The notes under the pieces: generated by a model
What the model was told of the DNA's origin: nothing
Database searches by the model: none
Seen by the model: only the letters and a program-made list of their open reading frames with translations
In this document: in pieces, positions 1 to 32,000 of the stretch
Numbering within the stretch: the first letter of the stretch is position 1
Layout: the number at the start of each line of letters is the position of its first letter
Made by a program: the position numbers and the translations under genes
NCBI GenBank assembly: GCA_010202845.1
Contig: CP047921.1
Coordinates: 780,001 to 812,000 of the forward strand
Direction: 5' to 3'
Length of the DNA stretch: 32,000 nt
From: Candidatus Saccharibacteria bacterium oral taxon 488
Lineage (GTDB): Bacteria > Patescibacteriota > Saccharimonadia > Saccharimonadales > Saccharimonadaceae

Positions 1-330
1 TGCCACGACCCCGATGCGCCTGGACGCGATGGATTCTATCATTGGACGGTTTGGAATTTGCCGGCCAAAACCACTGAAATCACTGGCGAATCACTGCCCC
101 TAGGCGCTGTCGAAGGCGTTACCAGTTGGGGTTGTCCCGGCTGGGGTGGGCCGCAGCCGCCGTTTGGCACGCACCGCTATCAATTTTACGTATACGCGCT
201 GGACACAACGCTGGATCTACCAGACAGCACCAGGCCCAAAGAACTCATCACTGCTCTCACGCCGCACATCATTGACCAGACCGTGTTGACTGGAAAGTTT
301 GGCGTGTTTGATATTTTCCGGCACGGCTAG
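1..330 (+). CDS. PEBP / YbhB-YbcL family protein (5' end cut by window edge)
   Basis: Frame 1 is open from nt 1 (CHDPDAPGRDGFYHWTVWNLP...) to the stop at 328-330. It carries the DPDAP and GPQPPFGTHRYQFYVYAL signature motifs of bacterial phosphatidylethanolamine-binding-protein homologues. Confidence 0.85.
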   Translation, partial: CHDPDAPGRDGFYHWTVWNLPAKTTEITGESLPLGAVEGVTSWGCPGWGGPQPPFGTHRYQFYVYALDTTLDLPDSTRPKELITALTPHIIDQTVLTGKFGVFDIFRHG

Positions 331-423
331 CCGAGCCCACCAATTAACCAATAGCCAGACCCGTGAATCTTCCAGTCGCCATCTTTCCTCTCGAGTCATT
401 TTTTAGTATACTATCTCCAGCGT

Positions 424-500
424 CGGGGTGTGGCGCAGCTCGGTAGCGCGCACCGTTCGGGACGGTGAGGTCGTCCGTTCAAATCGGATCACCCCGACCA
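424..500 (+). tRNA. tRNA-Pro (anticodon CGG), CCA encoded
   Basis: Hand-folded cloverleaf. Acceptor CGGGGTG/CACCCCG, D-stem GCGC/GCGC, anticodon stem CACCG/CGGTG with loop TTCGGGA (anticodon CGG), T-arm GTCCG-TTCAAAT-CGGAT, discriminator A plus CCA; 77 nt in total. Confidence 0.9.
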
Positions 501-567
501 TGAAATTATTTGAAGCGTATGTTCATCACCTAGAACCTCTGGCGATCACAAAAGCAAAGGAGGCTAT

Positions 568-1035
568 ATGCAGCGACGAGTTAACGTACGCGGAATTATT
601 ATCAACGATCAGGGCGAGCTATTTTGCCAAAAATTGACCGCCAATAACGGCGCGGGGCGAGAGTTTTGGTGTGCACCGGGCGGCGGTTTGGAGATGGGCG
701 AAAGTTTGCTGGACGGTTTACGCCGAGAGATGATTGAGGAAACTGGCGTCAAGCCAACCATCGGCAAGCTATTATTTATCCAACAATTTACCGACACCAA
801 CCCCTCGTCTAAATACGGCATGACCGAGCAACTTGAGTTTTTCTTTTCCGTCACCAACTGGCAAGATTACCAGCATATCGACCTGGAGCAAACATCGCAC
901 GGCGTCGAGGAAGTGGCGGAATGCGGCTTTGTCAATCCGAAAACCACACGGATTTTGCCGAGTTACCTAACAGAGGTTGACCTAAACTGGCTGGTTAATG
1001 AGTCGACCGACGTTCAGATGATGAGCGAATTGTAA
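568..1035 (+). CDS. NUDIX hydrolase
   Basis: Complete Nudix box GGGLEMGESLLDGLRREMIEETG (GX5EX7REUXEEXGU). Strong SD AAGGAGG at 557-563, 4 nt before the ATG. Confidence 0.9.
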   Translation: MQRRVNVRGIIINDQGELFCQKLTANNGAGREFWCAPGGGLEMGESLLDGLRREMIEETGVKPTIGKLLFIQQFTDTNPSSKYGMTEQLEFFFSVTNWQDYQHIDLEQTSHGVEEVAECGFVNPKTTRILPSYLTEVDLNWLVNESTDVQMMSEL

Positions 1036-1136
1036 CAATCCCACCGAGACTATTTACCAAAGATTTTACTATAGTCAGTTTTCGGATAATCTATCGTGCT
1101 TAACGTACCATTTTTAGCTAACACCCCAATAATTTG

Positions 1137-1586
1137 CTACATATAGTCACGCCGTAGGGTGGTTATTGCATGAACAGCCGCCTCCTTAAGTGCGGGTGAA
1201 TTTTCACTCGCAGACACCACTTCTCGGTAACTGCCCAGACATTTTTCTAATAGCTTCCACCTATCGGCTGGAGACTGGTTGAGCTGATTCGCCAAAACTG
1301 ATATAGCGTCAATAAGTAACGACCGGAGGTCACCCTGAACTGATCTATTGATATATCCTTGCGCGCGAGGAATATCCTCACCGTGATCAACTTGCTCAAC
1401 ATAACCACGAAAACTTCTCGCATATTCAAAGTCAATATAGCGAGTCGCAGAATTATCACCGTCAGAACCCGACAGCCGGACAAGATTACGCATAAAAGCA
1501 TCCTTGTGAGCAATATGTATTTTATGCAACGCAGATAATGCCAGAAGAGCATCCATTAAATGCTGTTTGATATTCTCTGAGCTCAT
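1137..1586 (-). CDS. Protein-kinase-like (APH/ChoK-type) phosphotransferase, C-lobe half
   Basis: Brenner motif HxDxxxxN in IAHKDAFMRNLV and the metal-binding Asp in YIDFEYA. The ATG overlaps the stop of the upstream half (ATGA at 1583-1586). Confidence 0.6.
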   Translation of the reverse strand: MSSENIKQHLMDALLALSALHKIHIAHKDAFMRNLVRLSGSDGDNSATRYIDFEYARSFRGYVEQVDHGEDIPRAQGYINRSVQGDLRSLLIDAISVLANQLNQSPADRWKLLEKCLGSYREVVSASENSPALKEAAVHAITTLRRDYM

Positions 1587-2056
1587 TTCACGCCATGCAA
1601 GACCCTCAAAGTTGACCGCTTTTCATCGAATCGAGTCATGATCCATGCCGAACGGTACTTGGAACTAATGGGCTTCCCTGCTATCATAAGTGCTTGAATT
1701 GAGAAGGGGGCCAGTCCCTGCGTACTAACATACTGGGTCATGGCGACCTCGGCAAGAGCAGTTGTCAGTGGAAGCCGCTTAATAGCAAACTCTTCCTTGG
1801 AGCCACTAACTGTTTTCACATCTACAGTAAATGCTCCGTTGCGAGACGAGCCTTCACGTGATAAATCTCTGTGTGGCTCAGCTGTAGCGACAGGGGGGAA
1901 GTTCGGTGTAACATACAGCAATGGTTTATTGTCTAAATCAAGCTCTGGATAAAACTCCCTGGACATATGATCAACTTGCTCTGACATGTCAGGCAAAGAC
2001 GGCCTTCTAGTTGTCTCGACCAGAAGGCGACATGCTGCTCCACGCTCGGTATCCAT
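1583..2056 (-). CDS. Protein-kinase-like phosphotransferase, N-lobe half
   Basis: Gly-rich-loop-like SSRNGAFTV, beta3 lysine motif EFAIKRL and a hinge-like WIMTRFDE. It ends where a C-lobe would begin. Confidence 0.6.
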   Translation of the reverse strand: MDTERGAACRLLVETTRRPSLPDMSEQVDHMSREFYPELDLDNKPLLYVTPNFPPVATAEPHRDLSREGSSRNGAFTVDVKTVSGSKEEFAIKRLPLTTALAEVAMTQYVSTQGLAPFSIQALMIAGKPISSKYRSAWIMTRFDEKRSTLRVLHGVK

Positions 2057-2062
2057 ATTTGT

Positions 2063-2071
2063 GTTATAACA
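2063..2071 (-). promoter_or_regulatory. Extended -10 (TGTTATAAC) 6 nt upstream of the ATG at 2056; leaderless-type promoter
   Basis: The minus strand reads TTTATGTTATAAC-ACAAAT-ATG, with no SD in the 6-nt gap. Confidence 0.5.
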
Positions 2072-2104
2072 TAAAATTATTATTTTGAAAATAGCTATAT
2101 CATA

Positions 2105-2716
2105 CTACCGCATGGCCCGAATCATCTGCCTCAGCTGCTCAACCGCCCGAGCACGGCGTTCCCTTGTCCAATAAGTATCAGGCGTAGCCTTTTCGCCGTC
2201 AGCGGTAGTTTCTTGGAGGAAATGACCGACGACACGGCCGTCTTTTAGTGCCGTCACATCAGGAACATACACTCGCGGTTGTCCGTTCTCGTCGGTGCGA
2301 AGATGCGGCTTTAGTTTCTCAACCAATTTTTTGTAGGTAGCATCATTGGTTTCGCGGGCATGGCGAATGTCGAGATAGTAAATCTTGTCCAGCCCCTCGG
2401 CTTTGGCAGCTTCATCGACGATTGGCGCCAGCTGCTGACACCACGGACACTGCTGAAAGCCAAGGAAAATCAAGCCACTGCCTGATTCAAACTTCTCCAA
2501 AACCTCGCCAGCCGAAGCAAAGACGAAGCGATTGTCATTAGCCACCCGGGAGTAAGCGGTCTTGAAACGAGCAGCGTCTGACGGTTGTGGTGATACGGGC
2601 GTCTGCGGGCGCGACCAGATATACCAACCGCATATGACGATGGTAATGATACCAACAACTACCGCAACAAGAAGCATACATTTGGTATAGTTCTTGGCTG
2701 TTTTCGCATGTTTCAT
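2105..2716 (-). CDS. Membrane-anchored thioredoxin-fold protein (CPWC active site)
   Basis: N-terminal TM helix (MLLVAVVVGIITIVICGWYIW) followed by a Trx-like FLGFQQCPWCQQLAPIV. SD AGGAGG upstream. It is the last gene of the ABC importer operon. Confidence 0.75.
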   Translation of the reverse strand: MKHAKTAKNYTKCMLLVAVVVGIITIVICGWYIWSRPQTPVSPQPSDAARFKTAYSRVANDNRFVFASAGEVLEKFESGSGLIFLGFQQCPWCQQLAPIVDEAAKAEGLDKIYYLDIRHARETNDATYKKLVEKLKPHLRTDENGQPRVYVPDVTALKDGRVVGHFLQETTADGEKATPDTYWTRERRARAVEQLRQMIRAMR

Positions 2717-2728
2717 CTGGACCTCCTG

Positions 2729-3508
2729 TTAGTTATCCTTGACGCCAAAAAACTTCCGCGCCCGTTCGGTCACTGGATGATCCATCACCTGCTCTGGTGG
2801 ACCGTTTTCGATGATCTCACCCTTGTCCAGGAAAATCATCCGCGTAGCTACTTCGCGCGCAAATTTCATTTCGTGCGTGACGATAACCATGGTCATACCT
2901 TTGGCGGCCACCTCACGAATCACATCCAACACCTCGCCGATCATCTCTGGATCAAGCGCCGAGGTTGGCTCATCAAACAGCATGATATCTGGCTCCATGG
3001 CTAGAGCTCTGGCGATGGCGACACGCTGCTTTTGCCCGCCTGAGAGCTGCGAAGGAAAGGCCCCGGCTTTGTCCGCCAGCCCCACGTCTGCGAGCAATTT
3101 CTTTGCCAGGCGAGTCGCCGCCCGATCAGACAATTTGCGTAATTTCCGCGGCGCCAGTTTGATGTTATCCAGCACGCTCAAGTTCGGAAACAGATTGAAT
3201 GATTGAAACACCATGCCAACTTTTTGGCGCAGTGCGTTCAGGTCGACTTTCGGCGCTGTCGTTTCCACACCGTCGATGACAATGCGCCCGCCCGTCGGCG
3301 TCTCCAGCAGATTCAAGCAGCGCAAAAAGGTTGATTTACCAGAGCCGCTTGAACCAACAACCACGACCACTTCGCCTTCATGAACTTCAACGTCAATGTC
3401 CCTGAGCACACGGTTACTGCCAAACTGTTTCTTGAGGTTAGCCACCGTGATGATTGCTGGGTGCTCAGTGCTCGGCTGCGCTACTTCCTTCACCTTATTC
3501 ACTGCCAT
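2729..3508 (-). CDS. Polar amino-acid ABC transporter ATP-binding protein (GlnQ/HisP-like)
   Basis: Walker A GSSGSGKST, ABC signature LSGGQKQR, Walker B IMLFDEPTSALD and H-loop VTHEM. Confidence 0.92.
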   Translation of the reverse strand: MAVNKVKEVAQPSTEHPAIITVANLKKQFGSNRVLRDIDVEVHEGEVVVVVGSSGSGKSTFLRCLNLLETPTGGRIVIDGVETTAPKVDLNALRQKVGMVFQSFNLFPNLSVLDNIKLAPRKLRKLSDRAATRLAKKLLADVGLADKAGAFPSQLSGGQKQRVAIARALAMEPDIMLFDEPTSALDPEMIGEVLDVIREVAAKGMTMVIVTHEMKFAREVATRMIFLDKGEIIENGPPEQVMDHPVTERARKFFGVKDN

Positions 3509-4211
3509 CCTTTAGTCTCCTCTCCACTCGCGTCATCACGCGGGTAAATATGGCGGTCAACGCCAAGTACATCACCGCTGCGGCAAACAATGACTGAAAC
3601 GCCGTGGCCGTTTGAAACCGAATATTATCGGCGCCGCGCATGATATCATTCAGCCCAATCCAGCCAACCACCGACGTCTCTTTCAGTAGGGCGATGAATT
3701 CGCTGATCAGTGCTGGCAACGAATTTTTGAGCGCTTGTGGCAAAATCACCAAACGCATGGCCTGCCAGCGGCTGAATCCCAGCGAACGAGCTGCTTCCAT
3801 TTGCCCCTTGTCAACACTTTCGATACCACCGCGAATGATCTCGCCAATGTATGCACCGCTATTGATACCAAAGGCAATTGCTGCCACAAAAATCTTCGGC
3901 ATAAACTGATATGAACCAAAAACGACGTAGTACATAATCAACAGCTGAACCAGAAGCGGCGTGCCCCGAATGATGTCGACATACACTTTCCCAATCCACG
4001 CCAGCGGATTCCAGCGACTCAGTCCTTTGGCCCACGAGAAGCGCCCCAGCAGCTTGAATGGCCGTACGTCTGAGGTTCGCAAAAGAGCGATGATGACACC
4101 GATGGCCGTACCGAGCAGCAGTGACAGAACAGTCAATACCAAGGTTACTTCTAGGCCGTGCCACAAATACAGCCACCGACCATCGCCGAAGATTACTTCC
4201 AGGAAATTCAC
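3495..4211 (-). CDS. Polar amino-acid ABC transporter permease (HisM/GlnP family)
   Basis: Multi-TM protein with an EAA-type loop (EAARSLGFSRWQAMRLVILPQA). GTG start overlaps the upstream stop (GTGA at 4208-4211). Confidence 0.88.
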   Translation of the reverse strand: MNFLEVIFGDGRWLYLWHGLEVTLVLTVLSLLLGTAIGVIIALLRTSDVRPFKLLGRFSWAKGLSRWNPLAWIGKVYVDIIRGTPLLVQLLIMYYVVFGSYQFMPKIFVAAIAFGINSGAYIGEIIRGGIESVDKGQMEAARSLGFSRWQAMRLVILPQALKNSLPALISEFIALLKETSVVGWIGLNDIMRGADNIRFQTATAFQSLFAAAVMYLALTAIFTRVMTRVERRLKDGSE

Positions 4212-5032
4212 GATTCAAGCTCCTTTTTCTTCATCAATTCAAGAGCTCTCGGCCCAAAATGTTTGCGGATGAGATTGTCGTACCGACCGTCCTTTTTCAT
4301 CTCCGCCAACACTCGGTTAACTTTTTTTAGCAAGTCATGGTTATTATTTTTGATGGCAATTGCATAATGCTCGCTTGATAACTCGCCCGGCAAAATCTCT
4401 AATCCCGGAAAACCCGCCGTATACTGAGCAGCCGGCGCATCATCCAAAATAACCGCCTCGACGCCACCAGCATTGAGCTCGGTCAGTACACTTGGCGCGG
4501 TTGGGAATTGTGATACTTTAGCACCGGTAATTTTTCCGGCCAACGTATCACCCGTCGTGCCCAGCTGCACGCCAATTTTCTTGCCCATCAGTTGATGCCT
4601 GTTCCGAATTGGACTACCCTTTTTGACAATAATCCGCTGCGATGCAGAATAATACGGCTCGGAAAATAACGCATTTTTGGCACGCTCCGGCGTCACCGAC
4701 ATGCCAGCCACCGCCATGTCAATTTGCCCTGATTCCAGCGCTGGCAGCAATCCGTCAAACGACATGTCTTCAATCTTTAGCTCTTTATTCACGCTGCGGG
4801 CAATTTCCTTTGCCAAATCAACATCAAAGCCAACAATTTCATTGCCCTGCTTGTATTCAAACGGCTTAAAGCCAGCATTGGTGCCCATCACCAACACGTC
4901 ATCACTCTTACCAAATCCACCTTCGCGCTGCAAAATGTCAAACGCCATAAAGCCAATCAACGCCACAAACAGCCCCAGGCCTATCCACCAACTAACACCA
5001 AACCCCCGATGATGCGCTTTCGTTCTGTTCAT
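4208..5032 (-). CDS. Amino-acid ABC transporter substrate-binding protein, N-terminally membrane anchored
   Basis: Family-3 SBP-like sequence (GFDVDLAKEIA..., DMAVAGMSVTPER). I chose the start MNRTKAHH (ATG at 5032) because a -10 element sits 7 nt upstream. The longer ORF-track start at 5140 would overlap the divergent gene. Confidence 0.85.
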   Translation of the reverse strand: MNRTKAHHRGFGVSWWIGLGLFVALIGFMAFDILQREGGFGKSDDVLVMGTNAGFKPFEYKQGNEIVGFDVDLAKEIARSVNKELKIEDMSFDGLLPALESGQIDMAVAGMSVTPERAKNALFSEPYYSASQRIIVKKGSPIRNRHQLMGKKIGVQLGTTGDTLAGKITGAKVSQFPTAPSVLTELNAGGVEAVILDDAPAAQYTAGFPGLEILPGELSSEHYAIAIKNNNHDLLKKVNRVLAEMKKDGRYDNLIRKHFGPRALELMKKKELES

Positions 5033-5070
5033 GCTTATCAGTATACGCGCTTTGAAAAGAAATGATAAGC
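5033..5070 (-). promoter_or_regulatory. Promoter of the ABC importer operon bracketed by a perfect 8-bp inverted repeat
   Basis: The minus strand reads TTATCA-N17-TATACT-GATAAGC-ATG. GCTTATCA (5033-5040) and TGATAAGC (5063-5070) are exact reverse complements, overlapping the start site and the -35 respectively. Confidence 0.5.
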
Positions 5071-5104
5071 CCCCAAACCAGCCCACGTACCCAGCCAAAC
5101 GTTG

Positions 5105-5110
5105 TATAAT
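5105..5110 (+). promoter_or_regulatory. -10 hexamer TATAAT, 6 nt upstream of the ATG at 5117 (leaderless-type)
   Basis: Sequence is gtTGTATAAT-atcatt-ATG, with no SD. Confidence 0.45.
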
Positions 5111-5116
5111 ATCATT

Positions 5117-6637
5117 ATGAGCACCTCTCCGTCTGGCCACGGCGCCAACAACCGCATTATCATTCGCGTGGCTATCGTCTTGCTATTACTATGTAGCGCT
5201 GTTTTCTTTGTCGCTAGCCGCTATAAAATTGTGCAATTTCGTGACGCCAAGATTGACGAGATTTTATTTTATTTCAAGAACGGCCTGGCGGGTGGGCAAT
5301 CTAGCAGCTTTACCTCAGCCGTCTGGGAAAATATCCCCTACGTCATTGGGCTGCTCATCATTTTGCTACTGCCAATCATCCTCAAACTACGTTGGAAAAA
5401 ACGACCGCTCCGCTTGCGTCACCAAGCGTATTACGCAGGCGGCCTATTCATGATCAGCCTAGCGCTGTTAGTTCAAAGTTTCAGCATCCCCGCCTACGTC
5501 ATCGCCCTCGCCCAGTCGTCAAAGATCTATGATCAGCATTATGTCGATCCGCGCGGCGTCAAGTTGACTTTTCCTGGTACCAAACGCAACTTGATTTATA
5601 TCTACGTCGAGTCGCTGGAAAATACGCCCGCCGCCAAAGCCAGTGGCGGCATGAGCGACAAATCAGTCATTCCGGAGTTAGAAAAATTAGCACTGACTAA
5701 TACCTCCTTTTCACACCGAGCCTCAGGCCTCGGCGGCGCCCTACCTGCACACGGTACCACTTGGACGGTAGCCGGCATGACCGCTCAATCCGCCGGCGTG
5801 CCGCTCAAAGACGGTGGGGTGTTCGGTGACCGCGACCGCAACGGCATGGGTGATTTTAATAAATTCTTGCCGGGCGCTTATACCCTTGGGCAGGTGCTTG
5901 AAAAAGCTGGCTACAACCAATCATTCCTCATGGGCTCAAACAAAGCCTTCGGCGGGCGCGATAAACTACTGGAGCAACACGGCGATTACCACATCATTGA
6001 CCTCACCTATACCCGAAAGCATGGTTTAATCCCACAAAACTACGAGGTGTGGTGGGGCTATGAAGATAAAAAGCTTTTTCAATTTGCCCGCGACGAGGCC
6101 ACCCGTCTCAGTAAGTCCGACAAGCCATTCAACCTACAAATGCTGACTGTTGACACGCACTTCACCGATGGCTGGATGGATAAAGATGTTTGCAAGGAGC
6201 AATTTGAAGCGAAATACGACAATGTTCATGCCTGTGCCTCCAAACAAATCGCGTCCTTCGTCGAGTGGGTCAAGCAACAGCCATTTTACGCCAACACTAC
6301 TATCATCATCAGTGGTGATCACCTCGGCATGCAAACGCCATATTATGAAGAGAAAATTGCTGGCGCTCCCTACCAACGAACCATTTACAACGCCTTTATC
6401 AACCCCGCTGTCCAGCCAATTCGCGCTACTAACCGCCAATTTGCTGCCTTTGACATGTATCCATCGACCCTGGCGGCACTGGGCGTGACGGTAGATGGCA
6501 ACCGTATGGGACTAGGCACTAATTTATTCTCAAATCGCCAGACACTGGTCGAACAATTTGGCGGCATCGACCAGCTTAACGCCGAGCTCAGCAAACGCTC
6601 AACCTACTACGAACGGCGGATCTTGAGCAGTTCATAA
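5117..6637 (+). CDS. LTA synthase / phosphoglycerol-transferase family protein (sulfatase-fold, membrane anchored)
   Basis: N-terminal TM helices followed by an alkaline-phosphatase-superfamily domain (YIYVESLE, TVDTHFTDGW, IIISGDHLGM). The start is set at the ATG at 5117 rather than the TTG at 5102, which lies inside the -10 element. Confidence 0.8.
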   Translation: MSTSPSGHGANNRIIIRVAIVLLLLCSAVFFVASRYKIVQFRDAKIDEILFYFKNGLAGGQSSSFTSAVWENIPYVIGLLIILLLPIILKLRWKKRPLRLRHQAYYAGGLFMISLALLVQSFSIPAYVIALAQSSKIYDQHYVDPRGVKLTFPGTKRNLIYIYVESLENTPAAKASGGMSDKSVIPELEKLALTNTSFSHRASGLGGALPAHGTTWTVAGMTAQSAGVPLKDGGVFGDRDRNGMGDFNKFLPGAYTLGQVLEKAGYNQSFLMGSNKAFGGRDKLLEQHGDYHIIDLTYTRKHGLIPQNYEVWWGYEDKKLFQFARDEATRLSKSDKPFNLQMLTVDTHFTDGWMDKDVCKEQFEAKYDNVHACASKQIASFVEWVKQQPFYANTTIIISGDHLGMQTPYYEEKIAGAPYQRTIYNAFINPAVQPIRATNRQFAAFDMYPSTLAALGVTVDGNRMGLGTNLFSNRQTLVEQFGGIDQLNAELSKRSTYYERRILSSS

Positions 6638-6654
6638 ATAAGCACGTCTTGCCC

Positions 6655-6684
6655 ATAAAAATCCGACGAGTCACCCCGCCGGAT
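6655..6684 (-). terminator. Rho-independent terminator downstream of galE
   Basis: Minus-strand RNA reads ATCCGGCG-GGGTGACT-CGTCGGAT (8-bp stem with one G.U) followed by TTTTAT. The plus-strand version has an A.C mismatch and no U-tract. Confidence 0.65.
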
Positions 6685-6706
6685 TTAGCATATGTATTCA
6701 AGCACC

Positions 6707-7720
6707 TTATGCGCCGTAGCCGTTCGGGTTATTGCTCTGCCAGTTCCAGGCGTCACGGCAGGCATCCTCAATCGTTAGTTCTGCCTGCCAGCCCAGCTCT
6801 GCCTCTGCCAATCCCGGGTCAGCATAACACGCGGCGATATCGCCCGGCCGGCGTGGCGTAATCTGGTATGGAATCTCCCGACCAGACGCCGCTTCAAATG
6901 CTTTTACTAATTCCAACACCGACGTGCCGCGGCCAGTGCCGATGTTGTACGTCTTATACTCATCCGGCTCGCCCAAATGTTCCAACGCCGCCACGTGCGC
7001 CCGTGCCAAATCAACCACGTGAATATAATCGCGCACGCCCGTGCCGTCCGGCGTGTCATAATCGTCGCCAAACACACTCAAATGGTCGCGCTTGCCGACC
7101 GCCACTTGCGATACGAACGGCAGCAAATTATTCGGAATGCCTGACGGGTCTTCGCCGATGCGGCCACTCGGATGAGCGCCAACGGGATTGAAATAGCGCA
7201 GCGAGGTAAACTGCCAACCCTGCTTGGTCGCCGCCACATCGCGTAGAATTTGCTCGATCATCAGCTTGGTTTGGCCGTACGGATTGGTCGCCGACAGCGG
7301 CATATCCTCGGTAATCGGCAGCCGTGCCGGGTCGCCGTACACCGTTGCCGAGCTAGAAAAGACCAGCTTTTTCACGTCAAATTCCTGCATGACATCCAGT
7401 AGTGTCAATGTGCTTTCCAAATTATTCTGATAATAGAGCAGCGCTTTTTCCACCGACTCGCCGACGGCCTTCAGGCCCGCAAAATGAATCGCTGCGTCAA
7501 TCGTCTCAGATTTGAATAACTCCGCCAGCCGCGCCCGATCACATAGGTCAAACTCATAAAACGGCACCGCTTGACCGGTAATTTCCTCAACCCGCCGCAA
7601 ACTCTCGGCAGATGAATTTGATAAATTGTCGACCACCACCACGTCGTGACCCGAGGCCAGTAGTTCAATGATGGTGTGGCTGCCGATATACCCAGCACCG
7701 CCAGTAACGAGAATGTTCAT
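6707..7720 (-). CDS. galE: UDP-glucose 4-epimerase
   Basis: Rossmann motif VTGGAGYIGSH, catalytic YGQTK (YxxxK), and full-length similarity to GalE (337 aa). SD AGGGG 6 nt upstream. Confidence 0.93.
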   Translation of the reverse strand: MNILVTGGAGYIGSHTIIELLASGHDVVVVDNLSNSSAESLRRVEEITGQAVPFYEFDLCDRARLAELFKSETIDAAIHFAGLKAVGESVEKALLYYQNNLESTLTLLDVMQEFDVKKLVFSSSATVYGDPARLPITEDMPLSATNPYGQTKLMIEQILRDVAATKQGWQFTSLRYFNPVGAHPSGRIGEDPSGIPNNLLPFVSQVAVGKRDHLSVFGDDYDTPDGTGVRDYIHVVDLARAHVAALEHLGEPDEYKTYNIGTGRGTSVLELVKAFEAASGREIPYQITPRRPGDIAACYADPGLAEAELGWQAELTIEDACRDAWNWQSNNPNGYGA

Positions 7721-7751
7721 GAAGTACCCCTTTCGCTATGATTCTAGGATT

Positions 7752-7760
7752 ATTATATCA
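7752..7760 (-). promoter_or_regulatory. Extended -10 TGATATAAT for galE (with a roughly 25-nt leader carrying the SD)
   Basis: Minus strand reads CATCTGATATAATAATCC, 31 nt upstream of the ATG. Confidence 0.5.
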
Positions 7761-7820
7761 GATGTAAACTGTAGCCATATCGCTCGTGTAGGACATACGT
7801 TTATTAAGTAGTAGTCTGGG

Positions 7821-7847
7821 CTAGCACTCTTGCACTGAGAGTGCTAA
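7821..7847 (+). promoter_or_regulatory. CIRCE element (HrcA operator)
   Basis: CTAGCACTC-N9-GAGTGCTAA matches the CIRCE consensus TTAGCACTC-N9-GAGTGCTAA at 17 of 18 positions. It lies immediately upstream of the clpB -10 region. Confidence 0.85.
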
Positions 7848-7849
7848 TT

Positions 7850-7861
7850 TGCTATGATAAT
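7850..7861 (+). promoter_or_regulatory. clpB -10 region (TGCTATGATAAT, with overlapping TGnTATGAT and GATAAT candidates)
   Basis: Position relative to CIRCE and to the roughly 85-nt leader that ends in SD AAGGAGG (7936-7942). Confidence 0.45.
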
Positions 7862-7946
7862 CATATCAATTATCCCCGCTCTGTCTCTTGCCGCGGCGTA
7901 TCATAAATACGGACTTAGAAAAGCCCAAAGAATCAAAGGAGGACCT

Positions 7947-10088
7947 ATGCCACCAAATATGCAAGAAGAGCTTGAGCAGCCGCTGGAGAAATTCGGCACC
8001 GATATCACGGCGCTCGCCAGGGAACATAAACTTGATCCGGTCATCGGGCGCGACGAGGAAATTCGCCGCACCATGCAAATCTTGAGCCGGCGCACCAAAA
8101 ATAATCCAGTCCTCATTGGCGAGCCGGGCGTCGGTAAAACCGCCATCGTCGAGGCCCTAGCGCAGCGCATCGTCAAGGGCGACGTACCGGCGTCGCTGAA
8201 AGACAAGCGGCTGATTTCCCTGGAAATTTCCAGTTTACTGGCCGGCGCTAGCTTTCGCGGCCAATTTGAAGAGCGCCTCAAAGCAATTTTGAAAGAAGTT
8301 GAAGAGGCTGCTGGCGAAATTATTTTGTTCGTTGATGAAATTCACACCATGGTCGGCGCCGGCAAAACCGAAGGCAGCATGGACGCTGGCAATATGCTCA
8401 AACCCGCCCTGGCGCGTGGCAAACTACACATGATTGGTGCGACGACATTGGCGGAATATCGCCAGCATGTCGAAAAAGACGCAGCCCTGGAACGGCGCTT
8501 TCAGCCAGTCTATGTCGGCGAGCCGAGTTTTGACGACACCGTGGCGATTTTGCGCGGTTTGAAGGAAAAGTATGAAGTCCATCACGGCGTCAAAATTTCT
8601 GACGATGCCATCGTGGCGGCGGCGCGGCTGTCCACCCGCTATCTACCTGACCGCTTTTTGCCCGATAAGGCCGTTGATTTACTGGATGAAGCGACCAGCG
8701 CTCTGAAGATGCAGCTAGAGAGTGTGCCGATTGCTCTCGATCGGCTGAATAACCGCCGTTTGCAGCTGGAGATTGAAGAAGCAGCGCTGAAAAAAGACAA
8801 ATCCGACCACGCCAAAGCCCGCACAGAGGAAATCAAGCAGCAAATCACCGACCTTCGGGCTCAGGCCGAGGTGATTGACAGTAAATGGCAGCACGAAAAG
8901 GATATCCTCCAGACCGTCAATACCGCTACTGAAAAAATGGATAGCCTGCGCTCGCAACTGGAAATCGCCGAGCGCGACGCCGATCTGGCCACCGCCAGCC
9001 GCATCAAATACGGCGATCTGCCAGAGCTGGAGAAAAAGCTAGCGAGCGCTCGCCAGGAACTAGCGGCTATTCCACCGGCCGACCGCCTGCTGCGTGAAGA
9101 AGTCACCCCTGATGACATTGCCAGCGTGGTGGCGCGCTGGACGGGCATCCCAGTAGAGCGGCTGATGGAGACTGAGTCGAGCAAATTGACCAAATTAGAG
9201 GAACACATCAGCACCCAAGTGATTGGTCAAGACAAGGCCATCGCCGCAGTGGCCAGCGCCATTCGCCGTTCGCGCGCTGGCCTCAGTGATACCAACCGGC
9301 CAATCGGCTCTTTCCTCTTCCTCGGCCCCACTGGCGTGGGCAAAACAGAGGTAGCCCGCAGCTTGTGCCGCGAATTATTCGACGATGGGCACGCCATGAT
9401 TCGTATCGATATGAGCGAATACATGGAGCGGCACGCCGTGGCACGCCTGATTGGCTCGCCGCCAGGCTACGTCGGCTACGACCAAGGCGGACAACTCACC
9501 GAAGCAGTGCGCCGCCGCCCCTACAGCGTGGTGTTGTTTGACGAAATCGAGAAGGCCCACCCCGATGTCTTTAATGTGCTCCTCCAGGTGCTCGACGACG
9601 GCCGCCTGACCGATGGCCAGGGGCGAACAGTCGATTTTTCTAACACGGTCATTATCATGACCAGCAATGTCGGCTCGCAGGCAATTATGGATTTTTCTGG
9701 CGACGATCTGTCGGCACTGGATAATCAAATGATTGATGTCCTCAGACAACATTTCCGCCCGGAATTTCTCAACCGCATCGACGATATCGTTATCTTCGAC
9801 CGCATTCGGCCAGAGGCGATGCGAGCAATTGTCGATGTCCAGCTGAAACGCGTTGCCCGCCAAGTCAAAGATAGCCGCGACATCACGCTGGAATTTGATG
9901 ATAGCGTCCGCGGCATGCTGGCTCGAGATGGCTATGACCCGGCCTTTGGCGCCCGCCCGCTGAAGCGCTTGGTACAAAAACGGGTGCTTGACCCGCTGGC
10001 GCTGGAGCTGATCGACGGACGAATTCATGACGGCGAGACGGTGAAAGTGAATATAATTAATGACCGCGTGAAGTTCCAAAAACAATAA
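7947..10088 (+). CDS. clpB: ClpB-type AAA+ disaggregase lacking the N-terminal domain
   Basis: Two AAA+ modules ([12 protein letters not shown] and [12 protein letters not shown] Walker A motifs) and a coiled-coil middle domain. [38 protein letters not shown] begins about 25 aa after the start. The start is set at the ATG at 7947, behind a perfect SD. Confidence 0.9.
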
Positions 10089-10192
10089 ATTAAGTTTCAC
10101 CTATTTCCCTGATTAACACCTTCCATCGTCGTACGGCCGCATTTGACCGCAAACATCCGAGCCCCGCCTTGATTGAGTCAATGCAGCGCAAG

Positions 10193-10227
10193 AAAAAGCG
10201 TCCCAGCCATCAACTGGAACGCTTTTT
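10193..10227. terminator. Bidirectional rho-independent terminator between convergent clpB and the FtsX permease gene
   Basis: AAAAA-GCGTCCCAG-ccatcaa-CTGGAACGC-TTTTT. The 9-bp stem has one mismatch (a G.U on the minus-strand RNA), and both strands have U-tracts. Confidence 0.7.
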
Positions 10228-10258
10228 GATAGATTATCCTCGGGCCGATACAAACACA

Positions 10259-12484
10259 CTACTCGGTCTGGTTGGCCTCTGCCCGCGTCAGCTTATCAAC
10301 CATCGGCAGGATCAAGTAGATACCAATGATAGCTGCCGCCAGACCGATACCAACGATGGCGAAGTAAGTTGGCGTCAGCACCGGCTTCAGCGTCGTCGAG
10401 AACGTGCTAGTAAATACTGCACCCGTCCACACGCCAAAACCGCATGACAGAATCGAGGTGGTCAGCAGCGGCGCCACCGATTCAACCATCACCAAGCGTT
10501 TCAGTTGAATGAGACGCATACCGCCCAGCCGCAGCGTGTACAGCGAGCGGCGACGTTCCATCAGCCCGCCAATCGTCGAGACGATCAAGCTTGCCACCGC
10601 CACGAACAGCGTCACGCCGATACCAACATAGGCCAAGTCAGCAAACTCGCGAATCGTCGGATTGATATGCGGCTTTTTAGAGTCAGTGCCGCTCACTGCA
10701 TATGTCAGATCATACTGATTAGCCTTCGCTGTCACCAAGGTGCGCAGCTTCTCGATGTCATCGTCTGATTTCAATGTCACCAAATACTCTTTAGCGCCGT
10801 TCGTATCAACCCGGTCATTAATCAGCGACACCTTTTTGACCACCGGCTTATCAAAATTCAGCAATGCAAATTGGTCGGGCTGGGCGTTATTCGAGCAAGT
10901 GTGCTCAGTATACTTCGCTAAATCCTGACAGCGAATCGCGTCACCATCCTCACGCGGATAGATCGTCGCCACCGACGTGATGTAAGATTTTTGCTGCAGC
11001 TGCTCCGCCATGTCGCCTGGCAGCGATCGGCCGATGACAACTGCCGTGCCGCGCTTTAATTGTGAAAAGCCGTTATCTTTGATAGCTTGAGCGTTTAAGC
11101 CTTCAATACCGCTAGTTGCCGTCAAGTAAAAGCTGCCCGCAAACAGCGCCAATACCACGCCGCTGACGCTGCGGAAAATTGTCCGCGAATGCACCGCCGT
11201 ACGCTTACCGGCGATCAGCATCGAAGCGTTATTAGCCCAGCGCGCTGCCAACAGCGACAGCTTATTAGTCAGCCAGCCGCCAGCCAGAATCAAGCCGAAC
11301 ATCACCAGCAGCAGCGCCGCCATCAATAGTACCGACGGCAGAGCTGATTCTTTATTAGCCGCCAGCCAATCCCGCCCCGGCTTCGACGACAGCCAAGCAA
11401 AGAACGCGATACCAAGTGCTGGCACCAGCGCCCGCCAAGCACGCAATTTCTTTACCTTTTCAACCGAACGCGACACACCCAGCGGCGAAATTTGCGCCCG
11501 GCGCATCCGTCGCCAGTTGACAAACATCGTTAGTCCCAGCGTCAAACCGATAATCAACGCATATTGCGTGCCAGTTAACACCAAATCACCAGGATTAAAC
11601 CGCATGCCGTCCATCTTGAAATCCTGCAGCGGCGCTTGCAACAGCCAGAACGTGCCTAGCCCGATAATCACGCCAACCACCGACGCCAACAGCGACTCCA
11701 GCATCAATATCCGTGCCACCTGCCGCTTAGTCGCACCGATCAGCCGCAAAGCAGCATAACGTTTCTCGCGTTGCGCCGCGCCCAGCTGTGTTGCTACTGA
11801 TACAAAAATGACGATTGGAAACAACAATATCGTCCCGCCGACGCCAAATACAATAACAGCAACTGGGTCTATTTTAGCATCCGATTTTAATCCGTTAGCG
11901 TCCGTCCGATAAACATCAGCAAAGTATGATGGCTGCCCCTGAGATTTGGTAAAAGCATCGCTCTCGGCCACTTCCTCGGCGCTAGCACCGCGCACTATCA
12001 TCAGCGTATCCGGACTAGCAACATATTCGCTAGGAATTACGCCGAGGTATTTGGTATTTTTACCAAAACGCGCCAAGATATTATCCTCTGGGTATTCAGC
12101 AACCGCATCAGCCAACGCTTTTGACAAATAATATTCGCCAGGACGCGGAGTTTTCAGTTTGGCAAACTGCGGCGATTTAGCCGTACCGTACATCGAATAA
12201 TACTGGATAGATTGACCGCGCCACTTCGATGCATCGCCGCGCTGGGTACCGCCAACTTTTAGCGGCTCGACACCAGCAATCGGTTTTTGTTCGGCTACAC
12301 CGCGGGTTGCCTGATACGCCGCCGTATTAATTGCTAATCCATTAACACGCCCCATTAGACCGTTGACACCAGCCGTAAAGTAGCACACCAGCACGATTCC
12401 CAGTGCCACCGCCACCGTAGTCAAGCCCAGACGCGCGAACGACTGGCGGCCAGACTTTTTTAATAACATCCAACTGACACTCAT
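10259..12484 (-). CDS. ABC transporter permease, FtsX/MacB-type with two FtsX modules and large extracytoplasmic loops
   Basis: 741 aa. An N-terminal TM is followed by a loop of about 170 aa and a TM bundle, and this arrangement is repeated. It is overlap-coupled (TGATG at 12484) to a MacB/LolD-like ATPase gene. Confidence 0.8.
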   Translation of the reverse strand: MSVSWMLLKKSGRQSFARLGLTTVAVALGIVLVCYFTAGVNGLMGRVNGLAINTAAYQATRGVAEQKPIAGVEPLKVGGTQRGDASKWRGQSIQYYSMYGTAKSPQFAKLKTPRPGEYYLSKALADAVAEYPEDNILARFGKNTKYLGVIPSEYVASPDTLMIVRGASAEEVAESDAFTKSQGQPSYFADVYRTDANGLKSDAKIDPVAVIVFGVGGTILLFPIVIFVSVATQLGAAQREKRYAALRLIGATKRQVARILMLESLLASVVGVIIGLGTFWLLQAPLQDFKMDGMRFNPGDLVLTGTQYALIIGLTLGLTMFVNWRRMRRAQISPLGVSRSVEKVKKLRAWRALVPALGIAFFAWLSSKPGRDWLAANKESALPSVLLMAALLLVMFGLILAGGWLTNKLSLLAARWANNASMLIAGKRTAVHSRTIFRSVSGVVLALFAGSFYLTATSGIEGLNAQAIKDNGFSQLKRGTAVVIGRSLPGDMAEQLQQKSYITSVATIYPREDGDAIRCQDLAKYTEHTCSNNAQPDQFALLNFDKPVVKKVSLINDRVDTNGAKEYLVTLKSDDDIEKLRTLVTAKANQYDLTYAVSGTDSKKPHINPTIREFADLAYVGIGVTLFVAVASLIVSTIGGLMERRRSLYTLRLGGMRLIQLKRLVMVESVAPLLTTSILSCGFGVWTGAVFTSTFSTTLKPVLTPTYFAIVGIGLAAAIIGIYLILPMVDKLTRAEANQTE

Positions 12485-13209
12485 CAGACAATCCTCGCCT
12501 TGGCTTTATTGACCCTCGCCTGCGCCGGATGCACCCCTGCGCCAGCACCGGAAATTTGCCCATCACGGACGATGATTTCCCGATCAGCGTAGGCGGCAAT
12601 CGTCGGTTCGTGCGTCACCATGATGACTGTTGTGCCGTGCTCTTTGGCGGTTTTGATGAATAGCTCCATAACCCTCTCTGAATTCAAACTGTCCAGCGAA
12701 CCAGTCGGCTCGTCAGCGAACAGCACCTTTGGCTCAATCACCATGGCCCGGGCAATCGCCACCCGCTGCATTTGTCCGCCCGACAACTCGCCAAGCATAC
12801 TGTCAGCTTTATTACCCAGCTCAACCTTATTCAGCCATGTTTTCGCCTGTTGATAGGCTTCTTTACGCTTGACACCGTTAAGCAGTAGCGGCAGCGCCAC
12901 ATTATCCAGCGCTGTCAGCTCTGGCACCAACTGTCCAAACTGAAAGACGAAGCCAAAGCTAGTGCGCCGTAAAATACTGCGCTGATCATCGCTCAGTTTG
13001 TCAATCCGCCGACCATCAAAATCAATCTCGCCACTATCAACCTTGGTAATCGCCGCCAAGCTATGCAGCAGCGTCGACTTACCAGAGCCCGACGGACCCA
13101 TAATCGCCAGCACCTCGCCCGCCTCGACGTCCAAGCTGACACCGCGCAGCGCATGCGTTTGCCCGAACGACTTCTTAATATTTTTAGCGCTAATTATTGG
13201 TTTGCTCAT
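12484..13209 (-). CDS. ABC transporter ATP-binding protein (MacB/LolD-like)
   Basis: Walker A GPSGSGKST, Q-loop FVFQ, signature LSGGQMQR and Walker B VLFADEPTGSLD. Confidence 0.92.
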   Translation of the reverse strand: MSKPIISAKNIKKSFGQTHALRGVSLDVEAGEVLAIMGPSGSGKSTLLHSLAAITKVDSGEIDFDGRRIDKLSDDQRSILRRTSFGFVFQFGQLVPELTALDNVALPLLLNGVKRKEAYQQAKTWLNKVELGNKADSMLGELSGGQMQRVAIARAMVIEPKVLFADEPTGSLDSLNSERVMELFIKTAKEHGTTVIMVTHEPTIAAYADREIIVRDGQISGAGAGVHPAQARVNKAKARIV

Positions 13210-13732
13210 GCAAAATTTCCTCCTTTAGCCGCGTTAAACGCGAAATAGTTAATTCAATCCAGCGCAAATCCGCCTCCAAATGATACAGTGCATGGTCGAT
13301 CAGCAGCATGTCCGACAAACTACTATCGCGCCGCTGCACCGTCAGCTCGCGCATTCGTTGGATGTGCGCCTGCCGTTGGTTATCCAGATACGGTGATGCA
13401 TCGCCGTCTTTCAAAATCGCCAATACCGCCTTGATATACATCGTCGCTTGCAGCTGCGGCGACGGCGCCTCTGGTGATTCCAACCATGCTTGTAAATCCT
13501 GCTTACCCTCATCGGTAATTTCATACCGAACCCGATCCGGCCCGCCCGATTCGCTGGTATCGGCAATCTCTTTGACCTTGTTATCGCGTTTGAGCCGCGC
13601 CAAAGTTGAATATATCTGACCAGTTAAAATTGGCTTATCTTTGCCAAAATAGCCGTCATATTTTTTCTTCAACTCATAGCCGTAATTTGACTCTTCCGCT
13701 AAAAACCCTAACAGTGTATATTGAATGCTCAT
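13190..13732 (-). CDS. PadR family transcriptional regulator
   Basis: N-terminal wHTH LLGFLAEESNYGYELKKKY...GQIYSTLARLKRDNKV is typical of PadR. The start is set at MSIQYTLLG (ATG at 13732), 6 nt downstream of a -10 element. First gene of the operon with the ABC/FtsX pair. Confidence 0.85.
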   Translation of the reverse strand: MSIQYTLLGFLAEESNYGYELKKKYDGYFGKDKPILTGQIYSTLARLKRDNKVKEIADTSESGGPDRVRYEITDEGKQDLQAWLESPEAPSPQLQATMYIKAVLAILKDGDASPYLDNQRQAHIQRMRELTVQRRDSSLSDMLLIDHALYHLEADLRWIELTISRLTRLKEEILHEQTNN

Positions 13733-13738
13733 ATTCTT

Positions 13739-13790
13739 ACTATACACCCAGTGTTTAGTTAATGCAAGAGTTTTATACACTCGGTGTATA
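13739..13790 (-). promoter_or_regulatory. padR promoter (-35 TTGCAT 13762-13767, 17-nt spacer, -10 TATAGT 13739-13744) with two palindromic operators
   Basis: Operator 1 is TATACAC-cca-GTGTtTA at 13741-13757 and overlaps the -10. Operator 2 is the perfect palindrome TATACAC-tcg-GTGTATA at 13774-13790, upstream of the -35. Confidence 0.6.
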
Positions 13791-13918
13791 GTTGCTATTA
13801 CAACGTCCATTCACTCTATTGACACGGCACCCGCCCCATCACAGATAGCTCACCCCACCAAACCGCCACGACCAGTAGCCCACCTCGCCAGAATACAGAC
13901 TATTATTCAATTTTAGCG

Positions 13919-13924
13919 TATAAT
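13919..13924 (+). promoter_or_regulatory. -10 hexamer TATAAT, 6 nt upstream of the ATG at 13931 (leaderless-type)
   Basis: Sequence is gcgTATAAT-aggttc-ATG. Confidence 0.45.
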
Positions 13925-13930
13925 AGGTTC

Positions 13931-14539
13931 ATGGCACAGTTTTGCCGGGTATACCGTAAACAGCGATCGGTTAAGTCAGTCCTGTTGGGAATTGGCAAAA
14001 TTCTCAGCTTGCCACAATACTTACTGCTAGCAGTTGTTTTATCGTTGCTGTTTGCACTCATTATTTTCTTTGCCATCAACGCTAATTTTTATGGCCCGCT
14101 GATGATGTCGCGACTGCCAATACTGGACAAGGTTGCCCTTTTGGGAACCATGTTTATTGACATATTCAAACAAGCTTTCACCTCGCCAAACGGTGCACTA
14201 TTGCTCATGGTGTCAATCCTCCAGGGTCTGTCGATTACCGTCGTCATTTTCACTGCCAAGAAAAATAAGCGTAGTGAACAGTCTGTCACTAGACAGGTCG
14301 GGCTTAGCGGCTTGGCCTCCGTAGCTACCGCTATCGGTTTGGGCTGCGTTCCCTGCGGCACGTCACTCATCCTGCCGCTCGTTGCCGTGTTCTTCTCAGG
14401 CGCCGCCGCAGCCACTGCCGCCACTGTCGCCAGCACCCTCGTTCTGATCTTAGCGCTACTTCTGAGCCTCTTTTCACTCTACAAATCTGGACAAATCGCC
14501 TTTATGTATACAGAATTAGCAAAACAGGGGGAAGTATGA
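13931..14539 (+). CDS. Integral membrane protein with an intramembrane CVPC motif (unknown family)
   Basis: About 4 predicted TM helices. The only Cys pair (GLGCVPCGTS) sits in TM3. The stop overlaps the ATG of the DsbA-like gene (ATGA at 14536-14539). Confidence 0.7.
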   Translation: MAQFCRVYRKQRSVKSVLLGIGKILSLPQYLLLAVVLSLLFALIIFFAINANFYGPLMMSRLPILDKVALLGTMFIDIFKQAFTSPNGALLLMVSILQGLSITVVIFTAKKNKRSEQSVTRQVGLSGLASVATAIGLGCVPCGTSLILPLVAVFFSGAAAATAATVASTLVLILALLLSLFSLYKSGQIAFMYTELAKQGEV

Positions 14540-15252
14540 ATCGACAAAAAACAGCCGGCATAGCGCTCATTTGGGTCATTTTAGGAATTATGATCGCAGG
14601 CATTGTAGCGCTATTTATCTATGGCATTATTAATCGCCCGCCAAATCGCCACATTGGTGACGGCAAGCCGTGGAATGAAAAAATGTCGCAAGGCTCTAGC
14701 GAAGCCAAGCACGTGTTCGTCGATTACACTGATTATTTTTGTTCGTTTTGTGCCGAAGTCGAAGCGGCCACCAGCACCAATTTTTTCAAGAATGACTATA
14801 TCAAATCAGGCAAAGTTCGTTATGAACACCGCGTAGTCACGCTGCTCAAGGAGGTCACTAACAACACCGAATCTGGCGCCCACGCTGCGTTCTGTGCCGC
14901 CGACCAAGACAAATATTGGCAATATACCCACGACATCGTGCCGCGCATCAAACGTGATTATTTTGATAAGGGAATTGGCGTAAAAAACGTCGCCACACCG
15001 CAAAAAATTCCACCACTACCGTTAGAATATTTCCTAACTTCTGCCAAGAGTGTCGGCATGGACGAGGCAAAATTTGCTGATTGTATGACTAAGAAACCGC
15101 ACCAAAATGAGATTGAGAATAATACCAAGAAAGCCCTCTCGCTTGGCGTGAGCGGCCTGCCATACATGGTAGTCAATGACTATGTCGCCAGTGGATTTAT
15201 GGGCGGCGAAAATGGGCTGAAGGCAATTTTGAAAGCCGGCGGAGCGGACTGA
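14536..15252 (+). CDS. DsbA-family thiol:disulfide oxidoreductase, membrane anchored
   Basis: N-terminal TM helix, active site FCSFC, and a cis-Pro loop GVSGLPYMVV. Confidence 0.85.
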   Translation: MNRQKTAGIALIWVILGIMIAGIVALFIYGIINRPPNRHIGDGKPWNEKMSQGSSEAKHVFVDYTDYFCSFCAEVEAATSTNFFKNDYIKSGKVRYEHRVVTLLKEVTNNTESGAHAAFCAADQDKYWQYTHDIVPRIKRDYFDKGIGVKNVATPQKIPPLPLEYFLTSAKSVGMDEAKFADCMTKKPHQNEIENNTKKALSLGVSGLPYMVVNDYVASGFMGGENGLKAILKAGGAD

Positions 15253-16745
15253 TGCCCACCAAAAAAATACAAAGTAAGCCTCAAAAATCATCGGCAAAAC
15301 GACAATCAGCTCGGCCCAGTCGTGGGCCAAAAACTAATACAGTTCCTGCGAACCGACCCAAACTGAGCAGTATTTTATTCACTACACTGCTTTTACTGAT
15401 GGTAACCGCGATAGGTGTATTGTTCTACTTCCACTCCAAGCAACCACCAGCACAGCGCCCAACGGTCTTGGAAGATGAAAAATATTACTTCACCGACTCA
15501 CGCTATGCTGGCATCCGCTCCAAGTTCGTAACACGCGACACCAAACACGAAAAAGTCTCAATTGAATACCCAATCACCAGCAATTCCAAAATCAACAAAC
15601 TCATCGCCCGAACAATTGACCGCGCCGACGGCGATTTTCGCCACACCGCCACTAACGCTCCGACATTCGACCGGCCAATGACAGAGACGATTAGTTATCA
15701 AGTTACGCATAATAATTCGACCGCTCTGTCGATGATCGTCAATATTAAACAAGACATGCACGGCGCGCATCCGGTGTCACTAACGCATTTTTGGACGTTT
15801 GACAAGAAGTCTGGCGAGGTGATTGGCTTGGATAATTTGACTGAAAAATCGGAGGAAGCCATCAAGGCAATCGTGGCAGCTGCCCGGCACGACGTCGCGC
15901 AAACCATCAAACAGCGCCACCAACCAGAAGCAAATCTTGATGAGATGATCACCAAGGAGGCGTTGTCGAACTTCACCATCACTGATGATGGTAACACCTT
16001 GGCTTGGCCGATTGGACAGGCGTCGCTCTTGCCGTCAGCTTACGGCGAAATGACGATCAAAGTGCCGATCGCCGCCGTTGCCAAATATCTGCAAAATTCG
16101 ACAGCCCGAAAAGTAGCTAATATCCCCAAGCCGCCCGAGCCAAAACCAGAGCCAAAGCCAGCGCCTACGGCGCCGACACCCACAAACCCAGGTAAAGTGA
16201 TCGCCTTGACGTTTGACGACGGGCCGGGACCATACACTGCACACCTACTGGACATCTTGGATCAATATGGTGCGAAAGCGACGTTTTTCTTGATTGGTAG
16301 CAAGGTCTCCGGGCAAGCCGGTGTCGTACGCAGCATGCACGCGCGCGGCCACCAACTGGGCAATCATTCATGGTCGCACCCAGAACTGCCTAAATTGCCA
16401 GTTGGCCAAATTGCTGGCGAAATCGACCGTACCAATGACGCCATCAAGCAAGCCACCGGCGTCAAGCCGACTATCTTGCGCCCACCCTACGGCGCGGTCA
16501 ACAGCGCTGTCTTGGAGCAACTTCGCCTGCGCGGCATGTCGTCAATCTTGTGGTCGGTCGATACCCGCGATTGGGCCGACCGTAATAGCGAAATCATCTG
16601 CTCGCGCGCCGTCGCTGGCGCCCACCCCGGAGCTATCATCTTGATGCACGACATTCATCAAACGTCAGTTGGCGCCGTACCGTGTATCCTCAGCGCGCTG
16701 AAGCAGCAAGGATATTCGTTTGTAACGGTGCAAGGATTGAACTAG
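15252..16745 (+). CDS. PdaC-like polysaccharide/peptidoglycan deacetylase (TM + DUF3298-like domain + NodB domain)
   Basis: C-terminal NodB motifs LTFDDGP, HSWSHP, LRPPYG and ILMHD, a Pro-rich linker PKPPEPKPEPKPAPTAPTP, and an N-terminal TM. The start overlaps the upstream stop (TGATG). Confidence 0.85.
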   Translation: MPTKKIQSKPQKSSAKRQSARPSRGPKTNTVPANRPKLSSILFTTLLLLMVTAIGVLFYFHSKQPPAQRPTVLEDEKYYFTDSRYAGIRSKFVTRDTKHEKVSIEYPITSNSKINKLIARTIDRADGDFRHTATNAPTFDRPMTETISYQVTHNNSTALSMIVNIKQDMHGAHPVSLTHFWTFDKKSGEVIGLDNLTEKSEEAIKAIVAAARHDVAQTIKQRHQPEANLDEMITKEALSNFTITDDGNTLAWPIGQASLLPSAYGEMTIKVPIAAVAKYLQNSTARKVANIPKPPEPKPEPKPAPTAPTPTNPGKVIALTFDDGPGPYTAHLLDILDQYGAKATFFLIGSKVSGQAGVVRSMHARGHQLGNHSWSHPELPKLPVGQIAGEIDRTNDAIKQATGVKPTILRPPYGAVNSAVLEQLRLRGMSSILWSVDTRDWADRNSEIICSRAVAGAHPGAIILMHDIHQTSVGAVPCILSALKQQGYSFVTVQGLN

Positions 16746-16972
16746 GCCGCCTCGTCAATCTCAAACACCTTGTATTTCGAAGCAGCGCCGCGCACCAATT
16801 TTACCTTTGACGACGCCACACCAAAATGCTTCGCCAGTAATTTTACCGCCGCCAAATTCGCCCGCCCCTCAATAGCTGGCGCCTTAGTATAAACCGTCAG
16901 CGAACCGTCATCGTTCGTTACGACTTCTTCACGGTGGCGGGAGTTGGGTTTGAGGTGGATAGAGATTTTCAT
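16742..16972 (-). CDS. DUF167 (YggU-like) family protein
   Basis: 76 aa with GRANLAAVKLLAKHFGVASSKVKLVRGAASKYKVFEI, typical of UPF0235/DUF167. It starts 2 nt after the hsdR stop. Confidence 0.75.
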   Translation of the reverse strand: MKISIHLKPNSRHREEVVTNDDGSLTVYTKAPAIEGRANLAAVKLLAKHFGVASSKVKLVRGAASKYKVFEIDEAA

Positions 16973-16974
16973 AC

Positions 16975-19900
16975 TTAATCCAACAAACTCGCTCCGCCAG
17001 CGTCATACGACGCGCGCTTATGACTCCACTCGTTACCATAGCGCTTGGCCTGCTCCAATACCATGTCAGTTGCCAACGCCTGCTGGTCTGGCGGGTAGCC
17101 ATATTTTGCCAAAGTCTTTTTGACGTTAACTTTCAGTTTTGCCTGAACATTCCTGCGCTCCGCCCAGTCAATCGTCGCATCACGACGAACTTGCTCTAGT
17201 AACACTTTTGCGATATCACGCAGCTGCGCGTCACCCAATACTTCACGAGCACTACTATTTTCAACCAGCGCATCATAAAAAATAATCTCATCCTCGCTTA
17301 GACCATCAACTGTTCCATTCTCAATAGTCTGGCGAATTTTCTGTCCGATGTTGATTAATTCCTCAATCACCTGCGCTGCCTCGATTGTCCCATTTCTATA
17401 ACGTGTCAAGGCTTGATTAAGCAAGTCAGAGAACTTGGTATCCTTGGCATAATTTCTCGAAAATCGTAGTTTAATTTCATCAGTTAAAAGTTTCTGCAGT
17501 GCTTCCACCGCCAAATTCTTGCGCTCCATATGACGAATCTCTGCCAAAAACTCATCGCTCAAGATCGACAGTTCCGGCTTTTCTAATCCCGCCGCCTCAA
17601 ACACATCAACCACACCCACTGGCGCAATCGCTTTGTCGACAATTTGTTTCAGCGCGCTTCGGTACTCAGCATCAGTCACAACTGTCGAGCTCGACACTTT
17701 CTCCAGCCGAGCTTTCACCGCCTGAAATAGCGCCACTTCTTCGCGGATTTCTAGCGCCTCGGGTCTCGGCATAGCCAGCGCAAAGGCCTTACTCAGTTCC
17801 AAAACATGCTGCTTCAACCGCTTCTCACCGTCTTCCAACCCCAAAATATATTCCTCGGCATCCAAAATGATTTGTAGCTGCTGGTTGGTCGGTGCGGTAA
17901 AATATCGCCGATAGTCAAAGTTGCCAAACAAATCGTGCACTACCTCATAGCGCATCTGCATCTGCGCCACCGCCTCAGCAATATCAAGCTGCGGTGCACC
18001 CTGTCCGCCACTTTGCGTATAGTCAGAGATAGCATCGCGCAGCGCCCCCGCCACACCCAGATAGTCAACCACCAAACCACCAGTTTTACCCGGAAACACT
18101 CGGTTGACTCGTGCAATTGCCTGCATCAAATTATGGCCCTTCAGTGGTTTATCCAGATACATGGTGTGCATATTCGGCACATCAAATCCCGTCAGCCACA
18201 TGTCACACACAATCACCAATTCCAGCGGATCATTTGGATCTTTGATACGCTTTTCGATCGCCTTTACCCGTTGTTTATTACGAATATGCGGCTGCAAGTG
18301 GTCAGGGTCACTAGCGCTACCGGTGATAATCACCTTGATCGCGCCGTGTGCGTCATCATCACTATGCCAATCTGGTCGATACGCCACAATTTTTTCATAC
18401 AAATCCGCCGCAATACCGCGGCTCATCGTCACGATCATACCTTTACCACTCAGTACATCTTGCCGAGCCTCAAAGTGCTGAATAATGTCCAAAGCGATAG
18501 TATTCAGCCGCTCGCTATTACCGACGATGGCTTCTTTTTGTGCATACTCGGCCTTCAACGCATCCTGACGACTCAGTTCTTCGCCCTCCAGCAAATCATC
18601 AACTTCCTTATCCAGCCACTGCCGCGTTACCTCGTCCATATTCAAATCAACCAGCCGACTCTCATAATAAATCGGTACCGTTGCGCCATCTTTCACCGCC
18701 TGCTCGACGTCATAAATATCGATATAGTCGCCAAACACTGCTGGCGTTGACTTATCATCCGTTTCAATCGGCGTACCCGTAAAGCCAATATAGCTCGCAC
18801 CCGGCAAGGCATCACGCATATATTTGGCATAACCATATACTAGCTGGACGTCGCTAGCTCGAACATGCGCCTTCAAACCATATTGGCTACGATGCGCCTC
18901 ATCTGCCATCACGATAACATTGCGTCGATCGGTCAAAATTGGCAATTTATCCTCGTCATCCTCAGGCGAGAATTTTTGGATTGTTGTAAAGATAATCCCA
19001 CCTGCTTCGCGCTGCAACAGCTTCCTGAGTTCACTCCGTGAATTAGCTTGCTTCGGATCTTCCCCCAGGAGCTCGCGACAGGCGCTAAACGTACCGAATA
19101 ATTGACCATCAAGATCATTGCGGTCAGTCACCACCACGATGGTCGGGTTATGCAAATCGCGCGATTTCATCAGCTTGCCAGTATAAAACACCATACTCAA
19201 GCTCTTGCCCGACCCTTGCGTATGCCAGACTACGCCAGCCCGCTGGTCGCCACGTTCACCGCTGGCTACTAGCGTCCGATCCAGTGCCTTATTCACTACC
19301 CAGTACTGATGATAAGCAGCAACTTTCTTGATCAATTTGTCACCATCACTACGCTCAAATACGATAAAATTCTGCACCATATCCAGCAAGCGCTCAGGCG
19401 TGCACGCACCACGCAGCAGCACTTCCAGCATCGGCACATTGCCAACTTCTTTTTCGCCATCAATCGTTTTCCAAGGCATCATTCGCTCCAGCGGGCTAGT
19501 GATCGTACCCATCTCCGCCTCTAGCCCATCACTGGTGACACACAGCTCATTGAACCGAAATAGGTCACTAATCTCGCGCTTGTACGTCTGGATTTGCTGA
19601 TACGCTGTCGCCAAATCGGCCTTCGTATCAGCCGCATTTTTTAGTTCAATCACCACCAGCGGCAGCCCATTTACAAACAGTACAATGTCCGGCCGGCGAT
19701 TATAATCGCCCTGCAGAACCGTCAGCTGATTGACCGCCGCAAAATCGTTGTTTTTTGGCGAGGTAAAATCAACCACCCGCACAATATCGTGCTTAATCTC
19801 GCCGCTCGATGTGCGATATTGCACCGGCACGCCCGCCACTAGCAGTTGATGAAAATCGTGATTATTCTCAACTAAGCTCGGTTTACTAATCTGCGTCAAC

Positions 19901-20106
19901 CGCCGCATCGCCTCCTTCAAGGCTGATTCTGGAATGTGCGGATTGAGCCGCGCCAAAGCACTATATAGACGCCCAAGCAATACCATCTGCCGCAACTCAC
20001 GCTCAGCCGCAGCACCGTCCGGACCAATGTCCGGTCCGTACAAAATCTGCCAGCCGATATTAGCCAGGATATCAAGCGCGTGTTGTTCGATTTGAGATTC
20101 GGTCAT
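16975..20106 (-). CDS. hsdR: Type I restriction endonuclease subunit R
   Basis: N-terminal PD-(D/E)xK (RPDIVLFVNGLPLVVIELKNA) and SF2 helicase motifs (HTQGSGKS, MADEAHRSQ). 1043 aa. Confidence 0.95.
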   Translation of the reverse strand: MTESQIEQHALDILANIGWQILYGPDIGPDGAAAERELRQMVLLGRLYSALARLNPHIPESALKEAMRRLTQISKPSLVENNHDFHQLLVAGVPVQYRTSSGEIKHDIVRVVDFTSPKNNDFAAVNQLTVLQGDYNRRPDIVLFVNGLPLVVIELKNAADTKADLATAYQQIQTYKREISDLFRFNELCVTSDGLEAEMGTITSPLERMMPWKTIDGEKEVGNVPMLEVLLRGACTPERLLDMVQNFIVFERSDGDKLIKKVAAYHQYWVVNKALDRTLVASGERGDQRAGVVWHTQGSGKSLSMVFYTGKLMKSRDLHNPTIVVVTDRNDLDGQLFGTFSACRELLGEDPKQANSRSELRKLLQREAGGIIFTTIQKFSPEDDEDKLPILTDRRNVIVMADEAHRSQYGLKAHVRASDVQLVYGYAKYMRDALPGASYIGFTGTPIETDDKSTPAVFGDYIDIYDVEQAVKDGATVPIYYESRLVDLNMDEVTRQWLDKEVDDLLEGEELSRQDALKAEYAQKEAIVGNSERLNTIALDIIQHFEARQDVLSGKGMIVTMSRGIAADLYEKIVAYRPDWHSDDDAHGAIKVIITGSASDPDHLQPHIRNKQRVKAIEKRIKDPNDPLELVIVCDMWLTGFDVPNMHTMYLDKPLKGHNLMQAIARVNRVFPGKTGGLVVDYLGVAGALRDAISDYTQSGGQGAPQLDIAEAVAQMQMRYEVVHDLFGNFDYRRYFTAPTNQQLQIILDAEEYILGLEDGEKRLKQHVLELSKAFALAMPRPEALEIREEVALFQAVKARLEKVSSSTVVTDAEYRSALKQIVDKAIAPVGVVDVFEAAGLEKPELSILSDEFLAEIRHMERKNLAVEALQKLLTDEIKLRFSRNYAKDTKFSDLLNQALTRYRNGTIEAAQVIEELINIGQKIRQTIENGTVDGLSEDEIIFYDALVENSSAREVLGDAQLRDIAKVLLEQVRRDATIDWAERRNVQAKLKVNVKKTLAKYGYPPDQQALATDMVLEQAKRYGNEWSHKRASYDAGGASLLD

Positions 20107-20264
20107 AAGTATTTATATTTTATCAAATAAAAGTATATTTTTGCTTAATTTCAAATTACCCATTGACATATCTCATAATATATATTAATTTGGAGATGGT
20201 AGGTTGATAGGAATATCTAGCCGTCCACTCAGCGTATGGCGGGACCCGTATGGGAACTTACCTC

Positions 20265-20294
20265 AAAAGAGCATCTGGTATCAGGTGCTTTTTT
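20265..20294. terminator. Hairpin terminator between the DUF3800 gene and hsdR (better formed on the + strand)
   Basis: Plus-strand RNA reads GCATCTG-gtat-CAGGTGC (one G.U) followed by TTTTTT. The minus-strand RNA has a C.A mismatch and is followed by TCTTTTG. It lies 1 nt from the DUF3800 stop. Confidence 0.6.
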
Positions 20295-20295
20295 G

Positions 20296-21162
20296 TTATT
20301 CTGACTTACACCATTTAATTTTTCCAATCTCTGGTAATTTTATTAATCCATAACCTCTAACCTGCCGTGTTAATTTGTTGCAATACACATTGTCAGATAT
20401 CTTCTCAAAAAATGGATACATTGGTAAAATTTCCTGATCTGGCTCATCCCATTTATCGCCATAGTCAATGAACTGTCTTAACACATTGTACGCAACCGTA
20501 TCAGCCAACTGTAAAAAATTAGAGTTTTTTGATTCCTCAAATCGGACAGAAACATGACTGTATTTTTTATGAAACGAGCCAAGGTCAATAGTTTTATCAG
20601 CAATCTGCAGTATACTACCCTGATCGCGTTTTTTTGTCTTCACTTGATGATCCATTTGGTCAAATATAATAGTACACTCTCTATTTGGATGCATTTCTAT
20701 ACGATCAAACATCACTTGTGCAGTAATATCAAGAGGACTCTTTGCAGTACGCAAATTTTTATAGTATCTCTTATCTAGCAAAACTGCCTGAATCTGTATA
20801 GCCTCTTTATTTTGGTTAAATATCTCATACCAGAAACCCTCGATGAAGTTCTTTAGTTGACACCTAGTAACCCCAAATGGTTGTATATAGTGCTTTTCCT
20901 GTTTTTGTGGATTACGGAGATTAACTGAACGAATCTCTACATTCTTTGTACCAAACACTTCTATCTTTTTAGCATTTATGATCGGATTTAACTCTGCCAA
21001 TAGATCATGTTCAATATATACACCAGCCAACACAAAATAATTAAGTTCCCAGAATTTACGATTTTGCGATGTCCTAGCAGGTGGCGAGTTTACAAGCGAA
21101 TACTGGTATGGAGTATCCCACTGCTTAGATCCGCTGTCATCAATAAACAAATAGCTACTCAT
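20296..21162 (-). CDS. DUF3800 domain protein
   Basis: N-terminal YLFIDDSGS and C-terminal FLQLADTVAYNV resemble the two conserved DUF3800 motifs as I recall them. AT-rich gene nested in the R-M locus. Confidence 0.6.
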   Translation of the reverse strand: MSSYLFIDDSGSKQWDTPYQYSLVNSPPARTSQNRKFWELNYFVLAGVYIEHDLLAELNPIINAKKIEVFGTKNVEIRSVNLRNPQKQEKHYIQPFGVTRCQLKNFIEGFWYEIFNQNKEAIQIQAVLLDKRYYKNLRTAKSPLDITAQVMFDRIEMHPNRECTIIFDQMDHQVKTKKRDQGSILQIADKTIDLGSFHKKYSHVSVRFEESKNSNFLQLADTVAYNVLRQFIDYGDKWDEPDQEILPMYPFFEKISDNVYCNKLTRQVRGYGLIKLPEIGKIKWCKSE

Positions 21163-21205
21163 AAGTCATCCTGTCAGAATCTGCGCTTTATACATCTCTT
21201 TATAT

Positions 21206-22030
21206 TTAATCTTTATTTTCATCTATAATCATATACTCATCGTGACTGTTTGTACCAGCAGAAGCTTCTTTATTACTATACTCAGAAATTACTTTATCCA
21301 ACTCCATAAGCTCCTTGCCAAAAATACCAAAAGCAAACGCTGGCGCAAGTTCCTGTGAATAACTTACAACAAGGCCAGATGGCAAAACTACAGAGAGTCT
21401 GGCTTCAGTAGCGCTGACATGCGAATGTTGGTCTTTTTTTACTTCATTGGTATTTACTGATAAAGAGTTCAGCGTCTCCCCAATACTACAACTCTCTGCA
21501 CGTGACTGGTCTATAGTGTCATTGATATTATCAAACATTAAAACGCCGTTTTTTAAAACACCCACAAACTCAGCCGATTTCCTAAAATTAGCCACAGCAG
21601 TGCCAGCAGCATTCTCCTGAATTCCATAATTTCGAATTAGAATACTTTCGAGCATTTGTGGTAAAGATTTTCCACCATATTCTGCCATTAGCTTCTGGTA
21701 TAAAGAGGGTTTATTAAATGCCTCTACAAGAACTTGTGCACGCTCTTCTTCACTTACATAGTGAAAGAATCTTTGTGCTAAATCCGACAGGCTATATACA
21801 TTACCATTACGATCAAGCATACCAAAGTGGACACACGAAGCAATCTTAGATCCAGAGCTTCCCGTTACTCCCTTATAGCCCAAAGCCACAGCCATATGAT
21901 CCCTAGCATAAGGTCCATCACCAAGCTTCTCTTTCAAGGTCTTCGTCGCTTCAATTACTTCTTCCAGTGTAAAAGCGGGGTACGAAGCACTTCTTTTACG
22001 ATTTTTCTTAATTACTATATTATCTTTCAT
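21206..22030 (-). CDS. Hypothetical protein (274 aa); the N-terminal half may be helical/wHTH-like
   Basis: Long ORF with SD AAGGAG 6 nt upstream. I recognise no family. It sits 43 nt upstream of the DUF3800 gene. Confidence 0.6.
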   Translation of the reverse strand: MKDNIVIKKNRKRSASYPAFTLEEVIEATKTLKEKLGDGPYARDHMAVALGYKGVTGSSGSKIASCVHFGMLDRNGNVYSLSDLAQRFFHYVSEEERAQVLVEAFNKPSLYQKLMAEYGGKSLPQMLESILIRNYGIQENAAGTAVANFRKSAEFVGVLKNGVLMFDNINDTIDQSRAESCSIGETLNSLSVNTNEVKKDQHSHVSATEARLSVVLPSGLVVSYSQELAPAFAFGIFGKELMELDKVISEYSNKEASAGTNSHDEYMIIDENKD

Positions 22031-22094
22031 TTTGTCTCCTTTATTTACTGATACTAGTTTATCAGCTATTCAGGCTCTTATCAAGTATATATCT

Positions 22095-22111
22095 GTTGTA
22101 TTATATACAAC
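22095..22111. promoter_or_regulatory. Perfect 17-bp palindrome GTTGTAT-tat-ATACAAC containing a TATAAT-like core, upstream of the 274-aa gene
   Basis: Located in the 169-nt hsdS/274-aa intergenic region. The minus strand reads GTTGTATATAATACAAC. Confidence 0.45.
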
Positions 22112-22199
22112 TATAGTTTTACGGCTTATATCCCCTTGGGTATACCTCGACTCAGCCGTAGAGATTCTTTCGCCTATAGGGAGTGGCTCTTTAGTTCTT

Positions 22200-23285
22200 T
22201 CAAACTAGTTTTGGCAAAAGCAAATCACGAATGTTAGATAAATAATCTATTTGTTTCTTGTTTTTATGTATCATATCAAATAATGGTCGCACTCTCTGCT
22301 CGAAATCATTAAACTCGCAATCTGATAAATCAGCAATCTCCAAAAGCTCTATGTGCTTTGGATAAATATGCGGCTGACCAGAGCCAGTTTGCATATCGTA
22401 TATTTCTTTTTGCTTATTCTTGAGGAACAAATAATAGGTATAAACATATTTGGTAATTGTTGAGTCAATATACGAAGAGTCTGCCGACCAAACTGGTTCA
22501 CCCCAGACAGATACAAAACCAGCATTTGCTCCGGATGCACTTATCGTGATAACTGGCGCGGTCGTATTTGCTTCATTGTGAAATCCGGCTGGCTTCAGTC
22601 CACCGCTAATCACCGGCGTGTCACCACAAATCATATCTCTAGCTTGCAAACTTCTACCTCTTTTTGGATGAAACTTTTTCCCTAAAGGTATGGTCCGTAT
22701 ATTACCATTACTCTGCTTAGTTTTATCAACAAAATAATGACGAAAGAGAGCTTGACCGAGCTGCTCGAGGGTTTCGTTCATGCGGCGATTGAGCTCGATT
22801 TTTTCATCAAGACTGCCGAGGATATTGGCAATTTTCTTTTGGGTTTCTAAATTTGGTATACTGACACTGACAACATCAAAAGTGCTACGAGTTATCGTAT
22901 TAAATACACCACCGTGTGACTGCCTTCTTAGATCATTAACAGATTTTTTCAATAGATAATAAAGAAAATTTTGATCAACCCCTGCTTTTGCCCTAATTCC
23001 ATAGCAAGATTGATTAAAAGCCATTGGTCGCCTCAGTTGAGCCAATTCGCCCACAGTACCGCGTGCAGATATGATTATATCTCCTTTGTTTAGCAGTTTC
23101 GTACTAGAGCTCTCCAGCCCAAGACTAGTGATTGCTTTTTCGGTTTGATCCACCCAGCGTCTGTCACCCCCAAAATCAACCACGGACAGCCACGGTATGT
23201 CACCACTCCAAAACTCGGGTTTGTTTGTCTTCGGGGTGCCGCCACCTATGAGCTCGATGATATCACTTAAAACAGCTGTTCTCAT
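22200..23285 (-). CDS. hsdS: Type I R-M specificity subunit
   Basis: TRD start IGGGTPKTNKPEFWSGDIPWLS, central conserved helix LDEKIELNRRMNETLEQLGQALFRHYF, a second TRD, and a C-terminal LLPKLV. The ATG overlaps the stop of the GHKL gene (TAATG). Confidence 0.9.
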   Translation of the reverse strand: MRTAVLSDIIELIGGGTPKTNKPEFWSGDIPWLSVVDFGGDRRWVDQTEKAITSLGLESSSTKLLNKGDIIISARGTVGELAQLRRPMAFNQSCYGIRAKAGVDQNFLYYLLKKSVNDLRRQSHGGVFNTITRSTFDVVSVSIPNLETQKKIANILGSLDEKIELNRRMNETLEQLGQALFRHYFVDKTKQSNGNIRTIPLGKKFHPKRGRSLQARDMICGDTPVISGGLKPAGFHNEANTTAPVITISASGANAGFVSVWGEPVWSADSSYIDSTITKYVYTYYLFLKNKQKEIYDMQTGSGQPHIYPKHIELLEIADLSDCEFNDFEQRVRPLFDMIHKNKKQIDYLSNIRDLLLPKLV

Positions 23286-25282
23286 TATCCTTCTAACCCC
23301 AATTTCTCAAAGAATATTCGGTGACGCACGACTGCATCATTTAGCAGTTTTTCCCACGTTACGAATTCAATTCTGAGATTAATATTGTCCTGTATTAAGA
23401 ACCACCCTTTATTGTCTGGCATTGATTTTAAGTTTTTCTCTTCAATCAACCATTTTTCAACCTTATTATCAACATCCGCTACTATATAACCATAGAAGGG
23501 TGTTGTGGGTGAGATATGAATCCTACTTCCTTTTGGTGTCTTATAGTCGCCATTTCTCATGCTGTTAACATAACGAATTATTTGTTGTATAGGGTCTTCT
23601 TTAGAAGACGCATCTACAAAGTCATTTCGACCAGGTCGTTTAAATTCAAAGATACTTACTGGATTAGAAGCCTCCGAGCCGTCTCTATACGCAACATTAT
23701 AATGAAATGCTGCGATATCTGGACGGTCCTTATTTTCATTAAATATGTTTTTATCCGAACTGAGATACTGAGTAAGATTTAACCCTTCGTCTATAATCCA
23801 CAAATTATGGCCATCATATATCGTATCATTTGAATCTGATTTTGTAGGAAATATTATATCATGAACTGCCTTTTCCGTATCGTATTCTCCCAAATCATTC
23901 CATTCCAAAGTCTTTTTAAATAATTCCAGGATAGATTTACGAAACGCTATATATTGTGCTAAATCACTATAGCTTGCGTCTTTTACTTCTCTAATCAGCT
24001 TTTTAGCATTCGACTGTGCTTCTATATAATTCCTGTTTCTACTAGTCAACTGAGAGATGTTTCTCTTTATCTCTAAGTCACGTTCATACTTTGCCTTATG
24101 TAGAATTAACTCTATGTCATCCTGGGTAGGATTTGCCTTTATTGCTTCAAAATCTATGTCGTCAATATATGGCTTGTACCAAATGTTACTTTGGGTATAT
24201 TTCTCAAACTTCTCTCTTTTTACTTTTGACCTTAGACTAACCACACCTTCAAATTCCTTTTTTGCGATTTCTGCAATAGCCTTTTCAATATCCTCTCCCG
24301 ATACTGGATATAGTGGGTCATGCTTTTCACCAAAGTTAAAACTGTCACGTTCTACCGTAACATTATCCTCCAGATATTCTCCTTGAACGTAGAATCTTAT
24401 TATGTAGTTACGAGATCTCTTCTCTCCATCAACCAGTACGTCTTCGGTAAAGTCAGAGTAGAAATCTGGAATATACACATCCAAGCTCTTCTCGGTAACT
24501 GCTTGGTTTCGTGCAGTTAGAACAATCTTGCTCTTTTGGTTTCGAGGCTTAAGGATTTTAAACATTTTATATCTTAGTTCTATACCGTTAACAATAAAAG
24601 TATCACTTTTCTTGAGCTGAATTAGAGAATCATCTCTTGTGCCAATTTGCTCATTTAGGATTATTGGGATATCTAGCGCATCATCTTCAAATACAATCTG
24701 CGGGCATGTATATGATGGGTCGGAAAAATAACTAAGGATCTGTTCCAGAATGCGATGTGAGATAATTTCTGGATCTTTGTCAAGTTTTACACCCTTAATG
24801 TTTAAAAGTCGAAGTATCGTACCAGTCTCTGACGCGCTAGGTGAATTACTAACCTTATCATTAACTATAACGTCATATTGCTTACCAAAATCGAATGAAC
24901 GATGTTTGTATTTGTTATCTTCAATAAACGTGCTTTCTATGTGTACGTCGTTAAAATGCCGCAGATAAAAAAATCGACCAAAACCCTTTCCTCCTATCGA
25001 CCTTTTAAATTGGCTATATATGGTGTCGAAAGAATCGCGATTTTCTTTATTAAAACCGATACCATTATCGGAGACTTCCACAGAAGTTACATCTGCCAAC
25101 TTATCACCGTCCGTTGATACAAATGGCGGATTCCTAATAATCCGAATACGGATTTCCCCATCATTTCGGCCTGACTTATCTATAGCATCAATAGCATTAG
25201 TTATTGCCTCTGTAATAGGAGTATACGGGGTGGACTTAGCCCTAATATTATTAATAACTCCTTGGATAAATACTTTACTCAT
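23285..25282 (-). CDS. GHKL (Bergerat-fold) ATPase fused to a C-terminal PD-(D/E)xK nuclease-like region
   Basis: N-box EAITNAIDA (aa 25-33), G1 box DNGIGF (aa 72-77) and a lid GGKGFGRF (aa 97-104). C-terminal RPDIAAF...(23 aa)...SIFEFKRPG...DPIQQIIRY (aa 520-570) fits the PD...ExK...Q pattern. Confidence 0.7.
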   Translation of the reverse strand: MSKVFIQGVINNIRAKSTPYTPITEAITNAIDAIDKSGRNDGEIRIRIIRNPPFVSTDGDKLADVTSVEVSDNGIGFNKENRDSFDTIYSQFKRSIGGKGFGRFFYLRHFNDVHIESTFIEDNKYKHRSFDFGKQYDVIVNDKVSNSPSASETGTILRLLNIKGVKLDKDPEIISHRILEQILSYFSDPSYTCPQIVFEDDALDIPIILNEQIGTRDDSLIQLKKSDTFIVNGIELRYKMFKILKPRNQKSKIVLTARNQAVTEKSLDVYIPDFYSDFTEDVLVDGEKRSRNYIIRFYVQGEYLEDNVTVERDSFNFGEKHDPLYPVSGEDIEKAIAEIAKKEFEGVVSLRSKVKREKFEKYTQSNIWYKPYIDDIDFEAIKANPTQDDIELILHKAKYERDLEIKRNISQLTSRNRNYIEAQSNAKKLIREVKDASYSDLAQYIAFRKSILELFKKTLEWNDLGEYDTEKAVHDIIFPTKSDSNDTIYDGHNLWIIDEGLNLTQYLSSDKNIFNENKDRPDIAAFHYNVAYRDGSEASNPVSIFEFKRPGRNDFVDASSKEDPIQQIIRYVNSMRNGDYKTPKGSRIHISPTTPFYGYIVADVDNKVEKWLIEEKNLKSMPDNKGWFLIQDNINLRIEFVTWEKLLNDAVVRHRIFFEKLGLEG

Positions 25283-25318
25283 TATAAATGCTCCCAGCCC
25301 TATTTTTTACTATCTCAT

Positions 25319-26332
25319 TCATCTCTTCCCCTCAACCCTCTTCTGCACAGCCCTCAACTCCTCAAGATATTGCTGCTCTATACTACTCAGCTCTTGATTA
25401 CGCATACGTTCTTTGTATGATTCATACTCTTTGGCAACTTTGGTGAGCATGGTTTTGTGTGATATTTTGCCCGGGTTATCAAGGACGCCCTTACCGTAGG
25501 TAGCCGCAAATTTGTCAACTTCACGCACCCAATCAGCCATGCGCATTGGTTCATGATTGATAGCCTTGAGCTCAGCGAGATCAAAAAAGGCACTCACGAG
25601 GCGGTTGAGTATGCCAAGTTCATCAGCCATCAAATAGTTTTTAGCAATTTGCGCTTCACTTTTGGTAGGTTGCTGACCGCGAAACGTCGTGAGCCCTAAG
25701 AATGGCTTGTCAGAATCAACCCTGGAGTAAATAACCTCAGCGGCAGTCAACATATTAACAGCGTAGTGCAGCTTATTCTGAACTATCTGGAAAAACTCTA
25801 TTTGCTCTTTGGAGCTCGGATTATAATCTTGACTGGTGGCGAATAAATCTAACACTTGCCGATACAATATTTTTTCACTACTACGAATATCTCGAATTCG
25901 CTCAAGTAGCTCTTTCCAATAATTTCCGCCACTATTTTCTTTAAGACGCTCATCGTCCATGACAAAGCCCTTAGTAATATATTCACGCAGTCTTTCGGTA
26001 GCCCAGATACGAAAATTCGTTGCTATATTTGACTTCACGCGGTAACCAAGCGAGATGATTAAGTCAAGATTATAATGTTTTGTCGTGTACTTTTTACCGT
26101 CTGCAGCAGTTAGTAAGAAATCCTTACATACTGAAGCCTCATTTAGCTCGCCCTCATCAAAAATATTCTTAATATGCATGGTAATATTTGGTCGCGAGGT
26201 ATCAAAAAGGTTGGCTAACTGAGCTTGAGTAAGCCATATTGTTTCACCTTGGAACCTTACATTAATCTGCGGCTTACAATCATCGCCAACATACACCACC
26301 ATCTCGCCGTTTGGATTATCGCCGCTTATCAT
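25319..26332 (-). CDS. rhuM: RhuM family protein
   Basis: [41 protein letters not shown]...[10 protein letters not shown]...[12 protein letters not shown] matches the RhuM family. The ATG overlaps the hsdM stop (ATGA at 26329-26332). Confidence 0.85.
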
Positions 26333-27816
26333 TTGATTTCTTTCCCTATTTTGGCAAGATTTTCTTTTATTTTTACCTCTAGCTCACGGCTCTTCGCAAA
26401 CTGCCCTTCAAGCTCAGCCGTCAACCTAGCAAATTTCTCGACAAACAGTTCATCGTCTTCCTCGGCCTCTTCGACACCAACGTAACGACCGGGTGTCAGC
26501 ACGTAATCATGCTGCTTGATTTCCCCTAGTGCAGCAACTTTGCAAAAACCTGGCTGGTCAGTGTAATCCGCGCTGGCGGTTTTATAATCATGATATGTCT
26601 TCGCTACCCTGGCGATATCTTCCGCAGTCAGTTCGCGGTTACGACGGGTGACCATTTTGCCCAAATTACGCCCATCAATGAACAGCACTTTGCCGTGACG
26701 ATTGGCACGATCACGCGACACAAACCACAGACAGCATGGTATAGCCACATTAAAAAACAACTGGCTCGGCAGCGTGACGATAGCGTCAACCATATCATTA
26801 AGAACCAGCTGTTTGCGGATGTCACCTTCACCGCCAGTTTGACTGCTCATACTCCCGTTTGCCAGCACAAAGCCTGCAGTACCGCGCGGGCTCAAATGGT
26901 GAATCATATGTTGAATCCACGCAAAGTTAGCGTTACCCTTTGGTGGCAGACCATACTTCCAGCGCGGGTCAGCCTGCAAGTGCTCTTGACCCCAATCGCT
27001 GATGTTAAATGGCGGATTGGCCAAGATATAATCAGCTTTCAGGTCGAGAAGCTGGTCATCCACCAGGGTGTCGCCGCGTTTGATATTCGCGTCAATTCCC
27101 CGAATTGCCATATTCATTTTAGCGAGTCGCCAAGTCGTTTCGTTCAGTTCCTGGCCATACACCGCGATATCGCTAACGCGGCCTGCGTGCTCCTCGACAA
27201 ACTTCTCGCTCCAAACAAACATACCGCCGCTACCGCAACATGGGTCATACACGCGCCCGCTGTATGGCTCAAGCATTTCTACTAGCAATTTCACGATGGA
27301 GCGCGGCGTGTAGAATTCACCGCCATGCTTACCCTCACTGTCAGCAAACATACCCATAAAATATTCGTACACTTGACCAAGCAAGTCTTTGGAACTGGCA
27401 GTGTCGAATTTGATATTGGTAAATAAATCGATAAGTTCACCCAGGCGACGTTTGTCCAGGGCTTCACGAGCATAATTTTTCGGCAAAACACCTTTCAAAC
27501 TTGGATTATCGCGTTCAACTGCTTCCATGGCACTATCGACTAGCACGCCAATTTCTGGCTGCTTGGCGCTCGCCACCAGGTGTTCCCAACGAGCCTCCTT
27601 GGGAATCCAAAAAATATTCTCCGCCAAATACCAATCCCGGTCTTCAGGATCATAATTCTCATCAATCGCTGCCTGATGTCGCACCGAAAACGCATCTGAA
27701 ACATATTTTAGAAAAATCAGCCCCAATACCACATATTTATAATCCGACGAGCTGATATTACCCCGTAGTTTATCCGCCGCAGCCCACAACTGCTTTTCAA
27801 GCTCCCTTGTATTCAT
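26329..27816 (-). CDS. hsdM: Type I R-M N6-adenine DNA methyltransferase subunit
   Basis: HsdM N-terminal domain ([10 protein letters not shown]), AdoMet motif [11 protein letters not shown] and catalytic NPPF. Confidence 0.95.
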
Positions 27817-27822
27817 AGATAA

Positions 27823-27831
27823 ATTATATCA
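27823..27831 (-). promoter_or_regulatory. Extended -10 TGATATAAT, 6 nt upstream of the hsdM ATG (leaderless-type)
   Basis: Minus strand reads TCTGATATAAT-TTATCT-ATG. The whole radC/hsdM gap is only 28 nt. Confidence 0.55.
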
Positions 27832-27844
27832 GATTGGGGGTCGT

Positions 27845-28498
27845 TTACTCTGAGTGTAGCAGACTTTTGTAGTCAGTTTTCGTAACAATAATATGATCAT
27901 TAAGCGTAATACCAAGCAGTTTTCCCGCTTCCGCCAGCCTGTTCGTGACATCTTTATCAGCCTGACTGGCCTCCAAGCTCCCGCTCGGATGATTATGCGC
28001 CACGATGATCGAGGCAGCGCGGTCGGCGATGGCATCGGCGAAGACCTCGCGCGGGTGTACCAGGCTGGCCGTCAACGTGCCGATAGTCACCACCCGCTTG
28101 GCAATCAAACGATTCGCACCGTCCAGTGTCAGGCAAACAAAATATTCCTGCTTTTTGTCGCGAATGTCGGCCAGCAGTTCGACGGCCTTTTCTGGGCTGT
28201 CGATGATTGGCTGGTCGCTATCTAGCAAGTACCGCCGCGCCAGCTCCAAACTCGCCAGAATCACCGGGATTTTCGCTTCGCCCAAGCCAACCACGCTGCG
28301 CAGATCATCATACGAAACATCACCGCCTTTTTGACGCAAAATTTTCAGCACATCGCGCGCAATTTTACCAACATCTGCCTGCTTATTGCCGCTGCCAATA
28401 ATCGCCATCAGCAGTTCCAAGTCGCTCAACCGCGCCGTACCGTAACGCGCCAATTTCTCGCGCGGACGGTCGATTTTCGGCTTGTCGAGCACCTTCAT
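27845..28498 (-). CDS. radC: RadC-like JAB/MPN domain protein
   Basis: N-terminal HhH-like region and the JAMM motif HNHPSG, preceded by E...(SIIVAHNHPSGS). Confidence 0.9.
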   Translation of the reverse strand: MKVLDKPKIDRPREKLARYGTARLSDLELLMAIIGSGNKQADVGKIARDVLKILRQKGGDVSYDDLRSVVGLGEAKIPVILASLELARRYLLDSDQPIIDSPEKAVELLADIRDKKQEYFVCLTLDGANRLIAKRVVTIGTLTASLVHPREVFADAIADRAASIIVAHNHPSGSLEASQADKDVTNRLAEAGKLLGITLNDHIIVTKTDYKSLLHSE

Positions 28499-28504
28499 AA
28501 TCTT

Positions 28505-28513
28505 ATTATATCA
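28505..28513 (-). promoter_or_regulatory. Extended -10 TGATATAAT, 6 nt upstream of the radC ATG (leaderless-type)
   Basis: Minus strand reads GAGCTTGATATAAT-AAGATT-ATG. Confidence 0.55.
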
Positions 28514-28524
28514 AGCTCTCGCCA

Positions 28525-28533
28525 TGCTATACT
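28525..28533 (+). promoter_or_regulatory. Extended -10 TGCTATACT, 7 nt upstream of the ATG at 28541 (leaderless-type)
   Basis: Plus strand reads ccaTGCTATACT-agggcca-ATG, back-to-back with the radC -10. Confidence 0.5.
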
Positions 28534-28540
28534 AGGGCCA

Positions 28541-29413
28541 ATGCGACGGCAAACTATTTCCTTTTCTCACAATTCTCACACCATACCGTGCGAAATACTT
28601 TTTACGAGTGATGACATGTCGTTTGATACGATCCTCCTGCTCGGTAGTGGTCAAGTTGAGCACATATTTCACCGGGTAGCCCAAATATGCCCGCCCAACA
28701 TCGCCGTTGTTCAAGGCGCGCCCCACTGGCTTCTTAATGAAGATAATGCCAATGATTTCATGGCAGCCTTCATCAAACAAGCCCTTGACTATTTACTAGC
28801 ACACACCCAAACTCAACAGCTTCATATCATCGCTGAATCACAAGCCGCCCCGTCAACAATCTTTTGTTGTGCACAACCAGAGTATGTACCACGCCTCAGC
28901 CAACTCACCCTCATTCAACCACTTGGACTCACACACAACTATTACCAATCCCACCGACGTGTCATCAAGCTATTCCAGCGGCGTGTAGTAAAAAATATGT
29001 TGCATCAATTCGGATCGCTTCTCACTGACAAATATATGCGGCGCAATTATCGCACTGTCATGAAGCGAGTTAATTTTACTAATATCACAATCCAACGCCA
29101 ATTTGTCCATGGATTATCTGTTAATAGCTTCAGTGATCTTCAGCAGATTCACCATAATCGCCACATTGTTATCATATCGGGGAAGCAGGACGCGTTATTT
29201 CCACCTCGTGTCATAAAACAAAATCTTACCAAACATCAATTACCAATCCCTGTAATCCGCGTACCTCGCATAGCTCACTCATCACTAGCCACGCGTCAAG
29301 GCTATCGGCTGCTCAAAATCGCGCTGGCTTGTCGACCGCGCGCTACACATATTGCCACTACCAACACACCGACCAATCGCGACGCTAATGACGTGTCAGT
29401 CGCACCGGATTGA
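28541..29413 (+). CDS. Alpha/beta-fold hydrolase (putative)
   Basis: Order of elements fits an alpha/beta hydrolase: LLLGSG (oxyanion region), nucleophile elbow IIAESQAA, acid VIISGKQDALFP, and His in RIAHSSL. The ORF-track start at 28331 lies inside radC, so I use the ATG at 28541. The ATG at 28616 is an alternative. Confidence 0.55.
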   Translation: MRRQTISFSHNSHTIPCEILFTSDDMSFDTILLLGSGQVEHIFHRVAQICPPNIAVVQGAPHWLLNEDNANDFMAAFIKQALDYLLAHTQTQQLHIIAESQAAPSTIFCCAQPEYVPRLSQLTLIQPLGLTHNYYQSHRRVIKLFQRRVVKNMLHQFGSLLTDKYMRRNYRTVMKRVNFTNITIQRQFVHGLSVNSFSDLQQIHHNRHIVIISGKQDALFPPRVIKQNLTKHQLPIPVIRVPRIAHSSLATRQGYRLLKIALACRPRATHIATTNTPTNRDANDVSVAPD

Positions 29414-31815
29414 ATTGTCGCCACGGCTTCCTCTTCCGGATTGAGTCGGCTATCATCTGACCATAAGCCCAGCGATGGGTGGTTTTTGACAACCAAGATA
29501 TTGTCACTCACGGTGCTCGTTTCGCTATTATAACCGTAATTATCAACCGCGCCGGCAACCGCCAAATCATTCTGCTCGCCCAGTTCAGACTCTACCGCCT
29601 CGTCCAACTCAGCATCAGGTATTAGCTCAACGGCTGGTGAGGTGGAAGTAACTATCTGCTCCTCTGACTCATAATCATTGGTGATTTCAGGAACTGATAC
29701 CGCCTTAGAATTGTCCAATTGCCCCACGGAATCCATATCAACACCAATCTCGCCGTCTACAGAGAGTTCCAAATCACCAGGTTCTTCACACACCGTAACG
29801 ACTTCTGCCGGCGATATCACCGCGGCTACTTCAGTTAAGGTTAATTCTGATTCCACTCCCGGCAAATCCTGCTTCACAAAAAACACCTCTTCCTCAGCCC
29901 AAATCTTATCTTCACTGCGACCGATGTCCGCGGTGGTGTCAGAGCAATCAAGTTGCCTAAAGACAGGAATTTGCGGCTCGGTCGCATCCGTATCAACCGC
30001 TAATTCATCACCCAATTTCTGTGGCAGATCAACGGCAAGTTGAGTGTCATTTCTATCAACTGCTGTGTGTTTATCTGGTAGATTCGGCGTAATGTCTATC
30101 ATTTCTACAGATGCCGCCACATCAGTTTTATTTGTTGTATTTACCACATCATTCGCTACAAATACATCTGTTTCTACATCATCAATCTTCGGCTGTACCA
30201 AATTATTATCAAAATCGGCACGGTCGCCGATAATCAAAGAGTTCTCGCTACTTTCGACAGACATCTGCTCCTGTGACAATATAGCTTGCGGTGTTCTGCC
30301 AGATTGACCAATAGAATAACTGCCTGGCGATTGGTACGTCTCGTTTTTATCGTATTCCGCCGGCACGCTAGCCGCGACCGTTCGCTCCTGAGATAGCGGC
30401 ACATCGTCTACGTCCGGCGTCAAGTTACCGGGCTGTACATTATCAGCACCGTCAAGAGCTTGGATAGAGCCATCACAACCTGCCACCGTGCCAAGTTCAG
30501 CTTCGCGAGGCTGTGTATTTTGTAGCGGCTTGACATTAGAACCATCAATTGATTCTGCCGCCGGCTTATTCATCTCTGTTGCATCAAATTGCGCTGCCGA
30601 CCGCTGTTCAGAAGCTGACGTGAAGCTGCTTGCTGCCGTTTGTCTCGGTTCAGAATCAGACAGTTTTGGCGCTGCCGCAACAACGTTATTTTCTTTCGGA
30701 TGTTCAATTGATGATGGTTTTATACTTGACGGCGCAGTAGCTTCATCACCATTATATGTATTTTCTACAACACTATCGACGAGTTTATTTTCGCCAGACA
30801 ATAAGTTGGCAGTTTCATTTTTTGGCAAAGTATTATTCTCGTTAGCGGTTTGAGTATCCTCGCTTACCGCTGGCGATGACAGCACAGTTCTCGTTTTCGT
30901 TCGTGTCGGTATGTCTGAAGATTCAAATGCTGGCTGCTGGTTTTCTTTATCTGCTGCACCAGAAATAACATCAAAAGTCTGCTGTTTTATTTCTATCGAC
31001 GGACGATTTTCCTCTGTTGGTTCGGCAAAATACTCCTCGCCAGATGTATTAACGAACGCTCCGCTAACATTTTCTGGCTGGGCTTCTCTAATCTCATCAA
31101 CATTATCAGCGGCATCTTCCGTAGCAACTGTTGGTTCCAAAAACGATTGTTCCGCCTCCTTAATATCCGCAGGTTCGTCTGGAGATTCTGTTGTTTCACT
31201 AGTCGGGATTTCATTGCCTTGATTCGGCGGCGCAACCTGCTCAATTAGTTTATCCGTCTTATCATCGCTTGTTTCAGTGATATCTGCATTTGTTAAATCC
31301 GCCCCGCTATCAGGATTAGCGTAACCCGCCACGACAATGCCGTCATCGTCGTCACTCAACAGATCTCTTAAATACGATTCGCGTTCTGGCGCTGGCTGCA
31401 AATTTTCATTAGCAAAATTGCGCATACGTAAAATCGGACAGTCGTCGCGTGCCGCGCAACTAGCACAGGCGGCGCTCGCCACACCTTGACATATTGCTAC
31501 CCTTCGCTCATCACTCATCCGGTTTTCCGACGAATTAATCTCGCTTTTGCCGGCAAGCGATAACGCGTCAACCGGCGCATCAGGCATATCTTTTAAGTCG
31601 GTGCTGCCATCCATGAAAGTATCAAGCTTTTCTTTGCCGCCAGCCACCGCTACTAAGTCAAGGCCGCTTGCCGCCTCGTCCGTATCAGCATTTACCTCTT
31701 CACCAATGTCGCCAATGCCAGACGAAAAATCCTCACCTCTCAGCGACGAAATGTCAAAACCATCACCGTCAATTCCTGCCGGTGATGATTCTCTTGTAGT
31801 CGCCTCCCCAATCAT
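29302..31815 (-). CDS. Hypothetical 837-aa highly acidic low-complexity protein with an N-proximal 4-Cys motif and a C-terminal hydrophobic anchor
   Basis: Uninterrupted 2.5-kb ORF rich in D/E/S/T/N. C-x7-C-x2-C-x5-C-P at aa 109-127 (nt 31438-31491). C-terminus LVGVLVVAICVA-RGRQ. No signal peptide. The ATG overlaps the upstream stop (ATGA). Confidence 0.7.
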   Translation of the reverse strand: MIGEATTRESSPAGIDGDGFDISSLRGEDFSSGIGDIGEEVNADTDEAASGLDLVAVAGGKEKLDTFMDGSTDLKDMPDAPVDALSLAGKSEINSSENRMSDERRVAICQGVASAACASCAARDDCPILRMRNFANENLQPAPERESYLRDLLSDDDDGIVVAGYANPDSGADLTNADITETSDDKTDKLIEQVAPPNQGNEIPTSETTESPDEPADIKEAEQSFLEPTVATEDAADNVDEIREAQPENVSGAFVNTSGEEYFAEPTEENRPSIEIKQQTFDVISGAADKENQQPAFESSDIPTRTKTRTVLSSPAVSEDTQTANENNTLPKNETANLLSGENKLVDSVVENTYNGDEATAPSSIKPSSIEHPKENNVVAAAPKLSDSEPRQTAASSFTSASEQRSAAQFDATEMNKPAAESIDGSNVKPLQNTQPREAELGTVAGCDGSIQALDGADNVQPGNLTPDVDDVPLSQERTVAASVPAEYDKNETYQSPGSYSIGQSGRTPQAILSQEQMSVESSENSLIIGDRADFDNNLVQPKIDDVETDVFVANDVVNTTNKTDVAASVEMIDITPNLPDKHTAVDRNDTQLAVDLPQKLGDELAVDTDATEPQIPVFRQLDCSDTTADIGRSEDKIWAEEEVFFVKQDLPGVESELTLTEVAAVISPAEVVTVCEEPGDLELSVDGEIGVDMDSVGQLDNSKAVSVPEITNDYESEEQIVTSTSPAVELIPDAELDEAVESELGEQNDLAVAGAVDNYGYNSETSTVSDNILVVKNHPSLGLWSDDSRLNPEEEAVATIQSGATDTSLASRLVGVLVVAICVARGRQASAILSSR

Positions 31816-32000
31816 TGCTCAAAAAATGTCTCCGTTGAAATATGTGATTCGTCGACACCAGCGGCGGTTAGTTTTTGCCAAACATCGCGCACAAATGGCA
31901 GGCTGCCGCAGACCAGAAAATGCGCATCATCCGGCACTTCACTCACAATGTTCGCCGCCTCAAACCGCCCATTCCGCCAGCCATCTTTCTCCTTAACCTG
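31812..32000 (-). CDS. FNR-like (FAD/NAD(P)-binding) oxidoreductase, C-terminal fragment (5' end outside the window)
   Basis: The minus frame is open from the window edge: ...DDAHFLVCGSLPFVRDVWQKLTAAGVDESHISTETFFEQ*. This resembles the C-terminal NAD-binding end (xxCGPxxM...E.F) of ferredoxin-reductase-type flavoproteins. Confidence 0.55.
   Translation of the reverse strand, partial: QVKEKDGWRNGRFEAANIVSEVPDDAHFLVCGSLPFVRDVWQKLTAAGVDESHISTETFFEQ

Follow-up and report, generated by a model that had tools for sequence, protein, structure and literature searches.

The chromosome of this oral Candidatus Saccharibacteria (Nanosynbacter/Minimicrobia-like) carries a type I restriction-modification (R-M) operon in which four other genes lie nested among hsdM, hsdS and hsdR. 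Are these genes parts or clients of the R-M system, or does the operon lodge modules that work on their own? Our analysis of the window (the whole 32,000-nt stretch of DNA) suggested the second answer: the operon likely doubles as a two-slot defence-island scaffold, and its nested modules are autonomous rather than R-M subunits or PrrC-style clients. They would be defence or toxin modules adding further layers to the R-M system, with a presumed antiphage function.

Gene order and base composition of the operon

As the earlier note had described, seven minus-strand ORFs run in the order hsdM, rhuM, GHKL gene, hsdS, 274-aa ORF, DUF3800 gene and hsdR (7/7 were present in the ORF check at the coordinates of Table 1), and only two junctions overlap: hsdM/rhuM by 4 nt and GHKL/hsdS by 1 nt, the GHKL stop codon overlapping the hsdS start. 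The remaining junctions are gaps of 36 (rhuM-GHKL), 169 (hsdS-274-aa), 43 (274-aa-DUF3800) and 189 nt (DUF3800-hsdR), the last being occupied by a bidirectional terminator and a plus-strand sRNA gene. rhuM is translationally coupled to hsdM, and GHKL to hsdS; expression of rhuM and GHKL is thus tied to the R-M genes, and functional cooperation with the R-M system may be possible. Note that hsdS encodes two target-recognition domains.

Table 1. Features of the R-M locus (positions in the window)
Feature	Position	Strand	Evidence
hsdM, type I R-M methyltransferase subunit	26329-27816	-	Pfam N6_Mtase 7e-112 and HsdM_N; PADLOC MTase_I 5e-206
rhuM, first gene of slot A	25319-26332	-	Pfam Virulence_RhuM 2e-100; PADLOC PDC-S05 (candidate) 1e-140
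GHKL gene, 665 aa	23285-25282	-	Pfam HATPase_c at residues 23-102 only
hsdS, specificity subunit	22200-23285	-	Pfam Methylase_S, two stretches; PADLOC Specificity_I 5e-100
274-aa ORF	21206-22030	-	no Pfam, PADLOC or NCBIfam match
DUF3800 gene	20296-21162	-	Pfam DUF3800 4.5e-11, above the Pfam cutoff
hsdR, restriction/translocase subunit	16975-20106	-	Pfam HSDR_N, SWI2_SNF2, T1R_D3-like, T1RH-like_C; TIGR00348 1e-180
Recombination tract, recently exchanged	22400-25450		rhuM 3' end, GHKL and most of hsdS
Slot-B cassette (swapped unit: 274-aa, DUF3800, sRNA)	20108-22201		blastn breaks
Promoter-like site TTGATA-17-TAAACT and operator-like palindrome	22048-22084	-	promoter scan
Bidirectional intrinsic terminator	20264-20295		terminator scan; 14-bp hairpin between A-run and T-run
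sRNA gene	20183-20296	+	-10-like box TATTAAT (20183-20189), ~75-nt four-way junction, terminator; covariance model

The AT-rich block that had been noticed at 20107-25318 stood up to quantitative analysis: it has a G+C content of 37.3% where the remainder of the window has 50.5%, and 0/327 windows of the same length (5.2 kb) outside it fell below 47.4%. The five nested genes, hsdS included, have GC3 values of 0.31-0.44, compared to 0.56 +/- 0.07 for 21 other ORFs. The depression extends further than originally proposed, since rhuM, which had been left outside the block, is also low (42.4%). In 43/43 species the hsdM-hsdR interval is AT-richer than both genes (38.5% vs 48%).

Two variable slots between hsdM and hsdR

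We found 66 HsdR loci, all but two of them titled Saccharibacteria, Saccharimonadales, Nanosynbacter, Minimicrobia or TM7; the exceptions come from a Parcubacteria MAG and a Gammaproteobacteria MAG (37% identity). Wherever the flanks were covered (about 40 loci) the synteny was radC-hsdM...hsdR-DUF167, and across 43 species-level genomes hsdM and hsdR are kept at the locus while the content between them varies. HsdM is 93-98% identical in amino acids within the close group of about 40 Saccharibacteria species; hsdS identity across species is only 25-88%. hsdM and hsdR are the conserved 5' and 3' anchors of the locus.

The variable content falls into two slots, A (hsdM to hsdS) and B (hsdS to hsdR), slot B being filled in every locus. 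We obtained 82 cargo clusters (about 80 families) from 54 loci, built on mechanical ORF calls of which some may be spurious or split. The sibling slots carry HamB (Hachiman), AbiP2, AbiA, AbiZ, PDC-S53, SduA_C (Shedu), PIN_12, KAP NTPase, reverse transcriptases, HATPase_c_3, HTH + Panacea toxin-antitoxin (TA) pairs, SF1 helicase, Schlafen, AAA_21 + RloB, an OLD Toprim protein (OLD-type ATPases), DUF6119 and DUF6161; in slot B specifically, DUF6119, AbiZ with AAA_21/RloB, AbiP2, Hachiman, Shedu and others were seen. Of the four nested genes of our locus, RhuM alone is picked up by PADLOC 2.0, and merely as a candidate. In the siblings, bona fide defence systems hold these positions. The earlier note's view of the AT-rich genes as exchangeable, horizontally moving material is supported. 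Embedded defence genes in R-M operons have documented precedent, and swappable defence cargo inside such an operon is a known arrangement. rhuM is full-length in 17 loci, and in 13 others its N-terminal ~115 aa stand alone as a separate ORF. Disrupted genes were also observed in siblings: a split DUF6119 in L005 and a split hsdS in L009.

The boundaries of exchange could be placed by comparing siblings. Note that the first locus set had been gathered by exact GHKL sequence and is thus biased to GHKL carriers. In 200-nt bins along the GHKL-hsdS tract, comparison with L001, L003 and L006 gave 0 mismatches, versus 13-35 per bin in the flanks. Per gene, GHKL is 99.8-100% and hsdS 99.2-99.6% identical in nucleotides, compared to 88-97% for hsdM and 89-91% for hsdR; the tract (about 3-3.2 kb) is 99.8-100% identical between strains that diverge by 8-12% in radC, hsdM and hsdR. 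It has spread recently. In L010 the second half of hsdS is replaced, and the tract ends inside the gene. On the other side, blastn homology to nine sibling loci stops exactly at 20107/20108, 1 nt 5' to the start codon (ATG) of hsdR, and breaks again at 22202, the base adjoining the hsdS stop codon (22200-22202), delimiting a unit of 2.1 kb. GHKL is accompanied by four different slot-B cargoes (DUF6119, AbiZ/RloB, AbiP2 or DUF3800), while L092, L093 and L095 have the DUF3800 unit but no GHKL, and elsewhere the two are found together. The two slots assort independently. The proposal that hsdS was exchanged as a cassette with its neighbours thus survives in part: hsdS does travel with GHKL (99.2-100% identity over the two genes), whereas the whole AT-rich block comprises at least two independently assorting units and not one. 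In the scheme we favour, hsdM, the hsdS core and hsdR would serve as homology anchors, along with radC and DUF167 on the flanks, and inter-strain recombination between them would replace the content of either slot.

The slot-B unit and its convergent sRNA

The slot-B cassette would be a self-contained transcription unit, with promoter and palindromic operator, autorepressor, DUF3800 effector, terminator and sRNA. The palindrome, CTGATA-N6-TATCAG at 22048-22065, overlaps the -10 element. Among 166 loci it occurs at only 8 sites, all directly upstream of genes of the 274-aa family; they include the site in L023, which has a different downstream partner, and in L090 it is kept although the surrounding sequence diverges. 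A search of 5.8 billion clusters yielded just 29 homologues of the 274-aa protein. Its AF2 model (pLDDT >90 at residues 20-165) shows an N-domain of tandem winged helices joined by a disordered linker to a small C-domain, and its Foldseek matches were all weak ones to winged-helix folds, with no E-value below 1e-3. The genes downstream of the family vary (DUF3800, a 129-aa or a 309-aa protein), and the family is also located between housekeeping genes. The 274-aa protein is probably an autoregulated transcription factor, the autorepressor of the cassette.

Next to it, the DUF3800 protein is predicted to be an RNase H-like nuclease and is probably the effector of the cassette: D8, D9, D130, D153, E156, D168 and Q218xxD221 are invariant in 34 homologues, and an RNase H2-like fold and a role as retron type VII effector have been reported for DUF3800 (PMC7736814, PMC10910872). 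The subfamily is widespread in Patescibacteria.

Convergent to this gene lies a previously undescribed sRNA of roughly 100 nt, which shares the terminator with the DUF3800 mRNA. The terminator hairpin itself has compensatory changes across loci. The covariance model matched the sRNA with 102 bits (E 7e-30); in the alignment, 97.7% of cells are paired, compensatory changes affect 15/20 pairs, and 0/500 shuffles were as good. Single-sequence MFE recovered the same fold (z = -3.46), and the G-U/non-canonical counts, 36/23 on the plus strand against 8/51 on the other, indicate the strand. In the covariance-model search the sRNA was present in 71/77 DUF3800 loci (71/71 of the assessable ones) and in no non-DUF3800 locus; it had no match in Rfam 15. 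From this genomic co-occurrence we infer a functional pairing, in which the sRNA may be the RNA partner of the DUF3800 nuclease, as antitoxin or inhibitor, or as sensor or guide.

Alternatively, the nested genes could be selfish addiction (TA) modules or decaying mobile cargo, hitch-hiking in a recombination hot spot to no antiviral benefit, the sRNA being a type III-like antitoxin or a mere 3' stabiliser/terminator. The AT-rich, mosaic interval fits this, as do the TA-like pairs and disrupted genes of sibling slots and the carriage of the GHKL family on ICEs and plasmids. We consider it unlikely, because the four nested ORFs are unbroken and their catalytic residues invariant, and experimentally established antiphage families (Hachiman, AbiA, AbiP2, AbiZ, Shedu) dominate the sibling slots. 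Moreover, a conserved -10 box of its own, a GAAA tetraloop and a conserved 12-13-nt loop give the sRNA more than a terminator would require, and TA behaviour is in any case compatible with abortive-infection defence.

The GHKL ATPase-nuclease and the R-M enzyme

Slot A here holds two genes, the toxin-like rhuM and the GHKL gene, which would encode a single-polypeptide ATP-dependent nuclease. The GHKL protein is predicted to join a GHKL ATPase to a RecB-like PD-(D/E)xK nuclease at the C-terminus, with a transducer-like domain in the middle and a helical arm. In 47 homologues E25, N29, D72xGxG76 and G97-G102 are invariant, as are E470, D522, E546xK548 and Q567xxxY571 in the C-terminus, whose profile weakly resembles the PD-(D/E)xK core at the N-terminus of HsdR (hhalign P = 3e-4); the label 'nuclease', a guess when first applied, therefore holds. 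The AF2 model (pLDDT 84) matched TopoVI-B, Hsp90, GyrB and MORC in Foldseek (E 1e-10 to 1e-7), and the C-terminal profile retrieved 1792 representative clusters that share the ~665-aa layout. paraMORC3 and VcSduA share this architecture, and we classify the protein as a paraMORC3-type, VcSduA-like ATPase-nuclease. Note that the equivalence to VcSduA, in which the mutations E27A and K557A abolish defence, is one of architecture, because the C-terminus matched neither the Pfam SduA_C nor the PADLOC Shedu models and its hhalign comparison with genuine SduA_C domains of sibling loci was not significant (P = 0.14).

Could the R-M system hold these proteins in check? By analogy to PrrC, the earlier note had proposed latent effectors; one or more nested proteins would be suicide effectors physically bound and silenced by HsdMS(R) and freed when a phage inhibits R-M. 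That rhuM is coupled to hsdM, and GHKL to hsdS, would suit such clients. Anantharaman et al. 2013 (PMC3710099) described RhuM in R-M operons, where it sits in place of DOC toxins; RhuM-like proteins co-occur there with PrrC, and a multilevel defence including them was proposed. TgvAB, too, gives better protection when left in its native R-M setting. That GHKL and hsdS move as one identical tract also fits, but adjacency explains this co-transfer, because in L010 the boundary of the tract falls within hsdS. The analogy found no specific support: none of the nested proteins is built as an ABC-ATPase/HEPN protein or matches PrrC (Pfam, PADLOC), and slot B has its own predicted promoter, operator and terminator. 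Furthermore, PrrC is found almost only embedded in R-M systems (Payne et al.), whereas every nested module here is also free-standing. GHKL copies lie on a CTnDOT-like ICE, a plasmid and at ordinary chromosomal sites, about 83% of DUF3800 + sRNA loci lack R-M neighbours, and the 274-aa family likewise occurs without them. We thus regard latent clients as decidedly unlikely.

Finally, the nested proteins might be accessories of the restriction enzyme, the paraMORC acting with HsdR on looped DNA, or RhuM or the 274-aa protein controlling the hsd genes like C-proteins. The first of these follows Iyer et al. 2008, who inferred that MORC/paraMORC proteins work within R-M systems on looped DNA, but the same authors noted stand-alone paraMORC3 genes, and VcSduA acts as a single gene. 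The slot-B cassette does provide the sequence immediately upstream of hsdR; the palindromic operator, however, lies upstream of the 274-aa gene and not of hsdR or hsdM. In favour of accessories, a different GHKL protein (HATPase_c_3, 685 aa), whose C-terminus is distantly homologous to that of GHKL (hhalign P = 1.5e-5), fills slot A in two other species. Against this, and making such a role very unlikely, the GHKL protein studied here is present in just 4/43 species-level loci, yet hsdM, hsdS and hsdR are intact in all 43, so it is dispensable for the R-M enzyme.

Two cargo slots in a type I R-M operon

The ORF list and the domain scans bore out the gene order proposed in the earlier note, with seven genes on the minus strand and four of them (rhuM, the gene of a 665-aa GHKL ATPase-nuclease, a 274-aa ORF and a DUF3800 gene) nested in the R-M operon, as well as its two overlaps, of 4 nt (hsdM/rhuM) and 1 nt (GHKL/hsdS). 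The system is of type I: HsdM is an N6-adenine methyltransferase with the HsdM N-terminal domain (Pfam, PADLOC), HsdS has two target-recognition domains (Pfam, PADLOC), and HsdR combines a PD-ExK nuclease, an SF2 translocase and a C-terminal domain (Pfam, NCBIfam). RhuM is matched over its full length, with 335.9 bits in Pfam (residues 67-313) and 466 bits to PDC-S05 (residues 7-334), a PADLOC candidate defence model. The AT-rich block noticed before is also real. Thus, 20107-25318 has 37.3% G+C versus 50.5% in the rest of the window, equally long intervals outside it never fall below 47.4%, and GC3 is 0.31-0.44 in the nested genes versus 0.56 +/- 0.07 in the other genes of the window.

Features of the R-M operon and its nested genes (window coordinates unless a comparison locus, L, is named)
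Feature	Coordinates	Strand	Evidence
hsdM	26329-27816	minus	Pfam N6_Mtase 7e-112, HsdM_N 2e-26; PADLOC MTase_I 5e-206
rhuM	25319-26332	minus	Pfam Virulence_RhuM, PADLOC PDC-S05
GHKL protein, 665 aa	23285-25282	minus	HATPase_c
hsdS	22200-23285	minus	Methylase_S in two stretches 4e-35; Specificity_I 5e-100, residues 1-360
palindrome CTGATA-N6-TATCAG	22048-22065; L023:6207-6224; L090:761-778	minus (window)	palindrome search
274-aa ORF	21206-22030	minus	no library match
DUF3800	20296-21162	minus	Pfam DUF3800
sRNA	20183-20296; L090:2531-2640; L091:7756-7867; 69 other loci	plus	
hsdR	16975-20106	minus	HSDR_N, SWI2_SNF2, ResIII, T1R_D3-like, T1RH-like_C; TIGR00348 1e-180

An exact-sequence look-up of the GHKL protein assigned the locus to oral Candidatus Saccharibacteria (TM7; Nanosynbacter/Minimicrobia-like), and an HsdR scan of one genome per GTDB species, which returned 66 loci, gave the same placement. 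The order radC-hsdM...hsdR-DUF167 is common to the HsdR loci that are close to that of the window, a group in which the HsdM and HsdR proteins have 93-97% identity. For the 54 loci with both hsdM and hsdR, we called the ORFs of the intervening stretch and clustered them. The interval spans 1.7-7.7 kb (median 6.1 kb), carries 82 cargo clusters and is split in two by hsdS, with slot A on the hsdM side and slot B, which is occupied in every one of the 54 loci, on the hsdR side.

Established defence systems occupy these slots in the relatives. Defence models matched Hachiman HamB, AbiP2, AbiA, AbiZ, PDC-S53 and PDC-S50/S19, and the further cargo comprises Shedu SduA_C, PIN_12, KAP NTPases, reverse transcriptases, a HATPase_c_3 protein, an HTH + Panacea antitoxin with a small partner, an S24 peptidase, an SF1 helicase, Schlafen/AlbA_2, AAA_21 + RloB, OLD-Toprim ATPases, DUF6119 and DUF6161. 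The cargo lodged within this one R-M system consists of non-R-M genes and differs between related loci. In the 43 species-level loci, the interval is without exception more AT-rich than hsdM and hsdR (38.5% versus about 48% G+C), so the dip is a hallmark of the hot spot and not a peculiarity of the window. Decay was also seen in the hot spot: a DUF6119 gene is split into two ORFs (L005:13098-14698) and, in another locus, hsdS is split (L009:6153-7267).

The N-terminal ~115 aa of RhuM occur alone, as a separate small ORF coupled to hsdM, in 13 slot-A loci (L031, L033, L034, L043, L048, L051, L056, L058, L061, L062, L068, L074 and L080), where this ORF usually precedes a KAP-family NTPase. In L023 the same domain is fused to Fic/DOC. 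The RhuM N-domain acts like a common adaptor module to which one effector or another can be joined.

Embedding of defence genes in R-M systems, and discovery by it, have been described (Payne et al. 2024, bioRxiv 10.1101/2024.01.29.577857). TgvAB is R-M embedded in Vibrio cholerae VPI-2 (PMC11411939), the rlo genes lie in type I loci of Campylobacter jejuni, RhuM, DOC and PrrC are known in R-M operons (PMC3710099), and 602 Shedu genes are found inside R-M systems. As occurs in these systems, hsdM, hsdS and hsdR are here interrupted by non-R-M genes, and the variable cargo mixes known defence genes with candidates such as RhuM (PDC-S05); moreover, the hsdS-hsdR slot is the position occupied by tgvAB and rloF. 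Unlike in the previous cases, one orthologous chromosomal locus can be followed over 43 species-level genomes of a reduced-genome epibiont; its two slots are clearly defined, the breakpoints are gene-precise, and the cargo runs to about 80 families. The best reading of the locus is a type I R-M operon serving as a two-slot defence scaffold, a phenomenon already documented. What goes beyond the known is the scale and precision of the Saccharibacteria hot spot, together with a new DUF3800-linked sRNA and its putative regulator. Note that the 274-aa, DUF3800 and GHKL proteins are not in PADLOC 2.0.

The GHKL ATPase-nuclease of slot A

The GHKL (Bergerat) ATPase motifs of the 665-aa protein are intact (HATPase_c 9e-8), with invariant E25, N29, D72xGxG and G97-G102 (the G-rich lid), and its C-terminal part has the invariant RecB-like nuclease motifs E470, D522, E546-F-K548 and Q567xxxY571. 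The C-terminus has a restriction-endonuclease fold by comparison with the HsdR nuclease core (hhalign P = 3e-4), and a weak Pfam HSDR_N match (E = 0.036) covers its motif. Foldseek aligned the AF2 model (pLDDT 84) over 400-545 columns to the ATPase modules of TopoVI-B, GyrB 43K, TRAP1 (Hsp90), MORC4 and SMCHD1, with E of 1e-10 to 1e-7, which supports a middle S5/transducer-like domain. PDB sequence searches with the C-terminal profile, and with DUF3800, gave nothing meaningful.

This architecture is that of a known class. VcSduA is a validated single-gene antiphage protein, dead when mutated in E27A or K557A, and the paraMORC3 architecture of GHKL type was described by Iyer et al. 2008 (for VcSduA, paraMORC3 and the GHKL-type 'type 1D' Shedu see PMC12137116, PMC2292703 and bioRxiv 10.1101/2023.08.10.552793). 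As in VcSduA and paraMORC3, a single ~665-aa polypeptide joins a GHKL ATPase, a clamp/S5-like middle and an E-D-ExK RecB-like nuclease, and the catalytic Glu and Lys have almost equal residue numbers (E25/K548 in the window protein, E27/K557 in VcSduA). [quoted passage not shown] Unlike in that class, Pfam assigns its ATPase domain to HATPase_c and not to HATPase_c_3, and its C-terminus is recognised neither as DUF4263/SduA_C by Pfam nor by the PADLOC Shedu models. In a direct comparison with true SduA_C domains, hhalign gave P = 0.14. A profile of the C-terminal 205 residues matched 1792 clusters among 1.84 billion representatives, full-length homologues being abundant, and it provided no bridge to Shedu: the best 150 of the 1792 matches all have the same ~665-aa architecture. 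The C-terminus is distantly related to that of the HATPase_c_3 protein found in slot A of two other species (hhalign P = 1.5e-5). Five accessions of the GHKL family were absent from the part of the supplementary table of VcSduA homologues that the comparison covered. By architecture, the window protein would add to the validated VcSduA/paraMORC3 class a distant relative that is negative with the Shedu HMMs.

Family members also occur at an ordinary Pseudomonas chromosomal site and next to the type IIG R-M system of a different oral CPR genome. In Bacteroidota (L012-L015), homologues lie in a CTnDOT-like ICE, with a PRTRC/ThiF-E2 module on one side and the tra genes on the other; in the acidobacterial Tunturibacter (L016-L017), they are carried by a 55-kb plasmid and adjoin ArdC, a RepB primase and an SSB. 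The presence of the gene in mobile elements hints that the protein may have a role in inter-element conflict besides phage defence.

DUF3800, a convergent sRNA and the 274-aa protein

The DUF3800 protein scores above the Pfam cutoff (44.1 bits versus 21; PF12686), and its N-terminal acidic pair (D8, D9) and C-terminal QxxD (Q218, D221) are invariant. DUF3800 has a predicted RNase H-like fold and is reported as a retron type VII effector and a Cas12a2 partner (PMC7736814, PMC10910872). The window gene does not belong to a type VII retron: there is no reverse transcriptase among the nested genes, and none adjoins DUF3800 in the comparison loci L090 and L091.

About 100 nt following the DUF3800 stop codon are better conserved than the protein itself. 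Using nhmmer and then a covariance model, we found this element, an sRNA, directly 3' of the gene in 71 of the 77 DUF3800 loci, which come from diverse metagenomes; it had no other position. The remaining six are contigs that end inside DUF3800 or just past its end, so it is present in 71 of the 71 assessable loci. In the same covariance search, which covered 1.17 Mb, the sRNA was absent from about 45 loci (~0.8 Mb) without DUF3800. In its consensus, a four-way junction precedes a hairpin with a U-run; the junction is closed by an 8-bp stem, and its arms are a GAAA-loop hairpin, a hairpin with a conserved 12-13-nt loop (CUCUCAGCGUAUG) and a short hairpin. In the alignment 97.7% of the cells are paired, and 15 of 20 pairs show compensatory changes. 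None of 500 shuffles was as good, and register-shifted controls dropped to 30-49% paired. Folded singly, the window sequence adopts this shape as well (-38 kcal/mol, z = -3.46).

Several observations place the sRNA on the strand opposite the gene. Read on that strand, the non-Watson-Crick cells are 36 G-U and 23 other, versus 8 G-U and 51 other, mostly mismatches, on the gene strand; full (100%) pairing of the closing stem is seen only on the strand opposite DUF3800, and a conserved TGnTATAAT box, the sRNA's own -10 box, precedes the structure on that strand. The sRNA is convergent with DUF3800, and the terminator is bidirectional and common to both. We infer that the sRNA is probably a functional RNA partner of the DUF3800 nuclease.

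Eleven DUF3800-associated RNA motifs, I-XI, were described by Weinberg et al. 2017 (PMC5737381). As with these, the new sRNA is structured, conserved and linked to DUF3800, has its own Rho-independent terminator, and can lie on the opposite strand. Unlike them, it has a four-way junction, a GAAA tetraloop and the conserved 12-13-nt loop. Neither the Rfam DUF3800 motifs nor other families reached the gathering score in the cassette; at a relaxed threshold (E <= 5) there was one chance match (E = 0.39) and none to a DUF3800 motif, and the position of the sRNA in 19 other loci had no match in Rfam 15. Since no Rfam family matches, the sRNA seems to add one more, undescribed member to this RNA class. 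Its hosts are Patescibacteria, and in oral Saccharibacteria it is set apart by a putative winged-helix regulator encoded upstream and by its place inside an R-M operon. Given its cloverleaf-like shape, a tRNA was considered and ruled out: ARAGORN finds only tRNA-Pro (CGG) at 424-500 (plus), the sole tRNA of the window, far from the locus and offering no obvious integration site. One comparison contig carries a DUF3800-V RNA (L120:1046-1152, minus; RF02964, 63 bits) and, at 4769-4879, a copy of the new motif, so two DUF3800-type RNA classes can coexist in one CPR genome.

The 274-aa ORF has no match in the Pfam, PADLOC or NCBIfam libraries and belongs to a family of 29 clusters. In its model, an N-domain of tandem winged helices, predicted with confidence, is joined by a disordered linker to a small C-domain, and the fold search returned no match below E = 1e-3, with generic winged-helix domains alone. 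Upstream of the gene, the palindrome CTGATA-N6-TATCAG overlaps the -10 of a promoter-like site. The palindrome occurs at 8 sites among 166 loci, only upstream of 274-aa-family genes. The partner downstream of these genes is DUF3800 in the window, L066 and L090, a 129-aa protein in L023 (in a type I slot B, where the palindrome is also found) and in a free-standing JGI contig, and a 309-aa protein in L021. The palindrome accompanies the 274-aa genes whatever the downstream partner. We infer that the 274-aa protein is probably the autoregulated transcription factor of the cassette. Winged-helix regulators of the BrxR/CapW type are likewise found upstream of variable defence genes. RptR is a further transcriptional regulator of defence islands with variable defence genes downstream (PMC12255303). 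The 274-aa gene resembles all of these in being the first, winged-helix gene of its unit, with a palindrome over its own promoter and variable genes downstream, and differs from the known regulator families in its lack of a sequence or significant fold match and in the tiny size of its family. Two other ideas were dropped. A 273-aa gene after the stand-alone DUF3800 of L091 is not a diverged homologue (hhalign probability 0.1%), and antisense regulation, at which a GCTGAGT noticed by eye in both the sRNA loop and the 5' region of the 274-aa gene might have hinted, was abandoned because this motif is not conserved in L090.

Taken jointly, DUF3800 and the sRNA could tentatively be read as a new two-component RNA-protein immune or TA module, widespread in Patescibacteria, in which the RNA would restrain the nuclease or sense infection. 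Possibly, too, this module has in oral Saccharibacteria been joined by a winged-helix autorepressor of its own and inserted into the type I R-M operon. Finding the sRNA-DUF3800 link among defence genes turns a long-unexplained RNA association into a testable nuclease-RNA defence or TA hypothesis; if true, the module would give a decade-old class of DUF3800-associated RNAs its first functional context.

The earlier note had compared the nested genes to the prr locus, as possible second-line effectors held latent by the R-M system. Effector genes nested in a type I R-M operon, and the idea of layered defence, are indeed common to both, and the translational coupling of rhuM to hsdM and of GHKL to hsdS leaves room for co-regulation or cooperation. 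However, the analogy with PrrC is not supported: unlike in EcoprrI, none of the nested genes encodes an ABC-ATPase/HEPN protein (Pfam, PADLOC, NCBIfam), slot B has its own transcription signals, and the modules are not near-exclusive to R-M loci. About 64 of the 77 loci with DUF3800 and the sRNA have no hsd-like neighbours, the 274-aa family also occurs outside R-M loci, and the GHKL protein, found also in an ICE, on a plasmid and at an ordinary chromosomal site, is autonomous.

Exchange of the slots and features around the locus

The nested genes had also been proposed to be exchanged as one cassette. The exchange stands; the single block does not, and two units are seen in its place. In blastn, homology to nine sibling loci stops exactly at 20107/20108, 1 nt before the hsdR ATG, and the other breakpoint, at 22202, adjoins the hsdS stop codon (22200-22202), so the swapped slot-B unit (274-aa gene, DUF3800 and sRNA) is 20108-22201. 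Per-gene identities and the mismatch profile delimited a separate tract of ~3.2 kb (about 22400-25450), comprising the rhuM 3' end, GHKL and most of hsdS. It has zero mismatches to strains that differ by 13-35 mismatches per 200 nt in the flanking genes, and in L010 it stops mid-hsdS. An identical tract amid diverged flanks is what a recent spread through homologous recombination leaves behind. The slot-B partners of GHKL are DUF6119, AbiZ + RloB, AbiP2 or the DUF3800 unit, which itself stands alongside non-GHKL slot-A content in L092, L093 and L095; since the pairings vary, the two units assort independently. Also beyond what is known is a Shedu-HMM-negative paraMORC3-type nuclease that spreads between lineages with an hsdS allele.

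Relative to L003 and L006, hsdM is itself mosaic: within 26400-27199, stretches of 400-800 nt match some siblings exactly and are set in ~10% divergent sequence, which indicates frequent homologous recombination over the entire locus.

Patescibacteria (CPR) have tiny genomes and, to our knowledge, mostly lack CRISPR, which raises the question of how they resist phages. Oral Saccharibacteria, which are naturally transformable epibionts, appear to concentrate a large, fast-turning defence repertoire in one conserved type I R-M operon, with near-identical tracts common to lineages ~10% divergent elsewhere. The locus is thus a ready 'catalogue' for discovery through guilt by embedding and a natural landing pad for genetics.

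The segment just upstream of hsdR, 20107-20182 (minus), is part of the swapped cassette and conserved with L090 (TTTGATAAAATA). No Shine-Dalgarno sequence is present, and a TATAAA box stands ~5 nt ahead of the hsdR ATG. These signals suggest that the cassette may supply an hsdR promoter, back to back with the sRNA promoter, and the hsdR mRNA would possibly be leaderless.

Finally, a second variable spot lies across radC (28500-31815 in the window, L002:3169-6726 in a sibling). In the window it holds an 837-aa ORF (29302-31815) with no Pfam or PADLOC match and an ORF on the opposite strand; in siblings, a GmrSD-like type IV enzyme (PADLOC Orf5/HEC-06, 8e-106) and a 467- or 803-aa protein of no known family. 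Between hsdR and DUF167, several siblings also have an opposite-strand gene for an XRE-type HTH protein of 172-201 aa (L002:17840-18445, L003:17923-18441, L009:11929-12525), which is missing from the window and L001.

What the first reader, a model, noticed from the sequence alone, without database searches (positions are those of the whole stretch)
23285..25282. GHKL ATPase fused to a restriction-endonuclease-like C-terminus, translationally coupled to hsdS
The N-terminal 105 aa contain all three Bergerat-fold motifs: ExxxNAxDA, DNGIGF and GGKGFGRF. The C-terminal region has RPD(522)-x23-E(546)-F-K(548)-RPG followed by a Q-containing helix (DPIQQIIRY), nt about 23570-23722. That is the PD-(D/E)xK pattern, and it resembles the ExKxP cores of Shedu/DUF4263-type nucleases. 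Its stop overlaps the hsdS ATG, and its last codons supply the hsdS SD. So it is co-translated with the specificity subunit rather than being a passenger. An ATP-gated nuclease wired into a type I system is not part of the textbook HsdRMS complex.
Basis: partly seen in the sequence, partly recalled or inferred. Interest (0 to 1): 0.75.

Follow-up and report, generated by a model that had tools for sequence, protein, structure and literature searches.

The report
GHKL-ATPase Shedu nuclease inside type I R-M operon
The gene encodes a known kind of single-protein anti-phage nuclease (an ATPase fused to a restriction-type nuclease, like Vibrio cholerae VcSduA) that has lodged inside a type I restriction-modification operon of a Saccharibacteria genome, most likely as an independent tenant and not as a new subunit of the restriction enzyme.

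Summary
The 665-aa ORF (23285-25282, minus strand) carries every GHKL motif and a C-terminal E-D-ExK-QxxxY nuclease core. These residues are invariant in 38 homologues. Its TAA stop overlaps the hsdS ATG.

The domain reading is right, and the family is already described. It matches paraMORC3 (Iyer et al. 2008). It is a full-length homologue of VcSduA, the GHKL-type Shedu of V. cholerae. It shares 29% identity over 682 columns (E 2e-74) with a 61%-identical VcSduA orthologue. VcSduA protects against phage on its own, and E27A and K557A abolish protection. These align with E25 and K548 here.

The claim that the protein is wired into the type I enzyme is not supported:
- Relatives sit in conjugative elements, on plasmids and alone.
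- Others sit at the 3' end of type I, IIG, III and ISP operons.
- No partner gene is conserved, and hsdS follows it only in close Saccharibacteria relatives.
- Its G+C is 0.36, against about 0.49 for hsdM and hsdR.
- It lies among other swappable cargo: RhuM, and DUF3800 or a reverse transcriptase.

Verdict: an embedded autonomous defence gene, a new member of a known kind. Cooperation with restriction-modification is not excluded.

The parts
23285..25282 (-). Gene for the 665-aa GHKL-ATPase/PD-(D/E)xK nuclease (VcSduA-type Shedu, paraMORC3 family)
   Evidence: ORF and translation. Conserved full-length family of about 665 aa. 29% identity over 682 columns, E 2e-74, to a VcSduA orthologue.
24788..25282 (-). 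GHKL (Bergerat-fold) ATPase domain, aa 1-165. Motif I is E25/N29, motif II is D72-x-G74-x-G76, and the ATP lid is G97-G102.
   Evidence: Pfam HATPase_c aa 23-102, E 9e-8. Invariant motif residues. Fold match to Hsp90, topoisomerase VI-B and GyrB.
24308..24775 (-). Beta-rich middle (transducer-like) domain, aa 170-325
   Evidence: AlphaFold model, pLDDT about 90. Foldseek alignments of 360-510 columns to GHKL-plus-transducer modules. Gu et al. call the equivalent domain N24.
23909..24298 (-). Long helical arm, aa 329-458, with lower model confidence over aa 400-450
   Evidence: Secondary structure of the AlphaFold model. Aligns with the corresponding region of VcSduA.
23303..23887 (-). C-terminal PD-(D/E)xK nuclease domain, aa 466-660
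   Evidence: Separate AlphaFold model, pLDDT 88.5, pTM 0.87, alpha-beta-beta-beta-alpha-beta order. Pfam HSDR_N hits in 11 of 21 members (best E 1.3e-4) and PDDEXK_9 in 6 of 21. The top, non-significant PDB fold hits are McrC, Nt.BspD6I, BstEII and FokI.
23570..23719 (-). Catalytic core: D522, E546-F-K548, Q567-xxx-Y571. E470 on the preceding helix, outside this span, completes the E-D-ExK pattern.
   Evidence: All invariant in 38 homologues. K548 aligns with K555 of the V. fluvialis orthologue, the position of VcSduA K557. The same PD...ExK...QQIxxY layout is seen in this window's own HsdR.
23283..23287 (-). TAATG stop/start overlap between the nuclease gene and hsdS
   Evidence: Sequence read. 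The same one-base overlap is present in relatives L007 and L013-L015, but not in L016, where the gap is 307 nt.
22200..23285 (-). hsdS, the type I specificity subunit (context)
   Evidence: Pfam Methylase_S E 4e-35, PADLOC Specificity_I E 5e-100.
25319..26332 (-). RhuM-family gene (PADLOC candidate PDC-S05), a second embedded cargo gene. Its start overlaps the hsdM stop by 4 nt.
   Evidence: Pfam Virulence_RhuM E 2e-100, PADLOC PDC-S05 E 1e-140. Coordinates.
26329..27816 (-). hsdM, the type I methyltransferase (context)
   Evidence: Pfam N6_Mtase E 7e-112 and HsdM_N.
20296..22030 (-). Variable cargo slot between hsdS and hsdR. Here it holds an unknown 274-aa ORF (21206-22030) and a DUF3800 protein (20296-21162).
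   Evidence: Pfam, PADLOC and NCBIfam scans. The slot is replaced by a reverse-transcriptase gene of about 520 aa in L007, L013 and L015.
16975..20106 (-). hsdR, the type I restriction subunit (context)
   Evidence: Pfam HSDR_N, SWI2_SNF2 and T1RH-like_C; PADLOC REase_I.

Best explanation
The gene encodes an autonomous single-protein anti-phage nuclease of the GHKL-Shedu kind (VcSduA-like, the paraMORC3 family of Iyer et al.). It sits as cargo inside a type I R-M operon.

Proposed mechanism:
1. The protein dimerises through its N-terminal GHKL domains, as GHKL ATPases do.
2. ATP binding and hydrolysis drive closure of a clamp formed by the transducer-like middle domain and the long helical arm. 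The residues involved are E25 (catalytic base), N29 (Mg2+), D72 (adenine contact) and the G97-G102 lid.
3. This movement licenses the C-terminal PD-(D/E)xK nuclease (E470, D522, E546, K548, Q567, Y571) to cut invading DNA, giving direct rather than suicidal immunity.

What is shown here: the motifs, their invariance, the folds, full-length homology to VcSduA, and the lack of a conserved partner gene.

What is shown for VcSduA by others: defence as a lone gene, loss of defence in E27A and K557A, and no culture collapse at high multiplicity of infection.

What is inferred: the dimer and clamp, DNA as substrate, what triggers the protein, and that this Saccharibacteria copy is active.

Placement in the operon gives co-expression and co-transfer with hsdM and hsdS. 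The TAATG overlap preserves hsdS translation downstream of the insert.
For: Motifs and family:
- All motifs are present and invariant in 38 homologues.
- The family is large and of fixed length. 523 of 185,579 species genomes carry a relative. 1,825 50%-identity cluster representatives match the C-terminal profile, and the top 150 are almost all 650-700 aa with the domain at the C-terminus.

Fold:
- The full model has pLDDT 84 and matches Hsp90, topoisomerase VI-B, GyrB and SMCHD1.
- The nuclease domain model has pLDDT 88.5. Pfam HSDR_N and PDDEXK_9 give weak hits in many members.

Homology to VcSduA:
- 27% identity, E 4e-37, to the 399 residues of VcSduA that could be recovered.
- 29% identity, E 2e-74, end to end with the V. 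fluvialis protein, which is 61% identical to VcSduA.
- E25 aligns with E27, and K548 with the lysine at the K557 position.
- Members of this subfamily (Shewanella SFRI_RS18805, P. gingivalis PG_RS06305) appear in the published VcSduA hit list.

Literature:
- The paraMORC3 description matches: GHKL plus S5 plus a RecB-like E-D-ExK nuclease, often standalone.
- VcSduA function.

Autonomy:
- Homologues occur in a conjugative element, beside a type IIG system and on 56 plasmids.
- Downstream neighbours share no recurring family.
- G+C is 0.36 against 0.49-0.50 for hsdM and hsdR.
- Neighbouring cargo is swapped between strains.
- TgvAB is a precedent for an independent system embedded in a type I operon.
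Against: - No experiment exists on this protein or on any Saccharibacteria member.
- Identity to VcSduA is only 27-29%.
- The C-terminal part of VcSduA itself could not be read, because the table cuts sequences at about 400 residues. The nuclease-domain equivalence therefore rests on a 61%-identical orthologue.
- Standard Shedu models do not recognise the protein. Pfam SduA_C hits 1 of 21 members at E 0.06. No PADLOC SduA model hits.
- Foldseek of the nuclease domain against the PDB gave nothing significant and no Shedu structure in the top 50.
- The gene recurs at the 3' end of R-M operons with 4-nt start/stop overlaps. This could reflect real functional cooperation and not mere co-location.
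Confidence: 0.78

Rival explanations
1. Functional partner of R-M without being a subunit. The nuclease acts on products of restriction, such as free DNA ends or stalled translocation complexes, or it serves as a backup that fires when phage anti-restriction proteins disable the type I enzyme. On this view its placement in R-M operons is selected for cooperation.
For: At least 19 of 78 species-level loci have an N6-adenine methyltransferase gene within four genes. Ten have hsdS and eight have hsdR. Among 68 co-oriented upstream neighbours, N6_Mtase occurs 13 times, Eco57I 8, Methylase_S 6 and ResIII 6. The gene directly follows type III Res, type ISP, type IIG, HsdM or HsdS, often with a 4-nt overlap. 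On the V. fluvialis plasmid it ends an hsdR-AAA-hsdM-hsdS-Shedu operon. Gu et al. suggest that Shedu may complement R-M or BREX.
Against: The R-M types involved are mechanistically different, so a specific molecular hand-off is unlikely to be shared. Most members have no R-M gene nearby. VcSduA protects E. coli as a lone gene. Clustering of unrelated defence genes is general.
Confidence: 0.13
2. A true extra subunit of the type I enzyme. The protein is co-translated with HsdS, assembles with HsdM/HsdS and supplies a second, ATP-gated nuclease directed by the specificity subunit.
For: TAATG stop/start overlap with hsdS. The hsdM-(rhuM)-GHKL-hsdS order is conserved in four related Saccharibacteria genomes and, without rhuM, in a 46%-identical relative.
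Against: hsdS follows the gene only in those relatives. In other type I loci the gene comes after hsdS (L020, L049, L073, L093) or after hsdM with no hsdS next to it (L077). Most family members have no type I genes at all. In L016 the overlap is lost and the gap is 307 nt. The operon already has an intact HsdR with its own nuclease motif. The low G+C marks the gene as an insert.
Confidence: 0.05
3. A housekeeping DNA-repair or DNA-topology factor (MutL- or MORC-like) that merely happens to lie here.
For: GHKL plus transducer plus nuclease is also the MutL layout. The fold matches topoisomerase and SMCHD1 ATPase modules.
Against: Distribution is sporadic, at 523 of 185,579 species. The gene is carried on plasmids and conjugative elements, its neighbours are rich in defence genes, and its G+C is atypical. 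These features do not fit a core function.
Confidence: 0.03

Closest known systems
VcSduA of Vibrio cholerae WASA lineage (A1552VC_00276), a GHKL-ATPase Shedu of Shedu type I-D (Adams et al. 2025, PMC12137116)
   Same: Same length class (665 against about 672 aa) and the same order of GHKL, middle domain, helical region and PD-(D/E)xK nuclease. Homology runs end to end: E 4e-37 to the available VcSduA fragment and E 2e-74 to a 61%-identical orthologue. The residues mutated in VcSduA (E27, K557) correspond to the invariant E25 and K548. Both are single genes in defence islands.
   Different: Only 27-29% identical, and it belongs to a different subclade (motif III is GGKGFGRF against GCRGVGRL). 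The host is a Saccharibacteria episymbiont. It is embedded between hsdM and hsdS, whereas VcSduA lies next to GrwAB in VSP-II. It has not been tested experimentally.
paraMORC3 family (Iyer, Abhiman and Aravind 2008, PMC2292703)
   Same: GHKL plus an S5-like domain plus a conserved C-terminal RE-fold domain with E-D-ExK motifs and RecB-like affinity. The paper reports it as common in Proteobacteria and Bacteroidetes, often standalone and otherwise in R-M neighbourhoods. The same pattern is seen here.
   Different: The original definition was purely computational, and no member sequence could be retrieved for direct comparison. Equivalence rests on the description and on Adams et al. equating VcSduA-like proteins with paraMORC3.
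Canonical Shedu SduA (DUF4263, Pfam PF14082)
   Same: A single-protein defence nuclease with an ExK-x-P core, a following Q-containing helix and a terminal strand-helix (VTWEKLL against ITFDELL). A profile-profile alignment puts these elements in register. It is also frequently found inside R-M loci.
   Different: Pfam SduA_C and about 25 PADLOC SduA models do not detect this protein or the VcSduA orthologue. The hhalign probability is only 13%. The D-to-E spacing is 24 residues against 15. The N-terminal regulator is an ATPase, not the usual non-enzymatic domains, and a dimer is expected where SduA forms a tetramer.
HsdR / RecB-family nuclease domain (Pfam HSDR_N)
   Same: PD...ExK...QxxxY motif layout, visible side by side with this window's own HsdR: RRPDIVLF...VIELK...YQQIQTY against DRPDIAAF...IFEFK...IQQIIRY. 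Weak HSDR_N hits occur in 11 of 21 members.
   Different: There is no significant pairwise or profile match to the HsdR N-termini available here. It is not attached to an SF2 motor.
TgvAB, Rlo genes and other systems embedded in type I R-M operons (Vizzarro et al. 2024, PMC11411939)
   Same: Independent defence genes lodged between hsd genes and expressed from the same operon.
   Different: The proteins are unrelated (GmrSD-like type IV enzymes).

Membership tests
GHKL ATPase superfamily | Bergerat-fold motifs I (ExxxNxxD), II (DxGxG) and III (glycine-rich ATP lid) | tested here: met
   E25/N29, D72/G74/G76 and G97-G102 are present and invariant in 38 homologues. Pfam HATPase_c E 9e-8, above its gathering score.
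GHKL ATPase superfamily | GHKL fold followed by a transducer (S5-like) middle domain | tested here: met
   The AlphaFold model (pLDDT 84) matches Hsp90, topoisomerase VI-B, GyrB-43K, TRAP1 and SMCHD1 over 360-510 columns, E 4e-11 to 1e-7.
paraMORC3 (Iyer et al. 2008) | Conserved C-terminal globular domain with E-D-ExK motifs of the restriction-endonuclease fold | tested here: met
   E470, D522 and E546-x-K548 are invariant. The domain model has the alpha-beta-beta-beta-alpha-beta order. Family description.
paraMORC3 (Iyer et al. 2008) | Sequence-profile affinity of that domain to RecB-family nucleases | tested here: inconclusive
   Sub-threshold Pfam HSDR_N hits in 11 of 21 members (best E 1.3e-4) and PDDEXK_9 in 6 of 21. 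The QxxxY motif is present. hhalign against a 5-sequence HsdR_N alignment failed.
VcSduA-type GHKL Shedu (Shedu type I-D) | Full-length sequence homology to VcSduA | tested here: met
   E 4e-37 over 409 columns to VcSduA residues 23-421. E 2e-74 over 682 columns to a 61%-identical orthologue. Subfamily members appear in the published VcSduA hit table.
VcSduA-type GHKL Shedu (Shedu type I-D) | Conservation of the residues whose mutation abolishes defence (E27, K557) | tested here: met
   E25 aligns with E27. K548 aligns with K555 of the orthologue, the K557 position. Both are invariant.
VcSduA-type GHKL Shedu (Shedu type I-D) | Anti-phage protection as a single gene, dependent on ATPase and nuclease | not testable with these tools
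   Shown only for VcSduA.
Shedu (DUF4263 nuclease) | Match to the DUF4263 / SduA_C model | tested here: not met
   Pfam SduA_C hits 1 of 21 members at E 0.06, below threshold. No PADLOC SduA model hits. The VcSduA orthologue also fails both, so the models do not cover this branch.
Shedu (DUF4263 nuclease) | Profile-profile or fold similarity of the nuclease domain to canonical SduA | tested here: inconclusive
Type I R-M enzyme subunit | Conserved genetic linkage with hsdM/hsdS/hsdR across the family | tested here: not met
   hsdS lies within four genes in 10 of 78 loci, and hsdR in 8 of 78. Downstream Methylase_S is found only in the Saccharibacteria relatives. Many members are on conjugative elements, on plasmids or alone.
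MORC proper | GhXhhpXXRhl motif in the S5 domain | not tested
   Not examined. The paper separates paraMORC families from MORC by the absence of this motif.

The most novel reading that the evidence does not exclude
GHKL-Shedu nucleases are not merely co-located with R-M systems but cooperate with them. They would be translated from the same message as the methyltransferase or specificity genes of type I, IIG, III and ISP systems. They would then act on the DNA ends or stalled complexes that restriction produces, or take over when a phage anti-restriction protein blocks the R-M enzyme. In a genome of about 1 Mb from a Saccharibacteria episymbiont, that would make one operon a layered immune unit.
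Probability: 0.15. Interest if true: 0.6.

Novelty: new member of a known kind. Interest (0 to 1): 0.3.

Why it matters
It matters in four modest ways.

1. It shows that VcSduA-type GHKL nucleases reach Candidate Phyla Radiation bacteria with very small genomes.
2. A single type I operon there holds at least three interchangeable cargo slots: RhuM, the GHKL nuclease, and DUF3800 or a reverse transcriptase. That is a compact example of nested defence.
3. The defence models tested here miss the gene. PADLOC 2.0 and Pfam DUF4263 find nothing, so such genes are under-counted in defence surveys.
4. The repeated 3'-terminal, overlap-coupled position behind four mechanistically different R-M types gives a concrete way to test whether Shedu-type nucleases and R-M systems cooperate.

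It does not reveal a new kind of restriction enzyme.

Tried and rejected
- Sequence search of the whole protein against the PDB found nothing. A profile of the C-terminal domain against the PDB gave only noise.
- Foldseek of the C-terminal model against the PDB gave no significant hit. The top hits were restriction-fold proteins at E 0.02-0.6.
- hhalign of the C-terminal profile against five HsdR N-termini aligned in the wrong register, probability 3%. BLASTP of the two nuclease cores was not significant. hhalign against a single canonical Shedu sequence was uninformative.
- NCBIfam and PADLOC scans of the protein were empty or noise.
- The published supplementary table with VcSduA hits is truncated in the journal copy. 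In the preprint copy, sequences are cut at about 400 residues, so the VcSduA nuclease domain itself was not seen. A V. fluvialis orthologue was used in its place.
- The Gu et al. table holds accession numbers only, and the Iyer et al. supplement holds no sequences.
- I first took locus L013 to be the source contig because it was listed at 100% identity. BLASTN shows it is about 94% identical and carries different cargo.
- I considered a MADS-like system because hsdM and hsdS hit the mad2 and mad5 models. I rejected it because the stronger hits are plain type I models and no mad model hits the GHKL protein.
Full report
**What is in the window.**
On the minus strand there is a compact gene row:
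- RadC (27845-28498)
- hsdM (26329-27816)
- a RhuM-family gene (25319-26332), whose start overlaps the hsdM stop by 4 nt
- the 665-aa ORF in question (23285-25282)
- hsdS (22200-23285)
- an unknown 274-aa ORF (21206-22030)
- a DUF3800 protein (20296-21162)
- hsdR (16975-20106)

The rest of the window encodes ordinary chromosomal functions: a ClpB-like ATPase, ABC transporters, an epimerase and a polysaccharide deacetylase. The closest public loci are Candidatus Saccharibacteria MAGs at about 91-94% nucleotide identity.

**Check of the observation.**
I aligned 38 homologues that are 37-82% identical to the query. The invariant columns include E25, N29, D72, G74, G76, G97, G98, G100, G102 and R103 in the N-terminal part. 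In the C-terminal part they include E470, H474, D522, E546, K548, P550, Q567 and Y571. This is conservation of catalytic positions, not chance.

The junction with hsdS reads GGATAATG, so the stop and start codons share one base. The proposed ribosome-binding site GAAGGA ends only 2 nt before the ATG, which is close for a Shine-Dalgarno element.

**Domain identity.**
Pfam finds only HATPase_c (aa 23-102, E 9e-8). NCBIfam, PADLOC and PDB sequence searches give nothing useful.

An AlphaFold model built from the alignment (pLDDT 84) shows four parts:
- a GHKL domain (aa 1-165)
- a beta-rich middle domain (aa 170-325)
- a long helical arm (aa 329-458)
- an alpha/beta C-terminal domain (aa 470-660)

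Foldseek against the PDB matches the first two parts to Hsp90, HtpG, TRAP1, topoisomerase VI-B, GyrB/ParE 43K fragments, topoisomerase II ATPase and SMCHD1. E-values run from 4e-11 to 1e-7 over 360-510 columns. The match therefore covers the ATPase plus transducer module.

The C-terminal domain was modelled on its own (pLDDT 88.5, pTM 0.87). Its element order is helix, three strands, helix, strand, as expected for a restriction-endonuclease fold. Foldseek against the PDB gave no significant hit. The best hits were restriction-fold proteins: McrC at E 0.023, then Nt.BspD6I, BstEII and FokI at E 0.2-0.6.

I scanned 21 family members' C-termini individually against Pfam. HSDR_N scored in 11 (best E 1.3e-4), PDDEXK_9 in 6 (best 3.6e-3) and SduA_C in 1 (E 0.06), all below the curated thresholds.

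The motif layout PD...ExK...QxxxY is that of HsdR/RecB-type nucleases. It can be read next to this window's own HsdR: RRPDIVLF...VIELK...YQQIQTY against DRPDIAAF...IFEFK...IQQIIRY. Direct pairwise and small-profile comparisons with HsdR were not significant.

**The family and its surroundings.**
The protein belongs to a large family of fixed architecture.
- 157 word-sharing relatives were found, nearly all 655-700 aa and aligned over 100% of the query.
- 523 of 185,579 species-representative genomes encode a relative, across many phyla.
- 1,825 50%-identity cluster representatives match the C-terminal profile. The best 150 are almost all full-length proteins with the domain at the C-terminus.

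Close Saccharibacteria relatives keep the order hsdM-rhuM-GHKL-hsdS with the same one-base overlap (L007, L013-L015). A 46%-identical relative (L016) has hsdM-GHKL with a 4-nt overlap, then a 307-nt gap before hsdS.

Elsewhere the context differs.
- A Bacteroidota member lies in a CTnDOT-like conjugative element beside a PRTRC-type cluster (PRTRC_E, Prok_Ub, Prok-E2_D and ThiF genes), with no R-M gene nearby.
- Another Saccharibacteria clade has it next to a type IIG system.
- 56 plasmids carry a homologue.

In 78 species-level loci, an N6-adenine methyltransferase lies within four genes in 19, hsdS in 10 and hsdR in 8. These counts come from HMMs I iterated on the fetched loci.

Pfam scans of co-oriented neighbours gave the following.
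- Upstream (68 proteins): N6_Mtase 13, Eco57I 8, Methylase_S 6, ResIII 6, HsdM_N 5, T5orf172/MUG113 4 and RhuM 3, plus type III Res, type ISP, Mrr, GmrSD and DarT-associated genes.
- Downstream (45 proteins): no recurring family. Methylase_S appears three times, only in the Saccharibacteria relatives. The rest is a mixture of defence and mobile-element genes.

The gene is therefore a mobile single-gene module. It is often parked at the 3' end of R-M operons of four different types, frequently with a 4-nt overlap, and it has no obligate partner.

In this window its G+C is 0.36. RhuM is 0.42, hsdS 0.41, the 274-aa ORF 0.39 and DUF3800 0.35, against 0.49-0.50 for hsdM and hsdR. The slot between hsdS and hsdR carries different cargo in sister genomes, a reverse transcriptase of about 520 aa. 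Both facts mark the inner genes as inserts.

**Comparison with what is known.**
Iyer, Abhiman and Aravind (2008) described paraMORC families of GHKL plus S5 ATPases in R-M neighbourhoods. Their paraMORC3 has an added C-terminal domain with E-D-ExK motifs and affinity to RecB nucleases. It is prevalent in Proteobacteria and Bacteroidetes, and a subset is standalone. That description fits this family point by point.

Gu et al. (2023 preprint) list GHKL-fold N-terminal domains, with a linked middle domain N24, among enzymatic Shedu types. They counted 602 of 5,499 Shedu genes inside type I-IV R-M systems.

Adams et al. (2025) showed the following for V. cholerae VcSduA, a GHKL ATPase fused to a PD-(D/E)xK domain that they assign to DUF4263:
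- it protects E. coli against Drexlerviridae and V. cholerae against phage X29
- E27A and K557A abolish protection
- cultures survive at high multiplicity of infection
- such proteins were previously called paraMORC3

I recovered the first 399 residues of VcSduA from the preprint's hit table. The window protein aligns to them at 27% identity over 409 columns, E 4e-37. The same table lists members of this very subfamily, for example Shewanella SFRI_RS18805 (33% identity, E 9e-68).

A V. fluvialis plasmid protein is 61% identical to VcSduA and has the same numbering. The window protein aligns to it from residue 11 to 663 at 29% identity, E 2e-74. In that alignment E25 pairs with E27 and K548 pairs with the lysine at the K557 position. 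That plasmid gene ends an hsdR-AAA-hsdM-hsdS-Shedu operon.

Neither Pfam SduA_C nor any PADLOC SduA model detects the V. fluvialis protein or this family. Failure of those models therefore says little about membership of the VcSduA branch.

A profile-profile comparison with a 22-sequence canonical DUF4263 alignment gave E 0.0021 but only 13% probability. ExK, the Q-containing helix and the terminal strand were in register. This is suggestive, not conclusive.

**Mechanism.**
The best-supported reading is an autonomous ATP-controlled nuclease. GHKL dimerisation and ATP turnover operate a clamp made by the middle domain and helical arm, and this licenses the C-terminal nuclease to cut foreign DNA.
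- Shown here: motifs, folds and homology.
- Shown for VcSduA by others: the need for both ATPase and nuclease activities, and autonomy.
- Inferred: the dimer and clamp, the substrate and the trigger.

The stop/start overlap with hsdS is best read as the arrangement that keeps hsdS translated after an insertion between hsdM and hsdS. hsdM and the RhuM gene overlap in the same way. An independent system embedded in a type I operon has a tested precedent in TgvAB.

**Verdict.**
The claim of a new ATP-gated nuclease wired into the type I complex is not supported. This is a new member of a known kind, in an unusual host. One question stays open: whether its habitual position behind R-M genes reflects cooperation.

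Noticed in passing
window 20107-22199 (compare L007, L013, L015): The stretch between hsdS and hsdR is a swappable cargo slot. Here, and in L014, it holds an unknown 274-aa ORF plus a DUF3800 protein. In three sister Saccharibacteria genomes the flanks are 88-94% identical, but the slot holds a reverse-transcriptase gene (RVT_1) of about 520 aa. Neither cargo hits any PADLOC model.
   Followed up: partly
window 25319-26332: A RhuM-family gene (PADLOC candidate PDC-S05, E 1e-140) sits directly after hsdM with a 4-nt ATGA overlap. The operon therefore carries at least two unrelated embedded genes between hsdM and hsdS.
   Followed up: partly
window 20000-26300: G+C drops to 0.35-0.42 across RhuM, the GHKL gene, hsdS, the 274-aa ORF and DUF3800. 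It is 0.49-0.54 for hsdM, hsdR and RadC, and 0.48 for the whole window.
   Followed up: yes
window 29302-31815: An 837-aa minus-strand ORF next to the RadC/type I block has no Pfam, NCBIfam or PADLOC match.
   Followed up: no
L093 (V. fluvialis plasmid pIDH5335-1) 1-7983: One operon carries hsdR, an AAA/ABC-type ATPase (best PADLOC hit mad3), hsdM, hsdS, a canonical Shedu (SduA, E 4e-170) and a VcSduA-type GHKL nuclease. The last two overlap by 4 nt, so two Shedu-type nucleases sit in tandem behind a type I system.
   Followed up: partly
L062, L076, L092 (upstream of the homologue): A recurring pair precedes the GHKL nuclease with overlapping stops and starts: a DEAD/ResIII helicase of about 690-760 aa and a T5orf172/MUG113 (GIY-YIG-like) protein of about 405 aa. 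An N6_Mtase-like gene lies a few genes further upstream. This may be an uncharacterised defence module.
   Followed up: no
L001-L006 (Bacteroidota): An identical 664-aa homologue (P0113) lies in several Bacteroidota genomes inside a CTnDOT-like conjugative element. It sits between a cluster of PRTRC_E, Prok_Ub, Prok-E2_D and ThiF genes and the tra genes, so conjugative elements spread this nuclease.
   Followed up: partly
window 20264-20295: A strong 14-bp stem-loop followed by a T-run lies on the plus strand just downstream of the DUF3800 gene, in the 189-nt gap before hsdR. Its A-run on the minus strand could make it a bidirectional terminator separating the cargo from hsdR.
   Followed up: no
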